Source of the DNA: Azolla caroliniana
Taxonomy: Eukaryota; Plantae; Polypodiophyta
NCBI GenBank assembly: GCA_043228905.1
Contig: JBHGNT010000006.1
Coordinates: 9,238,001 to 9,302,000, forward strand
Direction of reading: 5' to 3'
Length of the DNA: 64,000 nucleotides
In this document: positions 1 through 64,000 of the stretch, in pieces
Numbering within the stretch: position 1 is the stretch's first letter
Layout: every line of letters begins with the position of its first letter
Translations under genes and position numbers: made by a program
Notes under the pieces: model-generated
Databases searched by the model: none
Seen by the model: the letters and a program-made list of their open reading frames with translations, nothing else
What the model was told of the DNA's origin: nothing

Positions 1-157
1 TATGACACATAACTTATGAGCTTTCACATTCCTCATGCTCCATGAGGCTTGTAGTTAATGAAGAGAGAGGGTGACTACATAAAGCATCCTCCTCCCACCT
101 TGTATAATGTTGAGTCTTTCTCCTTTGTCAATATACTTTTACCTTGCGTATTCTCTG

Positions 158-224
<67 letters not shown>

Positions 225-280
225 CACACATAGCTCACATCTCTTCCGCTTCACAAGAATCCATCTCTTGATTCTTTACA
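1..280 (+). repeat. 5' LTR of copia A (partial)
   Basis: Near-identical to ~10510-10751; ends GATTCTTTACA directly before the PBS; contains a long (CT)n tract. Confidence 0.95.
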
Positions 281-292
281 TGGTATCAGAGC
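281..292 (+). promoter_or_regulatory. Primer binding site (tRNA-iMet) of copia A
   Basis: TGGTATCAGAGC immediately after the LTR end. Confidence 0.93.
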
Positions 293-439
293 GATTTGGC
301 AGCTCGATCTAGCCCATTCGCCTCGTCGTGATCGTGTGTTGTGCTCCACGCCGACAACCAAGAACCGGCTCATCGCTATCGTAGCTTCGCTACATAGCTC
401 GCATTCGAAGAGAGAAGAAGAAGAAGAAGAATCGACATA

Positions 440-3400
440 ATGAATACTCAAATGGGGAGCGCTATCCCTACCGAGAAGTTGGATCGAAACAACTTCGCAT
501 CTTGGGAGTACAAGATGCACCAATACCTTGTTGGACAAGGCTATTGGAGCTACATCAAAGGAGTGCATGAAGACCGACCCGCCGAAGTGGCTCCCGGATA
601 CGTGACATGGGAACAAGCCGCAAGCCGCGTGATGTATTGCTTGGCGACATGTGTTCACGATCACATGCTCAGTTACATTCGAGAAGCCAAGACGCCGAAG
701 GAAGCGTGGGAAAATCTACGAAAGATTTTCGCCGCCAACACGACCGCGAGGAAGCTTCAACTCCGCCAAGAGTTGAACAACATTCAACAAAGGGACATGT
801 CCATCACAACATACAGCTTGAAGATCAAGGAGCTTTGCGACTCGCTCGGCTCAATAAGCGTAAGTATAGATTATGATACGATGGTGCAAATATGCCTCGG
901 CGGCCTCGCACCATGGTTCGGCGCGATGCGAACCGCCGTTCTAGCATGGGAGAAATCTCCCTCCTTCTTCGAGCTCTAATCGATGCTATTGGTCGAAGAA
1001 AACCACGTGCGTACAAGGAGCAATGAGTCGGAAGGTCACATGCTCTACACACACTCTAATGGAGGAAGAGGGCGCGGATGAGCGAGAGGCCGATTTGGCC
1101 AAGGACAAGGCGGACGAGGTTCGACCTACGACAACAACTCCCAATTTCGTCCGCAAAACGGGGGCCAATGAGGAACCTTCGCAAGAAGGGGGAGCTTCCA
1201 CTCTGACCCGAGCCGTCAAAACGCAACCGAATGCGGATATTGCGGAAAGCTCGGCCACCACGAAGAAGAGTGTTGAAAGAAGATGTGTGAATCGACTTCC
1301 ACAAGCCGACAACTCACGAATTACGCACACAATTCCGACTACGAAGAGTATAGCGGAATGTACGGGAACAACTCCGACTACGAAGATCGTGGCGGAATGT
1401 ATGCACGCAACTCCGACCGTGGCGGAATGTTCATGATGAAACATAGAGCAAACTCTATGTCAGCCTCTACCTCAACTAGTGCCCTCAATCCGGAGGACGT
1501 ATGGTTTGTAGACTCCGGAGCCTCAAACCATATGACATCCCATAAAGAATGGTTTCTCGAACTTCGAGAGCCGGAGCGACCCGGTTATGTCAAAACCGGA
1601 GATGACACTACGCACTTGATTCGGCACATCGGCAATGTCCCGTTCGGCGAAAGAGGTAAGCAAACATACATTAAAAATGTCTTGCATGTTCCCACCATCA
1701 TGAAGAATTTGGTCTCGGTCAGCCAAATGGTTGAGCAAGGGATGCAAGAACGATTCGATCAAGAAGGGTGCTTCATCGAAAAAGAAGGCCGAATCATCGC
1801 ACACGGAAGAAGAGAGGGCCGGATGTTCATTCTCGATTCGCACGAGATGAAATCCACCATGTTTACAAAAAGCACGAAAGCCAACTCCGACATAGAGCTA
1901 TGGCATAAGTGAATCGGCCACATCAATCTCAACAAACTCAAAGCAATGAAATCGAAAGGAGTCGTCATCGGACTCCCGACATTCAAAGAGAAGGAGATTG
2001 AAGGTGTATGTGAAGCGTGCCAATTCGGCAAGCAACACCGACACCCATTTCCGAAGGAGCGGAACGTGAGCAAAGGCGTACTCGACGTAATTCATTCCGA
2101 TGTATGGGGTCCAGCTCAAACGGCGACATTCGGCGGATGCCGATATTACGTGCTCTTCATCAACGATTTTTCTAGGCACACTTGGATCTATCCGATGCGG
2201 CAAAAGAGCGAAGTGTTCGGACACTTCCAAAAATTCAAGAATGAAGTCGAGAAAGCCACGGGCCAACATGTACGTTATCTTCGATCGGATGGCGGCAAGG
2301 AGTACTTCTCGGACGATTTCACGGCATATCTCCGAAAGGAAGGAATTCGGCAAGAATTCACTTGCCGACACACTCCGCAACAAAACGGAGTAGCCGAGCG
2401 CAAAAATCGGCACATCCTCGAAGTAGCGCAGGCCATGATGAATGAGAAGCATATGCCCAAGTCATATTAGGCCGAAGCTACAAATACAGCCGTCTACCTA
2501 ATGAACCGGTGCACAACATCTGGCCTCCGCACGAAAAATACTTTGGAAAGAAGCCGGACTTATCGCACATCCGGATATTCGGCGCGATAGCGTACGTGCA
2601 CATCCCCGACGAGAAGCGTCAAAAGCTTGACCGGAAGTCGAAGAAATGTATCCTCGTAGGATACTCACTCGAACAAAAGGGGTACAAGTGCTACAACCCC
2701 TCAACTCGAAAATCTCGAGTAAGTCGAGACATCGTTTTTGACGAGTCCGCATCCTGGTATGCACCAGAGACAACTTCGCCTCCGACTCCACTCGACCCAG
2801 AATGTGCCGAACAAGAGATCGAGGATGAAGATCGCCCTACGCACATGATCGAAGAAAGTCTGAACATGACCCGACTGAGTGGACCACAAGAGCCTTTGAG
2901 CGATCAAAGCACATCACGGCCTAGCCCAAAGATGGACAAAGGCAAGGCGAAAATGGTGGAATATGAAGACGATCGCTTCGACAACAATGAATCGACTCAC
3001 TCACTCAATAGTGAGTTTGGCGGTTTGGAGGTACCAATTGAAGCCAAGAAAGCCCTCATCTCTGCAAGTGAAAAGCTCCATTGATCCACTCGTGAAAAGA
3101 ACCCCATAAGCCGATTCGGCTACAACGATTATATAGCGTACCATTACGTCTTTATGATGAAGGTAGCGACAGTACGGGAGCCGGAAACCTTTTCGGAAGC
3201 CGTGAAGGACCCGCGATGGATTGAAGCAATGAACGAGGAGATGCAGGCACTACGGAAGACTGAGACGTGGGATCTCGTTCCCACCTCACCACACAAAAAG
3301 GCGATTGGATGCAGATGGATCTACAAGGTGAAGTATAACGTTGATGGCTCCGTAAACCACTACAAAGCTCGACTCGTAGCGAAAGGATACGCTCAGACAC

Positions 3401-4103
3401 ATGGCGTCAACTACGAAGAGACCTTTGCCCTAGTGGCAAAGATGAAGACGGTGCGGACCGTAATTGCGATTGCCGCGGCGAAAGGGTGGCACCTCCATCA
3501 AATGGACGTCAAGAACGCCTTTCTACAAGGCGAATTAGAAGAGGAGGTGTACATGATCCAACCACCCAGCTTCAACTCGAGCACCCATCCAAAAGCTGTA
3601 TGCCGACTCAAGAAGCCACTCTATGGCCTCAAGAAACCACCGCGTGCTTGGCATTCGAAGATAACGCAATATCTTCATCAAATCGACTTCCGTATGTCAA
3701 AATCGGACAACTCCCTCTACATACGAAGCGATTCCGCAAGTCCGATCATCATCATCTTATATGTGGATGACCTAGTCATTGGAGGTGAGCATCTCGTCGA
3801 AATCACTAAGGTCAAATCCCTCCTTTCCGACAAGTTCGAGATGGTGGACATGAAGGAGCTCCACTACTTCCTCGGCATCGAGGTAATTCGGACTCCAGCC
3901 AGAATCTTGATCTCTCAATGGCACTACATCCTCAACTTGTTATACAAGTTCAGGATGGCTGAGTGCAAATCCACGGCAACACCGCTCGATCGTAATCTCA
4001 AACTAGATGCGAACTCCGGCACCAAAGCGTGTGAGCCGACTCAGTATCGGCAACTCATCGGGAGTCTCATCTACCTCACGATCACTCGACCCGATCTCAG
4101 TTA
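440..4103 (+). pseudogene. Copia A gag-pol, 5' part (gag/PR/IN/RT), with in-frame stops and frameshifts
   Basis: ORFs 440-979, 1283-1912, 1946-2470, 2509-3084 and 3154-4155 carry copia motifs; RT is cut at ITRPDLSY by element B. Confidence 0.93.
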
Positions 4104-4379
4104 TGACAAGAACGCACGCTCCCTTTCCACAACACTCGGCCACAATCGAGTCTAAAATCGAACACAGAAAAACGGATAATGAAATGCACGACACAAAGGA
4201 GAGAAGAGTACACAGGATGTTTAAAGTGGAAAACCCTGACAGGGAAAAACCACGGGAGTCCACTGACTCCAAACTATCATTATATCACAATGATTACAGC
4301 AGTGAGCTCACGGAGGCAGCGACCTCGTGCTCACAATCTTCGCCACAGGCGGCGGTTACAACAGAGGCAACGACCTCTT

Positions 4380-4423
<44 letters not shown>

Positions 4424-4836
4424 CACTGTTACGCGCTCTCTCTTCTTGCACCAACAAGAATGACAACAACTATGTTCTCTGTTTGCCCTAAGTCATATTT
4501 ATACTAATATGACTTTTCGGCTATTTACAAATATAGCCCCGATGGACTCTCAGAAACACATTTACAAATATGTCCCTTCATCCGGTGAGCACTTCTCACC
4601 GGGCCTTCACCATCCGGCTCTTGCCGGGTACTCCTCATCCGGTTCTCACCGGGTCTTCTGTAGCCGGGTACTCCACATCCGGTTCTCACCGGGTCTTCCG
4701 TAGCCGGGTACTCCTCATCCGGTTCTCATCGGGTCTTCCGTAGCCGGGCAGACCACATCTGGTTTCGGCCTCGGCCGAGTTTACTCATCAGTACTGTTCT
4801 TCTCACTTCCCATCCGGAGGGACCTGTTTCCTAACA
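4104..4836 (-). repeat. 3' LTR of copia B (733 bp)
   Basis: Direct repeat of 8846-9488; holds three copies of a 40-bp unit at ~4623-4742. Confidence 0.95.
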
Positions 4837-4847
4837 AATTCCCCCTT

Positions 4848-7800
4848 CACTCCAGCATGGGATGTCTTACTAGTCCGATCCGCTTCTGGCATGCATCCGG
4901 CTTGTCGGGTATCAGTACTTTTGGTCAGCATATTTGACCCGTTCTCGGCCGTGTGGATCTTCGTCAGCACGAACTCCTAGTCATCTACTCTTTCCCGGAT
5001 CCAGTGATACCTTTGTTGGATATGCCTCATCCGGGAATGGTAGGCCGCATTCTTAGCAAGGTGGATGGCACTTTGACTGTCGCAATAGAGTCGGTATCCA
5101 TCTTGCCGGATACCGAGCTCTCCGATGAAGTTCTTCATCCATAATATTTCCTTGCCGGCTTCCACAGCCGCCATGTACTCCGCCTTCATGGTTGACAACG
5201 CAACCGTCTTCTGCAGCCTCGACTGCCACGAAACAGCTCCTACATATGTCATTACATACCCGGATGTAGATCGGCTGGTATCCACATCAGCCGACATGTC
5301 TGAATCGGTAAAACCGTCAACTTGAGGTTTTCCGGAGCCGAATCAGAGACACATATTTGAAGTGCCCTTCAAGTACCAGAGCATCCATTTGACCGCATTC
5401 CAGTGCTCCTTGTCGGGATTGCTCATAAACCGGCTCACCACTCCGACTGCGTATCCTATATCCGGTCGGGTACACACCATTGCGTAAATTAAGCTCCCGA
5501 CGGCAGAGACATATGGAACCTTCATCATATCCACCTTCTCTGCTTTCGTCTTCGGGCTTTGCTTACCGGATAACCTGTAGTTTGCCGGAAGTGTCGATCC
5601 GACCGGTTTCGCATCTAACATGTTGAACCGCTGAAGCACCTTTGTCACGTATTTTTCCTGTGACAGCCACAGTTGCTTCATTGGCCGGTTCCAGATGATA
5701 TGCATCCCCAGCATCTGTCTTGCCGGACCTAATTCTTTCATCGCAAAGGTTTGGTTGAGAGCCTTCTTCAGCATCCGTATTCTGGCTTGGTCCCGTCCGA
5801 CGATCAACATGTCATCCACGTACAGAAGGAGTATCAGGAAGTCGCCTCCTTCGAACTTCTTCACAAACACGTAGTGATCGGCCTGCGTCTTGTGGTACCG
5901 TTGATCGGTCATGAAGGAGTCGAACTTCTGGTACCATTGTCGGGGAGCCTGCTTTAGTCTGTACAAGCTCTTCTTCAACCGGCAAACCAGATGCTCCTTC
6001 CCTTTCTCCACGAATCCTTCCGGTTGCTGCATGTAGATCTCCTCTTCGAGGTCTCCGTGAAGGAATGTCGTCTTCACGTCCAGCTGCTCTACCTCAAGGT
6101 CCATGGTTGCCGCTATACTCAGCATCGTCCGGATGGAGGTCATCTTTACTATCGGGGCAAATATCTCATCGAAGTCCATGCCCTTCTTCTGCTAGAACCC
6201 CTTCACCACGATCCTGGCTATGTATCTCGGGGGTTTGTCGGCATCTCCTGGTTTCAACTTGTACACCCAGTTGTTTCGGAGTGCCCGCTTTCCTTTCGGC
6301 AACTCCACCAATTCGTACGTATGGTTTTCATGCAAGGAATCCATCTCATCCAGCATGGCACTTAACCATTTGCGGCTGTGGGTGTCATCCTTCGCTTCTT
6401 CGAAGCTTTCCGACTCTCCCTCATCGGTCAGCAGCACATGCTCTGCATTCGGAAATCTCCGGGGGGCCCTTCTCTCTCTGAGAGGATATCTCCGTCTTTG
6501 GGCTTCGGTAACTAGCTCCTCCATTTGCTCTTCATCCGAATCCGATTCGGGGTCTTGGCCTGTTCCAGTTTCAGCTTCCTCTACTTCTTATTCTGCCGGT
6601 TCGGTATCCTCACCGTAAACGGCTGGTTCCTCGAGTGCTAACCGGTCTCTTGCCGGTTGGGTATGCTCATTGTAGAATCGATCCTTACCTGTCGACTCAG
6701 AGTTCATTATCTTCTTCTCTAACTCCCAATCGGCGAGCGTCTTGTCCTCCATGAAGATAATATCTCGACTCCGGAATACCTTCTTGTCGACCAGGTCCCA
6801 CACTCGGTAGACGAACTCATCGTCATCGTAACTGAGGAATATGCATGGCCGGGTCTTCGGCGTGTCTCCGTCCATACTCTCTGCGGTGTGTCTCCATCCA
6901 AGGGTACTGAGGGTGATTTGTTTATCACATATGTCGTCGTCGACAGTGCCTCAACCCAAAACTTCTTGGGTAGTTTTGCATGCGCCAGCATACTCCGAAC
7001 CCTCTCCATTATGGTCCGGTTCATCCTCTCGGCCAGCCCGTTTAGTTCCGGCGTCTTTGGCACGGTAAATTCGAGCCGGATTCCCTTCGAGCAACAGTAC
7101 TCCTCGAACTGCCCCCTGTATTCACCTCCGTTATCTACTCGAACTGCCTTCAGCTTTCGGCCGGTTTCTCTTTCCACTCTCGCGTGGAGCTCTTTGAAAA
7201 CGGATAGCACTTGATCCTTCGTCTTCAACGGTGTGGCCCACAGCTTCCGGATGTGGTCATCTATGAACGTCACGAAGTATTGCGATCCTGCATGTGACTT
7301 CGTGTCCACTTGACACACATAAGTATGCACCAACTCCAGTGGTGCATTACGTCTCATCGGTGGCCTTGGTTGGAAGAAGGTCCGGTTTTGCTTACCGGCC
7401 AGACAATCAGTGCACTTCTCCAAGTGCACGTTCTTCACTGGAATGAGGTTGTCATCTGCAAGCCTCTTCATCCCCTTCTCGCTCATGTGACACAGCCTTT
7501 TGTGCCACAGCTCACCGGTAGTGTCAGATGCCACGTTCACTTCCTCCAGATATAACCGGGCATTCATCAGGTACAGAGTGTTTGCCTTCCAGGCCCAAGC
7601 CACAATCAGGCTCCCTTTGCTGAACTTCATAACACCGTTCTAGACGCTACCCATGTAGCCTTCATCATCTAACCGACCGGCTGATATCAGGTTTAGACGA
7701 ACCTTTGGAACGGGTCGGACATCCTTTAGCAACAGCTTGCATCCGGTTGGTGTTGTCAGCCACACGTCTCCTATGTCGACAATTCGGCATGTACCTTCAT

Positions 7801-8812
7801 TCCCCATCTGGACACAGTCGTGATCACAGGCTGAGTAAGATGAGAAGCATTTCTGGTTTGGGGTAAGGTGGAACGACACTCCGGAGTCGACCACCCAAGT
7901 CATCTCGTCGCTGGCAAGGTTTATCTCACTCTCCTCGGTGATGAGCATCAACTCTTCTTCACTTGCCGCGATTGTCGTCGTTCCCTTCCGGTTCAGCCCC
8001 CTCCGGTCTTTACCGTTCCGGTCCAGTGTCCGCTTCGAATCGGTACCGTCGGTTTCCTTGTCTTTTCGGAAGTGCCGACAGTTCTTCTGGAAGTGTCCCG
8101 GCTTGCCGCAATAGAAGCAAGTAGGCCTCCCCCTTGACTTTGACCGTGTCCCCGACTTTTCCCGGTTCTGGGGACTACGGTTCCTTTGTCTTCCGCGTTC
8201 CGATTCGGTAAGGAGCGGTTTGGGGTCGGAGCTCGTATCCTTATCTTTCCGACATGCCTCCTCATCTAGCAAGCTCGACTTCACTCTTGCTAGGGATAAT
8301 CGTTTCCCTTCCGGCCCGGCGTTGCCCAAAGTGACAACCAACATCTCCCAGCTATTCGGGAGGGAACCGAGCAGGAGTAGCGTTAGTACCTCATCGGCGA
8401 GAGGTACTTCCAATGATGTTTCCTGGTGTATCAGCCCCTAGAAGGTATTCAAGTGCTCCGCCATGCTGGAGCCATCTTGGTACCGGAGTCTTACTAGCTT
8501 CCGAAATACCGAAACCTGATTGAAAACATTTTTGTTCTGAAACATAATGTCGATCTTCTCCCAGAGCTTATGAGCCTTGCTCTCTTCATTGAAGTTGTTG
8601 TATAGACTCATGTCGATGAAGCATTGTATGTAAGCGGTTGTCTTCATGTGCATCACCTCCCATATCGTGGCGTCGATTTTGTCCGGTCTCCTGTCCCCGA
8701 ACTGAACCTGCAACCAAAGATCTTTAATCATGAGCATGTCCCTCATCTTCGACTTCCACACAGAATAGTTGGAGCCGGTGAGCTTGAACATGCCTCCCAA
8801 CGAATCTTCCAT
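4848..8812 (-). pseudogene. Copia B gag-pol with stops and frameshifts
   Basis: Minus-strand ORFs with CFYCGKPGHFQKNC knuckle, WVVDSG protease, DNGGEY and NGLAERMNRT integrase, LLYVDDML RT, CDSQSAIHLAKN RNase H. Confidence 0.93.
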
Positions 8813-8845
8813 TTTTTTCTGTGTTACCTCGCTTTGATACCACTT

Positions 8846-9122
8846 TGACAGGAACGCACGCTCCCTTTCCACAACACTCGGCCACAACCGAGTCTAAAAT
8901 CGAACACAGAAAAATGGATAATGAAATGCGCGACACAAGGGAGAGAAGAGTACATAGGATGTTTAACGTGGAAAACCCTGAGAGGGAAAAACCACGAGAG
9001 TCCACTGACTCCAAACTATCACTATATCACAATGATTACAGCAGTGAGCTCACGGAGGCAACGACCTCGTGCTCACGATCTTCGCCACAAGCGGCGGTTA
9101 CAACAGAGGCAACGACCTCTTC

Positions 9123-9154
<32 letters not shown>

Positions 9155-9488
9155 ACACTGTTACGCGCTCTCTCTTCTTGCACCAACAAGAATGACAACA
9201 ACTATGTTCTCTGTTTGCCCTAAGTCATATTTATACTAATATGACTTTTCGGCTATTTACAAATATAGCCCTGATGGACTCTCAGAAACACATTTACAAA
9301 TATGTCCCTTCATCCGGTGAGCACTTCTTACCAAGCCTTCACCATCCGGCTCTTGCCGGGTACTCCTCATCCGGTTCTCACCGGGTCTTCCGTAGCCAGG
9401 CAGACCACATTCGGTTTCGGCCTCGGCCGAGTTTACTCATCAGTACTGTTCTTCTCACTTCCCATCCGGAGGGACCTGTTTCCTAACA
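8846..9488 (-). repeat. 5' LTR of copia B (643 bp)
   Basis: Direct repeat of 4104-4836 with one copy of the 40-bp unit; adjacent to the PBS. Confidence 0.95.
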
Positions 9489-9493
9489 AGTTA

Positions 9494-10136
9494 TCCGGTC
9501 GGTCTCCTTAGCCAATTCATGCAAACACTGCGTGCTACTCACTTGGATTGCGCTAAGCGAGTTCTACAATACGTGAGCGGCATAATGGATTGCGGCATCC
9601 TCTACAAGACCGCGATGCCAATACGACTCGAGGGGTACACAAACGCCGATTGGGCCGGCTACAAAGCTGATAGAAGATCAACCTCCGGATTTGTTTTCTC
9701 CCTCGGCAGCAGAGCAATATCCTGGAGTAGCAAGAAGCAGCCCATCGTCGCTCTTTCGAGTATGGAGGCGGAATACAGGGGTGTAGCCGTAGCTGCATGT
9801 GAAGCCGTATGGCTCAAGAGGATTTTGAAGGATCTGGGCGTACCCATCAAGGATCCGACTTCCCTTTACTGCGACAACATGAGCAGTATCTATCTGGCTC
9901 GGAACCCGGTGTTCCACGCGCAGAAAAAGCACATCGAAGTGCATTATCACTTCATCCGAGAGCGCGTTCTGGCTGGCGATGTCAACCTACAGCACATTAG
10001 CACCAATCTTCAAACGGCCAACATCTTCACTAAAGCCTTAGGAGCCGACAAGCTATGGCAATTCATGACCGATCTCGGATTGACGATCCCTGACCTGCCA
10101 AGCTTGAGGGGGAGTACTGAAGACACTACACAATAA
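9494..10136 (+). pseudogene. Copia A pol, 3' part (end of RT and RNase H)
   Basis: GYTNADWAG...RRSTSG...EAEY...CDNMS...KHIEVHYHFIRE...LRGS; continues the frame broken at 4103. Confidence 0.93.
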
Positions 10137-10374
10137 CGCGTGGATTCCGCAACCACGCAACGAAGCAGCGAAGAGCTGATCTACCACGCAAAGCCGCGAA
10201 GAAAGATGCAAGCCGAAGCACAGTCTTCGCACAACGCAAGTTGGAGCACGGATTCCGCAACTCCACAACTCCGCATAAAGCGAGCCGATGCGAGTCGACG
10301 CGGACTCCGAAACGCGAGTTGAAGCGGATTTCGGATACCGTATGAAATCGACCCGACTTGAGCTTGAGGGGGCA

Positions 10375-10751
10375 TGTTGAGAATCAAGCTCAACTTGGTC
10401 TAGTGTGTGAACTCACCTTGAGAGTGAAGAGACACTCCAACGGTCAAGAGTCACCATTATGTCGCCACTTTGTATTCTAGCATTTAGTATGCGTCATAGA
10501 ATCATATTCTATGACTTATAACTTATGAGCTTTCACATTCCCCATGCTCCATGAGGCTTGTAGTTAATGAAGAGAGAGGGTGACTACATAAAGCACCCTC
10601 CTCCCACCTTGTATAATGTTGAGTCTTTCTCCTTTGTCAATATACTTTTACCTTGCGTATTCTCTGTGTTTCTCTCTTTCTCTCTCTCTTACACACACAC
10701 ATAACTCACATCTCTTCCGCTTCACAAGAATCCATCTCTTGATTCTTTACA
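10375..10751 (+). repeat. 3' LTR of copia A (377 bp)
   Basis: TGTTGAGAATC...GATTCTTTACA, preceded by the PPT; matches 1-280. Confidence 0.95.
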
Positions 10752-10890
10752 CTCTACCTAGTACTTTAAATATTTTACTAATATTTACACTTATTTTTAC
10801 ACAAAGACATTTTCGTGTGCATCCGTGCACACCCCCGTTCACACGTATCCGGCTCCCCTTTCTCCCTATGCCCGGAATCCTTCACGACAT

Positions 10891-11230
10891 CAGTATAGAA
10901 GTAATCCGGGCACCAATCAGGATTATGATCTCCCAACAGCACTACATCCTCAACTTGTTATATAAGTTCGGGATGACTGAGTGTTGATCTGTGGCAACCC
11001 CTCTCAAGCGGAACCTAAAACTAGATGCTGACTCCGGCATAGAAGAGTGTGAGCTATCTCACTATCATCAGATAGTCGAAAACCTAATTTACCTCACTAT
11101 TACTTGACCTGACCTCAGTTATCCAATCGGCCTCCTTAGCTAGTTTATGTAGACACTACGAAACATTCACTTTGATTATGCTAAGCGAGTGTTACGCTAT
11201 GTAAGTGAGACGATAAATTATGGCATTGTC
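10891..11230 (+). pseudogene. Copia C RT remnant, left of the DNA transposon insertion
   Basis: IEVIRAPIRIMISQQHYILNLLYKFGMTEC...LRYVSETINYGIV, homologous to RT of elements A and D; several stops. Confidence 0.88.
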
Positions 11231-11256
11231 GGGTCGAAGCATGCTACGGTGTACCA
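11231..11256 (+). repeat. Left terminal inverted repeat
   Basis: GGGTCGAAGCATGCTACGGTGTACCA versus reverse complement of the right end, GGGTAGAAGCACGCTACGGTGTACCA. Confidence 0.93.
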
Positions 11257-11539
11257 ACTTTTGGCCAAAAATTTAGTACTAAATCGAAGAAGAAAAGAAA
11301 CATTAAAAATTGTAAATAAATTTCAAAAAACCAAAAACAAATTCATTACGTCACACTCGAATGTTCAAAGATATTATACGTCACACTCGAATGTCCCTAG
11401 GCCATATTTAATGCATTAAGTGTTGCCCCAGTCTCCTAGGTAGAGTTGTACGAAAGCACACCTGGAGAAGGTTTCCATTGTGACAGGTGGTCAGTGTCAA
11501 TCTCTCTCTCTCTGGTATTGGTAGTCGAACGTGTCAGTT

Positions 11540-11555
11540 GGTATGTCTCTCTCTC

Positions 11556-11601
<46 letters not shown>

Positions 11602-11690
11602 GTCTCGAAGTTGTCAGACAGACACCTTCGAAGGTCTGTTTCTCTCTGTCTCTCACTCACTCTCTGTCTCTCTGTCTCTCTGTCTCTCTG

Positions 11691-11752
<62 letters not shown>

Positions 11753-12130
11753 GTCTCGAAGTTGTCAGACAGACACCGTCGAGGGTCTGTTTCTCTTTGT
11801 CTCTCACTCACTCTCTGTCTCTCTCTCTCTCTCTTCTACCTCGAAGTTGTCAGACAGACACCTTCGAAGGTCTGTTTCTCTCTGTCTCTCACTCCACCTT
11901 CGAATGTCTCTTTCTTTCTTTCTTTCTGTTTCTCTCTCTCACTCCACCTTCGATTCTCTGTTTCCCCGTTGTTGTTGTTCTTGTGTTCCCCTCTGTGCCA
12001 GGTTCGATCTCTGAACTCTGTATACGCAGCAGCCTCTGCAGCAGCCTCTGAAGTTTGTCTCCTCTGCAGCAGCCTCTGAAGTTTGCTCGTTTGTCTCCTC
12101 TGCAGCAGCCTCTGACGTTTTGCTCGTTTG
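11540..12130. repeat. Repeats upstream of the cargo gene: three ~55-bp units separated by (CT)n, then CTCTGCAGCAGCCTCTGA repeats
   Basis: CTCGAAGTTGTCAGACAGACACC occurs at ~11604, ~11755 and ~11840; GCAGCAGCCTCTG occurs four times in 12025-12115. Confidence 0.8.
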
Positions 12131-12885
12131 TCATCCTGAAGTTTTCTCGTTTGTCTCCCAAGGTATCGAAATCAAGACGGTGTGGTACCTCTGCAAGTTT
12201 AGCGACCTCCAGGTATTCTCTGTGTTGCATGCCCAACTGGTATGTATTCTTTTTCTGAATGTTTCCTCTCTGTCTGTTTTTTATTTGTATGTGTATGACC
12301 ATTTGTAGGTTTTGATTATTCATAGTCTATGTGTTGCATGCCCAACTGGTATGTTTTTGTTTTCTCTGTGTTTCTCTGTGTTTCTTTTAAAAATGTATCA
12401 CAATATTTTGTTCGATGTGGTTGTGTGTTAGACATGTTTGTACATGTGGCCAAAATGGAGTTGGCTATGATGAGTTGCTATGTTTTTGTTTTGTTAATGT
12501 TTCATGTCCATCTGTTTTTATTTTGTGTGAGTTTGGCATGGATGAGTTTTTTTCCTACTATTTTGGGTTTTTGTATGTTGGACATGGCTTGTACATGCGA
12601 TGTGATGGAGTTGGTTATGATGATTTACAAAGTTTTCGTTTTCTTTGACTTTCCTATTCGTCTGTTTTTATTTTCTGTGTGTTTGACATGGATGAGTTTT
12701 ATTTTCTGTGTGTTTGACTATTTAGGGTTATTGTGTGTTGATTTGCAATGTGATGATTTGCTATGTGGTTTGTACATGTGGTTTGTACATGCAATGTGAT
12801 GATTTGCTATGTGTTGATGGTAATTGCGATGTGTTGATGGTAATTGATTTGCTATGTGTTGATGAGAATTGTGTTGACTAGGAAA

Positions 12886-15800
12886 ATGACGAGAAGGACA
12901 CCCATAAAGAAGACATTGATGAAAGAGAAAGTGAAGACACCAGTGAAGGAAGGAAGAAGGACACCCATGAAAGAAAGCAAGAAGACACCCACAAGAGAAA
13001 GGGTGATGAATTCATCAACACAGAGAAAGAAGACCTGGCAGTACCAGTCCATCAGTCGAGACACACCTCTTGGATGGAATTATTTCCTTCGGGCACGACC
13101 TGACGTTTACCCAGAGCTGAGAGAGTGGTTGTTAAAAACCTGGGGGTCAGCACATCCCGACACAAGGCGAGGATTCCACATGAGTGGTTTGAAGAGGGAA
13201 TACATCAATTTATTGAAGACGAGATACGAACATGTTTATGATACAAATCAAATCACTAACAATGAGGTGGGTACTGTTTTTGCACGTGCTTTTGCATGTG
13301 AAGTTCAAGGTGGCATCGACGTTAATTGGGAAGATTTTAATCGGCACCGGTCAGAACATTACAAAGGGTCCTCCAGTACCAACACTGGCTTGAAGTCATC
13401 TGGAACCTCTCATGTGGATATTCCAGCTACAACACCTGTCCAACAAGTTCTAGAGGCAAAGGTACGGGCCACAATGACTGAAAAACATGAACAGATGATG
13501 GCTGGTTGCATAGCTTCTATGAGCTCAAGAATACAAGCACTACTTGCTGATTTGGAAGCAGTTAAATCAGCTGAGATACAGGCAGAAAAGAAATTTTCTT
13601 CAATAAAGACTACATATGAATGGATTGCATCGACAATCCAAAATTCAGAAAGTGAGGTGTTGAAAGAGGAGTTGAAGAAAGAGCTGAACAATATGGGTGC
13701 TCAATTACATTCACAGATGACAGACCTTGATACTTGCAGGAATGCACATGAAGAAATAGATAATAAGTTGTCAGCCTTAAAGTTGCATTCTGAGAACCTT
13801 GCATGCTTGATGCAGGATTTAAAACATAATGGTTTTGATACTTTGTGTCCATCTGTAATTGAGCACCCAAGTGGTATAGAAAGTACCATTACTAGTATAG
13901 CTATATCACGGTATTAGCTTTAAAAGTTATTTATTTCTACTTTTATGGTATAAATAAGTGAGCAGCTAATATATTATAACTTGTGTTTGCAATCTTCCAG
14001 GTGTATATTTTGTGGCCTCGGATTCAAGCTGGAGGCTATGGATGTTGTGATTACACCATGCTTGCACACATATCATGTGCTATGTGCTAAGTATCATTTT
14101 GAGAAAGAGAATACATGTATGGACTGTAAAACTACAATTGCGGCTGAGTGGTACTATGCTTGGGGTTTAAAAGTACACCCGTACGGTATGTGGCTCTACT
14201 ATTCTATTGTTTGTATTATATAATGTCAATTATCATTTGGACTAGAACTAGTGTATGCCACAATTCATACTTAAAATTTAGGAGAACAATGGATTAGTAT
14301 TAGTGTATCTCTAACAACAATGGGATAGTATTGGCAGTACTCTTAATATATAATTGGTATGTGTAGTTAGTTGAAGGGATATTTTCCAGAATTAGTAGTA
14401 CTAAAAGGGAACCAGGTACAACATCGTCCAATCTATATTGTAACTTGCCTAGTATTAGTTTAGTAAACACTATACTTATAGTACACTGTTGACTGTTAGT
14501 ATTGTTTGTGTAACTTGGAAATTAGTACTAGTAATGTAATTTGGGAACAAGGTGTCACTTAAATTGCTGAATAATAGTACAGTTTCTGTAATTTGGAAAT
14601 GAGGTGTGTGAAACACATATCACGTTTAGTACTAATACTGTTCAAGTTCAATACTGTTGGTGTAATTAGTACAAGTTATGTAACTAGGTGTGTAGAACAC
14701 ATATCACGTTTAGTATTACTTGTGTGCAAAATACCAATCTACATTTGTTGGATTAGTACTTAGTAATTACTACATTGTTCATGATTAGTACTAGTTTTAT
14801 ACTTTGTGAACTAAGTTTCTAGTACATTGCTCATGATTAGTAATAGTTTTGTAACTAAGTGAGTAGTACATTGCTCATGATTAGTACTAGTTTTGTAATT
14901 TGGGAACTGAGTAGTACTTTGTTCCCTATTAGTACTAGATTTGTACCTTATTTGTGTAAATTGGTAACTAAGTGAGTAGTATATTGTGCATGATTAGTAC
15001 TATTTGTGTAATTTGGGAACTAAGTGAGCTGTACATTGTTCGGGATTAGTACTAGTTCAGTGATTTAGGAAATAAGTGAGTAGTACATTGTTCAAGATTA
15101 GTACTACTTATAAATTTGACAAAGTCAGTGGTGCATTTTTCGGGATTAGTACTTGTGCATGATTAGTACTACTTGTGTATATTGTGCATGATTAGTACTA
15201 TTTGTGTAATTTGCGAACTAAGTGAGCAGTACATTGTTCCTTATAAGTACTAGTCCACTAATTTAGGAAACAAGTGAGTAGTACATTGTTCATGATTAGT
15301 ACAGTGGTACATTGTTCGGGATTAGTACTCCTTGTGTAACATGGTAACTAAGTGAGTAGTATATTCTGCATGATTAGTACTACTTGTGTATATTGTGCAT
15401 GATTAGTACTACTTGTGTAAATTGGGAACTAAGTGAGCAGTACATTGTTCCTTATTAGTACTAGTTCAGTAAATTAGGAACTATGTGAGGAGTACATTGT
15501 GACCTACATTGTATATTTTAGATGATGGTACTAACGTTCAACGTTTTTTTGTTTCTTGCAATGAATGTCGTAGTGTCAAGCAACTCCACGCCAGGGAAGG
15601 TCATGGAACTACCAGCCCCTGTGCCTAAACCCTCAATATCTGCCGCACATTCCAAGGTTCAGGGACCATCATTACCAACAACCTATGATTTTTATGATGA
15701 GGATGAATGTATGAGAAGGGCCATTGGAGCAGTGGAACATATGCTTCTACAAACAAATTCCCCAAGCTCCGGTCAACAATTTGAAATAGAGCCCACTAAG

Positions 15801-17387
15801 AAGAGAAATGATGTGTCTTTAGAAATAGAGCCCAGTAAGAAGAGAAATGCTGCAAGAATGTTGTATGGAAACGGCAAGAAAAGGAAAGTTGAATGCAATG
15901 GTGAGTCATATAAGTTCTCACCTGTCAGGAGCGTTGTCAACCTAATCCATTGTCTAATACCATGTACTTGTGTTGCTAGCTGATGACGAAATGATATTTG
16001 GTGACGGAGATACGAGTTCAAAACCTGATCGTGAAGACGAATTTATCACACTCCCAGGTAAACGTCAAAAGCCAGACTTTGAAAACAATGATTTAGCTCA
16101 TAACAACCCTATTATATTGTTGCTTTTGGTGCATTCTATAGATCATAGCAACACTGTTGAGCACCTAGATGTTGTGGAGAAGATGACCGAGCCCACCACT
16201 TGCAATGGGGTATCTACGGCTGTACAGTATGACCATGTAACATTAGGTAAAAATGTGGCCCAAAACCCTATGTTCATTGTTTGCAAACTTTTGAGTATGT
16301 GAGTTGATACTAATATTGTTTGGAATCCCATTAATTAGGTTTACAAGAGCAGCCTGAATCGGGAACTTCATGGAGCACAAGTGCAGAGTCAGATTCTGGG
16401 ATTAACCTTTCCACGGAGGCAGATTCTGGAAGCACATCTTCCACACATGAGGATTGTGAGAAAAACGAAGCATTCATATGTGAAGAGCAGCTGGCATGTC
16501 CAAACAACAGTATGTCTAAAGAAGCCCATGAGGAGTGTGGAAAGAATATGGCAAGTACTGAAGAGAAGATTGAAGCCCATGAAGAGTCTGGAAAGAATAT
16601 GGCAAGTACTGAAGAGAAGATTGAAGCCTATGAAGACTCTGGAAAGAATATGGCAAGTACTGAAGAGAAGATTGAAGCTCATGAAGAGTGTGGAAAGAAT
16701 ATGGCAAGTACTGAAGAGAAGACTGAAGCCCATGAAGAGTGTGGAAAGAATATGGCAAGTACTGAAGAGCAGACTGATTGTACTGATAATGTGTTAGTAG
16801 TGTCTACTGATAATGTGCTAGTACTGTCTAAAGATTCTGATGAGGAGTATGGAAAGAACATTGCTAGTAATGAAGAGGAGCTTGATTGTACTGAGAATGC
16901 CCAAATGGATCGTGGAAAGAACATCGCTTTCCCTGAAGATAAGCCTGATTGTACAGAATCACATGAGGAGCCTGATTGTACAGATAAGCCTGATTGTACA
17001 CGTAGTCTTAAGAATGAGTTGACAGCCACCGTACAAGAGGAGTTGACCATGACTACTGCCATAGTCCACATACAGGAGTCTAATAAGAACGAGTGTACAG
17101 GCATCATTGATGATGATAGGGGAATAAAGATGAGTGATAATTTGACTATCGACAGCACCTTTGTGGATTTGTGTACAAGCATTGCAGTTGCAGAAAACAC
17201 AGTTGCTCTCTCAAGCTTGCCACCAGTACAAGGTGCCCGCGCATCCACGCCTATCTCTGATGCCTCTGATGATGAAGTGCCACTTAGTCAGCTCATACCT
17301 AAAGGCTTTAAGATAAAGAAGAATGTAAAATCTGGCACCAACAACAAGCGCATTACAAGATCGGCCAAGTTACCCTCTAGTGCCTGA
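12886..17387 (+). CDS. Transposon cargo protein, ~922 aa: basic N-terminus, Trp-rich unknown domain, coiled coil, RING-H2, acidic repeats
   Basis: Predicted GT-AG exons 12886-13910, 14001-14185, 15574-15900, 15980-16057, 16142-16246, 16339-17387 join in frame (2769 nt, no internal stop). Exon 2 encodes C-x2-C-x15-C-x-H-x2-H-x2-C-x10-C-x2-C. Confidence 0.75.
14330..15500. repeat. Degenerate AGTAC(T)-rich tandem array in cargo gene intron 2
   Basis: Roughly 30 AGTAC copies by eye, in recurring units such as ATGATTAGTACTA and AAGTGAGTAGTACATTG. Confidence 0.85.
16521..16775 (+). repeat. Coding minisatellite, 5 x 51 bp (EAHEECGKNMASTEEKI)
   Basis: Units start at 16521, 16572, 16623, 16674 and 16725. 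Confidence 0.93.
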
Positions 17388-18307
17388 TTTTCTTCCGATT
17401 GTACTTGAACTTTAGCTGTTAGTGATGTCTGAAATACCTCTATTTGGATACCAAAATACTGTTTCAATTGCCAATGTCAAAATTCCACTTCTGTATTTTG
17501 TAGAAACAATGGGAATATACTTTTTGATCTAAGTATTCCTCTTTTTACAACGTTTTGTTTCTTTTTTGAGATCATCTCCTGATGAGTTGCCAAGTCTTTG
17601 AGTCTGTTGTAGATAAAATGCTTGAAATTCTTCTTAGCTTGCTAGGAAAATTTAGGTTTTCAGGTGTTAATGATGATAAACAGAAAATATCGGGTGTTAT
17701 TGAAGTATAGACTGTTTCATCAATCCCATTTGGAGGGTAACCAGAATTTGTGCAAATTGTTGAAGCAATGTGGGCCATATTTTGATGATATCATCCCAAT
17801 GGATGAACTATCCACTAACAGTAGTAAGGAAACACTCCCCTTTTTGAGCTATCACAAATTATTGTTTCAGGAGTTGGATTATTTTGTTAAGGAATTTGAG
17901 GCTTCATTGCACATTTGCTTCTTGAAGAATGAACTTACAGTATAAAATCTTACAATATTAAAGTCATAATTTGAATTCAACTTACAGATTTATGTGCCTA
18001 CAGAGGACACACCAACGGCAATGAATCTAGACTTTATCAAGAAGATATACAATATTTTTACTCATTTTACCATGGCTCTGCAAAACTTCTATGCTCAAAT
18101 AACATCAGGAAACATGAGCAATATCGGCAATGAAGAAATCCAAGTCTTGTTGACAACAACTAATATATTATGAAAGATAAGTACAAGTGGTTGACAGGCA
18201 TAAACACTTTAGAAGAAAGATGAAATATATCAATTCATTTGTCAATCATCAAAATTAATAGTGAACTCCAAGTATTGAGAGGGTACAATGTATTGAGAGG
18301 GTGACTT

Positions 18308-21300
18308 TCAAGCATTAAATAGAGAGACCTCCCCTAATATGTGCTCATGAACCTCTTGGGGGACCTTGTAGACAGTGTTGTATCCCTTAACCTTGTGCTT
18401 TGCTTGAGTCATATTGAATTTGATCGCAAGAATGGCATCAGCGTAGATTATTGCGATGGGTGCTTCTTTTAGTAATGCATATGTGTTCTTGCACTGCGGC
18501 AACTTTGCATAATAGTTTCCATACACGACAGACTCACCAACGTTGAAATTGTTGCCCCAGCCATCCCTCACCACTTCTTTCAATAATGTCTTTCCTTGCT
18601 TGCACACCACAATGTAGTAGTCTTCTAAATCTTCATTCTGAGGAGATTTGAGCACTGCAAAATGATCTCCAACTTCCAATAAAACTGCCAAGTCTTGATT
18701 TTGGTTGTAGTATACAATATCGTTTGAATGCACATCATCTTCAATATCATCTTGTCGTTCAGGCTCAAGCTTCTGCAACTTCCAGGGCTCCACGATTGAT
18801 AGGTTGATGCATTTATCCCAAGCTTCATCTATACACATGGAACAAAAGCATGATAAACTACGTAGTAACAATTGTGTTGTGTCCTTGCGGCTAAACCCTA
18901 ACACACAATGGGTGCTGCGTGTGCCTTTCACGGTTTTACAACCATATGATTTAGTTCTATCGACCTCATCAGCGCGAACTTCAACAAACAATCTGTTCTT
19001 ACCATCATTTGACATCTTCCATGTTAGCCACTGCACAACATCATGTGCATTTTGTAGCTTAGCACCATTATTATCCAACTGCTCACTTGTAAGGGCACGT
19101 TTGATCACAGCCCCCGCGCCATCATGCTCTCCTTTTCCATGTCCAGACCCGAGGTAATTCCATTGCATACGAATGTTGAATAAGGAGAAATACCTGCTTT
19201 TGTAACTCAGGTTTCCAACAAAATTAGTACTATGTTGTCAATAGAGAGTACTACACTTCCATTAATACTGGCATCCATTTAATACTAACTTAGTATGGAT
19301 ATAACTTAGTACTAACTTAGTCTGGTTTATACTATGAGTACAAGATGAGTACTTTACATCCCCTTGTATAGTACAATGTGTCTATGGAGAACCCTTCACA
19401 TGGATTAAAACATAATTAGTACAATTCTCTTAAGGACGGACAATACTATAAGTACAAGATGAGTACTTTACATCCTTTTGTAAACACAACATAGTACAGA
19501 AGCAACACACAACATAGTACAATGTGTCTATGGAGAACCCTTCACATTGATTAGTCGATACTTAGTACAATTCTTAGTACTAACTTAGTCTGGTTTATAC
19601 TATGAGTACAAGATGAGTACTTAACATCCTCTTGTATAGTACAATGTGTCTATGGAGAACCCTTCACATGGATTAAAACATAATTAGTACAATTCTCTTA
19701 AGGACGGACAATACTATAAGTACAAGATGAGTACTTTACATCCTTTTGTAAACACAACATAGTACAGAACCAACACACAACATACTACAATGTGTCTATG
19801 GAGAACCCTTCACATTGATTAATCGATACTTAGTATGGATATAACTTAGTACTAACTTAGTATGGTTTATACTATGAGTAGAAGATGAGTACTTTACATC
19901 CTCTTGTATAGTACAATGTGTCTATGGAGAACCCTTCACATGGATTAAAACATACTTAGTACAATGCTCTTAAGGACGGACAATACTATGAGTACAAGAT
20001 GAGTACTTTACATCCTCCTGTAAACACAACATAGTACAGATACAACACACAACATAGTACAATGTGTCTATGGAGAACCCTTCACATGGATTAAAACATA
20101 CTTAGTACAATGCTCTTAAGGACGGACAATACTATGAGTACAAGATGAGTACTTTACATCCTCCTGTAAACACAACATAGTACAGATACAACACACAACA
20201 TAGTACAATGTGTCTATGGAGAACCCTTCACATGGATTAAAACATACTTAGTACAATGCTCTTAAGGATGGACAATACTATGAGTACAAGATGAGTACTT
20301 TACATCCTCCTGTAAACACAACATAGTACAGATACAACACACAACATAGTACAATGTGTCTATGGAGAACCCTTCACATGGATTAAAACATAGTACAAAC
20401 AAAATTAGTATGCATGCATCCATTCACAAGTGCAAGATTCGAATAGTTACAAACATAATTAGTATGCATCCATGTGAATAGTACTGTTTGTTAATAATTA
20501 CAAACATAATTAGTATGCATGCACTAACACAAGAATTACTTCCTTACACATTGCATGGTAAGTACTAAACATATGGATTAAAAATTACCTGGCGATAAAG
20601 TAGAACGATCGTGCCACCTTAAACTGCGAGGCAGCACCATCAGACCAAACCCAATGACGGTTAAAGGTTACCCCTAGAGAAAATAAATCTGCATGGTGAA
20701 GCTTAAAACAATGTTGAACAAATAGTGTATCATGCTTTTTATCATCTGAAATGTAAAATATTGATTTCTTATGTAACTCACCGTCTTGCCTCCAATAGCA
20801 AATATGCACAAGTATTGTACATTGATCATTGTACCAATGCATTGATTGAACCTCATTCTGAACTTTAAATGTATAGTTTTCTGCAAAGTCAATAACAGAT
20901 ACGATGACACCCGTTGGTAAGTTATTAATACATTCCTTGAATTGTGAATTTTGCCAATAACTCCGGAAGTTATGTGGAATGAACTCCCCAAGTTGTTTCT
21001 TAAATTCTGAGACAAGGGTAGCAGCACATGTCTCCTTATATACTTCCTTGATACGCTTAGTTACAACTCCCTTGCCAATATTTTCAGTCACATACTCTAA
21101 ATATTTCCATTTCACGATATGACTGTTTCCCAAATCAAGCTCCTGCATACAAAATAATGGTAGCGGACAAACCTTACATGTTCTTAATAGACATGTACGA
21201 CGATGCCACTCACATGATGGTTCTTTTTCACAAACACAAGACCTCCATAGCTCAGAAACAGATGCATAAGTCATGTTTCGTGCATTACACCTATTATCCT

Positions 21301-22236
21301 CCCCATTTGGTCTACATATCTCACAAGTGCAGACACATAATTCCCCGTGTATACCCTTACAATCAGTACGCATTGCATTCACGGCTAGCCTTAACATGTC
21401 CATCTTCACATGGTACACACAACAACATGTATTCCTCTCATTTAATTTTCTAACATAAAATGGTTTCAAACCTTGGAACTTGCGGAATCCAACAGTCAAG
21501 CTTGGATGTTGATCTTTAAAGTTCATGTACAATTCAGCCTACATCAACCAATATATATAGCAAACATTAATATACAGTTGGTCAAAACACAAAGTTATGG
21601 AATGTGAAATGATATAAAAAAATGGAATACCTCTGTCATCTCCAAGAAGTGTCTAGGGTGAATCTGGTACTTACCCTGACTTATTCGTTGTCTACACACG
21701 TCCTTCTTATTTGGTGAGACACGCGTATTTTTGGCCCAAAATGAATCCACTTTCTCAATAATCTCTTGAGATAAGGCATCACATCGTCGTCTACGTCCCA
21801 ACCCCATCCACTTGAATTTGTTTGAGTGTATATTTTGGCGATGTTTCCTCAAGTTCCTTCTTTGAATACCCAGGGCTAAGGCAACTTTAGTATCACTATA
21901 TTTTTTTCCTCTCGCACCGTTCACAACCATGTGTAGGGCTGCCCTCTTTGCAGCAAGTTTGTCTAAGCTCTCTACACCTTTCACTAAGTCTAGGGATGAC
22001 TTCATAGACTCTACAATCTCTTCTGAAACACATTGGTCCCTAAATTTTATTCTCTCCATGTCTTCATTCAAACTTTGATGGTGTAACACTCTACAGATAA
22101 TATCCCTACGATCCTCTTCACTAAATCTCTTTGTTATTTCTACCAAATAACGGACTATGTGAAGAACCACTCGTCTCTTAGTCCTTTCAGATATGCATGA
22201 GTTACTTGACAACTCACTCTCGTTAGGAACCCCCAT
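18308..22236 (-). CDS. Sola2-like DDD transposase, ~813 aa, intact, 3 coding exons (an extra upstream exon is possible)
   Basis: Exons 22236-21631, 21538-20589 and 19193-18308 join in frame at GT-AG sites (2442 nt). Cys-rich region (CCCVYH, CVCTCEIC, CLLRTCKVC), then catalytic motifs VIDFAENY, WSDGAASQFK and GHGKGEHDGAG, and C-terminal SCFCSMC. Confidence 0.85.
19290..20395. repeat. Compound tandem array in transposase intron 2
   Basis: AAGATGAGTACTTT recurs eight times (~19340, 19455, 19610, 19725, 19880, 19995, 20140, 20285): ~270-bp two-part units followed by ~146-bp units. Confidence 0.92.
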
Positions 22237-22316
22237 TCGGTCACTAGATTTATCCGCAAAAATTAAGTGGCTTGCAAAAGTAGTTAATGTTATATAGACT
22301 CAACCAAGAAAACACA

Positions 22317-22910
22317 ATCAAATGTTTTTAAATGTGGCCTGCAAAGTGAAAGATATTTCGTTTCAAACATTAGAATTACATATCAAATATGACAATTGTC
22401 AGTTCTAAAATTTTTGTACTGAAATATGAAGAAATGTAACATTTTAGTACTGAAAATAAAAAAAACGGTTTGGTGAAAGGAACCTCCAATGGTGGACGGA
22501 GCGTTGGATATGCCGCCTCGATTTGGTGGAAGGAACCTCCAATGCCGCCTCGATTTGGTGGAAAAAGCCACAAATCACCACGACACCAAATCAAATGTTT
22601 TTAAATGTGGCCTGCAAAGTGAAAGATATTTCGTTTCAAACATTAGAATTACATATCAAATATGACAATTGTCAGTTCTAAAATTTTTGTACTGAAATAT
22701 GAAGAAATGTAACATTTTAGTACTGAAAATAAAAAAAACGGATGGAAGGAACCTCGAATGGATGGAGGGGGCGTTGGATATGCCGCCTCGATTTGGTGGA
22801 AGGAACCTCCAATGGTGGACGGAGCGTTGGATATGCCGCCTCGATTTGGCGGAAGGAACCTCCAATGCCGCCTCGATTTGGTGGAAAAAGCCACAAATCA
22901 CCACGACACC
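22317..22910. repeat. Tandem duplication (~273-bp period) upstream of the transposase, with internal sub-repeats
   Basis: ATCAAATGTTTTTAAATGTGGCCTGC at ~22317 and ~22590; ATGCCGCCTCGATTTGG repeated five times. Confidence 0.9.
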
Positions 22911-23394
22911 AACTTCAATGGATGGATGTAAGAAAGTCGTTGTCGAAGAAGTCACTATTGGCTGCTACCAACAGTCTCTGTACCTCGACCTAAACCCTAA
23001 CAAAAACAGAAACCCTAAAAAAATCAGAAATCCTCAACTTAAACGCTCAAAACAGACATGGATGTCTGAGATTTAGATTGGAGGAAATCAGAAACTGAAC
23101 ATGGATCTGTGATGAAAAGCTCAGAGGGATAGAGGAAGAGGAGTATGAGGGGAACCGCCAAAACGACGTGAGGGGAAGCGCCAAAATCGACGTGAGGGGA
23201 AAATAGCCCCCAAAATGGAATGAACATCTCCTCACCTGTTCCCCCCACTCCTTCTACAATAAATGACACTTGTACTACAGTCACCCCACTCTCCAAAATC
23301 GATTTTCTTTTTCTCTGATTTTTTTTTTTTGAATTATTCATACTAACAGTACTAAAAGTACTGACAATTTTTGTGGCCAAAAACAGTACTTTTC

Positions 23395-23420
23395 TGGTAC
23401 ACCGTAGCGTGCTTCTACCC
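23395..23420 (-). repeat. Right terminal inverted repeat
   Basis: TGGTACACCGTAGCGTGCTTCTACCC followed by the TSD TGTC. Confidence 0.93.
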
Positions 23421-23945
23421 TGTCTACAAATCAACCACACCAATTCGACTCGAAGGGTACACCAATGCTGATTGAGTTGGCTGCAAGGCCGATAGACGAT
23501 CGACTTCAGGATTCGTTTTCTCCCTCAGCAGCGAAGCCATATCTTAGAGCAGCAAAAAGCAACTAACAGTCGCACTTCGAGCATAGAAGCCGAATATAGG
23601 GGTGCGGTCATCACACCATGTGAAGCCGTTTGGCTGAAAAGAGTATTGAAGGATCTAGGCATTCCCATCAAGGATCAGATTCTCCTTTACTACGACAACA
23701 TGAGCAATATTCATATGGCTCCGAACCCAGTGTTCCACACGCGCACAAAGCATATCGAAGTGCACTATCAGTTCATCCAACAACGCGTTCAGGCTGGAGA
23801 TGTCAATATGCAGCACATCAATATGAACCTTCAAGTAGCCGGCATCTTCACCAAAGCCTTAGGAGTCAACAAGCTCAGGCCATTCATGATGGACCTTGGC
23901 CTAATGATAGCCGCATTGTCGAACTTGAGGGGGAGTACAACAACC
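23421..23945 (+). pseudogene. Copia C RNase H remnant, right of the DNA transposon insertion
   Basis: YKSTTPIRLEGYT...YDNMS...HTRTKHIEVHYQFI...LRGS, with stops and a frameshift. Confidence 0.88.
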
Positions 23946-26409
23946 AACGTGCACAACATAGCAACTAAGCAACCGATCGAAGACGACCAAAGGAGTAGTG
24001 ATTCCATCACCAACTTGGCCAATCCTAAGATGGGCACGTCTCAACTAATTATGGACAAACCCCACAGTTTGATTCCATGCCAACTCAACTGAGAAGGGCC
24101 AAAATCAAAGTTTACAGAATAAGGTGGATCTGGCCCTATGTGAGGAGATTCCATCTTTAAATTCAAATGAGGAAGCACAAGATGTTGGAACTGTTCACAT
24201 TGGATTTGGGAAAGCAACAAGATCACAAAACATAATAAGTGGTAATAAGTTAGTAAGGTATGCCAAAGTGTTTTGGATTTGTTCATTTTGTTCACCAAAT
24301 ATGGCAAGTATTAATGGTTTGTGATACTTGTAATTTTGGCCTAAAAGATAGGTTCCAACTTGCATGTTGAAGGTTGGATCTGTTGGTCTACGTGGGTGAT
24401 GTTGATTTGCGATCATTGTGCAAAGCGGGGGAGATGGCATCCACCCGGATGATGTCAAGCGTATTCAACATGTGGATGGAATATACGCAACCCTAAGAGG
24501 TTTGCAGTTGGTATTGGATTGTCGATCCACTTTGGGTGCAACTTGTCATTCAAAGAAACAAGGTGGATCATATCCTAGGACGTGTGCGAAAGCAGGATTA
24601 TGTATTCTCACCCAGAGTGCTTGCTGGTCATTGGGTGCTTTGGATGAAGATTCTCAATAGTCAAACCAATTTGGATGCACACAAGGTGACCAACTAGGTA
24701 GTATTTTGGCAATCCATTGAATGAGATGGTTGCAAGGGAGGTCTCAAGCACACTTGGAGACCATTGCATCATACCGAAGAACCAACATCACGACCTCCGC
24801 ATCCCACCTCACCCAAATGTGCCGACTATGGATATTATGTGATGCATATGATTCGGAGGCTAGTGGAGGAGTTCATACAAGGCTTGAGATCTCTCCAGAT
24901 TTTGTAAGTGTCTTTCATGTTCTGATTGTGTACAAATAGTCTTCGTAAGTTGGTTCTTATAATTGTTGTTTGATAAGGGTTTGAGCACTAGTTTGGACAT
25001 GAAGACATGGAGCTTCTTCAGATGACTTGGGCAAGTCTTGTTTTGGGCCGATAGATTTCATAAGTTTTGGAATTTTGCCATTACATTTTGCATATTCCAA
25101 TTTTGTAAATTTTGATTGAACTGGAGCATATGTTAACTACCCCATGTCAACTAGTAGCCAGACTTGAAGACATTTGTGAGTAACCCGGCTCAATGTAGTA
25201 GCCTGATTCAAAGTCATTAATGAGTAGCCTAGCTCATGTAGTAGCCCGACTTGAAGACACCAATGAGTAGCCCGACCCAATGTAGTAGCTTAATGAGAAC
25301 CCCAATCAAAATGACAAAAGTCAAGCCAACTACATGTGATGATCACATTTCAACGATCATAAGCGATAATTCAGCCATTCTTTTTCCATCATAAATGATC
25401 ATTAAAGGTAGTCAGCTTCATATTTGATCATTTTGCAATCATTTTTCCCTCAATTTTCGTTATAAACTCAACTTTCTACTTTTTGTCATTTTCATAAGTG
25501 CTAGCAATTTCATACACTTACCTATAATTTGTGATCATGTAGGGAGACGTTGATTTCATATTTGTCATGTCGGAAGACAAAATAGAGGAAATATCTCTAT
25601 ATTCCACAATTTCAATTACATTTGCTCAAGACAACAAGTTTGGAGCATCCGAAACCGAGGACAACGTAGATCCCTTGATGTATTGTTTCCCCCGTGTATT
25701 TTGCATTCAATCGAGATACACATGAATTGATGGTTAAAGATTTATTAGGAATAATTAAGCTCATGATTGAATGATTTATAGATATCGCAAAGGGTGCACC
25801 TCTTAATCTTAACTCATGGAGGCACATGAAGAGTCGACTCATGCTAGGAAATAAGAGGCAATTTACCTTACGGTGCCACCTAATCTTCAAGAAGTTACAT
25901 AGAGCAATGAAGAGAGATAGTGGGAAATAAATTTGCACTCAATATGGGGCGCATCGCATCACCCACTCCCACAGACTCTTAAAGAGTTAAAAAAACATTG
26001 GGCGTTGGATCTTCGTGATCATGGAATTGCTTGTGCATGCATAAAAGCATGAATTGACCAATGTTGTTGCCAATTAATACAAAACGCAACAACAAATAAC
26101 ATATATGGGAATGAGTGTAAGTAAATATAATAAGACTAAACCTGCATAAGTGATCGAGGTAGAAGCATGTAAGTTACACGATACTCTCGTGGATGTTCAA
26201 ATCAAGAATAGCACATGTTTGCATAAAGCGGTTTGAAACGATGAATTATTGCAAAGATGACTAATTTGATGTTGGGTGTGCAAGGCATGTTGCCAAAATG
26301 AGCCGATCAAAAGAACTAGTGCAGAAATCTACGACTAGTTCATTAGAGCAAAGTTTCTCTTAGATTCTTTCTGATACCAATGGAGGTGCATAATATGGTC
26401 AACAAGTTG

Positions 26410-26587
26410 TCTTGAGAATCGAACTCAACTTCCCATAGGAATAGTGTTCACACTAGTCGGTGGACAACTTACTAGCCTGACATTTTTGTAATTAGTAGAA
26501 AGGGCATTTGCCCTAGACTAGTTGGTATTTAAACCAACCTTTTGTAACTTAGTTATTGTTGGATGTAATATACAGTTTCTTGTTTAG

Positions 26588-26641
<54 letters not shown>

Positions 26642-26699
26642 CACACACACACACACACACAGTCCTTCCGCTGCACAAAATCACCCTCAATTCTTTACA
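26410..26699 (+). repeat. 5' LTR of copia D
   Basis: Direct repeat of 31017-31285. Confidence 0.93.
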
Positions 26700-26835
26700 T
26701 GGTATCAGAGAGCGTGGTAGGTTGATCCAAGCCCATCACCTTTGCATGTGTTGTGCTCAAGCTCGTAGAGAACCAACTGATCATTGTAGCAATGATTTCT
26801 GCACAACTTGCATCAAGAGTAGAAGAAGTTCGACA

Positions 26836-29800
26836 ATGAACACCCAGATGGGAAGCGCTCTTCCCACCGAGAAGCTCGATAGAACAAACTTCGTATCTTG
26901 GGAGTACAAGATGCATCAGCAACTTGTCGGACAAGGTTAATGGAGCTATATCGAGGGAGCTCACGAAACGAAACGAAACCCAACACACGTTGACTACCTA
27001 GCGTGGGAGCAGGCCGTGAGCCGTGTGTTGTATTGCCTTGCATCATGCGTCCATGACCACATGCTCGGCTATATTCGAGAGTCTAAAACACTGAAAGAAG
27101 CTTGGGGAAATCTCAAGAAGATCTTTGCGGCCAATACGGCTGCACGAAAGCCAGCTTCGACAGGAACGAAACAACAGAGGCATATGTCGATCATTGGATA
27201 TACCTTGAAGATCAAGGAATTGTGTGATGCCCTCGGATCGATCAATGTTATCATCGACGATGACGAAATGGTGCAAATATGCCTCGGCGGCTTAGCACCA
27301 CGATTCGGCACGATCAGATCAGCCATTCTCGCAAGGGAGAACCCACCTTCCTTTTTTGACCTTCAATCAATATTATTGGTGGAAGAAAACCATGCTCGAC
27401 AAAGGAGCAATGCATCGGATGGTCAGATGCTCTACTCACAATCGGACGATAGAAGAGGATTCAACCAAGGAAATAGAGGTCGATTTGGCCGAGGGCAACA
27501 GGGTCATTCGACCCGAGAACGCAACTCTCACCAGTGGCAAGATGACATGAACAATCCTAGAGAGTTCGGTAGAAGGGGGAACCACCCCGCCGGACCGAGC
27601 AATCGTAACAACTTGATCAAATGCGGGTATTGTGGAAAACACGAACATTATGAAAAGGAGTGCTGAAAAATGATACGAGATTCGGCTTCGACTAGCCGAC
27701 AACTCACGAACTACGCTTCAAATTCTGACTACGACGATCGTGGCGGGATGTTCGTAATGAGGCATGAAGCACATTCGATGTCGGCACAGGCCCCGACTAG
27801 CACCTCTTCTTCAGATAGCATATGGTGTGTCGACTCGAGAGCATCCAATCACATGATGTCCCATGAAGATTGGTTCCGAGAATTACGAAAGCCCGATCGA
27901 CCCGGCTATGTCGAAACCGGAGATGATACGACTCACCCAATTCGACATGTCGAAAATGTTCCATTCAGAAATGACGGTAAACAAACCTACCTCAAGAACT
28001 TCTTGCATGTCCCAACCATCACAAAAAGCCTAGTCTCGGTCGGCCAGATTGTCGAACAAGGTATGCAAGTATGATTCAATAATGAAGGGTGCTTCATCGA
28101 AAAGGACGAGCAAATCATAGTGCATGGTCGCTGAGAAGGCCGAATGTTCATCCTCGAATCAGAGGAGGTGAAATCGACTATGTTCGCAAAAGGCCTCAAA
28201 GTGGAAACAGACTTGAAACTGTGGCACAAGAGAATCGAACACATCAATCTCCAAAAGCTCTAGAACATGCAGTCAAAAGTAGTCGTAATCAAACTCCCGA
28301 CATTTAATGAGAAAGAGATTACGAGCATATGTGAGGCGTGCCAATTCGGAAAACAACACCGACATCCATTCCCAAAAGGGAGGAATGTGAGTAAAGGGAT
28401 CGTAGATGCAGTACATTTAGATGTGTGGGGACCAGCCCAGACCGCAACATTCGGAGGTTGTCACGACTATGTCACGTTCATCGACAACTTCTCCAGGCAC
28501 ACCTGGATCTACCCTATGCGGCAGAAGAGTGAAGTGTTTGAACACTTCCAAAAGTTCAAAAATGAAGTCGAAAAAGGCATGGGTCAGTACGTACGATGCC
28601 TTCGATCTTATGAAGGAAAGGAGTATTTCTCGGACGAATTTACGGCGTATCTCCGAAAGGAAGGAATTCGACGAGAATTCTCATGTCGACATACACCTCA
28701 CCAAAATGGTGTAGCCAAACGGAAGAATCAGCACATAGTAGAGGTTGCATGGGCAATGATGAATGAGAAGAACTTGCCAAAATCATATTGGGCAGAAGCG
28801 CCGAACACATCCGTATATCTCATGAACATGTGTACAACCTTTGGGGTACACAATGTGACCCCTCATGAGAGGTTTAGGGTTTATCACATGTGCGTATTTT
28901 CAGCTCAATAGTCTATGTGCATATTCCCGACGAGACGCGACAAAAGCTCGACCTGAAGTCAGAGAAATGTATCCTCGTAGGGTACTCACTTGGACAAAAG
29001 GAGTACAAATGCTACAACCCATCTACCCGAAAAGCTCAAGTGAGTCGAGACATCATTTTCAATGAATCGACATCCTGGTACAATCCTGAGACGACTCTGA
29101 TTTCTACTCCAATCGACTCAGAATTTGCCGAACAAGAGATACAAGAAGAAGATCAACTCAGACTCACATACGAAGACGACCCACAAATGACAAGGCTAAG
29201 TGGACCATTATCATTATGCCTTTATGATAAAGATAGCAATTTTCCGAGAGCCAGAAACATTTTCCGAAGCCGTGAAGGACCCGCGATGGGTCGATGCGAT
29301 GAATGAAGAAATGCAGGCCTTGTGCAAAAACGAGACATGGGACCTTGTTCCCCATTCACCTCACAGGAAAGTGATAGGTAGTAGATGGATCTATAAGGTC
29401 AAATGCAACCCCGATGGCTCAGTAAATCACTTCAAAGCACGACTTGTCGCAAAAGGATACGCTCAAACACACGGAGTTGATTACGAGGAGACCTTTGCCC
29501 CGGTGGCAAAGATGACGATTGTTCAGACAATCATAGCTCTCGCAACTACAAAAGGGTGGCACCTCCACTAGATGGACGTAAAGAATGCCTTTCTACAAGA
29601 TGAATTAGAAGAGGTGTACATGATACAACCACCTGGCATCAAATCACGTACTCACCCGAAAGTCGTGTGCCGACTCAAGAAGCCACTCTACGGCCTTAAG
29701 CAAGCACCGTGTGCTTGGCATTCAAAGATAACGCATTATCTTCATCAAATCGGTTTTCGAATGTCGAAATTCGACAACTCCCTCTACATCCGAAACGAGC

Positions 29801-30819
29801 CGAACAATCCGATTGTCATGATCCTGTACATGGATGATCTGGTCATCGGAGGAAAGGATCTTGTCGGGATCAATAAGGTCAAATCACCCCTATACGGCAG
29901 GTTCAAAATGAAAGACCTACACGAGCTCCACTACTTCCTCAATGTCGAAGTAATTCGGCCACCAGTCGGGATATTGATCTCTCAATGACACTATGTTCTC
30001 AACTTACTCTACAAGTTCAGAATGACCGAGTGCAAACCTGTGTCTACCCCTCTCGACCGAAATCTCAAACTCGATGTCGATTCGGGAACCGAAGACTACG
30101 AGCCGACTCAGTATCGTCAACTGATCAGTGGCCTCATCTACCTAACCATCACAGGACCCGACCTCAGCTATACGGTCGGCCTACTTAGCCAATTCATGCA
30201 GAATCTTCAAAATGTTCATCTCGATTGCGCTAAGAGGGTACGCACGTACGTCCGTGGGACGATGGATTTCGGCATCACATACAAGTCGGATACGATCATC
30301 CAGCTCGAAGGGTACACGGACGCAGACTAGGCTAGCTATAAGGCCGATAGACGATCGACTTCCGGATTCGTCTTCTCCCTCGATAGTGGAGCGATCTCCT
30401 GGAGAAACAAGAAGCACCCGACAGTCGCATTATCGAGCACGAAGGCCGAATACAGGGGCGCAACAGTCCCCGCGTGCGAAGCTATATGGCTCAAATGCAT
30501 CTTGAAGGACCTGGGTGTTCCCATCACGAATCCAATTCGCCTCTTCTGTGACAACATGAGCAGCATCTATCTCGCTTGGAACCTAGTATTCCACACATGG
30601 ACTAAACACATCGAAGTGCACTATCACTTTATTCGCGAATGCATTCAATCTGGTGATATCGATTTACAACATATCAGGACGAACCTTTAGGTTGTTGATA
30701 TCTTTACGAAGGCCCGAGGTATCGACAAGTTGCGACAGCTTGCGATGAACCTTGGTCTCTCAATCACCGACCAGTCGCTCTTGAGGGGGAGTATAGTAGC
30801 AGCCGATGTCGAACAGTAA
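26836..30819 (+). pseudogene. Copia D gag-pol with many stops and frameshifts
   Basis: Starts MNTQMGSALPTEKLDR as in A; CGYCGKHEHYEKEC knuckle, HLDVWGP integrase, LYMDD RT, RNase H motifs. Confidence 0.93.
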
Positions 30820-31016
30820 CCAATAAATCGATCGATGCCGACTAGAGGAGTTGAAGTACGAACAAACAATCGAACAATTGAACATAGAAAATCGGACAAT
30901 CGAAATCGTAAGCCGTGTCGGAAACCAAAATCGAAGCTGATTCAACCGAATCAAAGTATTTCGAAGACCAAACCAAAACAATCTTTTGACATCCGAAAGT
31001 TGTGTTCGAAGGGGCA

Positions 31017-31285
31017 TGTTGAGAATCGAACTCAACTTCCCATAGGAATAGTGTTCACACTAGTCGGTGGACAACTTACAAGGACATTTTTGTAATTAGT
31101 AGAAATGGCATTTGCCCTAGACTAGTTGGTATTTAAACCAACCTTTTGTAACTTAGTTACTGTTGGATGTAATATACAATTTCTTGTTTAGATCTCTCAC
31201 TTTGTCTCTCTCTCATTCTCTCTTGTGCACATACATGCACACACGGAGTCCTTCCGGTGCAAAGAATCACCCTCGATTCTTTACA
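31017..31285 (+). repeat. 3' LTR of copia D
   Basis: TGTTGAGAATC...GATTCTTTACA. Confidence 0.93.
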
Positions 31286-32347
31286 AGTTGAAAATAGGAA
31301 GTGCATTGTTAGAAGATGATTGCTCTTCGATGATGCAAGATGCCTTGAGATCTAGCAAAAGTCGCTCATGTCCAACCAAACTTGCCTAGTCCAAATGGAT
31401 CTCTAGCTTGACATCCATTTATCTTAATACTTCAAAATAAATGGATGTTAGAAATGTGTGTGTGAGCAATTGTCCTAAACAACTCTCAGGTTATCGAGTG
31501 CCCAAGAGTTTTTTTGGGGTTTCCAGAGTTCGAAATCATACACTAGAATCACTTCAATGGCTCGAGCAAAGATCAAGATCCATGTACAAGCATGTGGTTG
31601 AGGAATTTCGGCAATAAATGACATATCTGTGACAAAAGTGGTTCTATTTACTTTGGTGTCTCCGAAATTTGAAAGGTTAGATTATTATGGTTTTGTAGAA
31701 TATGTGTGATCTTAGAAGCTTTTCCTGACTGAACTTTTGTGGCATTTTAAGTTTCATGGTGGTTGAAAAATTGTGGCTTTGAACTTTTGTTGCTCAAATT
31801 TTAAATGTGGATGAAATCTGAAACAGAATGGTGTTTGGAATGATCATTGACTTTTTGTTTTCCAAATTCCATTCAGTGATGGGTTGCGCTAGTTTTAACT
31901 TTCATGGTGTATGAACTTTGAAGTTTTTTGAAGTTTTTGAGCTTAGCACAAAAATTTCAGCCAAATTACTCAAGGTTACTCAAATAAGTTGGGTTACCCT
32001 TGACAAAGTCGGTTTACTTGGGTTACCCAAAAGAGTCGGGTTATGAGTGACAATAGAAGAGAACATAGTGGGGTTATTGGTGACAGAGGTTAGTCAGAGC
32101 CAGGTTACTAGCAAGTCACGCGTTTTCATTTTTGGAAAAAGATCAGACGGTGCAAATTGCACGTGCCCGCCCTTGAAAACGCATCTTGCACCATCCGTGG
32201 TGGCCATGATTCCCTCACTCAACTCACCAGGCCACTTCATGATTTGGGTGCAAATAGTGAGGAGCTCTCTCTTTATGATATAATTTGGCAGCAAACAGTG
32301 AACACATCCTCATATGTATACATAATACATATTGACCCATGAAGGAT

Positions 32348-32396
<49 letters not shown>

Positions 32397-32401
<5 letters not shown>

Positions 32402-33126
32402 AAATAATGGCTTTCATTACGAAAGAAAAAACACCACCATGACTAACTTACAACAAACTATAGAACCCCTTCTATCTAGGGATCTAAAGAAAACTACGAC
32501 ACCAAACTCAACGCCGCCACCCTACACACCAATTCAAATGGCGAATATGATGATATGTGACCTTGCAGAGTTCTCTCTCTTCCTAGTTGAGATTTTATGA
32601 CTTCTCTAGCACTGTCAATTGCCACAAAAGAAGTCCTTTTAACTTTAGAACATATTTTCTCACCGCAACTTGCGAATAAAAAATGAAGGCATTCCGCATA
32701 TTCCAATTGAACCATAGCCCCCAATACCTCAAGAACTCAAAAATAATTTGAAAATGAGGCATCGGTTCATTGTTCTCCATATGTGCAAAAACCCAACTGA
32801 AGGAAGATAGACTTACTCCTGTTAGAGACATCCATACTAAACTGATACACCTCCAAACCATCCTTGCCATCAAGCATGAAATAAATCGATGTCTACTATG
32901 TTCCAATTCCACCGAACAAAAGAAACACAATCCTTTAGTAATGTTTCTTCTTTTTAATGCATCCCCTAATGGTAAAGCTCCAACCATAACTCTCCAAATA
33001 AATACCTTGGCTCGTAGCATCAATCGAGAACACCAACCTGCCTTGATCACATGAAACCACCAAGTAATGGGCTTATGAAAACCCCATATCTTTATAACCC
33101 TTTCTTCCAACCACTTATGTTTGTCA

Positions 33127-33130
<4 letters not shown>
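32397..33130 (-). mobile_element. 5'-truncated non-LTR retrotransposon (L1/Tx1-type) fragment: zf-RVT C-terminus and 3' UTR
   Basis: Minus-strand ORF RAKVFIWRVMVGALPLG...CFFC...EHSRHRFISC...W matches the zf-RVT pattern; flanked by (TC)n at 32351-32396 and 33131-33176. Confidence 0.8.
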
Positions 33131-33179
<49 letters not shown>

Positions 33180-33309
33180 TGCATGAGAGACAGTGAATGT
33201 TTGACTGTCAAGAAACGGCAACCCTGTTTCCCACCGTTTCCTTCCTTCCATCCATTCTTCTTCTTCCTACTCTTTCTTTCTTCCTTCCTTTCTTCTTCTT
33301 CTTCTTCAT

Positions 33310-36300
33310 ATGACCTTCAATCCTACATTCTCTTCTTCCCCCTCCTCCTGCAACGCCCTTATCAGACACTATGCTCGATCAGGAAACGTCAAGAAAGCCC
33401 TCCTCCTCTTCGATCAGTTTCTCTGCAAAAAGCCATTCTTCCCAGATAAGTTCACCTTCGTTAACATTCTCTCTGTTTGCTGTAAACAGAAACTTATAAA
33501 GCTAGGAAAATGTATACACGCTATAGCTGTGATCATGAACCTTGAGTCTGACATAATGCTAACAACGTCTATAGTTAATATGTATGGAAAATGTGGTCAC
33601 CTTGAAGATGCTCAAAAGCCTTTTGAAGATTTAAATATAAAAGATTTGATTTCATGGAATGCTATGATAGCAACATATGCAAAGTATGGATATGAAACTC
33701 AATGCTTTCAATTGTTTCATGAAATGCATCAGAATTGCCTGTTTGCTGACAAATTCACGTTTGTCAGCATGCTTTCCGCATGTGGAAATGTGGATAATTT
33801 GAGACATGGCCAGTATATGCATGTGATTCTTAGTCATGTTTGTCATGAAGAGGAGGTTATAATAGGTACTGCGTTACTTGATATGTATAGTAAATGTTGC
33901 AGCATTGAGGATGCTAAAAAGGTATTTGACTTAATGAATAATCGAGATATAACTTCATGGAATGCCATGATCTCGGGTTACTCTCACTCTTGTTGTACAC
34001 AAGATGCCTTCTATCTTTTCTATGAAATGATGTTGAAAGGAATAGTTCCAAATAAGGTGACTTTTGTTTGTCTTGTTGATGTATGCAGCATCTCAAAATC
34101 TTTACTTCAGGCTTGGGAAATTCATTCACATCTCATAGAAGAAGGTTTTGAGATGGATGTTGTTCTTGGAAGTTCTCTTGTCAATATGTACTGCAAATGT
34201 TATAGTCTGAATGATGCTCATAGAACATTTGACATCTTACCTGAACACAACTTGATCTCCTGGAATTCCATAATTGCAGGATGTGTGGCTAATCAGCATG
34301 AAGAAGAAGCTTTCAAGATCTTTGGTGCCATGAGAAGTGAAGGTATTATTAATCCAGATAGTGTCACCTATACTACACTTCTTGAAGCTTGTGCTAAGCT
34401 TGAAACTTTCTGTGAGGGTGAGCAAATCTTCAATTTAGCATTACAAAATGGGCTAGGGATTGATAGCTCAGTGGCAGCGTCTGCTATTAAACTCTATGGA
34501 AAGTGTGGCAAATTGGAGAAATCATTTACTGTATTTGAAAAGATTCCTCGAAAGAGTACAGAGGTATGGAATGCAATGCTTGCAGTATACGCTCAACATG
34601 GTCTTCTTAAAGAGTCATGTGAACTCTTTCACGTAATGTATACATCAGGAGAACACCCGAACAATTTCAGCTTTATTGATGTGCTAACTGCCTGTGGGAG
34701 ACAAAGATGTGTTCGAGAAGGCAAATGGATACATCTTAACACTGTGTTGCATGCCTTTGATAAAGATATTTTTGTTTTAAATGCACTTATTGACATGTAT
34801 GGAAAATGCTGCAGCTTAGAAGATGCTTGTGCTTTGTTTGATGGAATGTTAAAAAGAAATTCAGTGACATGGACTATCATGCTTTCAGCATATATCCATT
34901 CTGGGCATGAGACAGATGCAATTCAACTTTTCCGCCTAATGAAGAAAAAAAACGTTTACCTAGATATTGTAACTTTTGTACATATTCTTGATGCGTGCAC
35001 AAACCTTGAAGTCCTATCTGAAGGCCAGAATATTCATACAGGCATCATGTTTAGGGGATTTGACTCAGATATTTTTCTCGTTAATGCACTTATCAATATG
35101 TATGCCAAATGTAGGATTTTTGATGATTCGACATGGGTATTTGAAAATATGCATTATCGAGATATAGTCTCGTGGAACACCATTATCTCAGCGTATGCTC
35201 AACAAAGCAAACTAGTAGAAATATTAAAATGTTTTAATCAGATGACATTGGAGAAAATAATCCCAGATGAGTTCACGTATGTGAGCATGCTTGGAGCATG
35301 TGCTAGCCCAGAAAATTTCAGCGAAGGTAAGCTGATTCATGATTATGTTATTTCCAGTAGTTTAGAATTGAGTCAAGCTGTGGTTTCTAACCTTATAAAT
35401 ATGTATGGAAAATGTGGGAGTCTGAAAGAGGCTGAGATGTTGTTTAATGAAATGCTTGAACGAAATGGAGTATCTTGGAATGCCATGATTCAAGCATATA
35501 CTGATCAAGGCAAAAACCTTGAAGCACTTAAGCTATTTGAACAGATGCAGGTTGAAGGAAATATTCTGGATGGGTATTTGTCTCTGTGCATTCTTGATGC
35601 TTGTGCATCGATGAGTATGCTTGCCCATGCCAAGAAACTTCATACATGCATTAACAGTGCTGGATTAACAACAGATACTATAGTCTCCACTGCTCTCATT
35701 AGCATGTATGGTAGATGTTGCAGCTTGGTAGATGCTTCTGCAGTATTTGATACGATATATGAAAATGACACAGTTTCTTGGAATACAATGATTGGGGTGA
35801 TTTTGCAGAGTGGGAATTATCATCAGGTCCTTCAACTCTTTCAGCAGATGCTAGGGACATCAGTCATGCCTAATAATGGAACTGTTGTGACTGTTCTGCA
35901 AATGGTTGGAAGATACATGAGATTATCAGATGGTAAGCAAATGCATGCACGTCTTGTTCATAGTGACTTGTTGATTAACTCAGTAGTTTGCAATTCACTT
36001 CTTAGTATGTATGCCGGTTGCAGAAGTACTGTAGATGCAGAAACGGTATTTGATCAAATGACAAATCGAGACGTGGTCTCATGGAATACGATTATCAAAA
36101 TGCATATCCGTTCAGGATATGACTTGCAAGCTATCCAAATGTGGTCACAAATGAAAACAGAAGGATTTCTCCCAGACAATGTAACATATATTAGTATTCT
36201 GGAGGCATGTGGCAATCTTGGTGCCATTGTGCTGGGAAATTATATCAGTAGCTGTATTATACTGAGTAAATTATTAGATAAAACTGTGTATAATGCTGTT

Positions 36301-37392
36301 GTCAATATGTATATAAAATGTGGTTATTTAGAAGATGCATGGAAAATTTTCCATTACATGCCTGAGACGAATGCAGCATCGTGGAATGCCATTATCTCAG
36401 GGAACTATCGGCAAGGGAATGCAATGAAAGCTTTTGAAGTTTTTGATCAAATGCTTGCTAAAACAAACCCAGATAGTGTTACTTTTGCAATAATGTTTTC
36501 GATGTGCACTGATCAGGAAGCTTTGATAAAAGGACGCATTCTACACAGTTTCCTTGTAAATGTGTTGTCGGAACAGGAGGTTTTGGTTGGAAATTCTCTT
36601 ATAAACATGTACGGCAAGATTGGTTCGCTAAGAGATGCACAGCATATATTTGAAACTATGGAGGACAAAAATGTTGTAACGTGGAATAGCATGATCAAAG
36701 TTTCTACCGTTTATGAGCAGGACCATGATATTCTTTTACTGTTTGACGGGATGTGGAGAGCTGGAATTCTTTTTAATGAATTAACATTTGTTATCATGCT
36801 TGGTTTTTACACTAGTTTTGGAGCAGGAATAAGTGGCAGTCTCTTGCATGCACTTATCATTGAGTCTGGAGTTGAATTAGATGGCATTGTAACAACAGCA
36901 TTATTGAATATGTATGGTAAATGTGGCATCCTTGAGGATGCATTTAACATTTTCAAGAACATTTCGAAGAAAGATGTAGTTACATGGACTGCCATAATAT
37001 CAATATATAGTTGCTCCGGACATGTTAGAGAGGCACTGTTACTCTTTATGCAAATGCAACACAATGGATTGGTTCTGGATGAAGTTACTCTTACAAGTAT
37101 TCTATCTGCATGTAGTCATGGTGGATTTCTAGAAGAGGGGCAGTATTATATCTTTCAGACATTTAAGGATCAGAAGAGTATTGCAATTCCAGAGCACTTG
37201 GATTGCGTGCTGGACTTACTTGCAAGGATAGGGAAACTGGAAGAGGCTGAATTAATGATTAATTATATACCATTTCAACCAACCATTATAACATGGACAT
37301 CATTGCTTGTCGCCTGCCAAACTGCTGGTGTTGCTGAAAGAGCGAATATTGCAGTATATCACATGAGTGAGCTGGATGTAAGAGCATCTTGA
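33310..37392 (+). CDS. PLS-class pentatricopeptide repeat protein, 1360 aa, intronless, partial E domain, no DYW
   Basis: About a dozen ~100-aa P-L-S triplets (WNAMI.../PD..TF.S.L.AC/MY.KCG.LEDA); ends LSACSHGG...HLDCVLDLLARIGKLEEA...IPFQPTIITWTSLLVAC. Confidence 0.95.
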   Translation: MTFNPTFSSSPSSCNALIRHYARSGNVKKALLLFDQFLCKKPFFPDKFTFVNILSVCCKQKLIKLGKCIHAIAVIMNLESDIMLTTSIVNMYGKCGHLEDAQKPFEDLNIKDLISWNAMIATYAKYGYETQCFQLFHEMHQNCLFADKFTFVSMLSACGNVDNLRHGQYMHVILSHVCHEEEVIIGTALLDMYSKCCSIEDAKKVFDLMNNRDITSWNAMISGYSHSCCTQDAFYLFYEMMLKGIVPNKVTFVCLVDVCSISKSLLQAWEIHSHLIEEGFEMDVVLGSSLVNMYCKCYSLNDAHRTFDILPEHNLISWNSIIAGCVANQHEEEAFKIFGAMRSEGIINPDSVTYTTLLEACAKLETFCEGEQIFNLALQNGLGIDSSVAASAIKLYGKCGKLEKSFTVFEKIPRKSTEVWNAMLAVYAQHGLLKESCELFHVMYTSGEHPNNFSFIDVLTACGRQRCVREGKWIHLNTVLHAFDKDIFVLNALIDMYGKCCSLEDACALFDGMLKRNSVTWTIMLSAYIHSGHETDAIQLFRLMKKKNVYLDIVTFVHILDACTNLEVLSEGQNIHTGIMFRGFDSDIFLVNALINMYAKCRIFDDSTWVFENMHYRDIVSWNTIISAYAQQSKLVEILKCFNQMTLEKIIPDEFTYVSMLGACASPENFSEGKLIHDYVISSSLELSQAVVSNLINMYGKCGSLKEAEMLFNEMLERNGVSWNAMIQAYTDQGKNLEALKLFEQMQVEGNILDGYLSLCILDACASMSMLAHAKKLHTCINSAGLTTDTIVSTALISMYGRCCSLVDASAVFDTIYENDTVSWNTMIGVILQSGNYHQVLQLFQQMLGTSVMPNNGTVVTVLQMVGRYMRLSDGKQMHARLVHSDLLINSVVCNSLLSMYAGCRSTVDAETVFDQMTNRDVVSWNTIIKMHIRSGYDLQAIQMWSQMKTEGFLPDNVTYISILEACGNLGAIVLGNYISSCIILSKLLDKTVYNAVVNMYIKCGYLEDAWKIFHYMPETNAASWNAIISGNYRQGNAMKAFEVFDQMLAKTNPDSVTFAIMFSMCTDQEALIKGRILHSFLVNVLSEQEVLVGNSLINMYGKIGSLRDAQHIFETMEDKNVVTWNSMIKVSTVYEQDHDILLLFDGMWRAGILFNELTFVIMLGFYTSFGAGISGSLLHALIIESGVELDGIVTTALLNMYGKCGILEDAFNIFKNISKKDVVTWTAIISIYSCSGHVREALLLFMQMQHNGLVLDEVTLTSILSACSHGGFLEEGQYYIFQTFKDQKSIAIPEHLDCVLDLLARIGKLEEAELMINYIPFQPTIITWTSLLVACQTAGVAERANIAVYHMSELDVRAS

Positions 37393-38925
37393 TACTTTTC
37401 AAAGATTGCCATTGTTTATGAAAGCTGAGAACAGACCCACCTTGTGGCACTTGAACTAGAAGGGGTATCCTGTTGAGCTCCATGTCTCCTGATTCAAAAG
37501 TTAGGAGTCATACTAACGTAGTGGTTGCAGTCAATTTTGCCTGAATTATGTATGATGTGGGATCTCATTGTTTGATCGATGTCATCCTCAATTCAGTTAT
37601 AATTTGCTGAAGTTAACGAAGTTAACTTCAGATAGCGAACTAGCACTATATATTGGTTAAGTTTGACCATTTTTTAATCACGGTGTATCATGAGTTACCA
37701 TTTCTTGACAAGACCCACCCATCTTAGAAGTGCCCATGTCATGTGGAAGAACATAGCAAGACAGTTCTTCTATTTGTCTCTTCATAAGTGACCTTTAATC
37801 ACAACACTCAGATGTTTTTAACATCTTCAGATATATTCCCAAATACCTGATGTCACTAGTCACTCACAATAATCTTTACTACCAATAATCTGTATCATGG
37901 GCTCTAGTTAATACTCATAATCAAAGGTATTATAAGTTATTGATATTAATACTAATGGGCTATTAACACCTACAAAATGAAGACTAATTGTTGCCTCAAT
38001 ATGAATAACAAAAAATATTGACAGTTATCTAAGTACCATTAATATTGACAGATCCATCAAAGAATAATCGGTTTTGAGAGTTTATCAGGGCCCACGATCA
38101 CATTCAACAGTATTCAACATAAATCCAATTATTGGCATTAAACTGGTGTTTTGATCCTTCAGAAAAATGTAATTTTAGTGAGTACTTCATTTTCAGTAGA
38201 GCAAGGCGTGACCTAAAGGCTTGGGCCATACCTAAAACTATTTTTTAAACTGTCTCAAACAGTGTATATACAAACAAAGCGCTAATATTCCTTGCATTAT
38301 GCTCGAGCACATAAATACTAACTCGAAAAATCACAAAAACAACCTGAACATAATCACTAAACAAGTCTCCATACAGTATTGAACTGCCCTCAGAACTACT
38401 GGTAACGTTGAGCACAAACATGCACAACAACCACAGGACTCGCCAGAAATGCTGAATCACTTGATTTGATGTAACAGTCATTTCATTGTCCATGACACAA
38501 TATTCTTCAAAAATCAGTTCCAGGATTCCACCAAATTCACAAACATTTGTACATCTCTCGATTAAACCAGGAATAAAGCAATGCATAGACCATTATGTAC
38601 TGGCATCAATCCCCTAAACCGGCAAAAATGAAATTGAAAAAACTTGCCACTCATTTAATTCTGACAATACTCAACCACCAGAAATCTCCCTATGCCTGTC
38701 GGGTAACAAGAGTATGACAACTTCCAATCTTTACTAACATTGGAAGAAGTTCAAATTATTTTTTTTCACAATACTCGAGCACTAAATATGCGATCACCTT
38801 CAATTAAAAAGAACAAGATAATTTGAGAGCTAGAGGCAATGGCACCCAATAAATTTGAATTCTTCAATCCATAGCATGAAAAATTGTTCTAAAAAACATG
38901 CATTGCATGCTACATGATAAAACAC

Positions 38926-41900
38926 TTATAAGTCAATAACCCGAGAAAGGTTTTGAATCCTATTTAGTAGAAAATCGCCTTGTTTGATGGTAGCTTGGTA
39001 TAAAGCATTCTTTGCATCAGGACGGTTTGTCTCCAACACACCTGCTACCTTATCGATCTTGCAATGCAGCCTACCAGAAGCAATGAAACGAGACAGCTCC
39101 CTAAATACATTGAACACAGAAACATTCCATCAGTTCCACAACTGAAACCTTCCTAACCATAGAAAATGGCATTAAATAAGAAAATGACCAAGGAGAATTG
39201 CACATGTTCATATTTCTTATGAGGCTCACAATCCTAAATGATCATTGATTTTAGATTTACAAAGTTGGGAGGACAGTACAAATCAAAAGAATCCTTTAAA
39301 CTAGTGTTGGCACATCAGATGGGAAAGCGTTTCCATCTTTATGGATTCACAGCTTTCCTTTTGGAACTTGTTTACAAATAGCATATGGAAGGAAAAAAAC
39401 TGCTCATTTTCAAAGAAAATTCCAATAATAAACTTTACCTATCAATGAAGTCTACACTGACTCCAAAAGCTTTTGCCATAGCTTCCATTGTGACACTTTT
39501 ATAGGACTCCAGAAACTGAGAATATGCTACAGTTCGGACTTCCCTCATATAGTATCGAAAGTGAGGAAGAAGATATCGATCAAGCCGAATCTGATCGATC
39601 AACCCATCTACATGTTAAAAAGAAAAAATGTCATGTTTGGCTTGATCATTCGATTTGATAAAACAACCACAAATGTGTTACTATTACCAAATGCTATGAA
39701 AAATGATTTATACTGGCAGCCATAGAGTGCATTCAGAAATTCAGTTAAATGAGGTATCTTCCCAATTATTGTCAAAATCTCTGGCGCATCAACAACCTGT
39801 TACCATACCCATGAAAAATGTCATAGTGGGAACCGTAAGGTGCATTCAGAAATTCTGTAAATGAGATATCTTTCCATTTTTGTCAATATCTCTGGTTCAT
39901 CAATGAAGGAATAGCCGTTATGGTTTGATTAAACTATAAATAAACAAAAAAAAACAAATTCCTACTTTCTGCTTCAGTGAAACCCTATCCAACGAAATGA
40001 TGCTTGTCAGAACTGTATAGAAAATAAAGGTATCATATGGAAACAGTTCATAGGTGGTAAATGTCGATATTGAATCCAGGAAAAGCTCTGCTGCCTTCTT
40101 GAAGTTTCTGGTTGCCATACAGTATAGGCCTTCATAAACCTTAAGGCGATTCTTCCTCTCCCAGTCACCACCTGCCTCAAATAAGCTGCAAAGATAGAAT
40201 CCTTCAAGTAAATATCAATTATGATAGAAGATAAAAGGAAGAACAAAAACATTGGATTGGGCATACATTTTGGCTTTTTCTATACTTGTTGCTACCAGCT
40301 TGTAATCCATTGAAAAGAAACCAATTCTCAGTGTATGGAATACAAGATCCATTTTCTGCCCAACTGCAACAGTCTTTCCTTCTGTTAGTTTAAGCTGCTC
40401 AAGAGCTTTCTCCTGCAATTGAAAATTTGCATTTTAAGACTACCAGAAATAAAATGACATGAAGACTCAATGACGACACACAACTTGCACTGAAACTAAA
40501 ACAGTTTAAAATTAATAAAATTCTGATTAACCAATACTCCCACTAAAACAGTTTAAAATTAATAAAATTCTGATTAACCAATACTCCTATGTACATAACT
40601 TTATTCCTTCAGATGCACAAAAGTCCATAGTACCAATTCCAATTTGTAATTACATTATTTCTACATGTACAAAACCAAAAATGTACAAATGGTCATTTTA
40701 CCTTATCACCAATCTGTATGAAGTAAAGCGCTTTAGCTAGATATGCTTCTCGCACCTCGCTCTCTCCTAAATTTTCTTCAGCGTCTTTTATCCTGTCCCC
40801 ATCAAGAAAAATGACAAGCATTTGTGACAAACTAGAATTTATCGCAAAACAAAGCTTGTGAAGCTAAAAAACACAGGAAACAAACAGTGCATGTATCATG
40901 TATCAACACACGAATTGAAATTTTTCAACACTGAGCGTAAAGTTCATTAGAAAGTAAAAGAAACCTGGTTAGCATGGCAATATAATTTACAATAGTAACC
41001 AGAGCAAACTCCAATAGACTACCGTGGTACCATTTCTTAACTTCCCTACATCTGACATAATTTACACATTGTATTGGCTGCGCAAGCTCCTAAATATGGG
41101 GTTCATACACGATCCTTTAAGACATACTTTCTTAACAGATAATATCCCTTGACAGTCCAGATAGCAGTCTTCAGAAAAGAGTTTTGAGCATTGCTGCTTA
41201 TAACAGTATACTGCTTAAATTCTATAGTGTCTAAGAGCCTGGGATTGGATCAAGTTTAGACAGCCCATTGAAGATGGATCAGCAACGGGCCCTAGATCCA
41301 TGGTCCAGAACCATGTTTCTTTATCCAACGAGCAACCATTTCTATTTCCATTACATATAGGGGGCAGGGAATGGCGAAGATAGATTCTCCATGATATATC
41401 ATGCACCTTTCACAGGAACCATGGGACCTCTTGGTCTGGCATTCCTAACAAGCCTCTAAAGCCAATCTGTTAACTACTTCAACTTTGATCACAACCTGCT
41501 TCAGATTGTGGTTTCTATATTGCAGGTTAAATTCTCAGAGCACCATTTGATCTTCATCTTTGTATATGGGGTTTCTGGCTTTTCACTTGCTTTTTAAGCA
41601 TAGCTTCCAGCCATTCAGGAGCAAAGAAACAAAGAAATTTCCATTTCCCGCCCTAAACTCCAAAAATCCATACAAACAGTAACTCAACAAAAATATGTTT
41701 CCGATCATTTCATTTCTATGTAAGAAACATCATTTCATAATTTATAAATCGTTCTTCCTTCTCTTACTCTACAAGCAAGACAGTTTTTTCTTAGAATTTA
41801 TACTGCTGTAATTCACAGATGGGAGTTGTCTATGATGCTATTACTTTTGTGTGTAATTGTGCTAATATGTGTAGTTAAGTTTTGTTTATAAATTTCAAAA

Positions 41901-44891
41901 TTGGCGCTTGTGTGTTTGTTTCTTAATCATAGAATAATTCAAACTTTATCAATGACTGCAGAGAGATGTAGGAAGGGCAAGGGGATCAAATAAGGTTCAT
42001 ATACAAACTTTTCCAGGACACTAACAATTCCTCTTTCAAGAAGAACACAAGAAGCAAAATAATATTGAAAAGACATTTAAAGTTAAAATAATAGAACTTT
42101 TTTTCTGAAAATGTTTCCAGAAACCATATTTTGAACCCACACTTTAAAAACTCTTGTAATAAAGAAGCTAAAGATGAGTAGTCAAAACACAGGTGAACAA
42201 AAGAATGAGGTTCTATGGGAACCACAATTCTGATTCCAAGAACACAGGCCAAATATTAGGCTGTTTCCTATCTGTATATGATAAACCTTCTCTTGATCAT
42301 TCAGATATGAGACCTATCACGACACAAGATAAATTTTCTCTTCAATTGTGTAAATAAAGACAGAAGAGATCATCCTGAGAGAGATGAGGCACTACCAGAA
42401 TATGCAAGAGCAATGATACTTTGCAAGCGAAAATGTGGGTTGAGTAAGAAGTGAACTTGGGCTTCTCATATATCTAGATTGTCCGCCAAATTTCTGCGAG
42501 GATACTAAACATTGACATGTGCTCTTCTCACTCAGATTTCTCACATCAGTCTTTTCCAGTATATCTTTGGTTTTTTTGTATTCTTTAAACAATTCTTCTG
42601 TGAGAGTTTTTTGTGGTGCTAGGGCTAAGCATGCAAGATTGTGGATTGGGAGTTACCTCGACTCACACTAATACCTCATCGATCAGAAGAACATTATCAT
42701 GCAGTTGCAGTCCATCATGTTTGAGTGAACCAAGCAGGATTCATCCAATGTACATCCATAAATGGCAATTGCTAAATGAGTAGAATAAATTGTAATTGGC
42801 CCACACAATAATTGACGAGGTGGTAGCATACTCATAATTATAATCACCGTTTATGTTTGCATATATTGCATGCATGCTGTTAGTGTTGGGTCTAGGTCTG
42901 AATTCACAAAAAAAGATAAGCCCAAAAGTCGGCTGTCTTCTCAAGCTCCATTTTTAAAGGACACACTTACACTCATAACTGTTGCAAATTTCTTTGTTAT
43001 TGGCTACCGAAGACTTCCATCAAAGATCTTAAGCCCAAATCATTTGCATTGAAATTATAGTTTTTATGCAGCATAGAAAATAGGGTCATCAACTGTTACA
43101 TGTAGGGATTTTTCCACGCATATGAGCAATATTCGTACTTGCTCTTACGAGTTCATATACAAAGATTGCACATTCATGTCTAAAAGGAAATCTAAAGAGA
43201 AAAGATAGACTATCTTTCAAGAAACTTAAGATAGTTTAGGCCTCACAGTGTTAAAAGGTTAATGAAACGATTTCCAAAAAGCCATCCCTGAATTACTTGT
43301 TTGATATCAGTTGATCTCTTCGATAATCTTTCACATCTTAAAGATTATTATTTTTTCTTTGGATAAATAATATTTAAATTTCAATATTTAATGATGAGCA
43401 AATTTAGATGTTAAATTTAATGATTATTATTTTTTCTTTGGATAAGTACATTTCAATTTCAATATTTAATTATGAGCAAATTCCACGAACATAGAGTACT
43501 TCCACCATATAAAGACAGATATAACCAAGGGATGCACACATACAATAAGACTGCATGTCTATTGTTAGTATCTTGATCTTCCATATCAACAATGTCTATT
43601 GTTCGTATCTTGACCATCCATTTCAATGATGTTCACAACAAAACCCGAATACTGTAATTTGTATTGAAATATTCAAAAAACATTGGTACATATATACCCA
43701 GATTTGAGATGGTTTGTCTATAATTTGGCAAGTTGATCCTTCATAAACAAAGAAATCTAAATATACGGCAGTTGCATCCATTTTAAGTGCCCACACAGCT
43801 TGAATTTCATACATCATGAAGGACATTCTAAGATCTAGGCATGTGTGCACAATTAAAGCTCATCGTCTAAGGCAGTTGTAGAATTTCCAAACTCGAAACA
43901 AAGCTAGAATAGTTCAATATTTTAGAGAAACAAATTTCGGATACAATGCAGTTTGGCGCATTTACAAAGTTGAACAAAAAATTTTAAAGTTTAACAATAA
44001 GACAAACAAATCTAAATAACAGCCAATTGTAGCATTTCTGAGGACCAAAAAAAACCAAAATTGGAAAGCACATTTAGAGAGAAACTTTTGGGTCTAAGGC
44101 AGTTAGTTTGGTGCATTTTCAAGCTCTAAACAAAGCTAAAACTTCAATGAACAGTAGGAGGAAGAATATAAACTATCTAAGGCTGTTTGGTGCATTTACT
44201 AGGTCCAATGAAAGCCAAAAGACGTCACTGAGCATTGACAGTAAAAATTCATGGCATTGAGCCAGTGTGTCTCATTTTCAATGTCCACAGAAAACTTAAA
44301 AATCAGTGAGCATCAAGAGTGGAAAGGTTATATTTTAAAATTCTTACTTTTCATCGAGATTCTTGATCTTTTCTTCGATGTCTGAATGCATCTTGCTGAG
44401 CAATGCTTGATCAATATCCCAGCCGAGCTCATTGCATAGGCTTTGGTAAAGCTCTGCCATTCCTTTTAAACGTGAAAGAAAAAAAGAACGTGAATAAGGA
44501 GGCAGAAGAAATGTGTCTCACAAACGCTTCAGGATAATCATAGATACTGAAATTTATTGAGCAGAAAAAGAGAAAGACACTACAATGCACCAAAACCGGT
44601 TCAAAGAATCTTCAGAATGAAAGTAAAAAAAGTAAAGAAAGAAGACGAACCTGAGTGAGTTTCAAGAAAGCTTCAAGAAAATCATATCATCACATGCGTA
44701 CGAGAAAGAAAAGTTTACGAGAAACAGAGAGACTGAGATCTCTGTTAAACCACGGGAGCTCTATAACACAAGCAACAGAACTGGTTCAACAAAAATTCAA
44801 AAGAGAAGAAGCGAGACGGGATGGAAAAATAGAGGACATGAGAAAAATGCAAGAATATAGCTTCGACAAACCCTTAGGAGAAGTACGCAAA

Positions 44892-44934
<43 letters not shown>

Positions 44935-45413
44935 TAACGTGATTCACGCACATCACTGAAAAGCACAGAGAGAGAGAGAGACTGAAGTGAAATCAAATAG
45001 ATCGCTTAAGAACAGAAACAGAAAGAAAACGATCTTAACAGGAAGGAAGGACATAGAGAGTTAAAAAAGAAGAACAAGTGTAAATTAGGGAATGCTGAAG
45101 ATGAAGAAGCCGAGGAAAACGAAGAGAAACACGTTTAGGCACAGGTGCACAAAGAAAAACTGGTTTCAGCCACAGAGAATGTGGAGAAAGAAACGAATCC
45201 AGGAATAGAAATACAGAGAAAGCTGAAGAACAAGAAGGAAGCGAAAAGGATTTGTTAGCTTGTTCTTTTACCATCATCACGAATGAATTTGAGGGCATAT
45301 TCTTTGAGAGGGATTTTCTCGATGTCGGGGAAGTGAGGGGATCTGATGAGGTGAAGCTTCTCTGCGAGCACGAGCTTCAGGTCTTGGCTACCTTCGTGCT
45401 CCTCCATAGCCAT
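38926..45413 (-). CDS. RPN7: 26S proteasome regulatory subunit RPN7 (PSMD6 homolog), 388 aa, 8 exons
   Basis: Exons 45413-45272, 44462-44348, 40792-40702, 40412-40267, 40185-39966, 39796-39688, 39607-39439, 39100-38926, all GT-AG, 1167 nt. Motifs [68 protein letters not shown]. Confidence 0.96.
40495..40587. repeat. Exact tandem duplication (47-bp period) in RPN7 intron 3
   Basis: ACTAAAACAGTTTAAAATTAATAAAATTCTGATTAACCAATACTCC at 40495 and 40542. Confidence 0.92.
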
Positions 45414-45900
45414 CAATCACTCAGTAGTCTGCGTGTCTGTCTGTGTGTTGTGTGCGTGAGTGGTGAGGAGAAGGTAAGAGTAGTATGGTTAGTTTCTAAG
45501 GCACCTACAGAACAGACAGAACAGAAGAGAAAGAAAGAGAAGAGAAAAGAGAAAGATGTGAAATGTATGTATGTATGTGGGGGGGTATTCTCATAATTTG
45601 TTTCTTTCCTGGATTTTCACAAATTATGAGAATACCCCTCTCTCTCCCACCATGTGGCATCCATTTATTAGTCAAAATGCAGGCATGGGGAGGATGCAAC
45701 CATGTTTCTTGACATTCCTAGGATTTCCGGCTCACACAAGGACAAGTTAAGGGTCTAAAATGTATACATATAAACATGTATCTAAAAATGAGAGAGAGAG
45801 AATGCTTGCCCAACGGAGACTAGGAGGTCATGGGTTCAACCCCCTACATTCCACAGTGGCATCTAGTGAATTAAGAGATATGTATAAAGTATATAATAGA

Positions 45901-45973
45901 GAGGTGAGGAAATTGGGTTTTGAACCCACAATGCAATGCTTGTAGTGCATCAACTTACCACTAGGGTAAGCTA
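45901..45973 (-). other. tRNA-derived SINE-like head (degenerate)
   Basis: Minus strand reads TAGCTTACCCTAGTGGTAAG...GTGGGTTCAAAACCC: A-box- and B-box-like motifs at tRNA-like spacing; no intact cloverleaf. Confidence 0.4.
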
Positions 45974-46042
45974 ATTACAATATTAGTAATAAGTGAAAAA
46001 CAAAGAGAACACATTAGCCCGATGTAGCAATGATGGCACTGT

Positions 46043-46100
46043 CGGGCCATCCTGGACTTGAACTAGAGACCTCGTCCGTAAGGTGAATAATCGTACCTAC
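46043..46100 (-). pseudogene. Plastid-derived fragment: trnI-GAU 3' exon plus the end of its group II intron
   Basis: Minus strand GTAGGTACGATTATTCACCTTAC-GGACGAGGTCTCTAGTTCAAGTCCAGGATGGCCC closely resembles plastid trnI-GAU exon 2 (GGGCGAGGTCTCTGGTTCAAGTCCAGGATGGCCCA). Confidence 0.8.
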
Positions 46101-46899
46101 TTCGTGACTTATTATTGTTTGATAGTATGTCGGATATTCTATCTCAAGTTCATAACATGTAAATGGTTGAGTGTAGGGTTTCTTCTAGCACAAAGCACGA
46201 GAGGAGAAGGTAATCCTCGACTTGTTAATGTGCACCATAAAAATAAACGCCAAGAGGGTAGGTAGATGTTCAGAGTCTTGTGTGTCTAGTAGCCCACCCC
46301 CCACACATGATATGTTTATGTATAATAACATCAATGTGCATACCTCATATTGAATCGAGGCCATGGCTAGTAATTAGTCGTGAGTCCAACAACAGTATGG
46401 GATTCCTTGATCGTCACACGTAGTAGAATGCACAAGTTTTTTAGTTTGGTGATTCTCATTTCCCATCCACATGTTACATGACCCATCATCATTGGTTTGG
46501 TTGTATTCCCGACCATATGCGTGCTCGTTTTTGTGAGATAACATGGTATGAAGAGTTATCTATCTACACGGGTCCTTTTTTATAATGTGGTACTGGTATC
46601 CCTATTTTGTCCCAAATGGGACACAATCCCAAAACTGATTGGAACTCACAAGGGGATCCAATCTTCGTGGTATGTCCCAAGAAACTACCCAACGACTAAC
46701 CCCAACGACCATCTTTGGCCTTGTATAACGAGGAGTCGTTCCTCATTTATTGTCATTATTGATTTCCCAATTCACTTTGCATTGCTAAAGGAGTGTGGAG
46801 CGCTCTCTCTTTCTCTTTAGCTATTTTGGGAGTTGTCCCGACTCGTCCCAACTCCAGGTTTTGGTTTTGTCCCATCTTTGGGATAACTATAATGAGTTC

Positions 46900-48250
46900 T
46901 AACCTTAATATTGGTGCATTTTTGTCCCATGTTGTTTCCATTCCACGTGTTTCTTGTGTGATGTTTTTTTCCCATAAAAGACATCCTTTCATTAGTGTAA
47001 CAATTTACAAGGTTTTCATTCCTATGTGGTCAACATAGAAAACAACCATTTTAGTGGTTAGAAGTGCCAGAAAGGAGTGTCATTCTTGAAGGTCATAGGT
47101 GGAGTAGTTGTCCACAAAGTAAGAATTTGATGGGGTTCAACAACTTTATCATCAAAATCTCCAACAATACAATCCCATTGACCCTTCAGAAGTATCAATC
47201 ATGTCCAACCAAATACTTTTTACCCATTTAGTTTGTGAGGCTCTAACTTGATGAAAAACAAGAGAGCACCAAGCCTTCTTTCTAGATGTAATATGTAGTA
47301 GTACAACTCAGTATCTCCCATAATGGTTGGATCTCCTTCCTTATCCCTAAAAATTGCATAGACATTGATGGAAGCGCACAAGCACTTCTAGATTTGGTGT
47401 AAAAACCATGGTCCATTGTTTCAATTTCGTAATGGAAAGTAGATCGGACAGTGACATCCAAACCACCATGCCCCATGTGAATACCAATGGGGAAAAGTAG
47501 TTAGCAAATATTCTAAGGAGGTGTAGGTGTTGCCATACCAATTGAGACTCAATGCAAATCCCATAAGACAATGTTTCTAAGTTTCAGCTTGTAAATGATA
47601 GTGAGCACAACTAGAGGATATGCCCATCTTATGCAAACATGTGTACAAATAACCACTATACATGCAATATTTGTTGTGTATGTTTTCTTGCCCATAGGTT
47701 AACCCATAACTTAGCTAGAAACTTTGGAGCAATATTCAGTTAACTCCAATATTCTATCTAAGAGCACATGTCTTCCCAACTATACATAATATTGGAAAAA
47801 ATTAAAGTTGTTATTAGTAAATGGATATGTCCACTGATAATCAACTAGGTCCCAATCTAATCTAAACAAAGGTTGTTTAGCCAACACCCACCAACTTCCA
47901 ATGTGACCTTATATCATCTACCGATTACCCTTATCTCGTGTCCAATAGCATAAGGATAATTTATTGCCATGTCTTGCGACTGAGACAATTGTTTTGTGTT
48001 ATTCACCTAAAAAAAATAGAAGGTCATATCCTCGAAATACCCATTTACAATCAAGAGTATTTCCAATCTTGAAAAAACACCTACCCATTTATGGTAAGAG
48101 CTATTGGGTGGTATGGTGATGCTACTCATAACTTCCTGAATTCGATGATACATGATTTGTCTTCCATGCATCCTAGCTAGTACTTGTTTTTGCTTTCCCA
48201 AGAGCATGATAAAAAAAACTTGCCAGGTCTTAACCGAGTTAGCAAGATCG
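46900..48250 (-). mobile_element. Possible highly decayed LINE remnant (ORF1 zinc knuckle / endonuclease)
   Basis: Only faint minus-strand motifs: IVGDF at ~47155-47175, SNH at ~47055, and a frameshifted C..C.K.GH...C-like stretch at ~47605-47645. Confidence 0.3.
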
Positions 48251-48751
48251 TCTGCCATTTCCCCCCCATCCCAACCATTGTCTAGAACCCATCACTAAAC
48301 CATCTGATGTTGTAAACGACGGGTTCTAGACCACCCGTTGTCTGAGATACTCAGCATAATGCATAGGGTTGGGTTTATTGTGGAGCAAACCAGGTAAGGC
48401 TTTGTTTCCATACAGAAAAGCCAATCCTAATAAATTTGTGGTCCCATCCATGGGAGAAAGGGACTCATAAATTTTCCCTAAATATCCAATTGACATCCTT
48501 CGACCAGAGTGGGCCTAAGCGAGGAGAGCATTGCGAACAATACTTTCGATATCTCTTTGCTCTCGAGTAAATCCTCTAATAATCCTCTTCTAGCCCTCAT
48601 CCAAAATACATACAGATTGTGGTGTGCATGTGTCTTATGTGCATTTCACAATACATATTGATATTGTGTGTACAACTCATAAATATGTACATAACTGTAG
48701 AGTTATCAGAAGCTCCTCTGTTCCTCTCTCATCTGAGCCAGCTTTCAAGAA

Positions 48752-48789
<38 letters not shown>

Positions 48790-48791
<2 letters not shown>

Positions 48792-51700
48792 GGCTTCTTC
48801 TCTGTCCTGCGCCTTCCCCGTGCTTCCTTCCTCCTCCGATTGTTATCGCTCGGGTACACTTCCTTCTTCCCCTTTCTGTCTACAAGGAATCGCCCTCAAT
48901 GCTGCTGTGTTTTTTTTTGGAATCCAATGATACTCTGTTCTTATTTTGCTGCATCCTTTCATCTTGATATTTGTTCGCGGTTCTGTCATGTCTTACTAAT
49001 CCACGATGCTTCCGTGTTTTGAGAAATCTAAGATTCTAAAGGTTAATCTCTGACTTTTCCTTCCTTTTTCTTTCTAAAACAAGAGGTCGGTTTCCTATCA
49101 ACAGCTGCTCAGTCTTTTGTTGTATTTTTCTTATTTTTTACTGACTTTGTGGAAGGAATTTGAATGATTTCCTTGATTCCATTAGTAAAACGAAATGGAG
49201 TCTTTGTTTTGCGTCTGGATATTCTTTGATTCTTTCTTTTGATTCCATTTGTAAAAGGAGAACTTGAAGCATTGTAATTTGGTTTCTTTTGGATAAGAAA
49301 TTTGACTATTTGTCTTGTTTTTATATTCTTAAAGAAATTGGAGTAATTTATCTGCTTCCGTTTGTTAAACAAATCCACGTATCTCTTCCGATTCCCTTCT
49401 TACAATAAATTCAAGCAATCCTTTTGATTCCACTTTACAAACGAAATTTGAGCCTTTCATCTGGTTCCATTTTGTGAAAGAAATTTAAATCTTTGAAATA
49501 CTTCTTTCCATGTCCATTTTGATCCGGGTCATCGTTGGAATTTGAGTATTCCTTTTGCTTCCGTTTGTAAAAGTAAATCCAGTCTTAGTTTTGCTTCTAT
49601 TTCTGAAATAAGTTTGAACATTTCTGCACGTTCTTATTGTGTGCATGTATTTATTAGGCATTATTTTATTCTCCAAAAATTCTACAGAAGCATTTACACC
49701 TGTTGAACTCCAAATTAGAGCTTCGTCGTCTTGTGATAATGAAGATAGTAAACAGAAATGCAAATTGACCAGGCGGGAAAATTTTGTGGGATTCGTCGTC
49801 TCAACAGCCATTTCAGGTGGGAACATGTATTATCTTTTCGAATCATGTTGTTTTATGTTGAAATTTCTGCAATGAGGATTCACAGACGCACACTAGAGGA
49901 GAGAGAGGAGAGAGAGCTAGGCCTCGTATTTATAGCCAGACCCAAGCCCCCCAGGCAAGTGCACACTTGGCCTAATGGGTTGTCTCAATCCCGAGGATTA
50001 AAAGTAATCCTCCCCTTCTTTACACTCTCGTTTAACCCTCACACTTTATCCACATGTATAGAATACTACAATACATTCTCACCACGGGATATTATATGGT
50101 CATGCTTGTAACACTACGGTACATTCTTACCACGGGATAGTATATGGTCATGCCCGTAATAGGTAGGTAGTGCCACTCGTCTGCACTCCGCTTTTCTGCT
50201 GGAGAGCGCAATCCTTGGTTGTTTCTCGTTGCTCCACGCTACTGCTCAGCTACCTAGAAATAACATATATCTACTAATATATCTTCTATCTTCGCGGCTT
50301 CCCACCAAGTCAGCATCTGTGTACCCATTCAGCTCAACTGGCGCTAACGTGTCGTACCATACTACAAAGTTCGCTATGGATTTAACATGCTTTAGGATCC
50401 TCTTGATGCAATCCAGATGAGGCGTTTGGTTCTGCATGAAATGACTCACAAGTCCCATTGCATGGCTAAGATTTGGATGGGTGATCGTAGGGTAGATCTA
50501 TCCGCCCCAAGATCTTCCTATACATGGTTGAGTCCTCCAACCTTGATCCACTGTCCAGTTGGATCTTCACACTCTGCTCTAGAGGGGTGGATATCCCTTT
50601 GCAAATCACCACGCCAAAATTCTTCAGCAGCTTCATGAAATATTGATATTGAGAGAGCCACATTCCCTCCACTGAGTGGATGATCTCAGTCCGTGGAAAG
50701 TAATGCAACTCTCCTAGATCCTTCATCGTGAACTTTTTTTCAAGCATGTTCTTCACTTCTTCAATACGCTCCACTGTAGCTCCTCCTGTTATGAGGTCAT
50801 CAACATATATTACCACGAATAGGATGTCTTCTTTGTCCTTACGGACATATAACAAGCAATCGGATGTTGACATTTGAAAACCCCGATCTGCTCCAAGCTT
50901 TTTGTCAGCTTGTTGTACCAAGCTCATGGTGCTTGCTTCAGGCCATAAAGCACCTTCGCAATGTACACAGTAGCTTGGCGTTGCCCTGTTTCTCGCATCC
51001 TGGTGGTTGCTGCATAGAGACTTTTTCCTCTAGTTCCTAGTGAAGGAATACATTCTTCACATCTATCTGTTGTATTTGCCATCCCTTACTTGCCGCTAAG
51101 CTTAGTATTGAGCATATCTTTAGCATTTTTCCAACTAGTGCAAACGTTTCTTTGTAATCTATGCCTTGAATTTGGCCATATCCTTTCACTACTAGGCACA
51201 CTTTGTGCTGGCTTACTGCTCCGTCAGCATAATGCTTGATCTTGAATACCCTCGTGCAGCCTATTGCTTTCGTACCACTTGATAGCAGGACTAGATTCCA
51301 TGTCTGGTTTTGCTGATAGGCGTCCATCTCTTCTTCCATGGCTTCTATCCATTCCACTTTTCCGGTAGTTTCACCAAAGCTAGTGGCTCCATCTTTTCCA
51401 TTACTCTGGCCATATAAGCATAATGCTTGGCTGTGTAACCATTGTATATGTACCTCAATATTGGATGCTTTGTGTGGGTTGATTTTCTGAGTTGTTGGAT
51501 GGCTGGCCATTTCCAATGCTTCTTCACTTCTGGAGTTTGTATGTATGGCATGCACCTCCAAGCCCTCGTCTGAGGAGTAATATAACTCACTCCTGCCTTT
51601 GGTATGACATTTTGGTAGACCTTTGCTTTCTCATTGTCGTAGTGCTTTGTGTATGAGCCGCTCCTCCAAGATCTCCTCTTCAAGCTTTCTGGCAGGCTCC

Positions 51701-54700
51701 TGCTCAGTCCACTCAAATCTTATTGGACATCTTTACCCCCGCTAGCTGGTCTGTTTAGTCGGTCGGCTAGTCAGCCTGCTAGCCGATCTGCTAGTTTTTG
51801 GGTTAGGGCTGTTAGTATCCAATGATCTGCTACCGCTAGCACTATCTTGGTCACGGGCTTCTTCAACCATGTCTATGCTTGGTTCCATGGTGTACGGAGA
51901 GCTCTCCTCATCAAAGACTACATCTCTACTTGGATGCAGCACCTGTAGCTCTTATTCTCCTTTGAATATCTAATGAAGATGCACTTCTCCGCCTTCGCAC
52001 AAGCTTGTTTTGAACTTCTGCTAGAATATGCACATAGGCAACTGATCTGAACACTCTTTGGTGACAAAGTTTGGTTTCCTCTCTTAGAATGTTTCCTCCA
52101 GAGTGGTCTTCTGCTCACCCACTATTCATGATGTACACTGCTGTGATACATCATTGCTCAGATGATGTTGCCGATTGTTTGATTCTTCCACTCCACCACT
52201 CCGTTCTGCTGTGGCGTATACCTACAGGTGTGCTGCTGTTGGGTTCCTTGCTTGTTCATGAAGTTTGAGAATTCGTCAGAAGAACTCTCCTCCATCAGAT
52301 CTAAGGCAGCATATCGGCTTGCCCTCTTGCATCTCAACAAGACCCTTGAAATGCTTGAAGTGTTGAAACACTTCACTCTTCAGCCTCATAAAATAAATCC
52401 ATGTTTGCTTTAAGAAGTCATCTGTGAAGGCGACATAGTATTTCTTCCTTCTTTCGAGAAGGGATGTCTATCTTTCTTGTCTAGTTGACAAGCTTTGCAC
52501 ATCCGCTCAAACCTAATGTGCTTGAACCTCGGGAGCCTGCTCACCACATTCTTTTGCAATGTTGTGCTCAATGTCAATTTGCTGATGTGGCCTACCCATT
52601 TGTGTCACAGGTCTATGTCTGTTGGCAAATTGTTTTGTACGAACATTGTGGTCAACATCTAGAATGAACATCCGTCCTCTTCTTCCTCTTGCCATCAGTT
52701 ACCTTTTTTATATGTGCTGATCTGGCCTAGCTGTTTGTGCCAGAGGTCTATGTCTGTTGGTGAATTGTTTTGTACAAACATTAGGCTCAACATCCTCTAT
52801 GCATCAACATCTAGAACGAACATCTGTCCTTCTCTTCTTCCTCTTGCCATCAGCTTTCTTTTTTGTTCATTAAAGCATCTGTTCGATGTGCTCAATAGGG
52901 TGTGCCGTGTTGTTGCCCATTCTGCGTGGCTGGATCTTTCAATCTTTTCCAGGCGCTCAAACCACTCCTTGTGGCCTGTTATGTGGTTTGATGTGCCTGA
53001 GTCAACGTACCATGTTTGACTTCTGCTCGCCTCGTTATTGTCTGTTGGTGCTAAGTGCATGTTACACCATTTGTGCACTGTCGTGTTTTCTACCCGATGC
53101 TTCTCTACTGTCTCTCCTGCTGCAGCATACAGCATAGTCTGTATGCTGGCAGCTCCCATTCTTTTCATGTGATTGTTGTTTGGTTGGACAATCTGCCTGG
53201 ACATGTCCTTGTTTCCTGCAGTACCAACATCCACTTTGTTTTTCTATACCTCTTTGGTGGCCTCTAGCAGGATGACGTGCTCCGATAGATTCATTCCATT
53301 TTCCATGGGAGCGATCAGCGGCATTGCTTTGGCTTCTCCTTTCATTGTGGTATTGCCCGCTATGGTACCCATCCATGCCTTGTCCTGAGCTTGAATAGAG
53401 CAGTTGCTCATCCTATTCAACGGGTTTCCTGCCCGATTCCTCCATTAGGTTTCGCTCTTTAACAGTAAGCATTGAGACAAGATTGTTAAATGTGGGAGCG
53501 TTTCCCTCGTCAAGATTGCCGACTTGAAGGCCATAGGCCACAAAAGAAGACCTCGCTCGAGCCTCATTATTGACCTTTACATTGATGGATGCTTGCAACT
53601 CACATATGCTCTTGATAGTGAGTGTATAATCGCCATCTGCCATCCGCACTTTCTTGATTGTGCGCAACTCATTCTTCACACTCTGATATGTGTCCAATCA
53701 TGGCGTCTGATATGTTCCGCGATACCTAGTAGAGAACATTCCTTGACCACTGCAACCATTCCTTGAGCTCTTTCTGCTAATCGGCCATTGGATGATACTC
53801 ATCCACCTTGGGCGGACTCTCGAGATCCTCCTCTATGTACGCCCCTTCTCAGGCTTGTGCTCAATGCAGCCTCGTTTTCTTCATGCCGATGCGGTGGTCC
53901 ACTTGCACCTGCATCGCTTGCCACCACAACCCTCTTCTTGCTTGGCTCTTCTTCTCTTCTTCTTAGGCTTGTGCTCAATGCAGCGTCCTTGTTTTCTTCA
54001 CGCCGATGCGGTGGTCCACTTCCACCCGATCACTCGCAGCTGCAACCCTCTTCTCGATCCGTCTTGTCCTGTCCTTGACAGTGATCGAGATCATTAACCT
54101 GGCACTGATACCATGTTAAAATCTCTGCAAGGGGTTTAGGGTTAGCATTAAAGTACACAGACACACGTGTAGAGAGAGAGAGCATGCACAATGAACTATA
54201 ATATGGCTTTACATAGCCTTGAATACAAAAATGTGACTAACCCTAAATACTCTTCACGTGAGGGTTCCTATCTAGGGTGTGTTGACACACATGTCTAGGC
54301 TTATATTTCTAACACTTTAGATACCTTTATATGATCAAGAATAAAAAAGTCCAATCAAATCGCTATCAGTATGTGATCGAGAAGCTCAAAATTACCATTG
54401 AATTGTATGCAACAAATATAGTGTGCATATTTTTCTGGCTGTGCTTGTTCCTTCTTGCGTCTCTAACTTAGATTTCTATGCTTGTGGTGAGAAGATTGTG
54501 AAGGACGCCATGTGCCTGATCATCTACTGAAAATGTAACGATCTGCCACTAACAATCTAAAATTTTATTCATTAGGGTGAAGATTTCCATCACAGATCTC
54601 CACGTATTGTTTCATGCCTAACCAACCTTCTCTTTGAAGGCTATATTCAGGTTAACGGATTATGGCTAGTGTCTTAGTCTATATGTCCAACACATACTGC

Positions 54701-57454
54701 ATGATACAATGAGATACTTCCCATGAAGTACTAGGCTTCATCTATTACATTTGTCTAATGTGGCAATTTCTTTGTGTGCTGAAAACTGGTGTGACAATGC
54801 AGTGCATGTGTTTTTGATGGTACACACAAGATATTTAGAAAAATGTAAAAGAAAAGAATAAGTTAAATATACGAATATCTAATACTAGATATGATGTAGT
54901 TTCTCCATCAGATAGGTATAGATGATGATTAGAGTGTGAGTACACAAATTGGTTCATGGAGTAAGGATATGATTGCATGCAGATATAGATGAATCTGATT
55001 CATCATATTTTATATATAAATTTGTGTTGTTTATTGATAGGATCTTGTTGTTAAGTGGTGGTCTTGCACGTATGTATGAAGACAATCACAATGATCAATG
55101 TTGTAGGATTACTTGTCAAGCAGAAAACTAAATTCTCATTCACTCACTAGATGTATTGGGAAACTTGCCTTACTATTAATATAAAATGTTTCTGATATCC
55201 TAGGGATTCTTACCAAGGATAAAGCTGAAGCTGCATCCACTAGCAGAAGAGCAGTAAGCAAATATGCTGTAAACCTGTTGTGCCCGTCAAGTTTCCCAGG
55301 CTTTTTTTCTTCTAAACTTGGTCCTGTTGGTCTAATTGCTAACAGTTGAGGGGGGAGAAAGTTCCTGAGAGTGAGTACAAGATCCTTCCAACTGGTCTCA
55401 AGTAGGTTCTCATCAATCTGGAAGATATTGAAGTATAGGTCTCATGATGTACATAAAGATCCATGCCTAATTTGTATTATGTTTATGGGGAACTTCCATA
55501 ATTTTGGTTCAAGTCTGCATGTTTACGAAGCATAAGATGTCTGCCATGACTCCAGTGTCTGATATTTGTCATGGTCAAGCATTACAACAACATGGTTGTT
55601 AGTTACAAATAAACTCTCAATCTTTTTGATTAATGTAACCTGGTGTAGCAAACCACTCCTATGTCATGATGAACTCTAATATAACCCATTCATGCAGAAC
55701 CACTGCATGGTTGAAAAATTGAACATAGATCCAAGCTATAGATTACTAGCTAGATTGTTTAAAGAGTAAAGCAAGGATTAGGTCATGCTTCTTTCTCTTT
55801 GCTACATACATATAAATCGAAATAAGACGAACTAGAGATGGCTTATCACATAATGAACGTATTGTTTTATGTTGAAGGTATTATGACCTGAAGGTTGGAG
55901 GCGGTGCTGTTGCATCAAAGGGTTCACGGGTTGCAGTAATTATACTCTTGAACTAAACTGATCTTTGTGTGTATATATATATATATATTCACGTATCTAT
56001 TTCTTAAATAGGTATTAGGAACAGTGTATATGTTGTAATTTATGTTAGGCTGAAACATCTAATATCGATATGTATTCATATCGATATATACGTATCTATT
56101 TCTATCTACCTATTTATTTATATATGGCTATGTTAGGTGTAACTTACGTTAGGCTGAAGCATTTCAAAGTACATGTATTTGTACATATTTTGAACTTATT
56201 TTTGTCAGGTGCATTATGTAGTGAAGTGGAAAGGTGTGACTTTCATGACGAGCCGGCAAGGAGTAGGAGTCACTGGTGGAACAGTAAGTAGAGAGACACA
56301 TTGTGAGAAATATGCTGCATGTAACATAAATTGAAGGATTGTTTTTGACTGATAAATATGCAAATTCCTCACCAAATTGAAGGGATTTTTTATTATTTTT
56401 GTGATATTGGAAATTTTGCAGCCCTATGGGTTTGATGTGGGTGCATCAGATATAGGAATGGTGCTAAAAGGTCTAGATTATGGAGTGGAAGGCATGCGAG
56501 TAGGAGGTCAGGTACAGTAAGGCTATTGATTGAATACAGTTATTATTCATGCATAAATATTTCATTTAGCTCGTATAAGCCATTTATTTTTCTGTACATG
56601 TCCCTGATCAGATGTTCTTATTTGTTTTCATCTCATCTCCCCCTAATCTCCCATTGTCTTAACTTTGTTAATGTGCTCCACTCTGACCTAATTGATTGAA
56701 TTTTCATACGATGATCGTGAAAATGAACTTTTATATTTATGGATGTTTATATTTCTTGTGTATCCCTTTTTATTTCTCATGTCTTCATTGTGACTGATAT
56801 TATCATAAGCAGCGGCTTCTCATTGTACCCCCTGAGCTTGCATATGGACAAAAAGGAATACAAGAAATTCCACCAAATGCAACACTAGAGGTTTGAAAAA
56901 GCCTAGACTTTTCCAGTTTATAGGGCATTATATTGAGCTCTTCTCACCTGTAACTTGAGTTAACATGTCATGTCACACATACTGTCTAGTTTGTCTGTTG
57001 CCAATATAATTGCAATGTCTTTTTTGAGCAGATGGACGTTGAACTGCTAAGCATTAAACAAACTCCATTTGGGTAAAATACCAGATATCCACACTAGATT
57101 GCCATTTGTGATCGGGGAAACCTCTGAAATACCCATGTTTTATGTTAATAACTAAGTTGTAGTCATTTCCTCAAATGCCCTGGTCAATCCCTGAAAGAGA
57201 GAGTAAGGGATGAATTGTTCATATGTTTGCTCTCAAATAACACACATAAAGTTGAGGCTAATGGAATTAATTGGCCATATGATTGCACGTATAATTGCTC
57301 AAGAGGTGGTTGACCAGGTGCATTTCTTGGAAATAAAAATGTTAGTGGTTTTCAGGGTTTTTCCTCTTTACGATTTTGGAAGGAAAATGTAGAAATTTGC
57401 TCAGTGAGTTAGAGTTCTTGATGCAGGTCGCCGGTGAAAATAGTGGAGGGTTAA
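48790..57454 (+). CDS. FKBP16-4: Thylakoid FKBP-type peptidyl-prolyl isomerase FKBP16-4, 222 aa, 10 exons
   Basis: Exons 48790-48853, 49688-49816, 55204-55253, 55346-55401, 55878-55935, 56209-56283, 56422-56511, 56813-56890, 57032-57072, 57427-57454 (669 nt, GT-AG). Transit peptide with twin Arg (TRRE), then STSRRALRG...GLKYYDLKVG...KGSRVAVHY...FMTSRQG...GMRVGGQRLLIVPPELAYG...SPVKIVEG. Exon 1 is the least certain. Confidence 0.9.
49856..54314 (-). mobile_element. Heavily degenerate Ty1/copia element in FKBP intron 2, antisense to the host gene
   Basis: Minus-strand CWYCRKQGHVQADC, WYVDSGTSNH, TPQQNGVVE, IYVDD, GYTDAD; PBS TGGTATCAGTGC at 54102-54113; 5' LTR 54114-54314; putative 3' LTR ~49856-50024; flanks TTTTA / CTTTA. 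Confidence 0.88.
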
Positions 57455-60400
57455 AGTTCCCATTTTCTAGTTTCATGGTTTATTCTACCAATGTGTATGG
57501 CAGTGACATGTATCACATTGTATATTGTTTACTGTATATTATTGTAACATTAAGCATATGATAGAAAAATGTGCTCATTTGCTAATGGAATGAAATAGAA
57601 AGTCGATTGCTTGCAAGATTCACAATAGTTCAACACATTTTGTATTATGTGGAATTAGGTGCTCTTCATCTTCAACAACATTTACATGTGGTTCCATTCA
57701 TAATTATCCTCACATGACGTGAAATGTCTCACCATTCCCCAAATACAACACTTTTGCTGTTAAACCCTATGGCTATGTCTAGACCACAACTTCTAGATTG
57801 TTGGCAATGGGATGACCAGCCACAAATTACAAGTAATTAGTTACCAATTTTTTGCCATGAAAACTTTGAAACCCCTTCATGCCAATGCAAATTTAGATAT
57901 GTTTTTTTAATGATGGTAAATCCCAATTTAAATGTACAATGTAGAGTAAATGTGGGAGTTCCTTGGCAAAGTCTCATATTTGGAAATTGAGGACAAATAT
58001 TGCATTATAAATAGATATGCTTTACAACAATTCCAAACCTAAAGGATGATGCCTCACATAGATGGATAATGGAAAGTTGTATGTAACATGTTAACACTAT
58101 GTAAAAGGTAGCAATTGGATTAAATGCAAGGTTCCCAAACTTATGTCTCTATAATGTAACACAATTATTTAGTTCTTGCCATTATTCCCTTAATGAAGGA
58201 CTCTCTCAACAAGTACATGATGCAAGGCTTTTCAAATGGACTTTGTCTTTATTAATATATTGTTAATTATGACATACCATATAGTATTGCTAATTATGAG
58301 GGAGAGTTCTAAGCAAAATGTCATTAAGAAGGTGAAAAGAAATAGATTGATTATAGAGCATATAGAGTATCATTGAATGGCCAAGAAATTCATGTTATGC
58401 GATGGGATGGTGTGTTTGAATTTTGGAAAGATTGAAAGGATCAAAAGGTTAATTAGATATTGAGGGAGTTGTAGAAAGCCTTTTTTGGAATTTCATTGAT
58501 ACCTGTCATGAAACAAATGTGGTGAAATATTGTCATAAATTTGCTAAATATAAATTTGAAAAAACTAACAATTATTTGATGTGTAAAGTTTTTGATAAAC
58601 TATCAAATGGAGTCAAATGACAAGTAAATTTCTAGAAAATTATTAGGGAATCTTTGCTTGAAATGCAAGGGTGACTACCAAAAACAAATGATGAGGGCCT
58701 ATATTGGAAATGTTCACGCAAAAGACATAGAGAAGTAAGACCTTACGTGAATTGCCGAAATTTGAAAGCTTTTCCATCTAAATAGATTCCTTAGTGCTAT
58801 CATGGTGTTTGGAATGACTTGTGCCCATGTGTTTGGTTGAATTCTTAAAAATAACACTTTTTATTGAGGTCTTTCTGGTATGTGTATGGTATACCTTTGT
58901 TTCTTAAAAAAGTAGGCTAATCCATGGAATATTTACCTTCCATTTTGTATTTGAAAAGTTTCTTTTACCTTTTGAATTTACCCATATTCCCACGTTAATT
59001 TATCAAAATTATATTTAAACTTTGTATTTCATGCATGCTCATAAAAAATTGGTCTAGGGTACAATTTTGAAAAGAAACTTGTAGTTGAACCTTGTATAAG
59101 TAAATGAAGGAAATTTACATTGTAAGTGCAGATTATAAGTATAATATTTCCTTAATTTGCAGAGATATAGTTAAGTAGGAAAGCCCGTCTCCATTAAAGT
59201 GTGGGTTTCATTACGAGTTTGAGAGCTTTTACGTGATAATATAGCCTAGGGTTTACAAACATTCAAATGAAGAAAACTAAGGGTGTAAACGTAGTGCCTA
59301 ACAAGTATTTCGCAATGAATATGTTAACATTGGAAAATCCTCATGGTTTATTTGATTGAAATGATATGTTTCCTTGGAGAAAGGAAAAACACGTATTGGT
59401 CTTCAGAAGGTTGAGAGAAACCAACCAAATATCACTCCAAGTGAATTATCTAATAATGAAGTATTCACACATGAAACATTCTGATCATGTCTATTAAAAT
59501 TCAGAAGCAACCAATTTGATTCTTGTCTATTAGGCAGATTTGGGTTAGATATGTGTTCCGTTCAATGGGATGATCTGTAATAAGAAATGGAATGATCAAA
59601 TGAGATAATGATGAATGGATGGTATGTATTGAACTTGATTCTTGTAGGCCATATACATAGGACATTGTTGCATTGGTTTGGCTTGAAAGACTGAAACTCT
59701 TCATTGGATTCAATACACACCAATTTGGATGTCCCTAAACCTGTGCTACAAAATCTACATTGAACGTGTAGTTCTATTGTATCTATGCCTATTGTATATA
59801 CAAACACACATGCACACATAATTCTTTTGTTAATAATTAAATAAGATAATGTTAATCTAAATACATGTACTTTGAGAGCAGAATTGATGCAAGCGACAAC
59901 AATGTTCATGTTTGTGGTGAAAAGAGCAGAGAAGGCAATATCTTAAAAGCCTTCCTATGATCAAGCATAATAGTTAGCCAATTGATTTCATCACATGATT
60001 CACATAGATGTGGTATCACAATTAGAAGAGGTGTGATTATGGGGAGTTTTAAATATTCTCGGCACAGATATTATATACGAAAAGTTGATTTCCAAATCAA
60101 GTGTAGCTTTCTTCTTGTTTTCCATTTGGAATGTTGCCCTGTTTTCTCAAGTTTTCTCAAGAGGAACATCTTAAGACAATTGATTCTTTTGGACTATTTT
60201 GCATAATAAATAGGACATCTGAGCCAAAGAAAAAGGAACTATATTTTGATCAATTATGCATACGTACTATGGTGTTTTCCCATATACTTGTGTACGTACA
60301 AGAAACAATATACCTGGCTGAAGTAAACAAAGGACAAGAAAAAAATCACGAATCTCTGTTTGATGGGTGTTGAAACAAATGGATCTTATAAAATTTTGTA

Positions 60401-60808
60401 TGTTGTATGAAAAACGCCCCCTTGAGCTCAACATGAGTGACACACCGAAACAAAACTAACTCTACTTTGGAAGACTTGATACAATCAACGAGTTCCTCTT
60501 ATTTGTTTCCCATTGAAAAGCTTGCTTGAATCCATCATAGGCGAGAAAACAAAAAAAGAATTTGTTTGTCTTTTGTATTGATGAATTTGATTCAATCGTT
60601 ACGCTATATTAGAAGGATTTATTGAACACAGTTATTGTAAGTATATTCTTCCACATTAGCAAGCTTTTGATTCAACCACCAACAACTAATAACAAAATCT
60701 CCTTGTTTTGTTTTTCTCTAGTTTCAACGGCTCAACTCCATCAGTGTCTATGAATCACAAAATCTCCTTATTCCTTTTGTTTTTCCATATTTATAAGGTT
60801 TGACTCGA

Positions 60809-62446
60809 TCAATGACAACTGATAGGTCGAGAAGCTTCTGTGCCATTACTACGTGGAAGAAGCTTGACTTTAAACCTAATAAGACCAGGTTGTGTTCTTC
60901 TCTTAGAAGTGATATCAATCTCTCCATTCTTCTTTGTTTCATCTTCAGATCCAATTAAGATTTTGTGAAGAAGGCTCGTCCCTGGAAACGACATCAACAC
61001 TACGTCCGAAATCATCTTAAGCTCTTCACCATTCATGGATTCAAATCCAAATGACCTTGTCCATGTATTAATGAGTTCGGCGATGGAAGGAAGAACCAAT
61101 TTGTAGACCCCAATCTCTCGAAGCATTGATTCTAATGCATTCATCAAAGACTTACACATCCCTCTCTGACGAAAATCATTACGAGTAGCAATGAATGGCA
61201 TCTCGGCTAAACTGTTCCCATGAATCCGAACTGTTGCCACTGATACCAATTCTTCACCTTCATTCAATAACAATGTATAAAATCCACTGCAGTCTAGTCT
61301 CCTCACATCAGATTTCCTGTTGAATACCGCCTGAGGTAGTAAATCAATCTTAGTTTCATGGTCAATAATAGGATCAAAGCTTTCTCGGAGGACTTTTAAA
61401 GCTTCAGAAAGCTTCTTCTCAGAATTAAAGGCCACACCATTCTTGACCATTGGTGCTTCATCTTCTTTGAAGGACCTTATGAGAATCCATGAAAGATCTC
61501 CCTCTAGTTTAAACACGTGGCCGATCAAGTTCCTTAGTTTCTTGAAAACATATCTACATTGTTTCTTACAAAACCAGTTTCCTTCTGAATCTTGAGAATG
61601 GCTTGATTGTGAGCATGCCCTATGGTATGGTACATGACATTGTGCACAAATTGGCATTTCGGACTTAGCTTTCCATGAGGAATTCTTGCGATGGATTTCA
61701 ATGGCTTTTCCGCATTGACCACATCTACAACTCGAGCAGTGCCATTCCCCTTCAGGAATTTCATCTAAATGGAGACATTCGGCATGAAATGCTGATGGAC
61801 AACTATCACATAACATCAACCGACCACCATCTCCACAGATCTGACAAATGTTGTCATTTCCATCATCTTCTTCGGTACTCAATTCGAGCACTTTAGATTT
61901 TGATTCAACGCTTTCCATGGATTGCAGACACTGCATGATGGATCGTCCATCACGAAGAAATATGTTTGCACTAGGTCTGTGCAATGTGCTTCCAGCATGG
62001 ACCTCGAATTTTGACAAAAGGAAAGATGTTCCACAGCAAGAGCATAGAATGCCATCGCGGGTAAACTTTCCTTCTTTCATGATCGATCCATCTCGTTTCT
62101 TGAGGTAAAAAATGGGTTCAAGATCAGAGATCGTACCTGAATTAATGAGTCTGGAGAAGATACTAGAGGTTGATTTAACTTCCGAGGATAGCGACCATGA
62201 TGGTGATGGTGATGATGATGATGATGAGGGCGAGTATGTTGACGATGAAAGATTCATTTTCTTTTTCGTGGTCGTTTTTGCTACCTTCATCTTCTTTGTA
62301 GAGGATAATCTGTTGCTCTTTCTGGAGGACGGTGAAGAGGATAACGAAAAAGAAGAAGACGAAGAAGAAGAAGATGATGACGATGTGTCGTTAGGAAATG
62401 ATCTCTTCTTAGGGTTTGTAGAATGCGATGAATATGTTACGGCCAT
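60809..62446 (-). CDS. IDM1-like chromatin protein (TDBD/Jas-like domain, PHD finger, GNAT acetyltransferase), 545 aa, intronless
   Basis: First ATG at 62446 (the track start at 62620 is TTG). Motifs DGILCSCCGTSFLLSKFEVHAG, NDNICQICGDGGRLMLCDSCPSAFHAECL...GEWHCSSC, GFYTLLL...VSVATVRIHG..LAEMPFIATR..FRQRGMC...LVLPS...TWTRSFGF. Confidence 0.92.
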   Translation of the reverse strand: MAVTYSSHSTNPKKRSFPNDTSSSSSSSSSSSFSLSSSPSSRKSNRLSSTKKMKVAKTTTKKKMNLSSSTYSPSSSSSSPSPSWSLSSEVKSTSSIFSRLINSGTISDLEPIFYLKKRDGSIMKEGKFTRDGILCSCCGTSFLLSKFEVHAGSTLHRPSANIFLRDGRSIMQCLQSMESVESKSKVLELSTEEDDGNDNICQICGDGGRLMLCDSCPSAFHAECLHLDEIPEGEWHCSSCRCGQCGKAIEIHRKNSSWKAKSEMPICAQCHVPYHRACSQSSHSQDSEGNWFCKKQCRYVFKKLRNLIGHVFKLEGDLSWILIRSFKEDEAPMVKNGVAFNSEKKLSEALKVLRESFDPIIDHETKIDLLPQAVFNRKSDVRRLDCSGFYTLLLNEGEELVSVATVRIHGNSLAEMPFIATRNDFRQRGMCKSLMNALESMLREIGVYKLVLPSIAELINTWTRSFGFESMNGEELKMISDVVLMSFPGTSLLHKILIGSEDETKKNGEIDITSKRRTQPGLIRFKVKLLPRSNGTEASRPISCH

Positions 62447-63042
62447 AGGGAAGGAGAGAAAGATATAGGGAGAGGATTCGATTGATCTCCTTAATGTGAT
62501 GCAGAGGGAGATAGATATGGTGATGAAGATAGTGGAAAGGATGATCTTTCTGTTTGCACAGAAGAAGGAGAAAGGAAGGAACACGACGAGATCAAGAAGA
62601 AGCGGAAGAAGAACGAACAAATGAATGAGGGGGGAGGAGGAGGAGGAGGAGGAGGAGACGATGAATCAAGGAATGAAGGAATAAGGGGAAGATGAAACGA
62701 ATGAAGGAGAAGAAACAAGACGGCGATGGCGATGGCGATGGCGTGCGCAGAGACGCGATCGATCGGATTCAAGACGAAGGAGGAGGAGGAAAACAGAAGA
62801 AGAAGAAGAAGAAGAAGAAGGAGAAGAAGGAGACGAAATGAATATTGAAAAGGCAAGAAAAAACAGAAGGAGCGAGCGCACGCCCCTTTCAATTCCCGGC
62901 TGCTGACGTGGCGGCCTCCGTCAGCCGGACGTCTCTTTCTTCTTCGTTATCGCCGTCATCTTAAGCTGCCGGCGACGGCGAAGGTCATCATCTCTCTCTC
63001 TCTCTCTCAAAAGACGTTAATCTCTCTCTATTTTTTATTATC

Positions 63043-63090
<48 letters not shown>

Positions 63091-63830
63091 TGTGCTGGTG
63101 AAGCTCCTTCCTCTTATTTTGGAGCCACTTGTTTTACTTAATAGCTACAACTTACATCTAAATCCAAGCCATTTGTCACTATGTATGGATCTTCGGTGCC
63201 ACTCTCGCTAGCCTCTTACCTAGCATTATCTTTTATTTTACCCCGACTGACCGACCCACCAACCCGAGCTAGCCCTAGCTCTCTCACTCGCTACATTACA
63301 TAATACGTATATAACATATCTCTTCCCCTTTGTGCAATGTGAACACGATGGGACGAGATGGTTTTTTTTTTTTGGGGGGGGGGGAGAGGGGTATCTCTAT
63401 ACCTTGGTTGCCAAACCAAGCTAGCAAAAGAGGATCCTTCTTCCTGAAAAGATGGACAATGCAACATCGTCAAATCAAATGTCGGCAAATCATTTTGGTG
63501 GTGCTTTTGACATAAATATATGTGTACATACATACATACATAACATTAACTCATGGAAGAGATTTACAACGGCTCGACCAAGCAAAACGTGTGTAAATTA
63601 TACGCAAGTAAGTGAGTGGCTTGAGTGTGTTGTATGGAGAAATGCGGGAAACAGACCCCCAACGATATGTATGTATGTACACAGTTCTTCCAAAGGAAAG
63701 GAACTAAGACGAACGAACCGGCTGGTCTTTATTTAATAAAGCCAACCAAGTAAAGCTTAACTAACGGAGGGGCCAGCCGGTTGGGTTTCAGTTCCGTCCG
63801 TTAGTTAGGCTTTAGTTCGGTCCACGGAGG

Positions 63831-63881
<51 letters not shown>

Positions 63882-64000
63882 GGAAAAACCTCTCTGTTTC
63901 CCGAGACGAGAGGTAAGGAGTTCGAATCTCGCTGCAACCATCGTCATGTGAACAATAACTGAAATGATTTCCCAGCGATGAAGGGTGAGAGAATACACAG

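Follow-up and report, generated by a model that had tools for sequence, protein, structure and literature searches.

A 12.2-kb insertion at positions 11231 to 23420 of the window (the whole 64,000-nucleotide stretch of Azolla caroliniana DNA that was analysed) raises two questions: what kind of transposon it is, and what the second gene that it carries may do for it.

Ends, insertion site and copies of the element

The element is bounded by 26-bp terminal inverted repeats (TIRs; left, 11231..11256, plus strand, starting GGGT; right, 23395..23420, minus strand), which are complementary at 24 of 26 positions and both begin with GGG. They are flanked by the target-site duplication (TSD) TGTC (11227..11230 and 23421..23424). 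Removal of the element with one TGTC joins two decayed plus-strand halves of a host copia element, the reverse transcriptase (RT) region at 10990..11226 and the RT/RNase H region at 23425..24092, into a continuous frame that itself contains stops. The first-pass annotation had described these TIRs, this TSD and the restored host frame, and all were found. In one contig of run X1, a copia copy runs uninterrupted through this insertion site (with a loose end before 23425). The longest frames of the neighbouring copia elements reach at most 356 aa, consistent with the decay ascribed earlier to the surrounding retroelements.

The first-pass annotation also proposed a search for other TIR-bounded copies, and many were found, with discordant flanks, in three of the four DNA runs: 30 contigs (11, 8 and 11) stop exactly at 23420, with a flank agreement of only 0.47-0.48. 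The remaining run, X2, gave a single contig that ends short of the TIR. The same TIR is reached in five of the nine closest loci, next to five different flanks, and this, together with the 30 contig ends, indicates that the element is not a chance pattern.

RNA reads show that both strands of related copies give rise to spliced transcripts. Intron 1 of the transposase is spliced out in one X1 contig and seven X23 reads, and the junction between exons 1 and 2 of the companion gene (gene 2) is present in the RNA of related copies. Of the splice junctions that the first-pass annotation had proposed to check, these two were recovered from related copies, while the other four of gene 2 are predicted only. 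None of the 226 RNA reads is at least 99% alike to this copy, the TIRs carry two mismatches, and the closest DNA copies are 98-98.5% alike to it, so that the earlier suggestion of possible activity was not borne out for this copy.

The transposase and its companion gene

The transposase is encoded on the minus strand by three exons (21631..22236, 20589..21538 and 18308..19193), which when spliced yield the uninterrupted 813-aa sequence with three acidic motifs that had been reported before: DFAENY, SDGAASQFK and HGKGEHDG, starting at aa 419, 501 and 537. Exon 1 encodes an N-terminal region that is likely DNA-binding, exon 2 a Cys/His-rich region and the first two catalytic Asp, and exon 3 the third. 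Intron 1 (21539..21630, 92 bp) occupies a position common to relatives of about 40% identity, and intron 2 (19194..20588) consists of a tandem array of 146/268-bp units. The DDD triad (Asp 419, 502 and 543) is kept in the plant relatives that span these positions. Transposase dN/dS is 0.10-0.23 for exon 2 (against seven loci) and 0.18-0.19 for exon 3 (against two), and the gene is under purifying selection. Its best-scoring protein match is an Adiantum protein (59%), which makes the fern-like genome suggested by the first-pass annotation plausible. The three exons matched nothing in Pfam, DUF7869 included, a PDB sequence search gave no match below E 0.35, and a scan with one short pattern each retrieved no relatives among viral contigs (0 of 28 candidate stretches) or prokaryote genomes (0 of 7).

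Compared by eye with 14 named Sola2 rows, in the available part of a published alignment (PMC3627910 Additional file 10), the transposase matches Sola2 motif by motif and in the same order (N-terminal F..RP...VCVC.YH, DFAENY..Q.E.QS.HW, ISDD..HD, SDG.A.Q.K and WN...S.HGK...DG.G..VKR), and its DDD residues fall on conserved Asp columns, which supports the earlier Sola2 assignment. According to the accessible text of PMC10741241, the Sola superfamily has a 4-bp TSD and reported TIRs of 11-1124 bp; the TGTC duplication, the 26-bp TIRs and the DDD motifs of the element agree with Sola features. Related elements have the TSDs CAAA (L063-L065, one cluster) and AAAA (a 433-bp element in L028), and the ends of relatives likewise begin with GGG. 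Bao et al. reportedly gave the Sola2 termini in 2009 as 5'-GRG. The ends listed for Sola2 in PMC3627910 Additional file 11 (GAA, GAG or GTT) all begin with G, though not always with GRG. A transposase tree groups the element with proteins from alga, liverwort and moss (37-row plant clade, SH-aLRT 99); the tree holds no named Sola references, and its relatives outside the plant clade are unnamed, one being from a clam. A C-terminal extension of the transposase is common to the plant relatives.

Gene 2 runs towards the transposase on the plus strand and consists of six exons, separated by five in-phase GT-AG introns, which encode 922 aa without an internal stop; the two convergent, intact, spliced genes of the first-pass annotation are both unbroken. 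A CT-rich, locally duplicated region upstream (11500..11950, plus strand) is likely its promoter or 5' UTR. Exon 1 (12886..13910) encodes a basic N-terminus, a helical domain of about 120 aa (the N-domain) and a coiled coil, and exon 2 (14001..14185) a RING-H2 finger. Intron 2 (14186..15573) is a tandem array of units of about 52 bp. The predicted exons 3-6 (15574-15900, 15980-16057, 16142-16246 and 16339-17387; together 15574..17387) encode basic patches, acidic 17-aa repeats (16521-16777) and a basic C-terminus, giving the domain set N-domain, coiled coil, RING-H2 and acidic tail. The RING has a complete C3H2C3 pattern with all eight metal ligands (zf-RING_2, E 4.5e-5, 24.1 bits against a curated cut-off of 27.3) and is predicted to act as a ubiquitin ligase. 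For the N-domain, Pfam returned no family and the atlas leads of 0.82-0.83 (Transposase_32 and ATHILA ORF1, 0.82) stayed below the 0.9 line. AlphaFold yielded no usable model (pLDDT 42.0 and 39.4) of this domain or of the N-domain type found in L010, which of the distant two-gene loci is the best preserved, and one Foldseek run gave no match below E 5.

The spacer between the two stop codons (17388..18307) was considered as a third gene because plus-strand RNA of related copies maps there. This candidate was rejected for now, as neither Pfam nor blastx, tblastx or blastn returned a match and the L007 spacer differs.

Relatives of gene 2 form six protein clusters at 60-98% identity, and none of nine homologues has an informative name. 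Among nine listed RNA differences in the RING exon, seven are at third codon positions and two change a residue. The convergent gene 2 C-terminus is also present in L007, where it is 59.5% alike over 42 aa against 87% for the transposase; gene 2 thus diverges faster. A RING profile built from two sequences (best E 0.21 in a reversed-sequence control) detected a downstream RING on the opposite strand in five of the 14 locus clusters with at least 4 kb downstream (4 of 13 when the training locus L010 is left out) and in five of the seven clusters where the transposase match extends to aa 660. The other nine of the 14 long loci gave no downstream RING; the transposase match ends by aa 540 in seven of them. 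In L034, L041 and L050, an N-domain lies upstream of the RING (E 5e-21 to 5e-33). The N-domains of gene 2 and of the L010 type share one short motif (HHalign probability 3-5%, BLAST E 8), which leaves the RING and the domain order as the only links between the two. The companion gene is thereby found opposite transposases only about 40% alike to this one. The two-gene lineage proposed earlier is upheld by these loci, and we consider it almost certain that this is a two-gene Sola2 whose accessory gene is heritable. The first-pass annotation mentions neither the RING domain, nor how deeply the companion gene is conserved, nor the motif arrays described below.

Intronic motif arrays and the putative role of gene 2

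The motif TAGTAC occurs 42 times in gene 2 intron 2 and 30 times in transposase intron 2, is absent from the three transposase exons, and occurs seven times in the 51.8 kb of the window outside the element. The two arrays do not align to each other. In two relatives of 87% identity the same motif recurs within other repeat units (L005, 19-bp units, 25 copies; L007, 41-bp units, 27 copies), and in a simulation a shared 5-mer at the observed per-unit counts arose in 155 of 20,000 unit pairs. The transposase introns of 12 of 19 relatives are enriched in a 5-mer at p<1e-8 (AGTAC/GTACA, AGCTA, CATTA, ATGGA or GTCCA); control tiles show this in 4 of 51 and in 16 of 98 cases. Any tandem repeat inflates such Poisson p-values, the loci are mutually dependent, and the control tiles come from outside introns. 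A strong motif is absent from the transposase introns of the other seven relatives. The arrays differ by subfamily. In L010 the motif sharing between introns is weak (TCCA, p 2e-5; AGTCC, p 5e-4). AGTAC also adjoins both TIRs, 28-45 bp from the termini, and lies upstream of the transposase (22237..23394, minus strand), a stretch that contains duplications of 153 and 132 bp and holds 13 copies of the motif against 2.5 expected. It also turns up in the introns of more distant relatives (only 42-45% alike), in which the gene 2 N-domain may be unrecognisable.

In the mechanism that we propose, the DDD transposase would likely cut at the GGGT-ended inverted repeats and paste with a 4-bp duplication. 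The gene 2 protein would likely bind the rows of TAGTAC in the element's own introns as putative binding sites and, through its predicted ubiquitin ligase, would keep the copies of its subfamily transcribed against host silencing, a role parallel to that of VANC for the VANDAL elements of Arabidopsis, which are Mutator-like. The family-wide occurrence of gene 2, the arrays in both long introns and the fast divergence of gene 2 favour this proposal; the weak sharing in L010, the seven introns with no strong motif, the nine long loci that gave no downstream RING, the N-domain's failure to match any Pfam family and the AGTAC copies near the TIRs oppose it. By analogy, VANC-like anti-silencing by gene 2 is our leading but tentative reading, somewhat short of an even chance. 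We are clearly more doubtful of the broader proposal that an ancient plant Sola2 clade (streptophyte alga, mosses, liverworts and ferns) would possess a sequence-addressed anti-silencing device independent of VANC, in which a DNA-binding domain that evolves fast and is joined to a RING ubiquitin ligase would read subfamily-specific intron arrays and desilence only those copies.

The motif beside the TIRs and upstream of the transposase fits binding by the transposase equally well, and the transposase rather than gene 2 may read it, both at the termini, to transpose, and within the arrays, to regulate itself; gene 2 would then be a transposition cofactor, or a regulator of the transposase that might, for instance, ubiquitinate it. 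In four of 13 relatives tested (L005, L013, L059 and L060), the region upstream of the transposase shows a modest enrichment in the top intron 5-mer, AGTAC persists where the transposases can still be aligned, a preprint (10.64898/2026.08.24.746577) describes in its available part a transposase that alone activates cognate copies sequence-specifically, and tail-to-tail two-gene Harbingers offer a precedent for an obligatory partner (in the accessible portion of PMC12477816). On the other hand, the intron motifs change across a clade whose family TIR core is conserved, the densest arrays lie deep in the introns, at least 2.9 kb from either end, and in nine of the 13 relatives the top intron motif is outside the two best shared with the upstream region; we regard this alternative as less likely than not.

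Rather less probable is that the arrays are slippage by-products around a palindromic seed, spread by local duplication, and that the RING ligase helps the element in some way other than reading DNA, such as degrading a host factor for silencing or repair. The motifs TAGTACTA and TAGCTA are palindromic, 16 of 98 tiles that flank related loci carry tandem arrays as well, motif sharing in L010 is weak, and the atlas leads, AlphaFold and Foldseek assigned no DNA-binding fold to the N-domain; slippage sits poorly, nevertheless, with the same motif in four unrelated repeat units (19, 41, 52 and 146 bp) from two introns and three elements, and with its absence from the three transposase exons. We consider it very unlikely that gene 2 is passive cargo, a RING gene captured from the host: although RING fingers abound in plant genes and gene 2 is missing at some loci, its convergent position and domain order are kept at about 40% transposase identity, it is unbroken here with five in-phase introns, its nine homologues lack an informative name, and the RING exon differences are biased to third positions.

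How transposons withstand DNA methylation in plants has been worked out for very few families. If the anti-silencing proposal is true, a second, unrelated superfamily would pair motif arrays with an accessory protein, addressed anti-silencing would have evolved more than once and would predate seed plants, and the RING finger would point to ubiquitin as effector. Should the mechanism fail, what remains is a plant Sola2 clade that is well defined and whose accessory gene is uncharacterised. As neither gene is interrupted in this copy, assays of binding, ligase activity and transposition are directly possible, and the element is a potential source of a native cut-and-paste tool for ferns and of a programmable desilencing module.

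Comparison with known systems

The first-pass annotation regarded Sola2 as unusual in plants and as transposase-only, and both views were overstated. A conifer preprint (2026) gives Sola2, in its available part, as the most abundant DNA transposon superfamily there, and Sola is listed in a Ceratopteris table; an apparent mention of Sola for Lygodium proved to be the name of an author. Sola2-Fanzor1 chimeric elements of Dictyostelium and Polysphondylium (PMC3627910) and a 21.5-kb two-gene Sola1, Sola1-1_Ec32 of Ectocarpus (PMC12477816), appear in the accessible portions of those papers. With plant Sola2 and two-gene Solas already in print, that part is not new. The RING companion gene of distant Sola2 relatives and the subfamily-specific intronic arrays were not found in print: no RING-bearing or motif-array plant Sola2 was described in the literature searched, with Repbase Reports, subscription papers and bioRxiv supplements outside that search.

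With Sola2, as presented in the available part of PMC3627910, the element shares a 4-bp TSD, short TIRs, a DDD triad whose flanking motifs are the same and whose spacing is similar, a Cys/His-rich region ahead of the core and AT-leaning targets. It differs from the Sola2 elements published there in its separate plant clade, C-terminal extension, two introns, convergent RING gene and intronic arrays. Its 12.2 kb exceed the usual Sola length of 2-9 kb and fall below the at least 15 kb also reported (available text of PMC10741241). Like the Sola2-Fanzor1 elements, it combines a Sola2 transposase with a second gene inside the TIRs and a 4-bp TSD; their passenger, as far as the accessible part of the source describes it, is a TnpB-like nuclease, whereas the second protein here, of N-domain/coiled-coil/RING type, is retained throughout a deep clade. 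Sola1-1_Ec32, in the available description, is likewise a large Sola with an opposite-strand accessory gene, for which a role in binding the element's own sequence and modifying it epigenetically has been proposed, but it is a Sola1 of a brown alga with ParB and a DNA methyltransferase instead of a RING.

The closest parallel in proposed function is VANC, for which binding and demethylation are proven in the available parts of PMC5735166 and PMC10398659, and whose mode of action the former, in that part, leaves open. The gene 2 counterpart is put forward by analogy. A RING finger is not among the VANC features given in those parts of the two papers, and is present in gene 2.

A Sola2 element with two convergent genes

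The element extends from 11231 to 23420 and is bounded by 26-bp terminal inverted repeats (TIRs; 24/26 positions matching, GGGT start at both ends) with TGTC at each end. As the first-pass annotation had claimed, when the element and one TGTC are removed, the flanks form a single copia RT/RNase H frame, in which stops are already present, and a contig from sequencing run X1 shows a different copia copy that is unbroken at the insertion site. Just upstream of the insertion (9396-10136) lies a further copy of the host copia family, and several nested, broken copia elements in either orientation occupy 1277-10136 and 26941-28911.

The transposase gene lies on the minus strand in three exons (22236-21631, 21538-20589, and 19193-18308), which encode 813 aa without a stop, and the annotation's three acidic motifs, beginning at aa 419, 501, and 537, were all located within this frame. 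A Pfam scan assigned the transposase no family, as expected for Sola transposases (PMC5751038). When compared by eye to the 14-row Sola2 alignment in PMC3627910 (Additional file 10), the transposase matched block by block from the region preceding the Cys/His cluster through the HGK..DG motif, supporting the claimed Sola2 identity. Compared with close loci, the transposase has a dN/dS of 0.10-0.23. Relatives of ~40% identity have intron 1 at the same position, and intron 2 is seen in the close group only. Gene 2, on the plus strand, has six exons and five in-phase GT-AG introns and encodes 922 aa, also without a stop, so that the description of two convergent intact genes holds. Judged by its sequence, the element is a real, intact Sola2.

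A homologue search with the transposase yielded 40 long proteins from 322 candidates, and a further search yielded 4,387 representatives at E<0.001; named homologues include Klebsormidium, Ceratodon, Calypogeia, and Adiantum proteins, the last at 59% identity, which makes a fern-like host plausible. A quick tree of 90 rows was built from hits up to homologue P0189 with >330 aa of core (shorter hits excluded), the window, and the loci L007 and L010. One clade (SH-aLRT 99) holds 37 of these rows, including the window and alga, liverwort, and moss proteins, and one named row outside it is a clam protein. The Klebsormidium homologue P0016 is annotated as a single 1,180-aa protein with leucine-rich repeats preceding the transposase; this points either to a gene model that fuses two genes or to a domestication.

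Copies of the element and their transcription

Related transposases were found at 75 loci, the closest nine being 76-98% alike. Other TIR-bounded copies, proposed as a check in the first-pass annotation, were found: five of these nine reach the same TIR with a different flank in each, and in three of four DNA runs compared at the right end, 11, 8, and 11 contigs depart exactly behind 23420 into mutually discordant, AT-leaning flanks, with summed depths in the thousands (depth, not copy number). Runs labelled as four organisms contain 52-80% of the stretch's words. DDD transposases act by cut-and-paste, and because of this and the anatomy of the element we infer that it would move by cut-and-paste with a 4-bp duplication. 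A 433-bp MITE-like element in locus L028 (2002-2434) has TIRs that start GGGT, as in the rest of the family, and is flanked by an AAAA duplication. A 2,972-bp element in L063 (9959-12930; also in L064 and L065) has GGGT-starting TIRs, a CAAA duplication, and no transposase match inside, and is likely a non-autonomous relative.

About 12% of each of three poly(A) runs was sampled, placing 226 reads on the element; none was at least 99% alike to the window copy, and the reads therefore derive from related copies. The transposase and gene 2 regions are covered by reads on opposite strands, as convergent transcription would give, provided that the libraries were stranded in the usual way. Loose read ends match the splice at transposase intron 1 in 7 reads and that between exon 1 and the RING exon of gene 2 in 9 and 6 reads, and near-identical contigs in X1 (type not on record) have intron 1 spliced out and the intron 2 donor used. 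These junctions of the predicted set are seen in related copies; the acceptor of intron 2 and four of the gene 2 junctions are predictions from frame and conservation. The family has spread, and related copies are expressed.

In X1, 16414 is also joined to 20349, and a near-identical copy appears to lack the 3.9-kb stretch between them; this copy splices from the transposase exon 2 donor to cryptic acceptors at positions 20370 and 16022 and then continues in antisense orientation to gene 2. We read it as a sister copy with an internal deletion whose transcription runs on into gene 2 in antisense, possibly a truncated-transposase or antisense regulator. The deepest plus-strand poly(A) reads, from related copies 88-95% alike, lie downstream of the gene 2 stop codon at 17556-18279, a spacer with no protein match and absent from L007. 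This spacer could represent a long 3' UTR that extends to the 3' end of the transposase, or else a captured fragment that is transcribed from another place.

The companion gene and the intronic motif arrays

The gene 2 product comprises, in order, a basic N-terminus, a ~120-aa domain, a coiled coil, a RING-H2 finger with eight of eight ligands (zf-RING_2 E 4.5e-5, under the curated cut-off), and a long acidic repeat-bearing tail. Structure models, structure search, and embedding-atlas leads gave no assignable fold for the N-domain. Homologues of exon 1 fall in 6 clusters (60-98%). L010, whose transposase is 42% identical, carries a TIR at 8327 and, convergent with the transposase, a gene laid out in the same way: the N-domain is followed by a coiled coil, a RING, an intron that bears an array, and a tail that is first acidic and then basic. 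The 75 loci form 55 clusters, 14 with at least 4 kb downstream of the transposase, and a profile built from the window and L010 RINGs found a downstream opposite-strand RING in five of the 14 (L010, L026, L034, L041, and L050), that of L026 being 9 kb distant and perhaps belonging to another copy. L028 has its RING upstream instead, and the profile found none in the other eight; in seven of the nine clusters lacking a downstream RING, the transposase match stops by aa 540. The L010-type N-domain recurs in L034, L041, and L050 and has only a short AR..E..VNW motif in common with that of the window (HHalign probability 3-5%). The sequence comparisons place gene 2 in the Sola2 lineage; the slight likeness between the two N-domain types, which may or may not be homologous, counts against this.

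Two decayed transposase copies of the window's clade stand head to head within 10 kb in L023-L026 (about 1635-3593 and 8394-11601), and L034 holds an additional copy fragment. Elsewhere in the window, an uninterrupted 1,395-aa frame at 33205-37392 (+) resembles, to judge by its sequence, a very long pentatricopeptide-repeat gene of the PLS type, and a 618-aa frame at 60809-62665 (-) has a putative PHD finger and an end like that of an acetyltransferase, presumably resembling the host anti-silencing factor IDM1.

The long intron of gene 2 contains 42 copies of the motif TAGTAC and transposase intron 2 contains 30; the three exons of the transposase have none, and the 51.8 kb outside the element have 7. 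The units (52 bp in gene 2, 146/268 bp in the transposase) make mutually unalignable arrays, and L005 and L007 carry the same motif in different units (19 and 41 bp). AGTAC also adjoins both TIRs. This pattern fits a model in which the gene 2 protein would bind the arrays and its predicted ligase RING would keep motif-bearing copies from silencing, much as VANC does for VANDAL elements in Arabidopsis; we hold this tentatively as the best reading, quite possible though short of probable. In the main rival, which is somewhat unlikely, it is the transposase that recognizes the motif, and gene 2 acts as a regulator of the transposase; sequence-specific activation by transposase alone is reported in a preprint abstract (10.64898/2026.08.24.746577).

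Simulated unit pairs had any shared 5-mer at the per-unit counts observed in 155 of 20,000 cases. A 5-mer is enriched at p<1e-8 in the transposase introns of 12 of 19 relatives (AGTAC/GTACA in 6, AGCTA in 3, also CATTA, ATGGA, and GTCCA), against 4/51 window tiles and 16/98 flank tiles, the p-values being repeat-inflated, the loci kin to each other, and the control tiles other than introns. Motif sharing between the introns of L010 is weak. Neutral arrays accompanied by a DNA-blind ligase are a less probable explanation than either of the two above, and that gene 2 is passive cargo seems very improbable.

Relation to known Sola elements

The first-pass annotation had described Sola2 as mostly an animal and protist group of transposase-only elements, a view that published work shows to be overstated. 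Sola1 is known in Physcomitrella (PMC9033089 and PMC10741241), Sola is known in Ceratopteris (PMC6890710, table), and Sola2 is the top DNA transposon superfamily in a cypress (10.64898/2026.07.23.736688). The literature searched, which did not extend to Repbase Reports or closed supplements, holds no account of a RING-bearing, motif-array Sola2 clade in plants. Sola elements in plants and two-gene Solas are both already known: the available portions of PMC3627910 and PMC12477816 describe, respectively, Sola2-Fanzor, a two-gene Sola2 like the window element, and a Sola1 with a ParB-methyltransferase, which is likewise a two-gene Sola.

What the first reader, a model, noticed from the sequence alone, without database searches (positions are those of the whole stretch)
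12886..17387. Unrecognised transposon-borne coiled-coil + RING-H2 protein (candidate E3 ligase or anti-silencing accessory factor)
Seen: six exons splice into one ~922-aa ORF that the ORF track shows only as fragments. It has a basic N-terminus with repeated (K/R)TP, a ~110-aa Trp-rich domain I do not recognise (WQYQ...LGWNYF...EWLLKTW...VNWEDF), a long coiled-coil-like segment, a complete C3H2C3 RING, NLS-like KKR motifs, acidic repeats and a basic tail after SDDEVPLSQL. Established: RING-H2 domains usually act as ubiquitin E3 ligases. Inference: a dedicated accessory gene that may degrade host silencing factors, regulate the transposase, or bind the AGTACT arrays.
Basis: partly seen in the sequence, partly recalled or inferred. 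Interest (0 to 1): 0.8.

Follow-up and report, generated by a model that had tools for sequence, protein, structure and literature searches.

The report
Fern transposon carries its own RING-ligase
A cut-and-paste transposon family, likely of ferns, carries beside its transposase a conserved second gene for a protein with an unrecognised domain, a predicted coiled coil and a RING finger, which likely acts as a ubiquitin ligase that would dock on repeats inside the element and help it escape host silencing.

Summary
Six GT-AG exons give a stop-free 922-aa frame. It lies inside a complete 12,190-bp Sola-type element (11231-23420; 26-bp TIRs, TGTC duplication, empty site confirmed), convergent with a stop-free 813-aa transposase.

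It is a family gene, not a one-off capture. Among 24 related loci, 4 of 8 with enough upstream DNA carry the same TIR at unrelated insertion sites, and 3 of 3 that reach far enough carry the transposase. A subfamily 62% identical keeps the splice sites and all eight RING ligands (dN/dS 0.21 RING, 0.34-0.41 exon 1). Named relatives are only Adiantum hypothetical proteins.

The N-terminal domain (aa 53-160) models confidently (pLDDT 91) with no Pfam or fold match found. AGTACT arrays fill non-coding introns about tenfold above chance in both subfamilies, as VANC target motifs do in VANDAL elements.

Not shown: splicing in RNA, E3 activity, DNA binding, anti-silencing. The RING lacks the usual Trp and Pro, and the arrays could be transposase sites. 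Best reading: a self-targeted chromatin E3 (0.4). New variant of transposon accessory gene.

The parts
11227..11230 (.). left target-site duplication TGTC
   Evidence: empty-site alignment to the copia copy at 9489-9738 is gap-free with one TSD copy and needs a 4-nt gap with two
11231..11256 (+). left terminal inverted repeat, 26 bp, begins GGG
   Evidence: 2 mismatches in 26; same terminus in L004, L005, L007, L013
11275..11280 (.). subterminal AGTACT inside a palindrome, 45 nt from the left end
   Evidence: sequence; also in 4 of 4 loci that hold the left end
12886..13910 (+). accessory gene exon 1: basic T-P-x-K/R tail (aa 1-52), unrecognised domain (aa 53-160), linker, predicted helical hairpin (aa 199-314)
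13042..13365 (+). unrecognised ~110-aa helical domain (aa 53-160); W86, R95, G96 invariant in 14 rows
   Evidence: pLDDT 90.6, pTM 0.85; also in P0037, probability 97%
13480..13827 (+). predicted antiparallel coiled-coil hairpin (aa 199-314)
   Evidence: (generic hairpin matches only)
14001..14185 (+). exon 2: RING-H2 (aa 343-384), Lys385 after the eighth ligand, W-x4-W-G extension
14186..15573 (.). intron 2 with an array of 20 AGTACT (2.1 expected), consensus context TGATTAGTACTA
15574..15900 (+). exon 3 with KKR/KKRK motifs
15980..16057 (+). exon 4
16142..16246 (+). exon 5
   Evidence: matching splice sites in L010
16339..17387 (+). exon 6: acidic region with five 51-bp repeats (16521-16777, each holding AGTACT), DDE(V/L)PLS motif and basic tail
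18308..22236 (-). transposase gene, three predicted exons (22236-21631, 21538-20589, 19193-18308), 813 aa, 0 stops; D419, D502, D543
19194..20588 (.). transposase intron 2 with tandem repeats and 15 AGTACT (1.5 expected)
23348..23390 (.). three subterminal AGTACT, 35-72 nt from the right end
23395..23420 (-). right terminal inverted repeat
23421..23424 (.). right target-site duplication TGTC

Best explanation
This is a conserved second gene of a Sola-type transposon family, likely of ferns, whose product is likely a nuclear RING ubiquitin ligase that would bind the element's own AGTACT arrays and likely weakens host silencing there. Shown: the gene travels inside the TIRs, faces the transposase tail to tail, and is under purifying selection in two subfamilies; the motif arrays sit in the element's non-coding parts. 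Predicted: a basic T-P-x-K tail and a compact unrecognised domain at one end, a coiled-coil hairpin that would bring the RING back near that domain, then a long acidic, probably disordered region with nuclear-localisation-like motifs. Inferred and untested: the N-terminal part recognises the arrays (about 0.5), the RING is catalytically active (about 0.6), and the substrate is a chromatin or silencing protein at the element (about 0.5 given the first two or a looser version of them). The family-gene part alone I put at 0.93.
For: Element bounds. Same TIR 1.2-1.4 kb upstream in 4 of 8 loci with at least 1.3 kb upstream, at four unrelated flanks. Convergent transposase in 3 of 3 loci that reach it. 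dN/dS against six subfamily-B loci: RING exon 0.21 (bootstrap 0.07-0.60 and 0.09-0.48 for the two tested), exon 1 0.34-0.41, transposase end 0.15. RING exon identity by codon position 84-92/90-92/70-77%, against 62-66% for intron 1, in 8 of 8 loci. All eight ligands and the Lys after the last ligand are kept in 6 of 6 subfamily-B loci; PMC13061254 names a hydrophobic residue before the second Cys and an Arg/Lys linchpin as the E2-side features (figure legend), and both are present. AGTACT: 20 vs 2.1 and 15 vs 1.5 expected in the two long introns, 0 in 1,836 nt of transposase exons, 13-14 vs 0.5-0.8 in intron 2 of 4 of 4 subfamily-B loci; VANC binds a short motif arrayed in introns, intergenic and terminal non-coding regions (PMC5735166 passages). 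S/T-P-x-K/R motifs recur in the basic tail of 9 of 10 proteins checked (their likeness to DNA-binding SPKK motifs and CDK sites is recalled).
Against: The RING lacks the central-helix Trp and the Pro after the seventh ligand that HRD1 shows in the alignment (His and Met/Leu here), and it scores under the Pfam cut-off. The motif also lies 35-72 nt inside both ends, where transposases usually bind (recalled). Its core is the same in both subfamilies although the N-domain is only 61-66% identical, whereas VANC motifs diverge with their proteins. Contigs from two runs show joints with minus-strand GT-AG ends across exon 3, which suggests antisense RNA, and several contigs cross the predicted donors unspliced. 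11 of 24 loci carry stops or frameshifts in exon 1. The 24 loci appear to come from one set of related assemblies, and the six subfamily-B loci are 82-99% alike, so they are not independent.
Confidence: 0.4

Rival explanations
1. Transposition partner or regulator. The protein works with the transposase, as the second gene of two-gene elements does, or ubiquitinates it to time or limit its activity. The arrays are then transposase or transpososome sites.
For: Fixed convergent pairing as in RAGL elements (PMC7204232 passages); motif copies next to both TIRs; motif core unchanged while the transposase end is 86% identical between subfamilies; four CDK-like T-P-x-K/R sites (meaning recalled).
Against: Relatives of the transposase occur widely (53 hits, including Klebsormidium, Ceratodon and Calypogeia), whereas named relatives of this gene came only from a fern, which suggests the transposase family works without it; their neighbourhoods were not checked. 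Most motif copies lie 1-8 kb from the ends.
Confidence: 0.27
2. Diffusible E3 that destroys a host defence protein. The unrecognised domain is a substrate-binding module and the arrays have nothing to do with this protein.
For: Architecture of recognition domain, coiled coil and RING; the N-domain is the least constrained folded part (dN/dS 0.42-0.48 vs 0.25-0.33 and 0.21) and is not strongly basic (15 K+R, 14 D+E).
Against: A global suppressor would release all elements and cost the host (argument as in PMC5735166); it leaves the arrays in the gene's own intron unexplained.
Confidence: 0.18
3. Pseudo-ligase or scaffold. The RING is a zinc-stabilised interaction module, for example a partner or decoy for a host RING complex, with no E2 activation.
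For: Trp and Pro missing; weak likeness to PCGF5 over the helix, H-F-E shared (E 0.019); BARD1 and TRAF2 are RING proteins without E3 activity (PMC13061254 passage).
Against: The linchpin Lys and the hydrophobic residue before the second Cys are kept in all intact copies examined and in P0037. The PCGF match is not significant.
Confidence: 0.1
4. Captured host gene riding as a passenger (Pack-type capture), with no function for the element.
For: Intron-rich structure; P0037 has the same three-part layout and an unknown neighbourhood.
Against: Purifying selection across dS about 0.5-0.8 while inside elements. The five named hits looked up are dispersed hypothetical fragments from one fern genome, one fused to an integrase piece. 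No named conserved gene among the six hits or those.
Confidence: 0.05

Closest known systems
Sola DNA transposons (PMC10741241 passage; original description not held). Sola2 subgroup by recalled motifs only.
   Same: 4-bp TSD, short TIRs, three conserved Asp in the transposase, size within the reported range, seed-free plant host.
   Different: The passage mentions no second gene. This family has a spliced convergent RING gene and motif arrays.
Sola1-1_Ec32 of Ectocarpus with its ParB-like/DNA-methyltransferase accessory gene (PMC12477816 passages)
   Same: Large Sola element with an accessory gene on the strand opposite the transposase, proposed to act on its own copies.
   Different: Different cargo: no ParB or methyltransferase domain here, but a RING and an unrecognised domain; Sola1 by name versus a Sola2-like enzyme.
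VANC anti-silencing proteins of Arabidopsis VANDAL (Mutator-like) elements (PMC5735166 abstract and passages)
   Same: Element-encoded accessory protein with a repeat-rich variable region; a short motif arrayed in introns, intergenic and terminal non-coding DNA.
   Different: Other superfamily; no sequence or Pfam link found; binding and demethylation are shown for VANC and untested here; the motif core does not differ between the two subfamilies here.
RAGL/ProtoRAG transposons and the RAG1 RING (PMC7204232 passages)
   Same: Two convergent genes between TIRs; a transposon-borne RING whose RAG1 counterpart has E3 activity.
   Different: There the RING is part of the transposase itself. Here it is in the separate gene, is C3H2C3, and is joined to other domains.
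RING-H2 E3 ligases such as HRD1/synoviolin, Arkadia and RLIM
   Same: Ligand pattern and spacing; weak sequence matches (E 0.005-0.05).
   Different: No central-helix Trp and no Pro after the seventh ligand; Lys instead of Arg as linchpin; a W-x4-W-G extension.

Membership tests
Sola superfamily | 4-bp target-site duplication | tested here: met
   TGTC on both sides; empty site confirmed; feature from PMC10741241
Sola superfamily | Terminal inverted repeats (11-1124 bp reported) | tested here: met
   26 bp, 2 mismatches
Sola superfamily | DDD transposase | tested here: met
   D419 and D543 align with Asp in 12 of 12 homologs, D502 in 11 of 12 (one row shifted); that these three are the catalytic triad is inferred
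Sola2 subgroup | Homology to curated Sola2 transposases and G-R-G termini | not testable with these tools
   No Repbase sequences on hand. No Pfam hit above cut-off and no NCBIfam hit, as expected for Sola (PMC5751038). Motifs DFAENY, WSDG, GHGKGxxDG and the GGG terminus fit Sola2 from recall only.
RING-H2 E3 ligases | Eight zinc ligands C3H2C3 with RING spacing | tested here: met
   aa 343-384; kept in 6 of 6 subfamily-B loci, lost in 2 dead copies
RING-H2 E3 ligases | Pfam zf-RING_2 gathering score | tested here: not met
   24.3 bits against 27.3, E 3.7e-5; P0037 passes zf-RING_11, 27.3 against 27
RING-H2 E3 ligases | Hydrophobic residue before the second Cys; Arg/Lys linchpin after the eighth ligand | tested here: met
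   C-I-F-C and C-K385; features from the legend in PMC13061254
RING-H2 E3 ligases | Central-helix Trp and Pro after the seventh ligand (typical, recalled; not universal) | tested here: not met
   His and Met/Leu where HRD1 has Trp and Pro
RING-H2 E3 ligases | E2-dependent ubiquitin transfer | not testable with these tools
   needs an assay
VANC-type anti-silencing factor | Encoded inside the element; short motif arrayed in its non-coding parts | tested here: met
   feature from PMC5735166
VANC-type anti-silencing factor | Sequence homology to VANC (DUF1985/DUF287, recalled) | tested here: not met
   neither family was listed for any exon tested or for 14 N-domain rows; so not a VANC member, at most VANC-like in logic
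VANC-type anti-silencing factor | Motif diverges together with the protein | tested here: inconclusive
   AGTACT core shared, flanks differ between subfamilies; only two subfamilies seen
VANC-type anti-silencing factor | Binds the motif and removes silencing marks | not testable with these tools
   needs EMSA, ChIP and methylome data
Pack-type captured host gene | Conserved host ortholog outside elements and neutral decay inside | tested here: not met
   dN/dS well below 1; no named conserved ortholog found; P0037 context unknown
Any solved fold (N-domain) | Structural match | tested here: inconclusive
   best Z 3.0, rmsd 4.1, 72 aligned, among 48,161 chains; no Foldseek hit at E<=0.001

The most novel reading that the evidence does not exclude
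Fern Sola elements have evolved a self-targeting ubiquitin ligase: a DNA-binding domain of a new fold reads the AGTACT arrays in the element's own introns and ends, and the RING strips or rewrites silencing chromatin there. This would be a ubiquitin-based counterpart of VANC, a sequence-specific anti-silencing system run by the transposon, and a compact programmable chromatin E3.
Probability: 0.25. Interest if true: 0.87.

Novelty: new variant of a known kind. Interest (0 to 1): 0.62.

Why it matters
Few transposon accessory genes have a known mechanism, and the best-studied plant case (VANC) leaves open how silencing is lifted after binding (PMC5735166). This family offers a testable candidate with an enzymatic handle (a RING), a candidate target motif and an apparently intact copy. 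It also defines a conserved ~110-aa domain with a confident model and no match found. With the unreviewed notes on Sola elements carrying a ParB-methyltransferase in the same genome, it suggests that fern Sola lineages recruit different cargo against chromatin defence. That bears on how elements persist in very large, heavily methylated fern genomes (background knowledge). If the protein is only a transposase partner, it would still be a second-gene requirement not found for Sola in my searches.

Tried and rejected
Whole genome: none is held, so copy number in the host was not counted.

RNA: no RNA holder listed among 24 runs. Five runs of guessed or unknown kind were laid as contigs (X15, X19, X20, X23 on the window; X15, X19, X20, X21 on L010). 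None gave a joint at any predicted intron, which is no evidence either way. One poly-A-plus-adapter loose end at 17566, in one contig of a diverged copy, is only a hint of a 3' end.

Homodimer prediction (aa 53-320, two copies): no answer, score 0.00.

N-domain searches that found nothing usable: Pfam, NCBIfam, PHROGs (best E 0.0014, not for the window row), PDB sequences (best E 0.98), Foldseek PDB and viral (52, 53), VIA wide (51), ESM Atlas (36; for P0037 only generic RING clusters under 0.9). A miss does not show that the fold is new. The full exon-1 model matched only generic helical hairpins.

No relative in viral contigs, prokaryote genomes (98) or phages (96). No Rfam family in the element (91).

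Literature: no report of a RING accessory gene in Sola or another TIR element turned up in searches. The original Sola paper and one VANC paper were not held. Repbase and all supplements were not seen and may bear on novelty.

The per-column conservation list lost the P0037 row through a name clash, so I use instead. The tree only restates the subfamilies; P0037 is a long branch.

Rejected: the single-copy capture reading; 'WQYQ' as part of the domain; the exon-6 repeats as a conserved protein feature (L010 exon 6 has 0 AGTACT and lacks the 51-bp array).
Full report
1. Observation. The six exons join through GT-AG introns into a 922-aa frame without stops. The listed features are present: T-P-x-K/R repeats, a RING-H2 at aa 343-384, long helices, KKR motifs, an acidic exon 6 and a basic tail. 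The 'Trp-rich' label is weak (4 Trp in 113 aa), and its opening WQ is a 6-nt gain absent from the 11 other rows of A1.

2. The element. Inverted repeats of 26 bp at 11231-11256 and 23395-23420 are flanked by TGTC on both sides. Removing the element and one TGTC restores a gap-free alignment to another copia copy in the window, while keeping both needs a 4-nt gap. On the minus strand, three predicted exons give an 813-aa transposase without stops. D419 and D543 align with Asp in 12 of 12 homologs examined and D502 in 11 of 12; these 12 were chosen from 53 hits that include Klebsormidium, Ceratodon and Calypogeia proteins. A 4-bp duplication, TIRs and a DDD enzyme are the Sola features given in PMC10741241 (passage). 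The assignment to Sola2 rests on recalled motifs. The two genes are convergent, 920 nt apart.

3. Is the gene a family feature? Exon 1 found 6 clusters at 60-98% identity, three with 31, 37 and 12 members, and 35 representatives among 1.84 billion proteins. Of 10 distant proteins looked up, 5 are named, all as Adiantum nelumboides hypothetical proteins; the host is therefore likely a fern (inference). A metagenome scan gave 24 loci. Exon 1 is whole and stop-free in 8, stop-free but partial in 5, and broken in 11. Of the 8 loci with at least 1.3 kb upstream, 4 hold the same TIR 1.2-1.4 kb before exon 1, each with a different flank. The 4 misses are three 5'-truncated or decayed copies and one fragment beside a MYB-like gene. 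All 3 loci that reach far enough downstream hold the transposase in the same convergent layout: L010, and the internally deleted dead copies L002 and L011. The loci appear to come from related assemblies, and high-coverage contigs may be collapsed from many copies, so they do not count as independent hosts.

4. Gene model. The intron-1 acceptor AG is kept in 9 of 11 loci (the two others are the dead copies) and the intron-2 donor in 9 of 9 that cover it. L010, 63% identical in exon 1, has matching sites around exons 3-6, probably one more intron in exon 3, and a homopolymer frameshift just before the tail. P0003, P0004, P0084 and P0085 stop where exon 1 stops. The Adiantum model P0027 runs the coiled coil straight into the RING (42% identity over aa 231-397), and P0037 has domain, coiled coil and RING in one frame (E 5e-21). 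P0032 weakly echoes the exon-3 and tail motifs. RNA gave no test of the joins (see Tried and rejected). In one search, joints 15795-15922 (two runs, two studies) and 15639-15922 (one run) have minus-strand GT-AG ends with a shared donor, which suggests antisense spliced RNA in organism D. Their short sides (27-30 nt) and the 85% likeness setting make this a weak to moderate sign.

5. Selection. Against six subfamily-B loci, dN/dS is 0.21 for the RING exon, 0.25-0.33 for the coiled coil, 0.42-0.48 for the N-domain and 0.34-0.41 for all of exon 1; the transposase end gives 0.15. Bootstrap upper limits for the two loci tested stay below 0.8. Second codon positions of the RING exon are 90-92% identical where intron 1 is 62-66%. 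The protein, and the RING most of all, has been maintained while inside mobile elements.

6. Protein anatomy. The basic tail has three or four S/T-P-x-K/R motifs in 8 of 10 proteins checked, two in P0028 and none in P0037. Residues 53-160 form a compact helical domain (pLDDT 90.6, pTM 0.85 from 14 sequences) shared with P0037 (probability 97%); no sequence or fold match was found. Two long helices model as an antiparallel hairpin, which would place the RING near the N-domain (inference). The RING keeps all eight ligands, a hydrophobic residue before the second Cys and a linchpin Lys (features from a legend in PMC13061254). It lacks the Trp and Pro seen in HRD1. The remaining 520 aa are poorly conserved and mostly acidic, apart from the basic motifs and the DDE(V/L)PLS tail.

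7. Motif arrays. AGTACT occurs 47 times in the 12,190-nt element and 12 times in the other 51,810 nt. It is concentrated in intron 2 (20 vs 2.1 in shuffles), transposase intron 2 (15 vs 1.5), both subterminal regions and the exon-6 repeats, and absent from exon 1 and the transposase exons. Subfamily B has 13-14 copies in its otherwise diverged intron 2 (4 of 4 loci) and 4 in the intergenic stretch of L010. Arrays kept independently around one palindrome point to a binding protein encoded by the element (inference). Whether that is this protein or the transposase is not resolved.

8. Mechanism. I commit to a self-targeted chromatin E3 (0.4): the N-terminal part docks on the arrays and the RING ubiquitinates a local silencing or chromatin protein. 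The layout matches what PMC5735166 describes for VANC (abstract and passages), and an accessory gene acting on its own Sola element has been proposed in Ectocarpus (PMC12477816 passages). Rivals: transposase partner or regulator (0.27; compare the convergent RAGL pair, PMC7204232 passages), diffusible degrader of a host factor (0.18), pseudo-ligase scaffold (0.10), passenger capture (0.05). Shown steps: linkage, selection, arrays, ligand pattern. Inferred steps: splicing, DNA binding, catalysis, substrate, anti-silencing.

9. Novelty. It is not a VANC (no homology found) and not a RAG1-type RING (separate gene). Eight literature searches gave no report of a RING accessory gene in Sola. I also read passages of PMC5751038, PMC10294476, PMC4455052, bioRxiv 10.1101/2021.09.26.461848, PMC13534243, PMC5753468 and PMC6890710, which added only classification and the presence of Sola repeats in Ceratopteris. 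The original Sola paper, Repbase and supplements were not seen. Earlier scan notes had nothing on this gene or this transposase. Verdict: a real, selected, apparently undescribed accessory gene family with an unrecognised domain; a new variant of a known kind; interest 0.62.

Noticed in passing
window 15640-15921 (minus strand): Contig joints with minus-strand GT-AG ends (one donor at 15921, acceptors at 15796 and 15640) in runs X15 and X19 suggest spliced antisense RNA over exon 3; an X15 contig also leaves the gene at 16414 into sequence like the transposase-intron repeat, as a deleted copy would.
   Followed up: partly
window 13034-13041: A 6-nt gain turns the conserved K-K-M-Y into K-K-T-W-Q-Y in this copy only; origin unexplained.
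   Followed up: partly
L002:2053-3775 and L011: Internally deleted dead copies in which intron 2 of the RING gene is fused to transposase exon 3; they keep the AGTACT array (11 vs 1.1 expected in L002).
   Followed up: partly
L001:1-3283: A 1.7-kb fragment of the element (N-domain and coiled coil, no RING, stop-free, new short end also seen in P0002) lies next to a frame resembling a MYB gene (by eye); possible fixed truncated derivative or misassembly.
   Followed up: no
window 16521-16777: The five 51-bp coding repeats each carry AGTACT, so the acidic repeats may be a by-product of motif amplification.
   Followed up: partly
window 12240-12882: T-rich stretch with a GTATGT donor-like site and an AG three bases before the ATG; likely a 5'-UTR intron behind a CT-repeat promoter region.
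   Followed up: no
window 60809-62665 (minus strand): Host gene with TDBD, PHD and IDM1_C domains, an IDM1-like factor; about 37 kb from the element and no link seen.
   Followed up: no
window 33205-37392 (plus strand): Single-exon 1,395-aa PPR protein frame.
   Followed up: no
window 1-11230 and 23421-30900: Nested copia retrotransposon remnants surround the element.
   Followed up: partly
protein P0037: 405-aa protein with the same domain, coiled coil and RING in one frame and no acidic tail, only 24-33% identical; source organism and neighbourhood unknown.
   Followed up: partly
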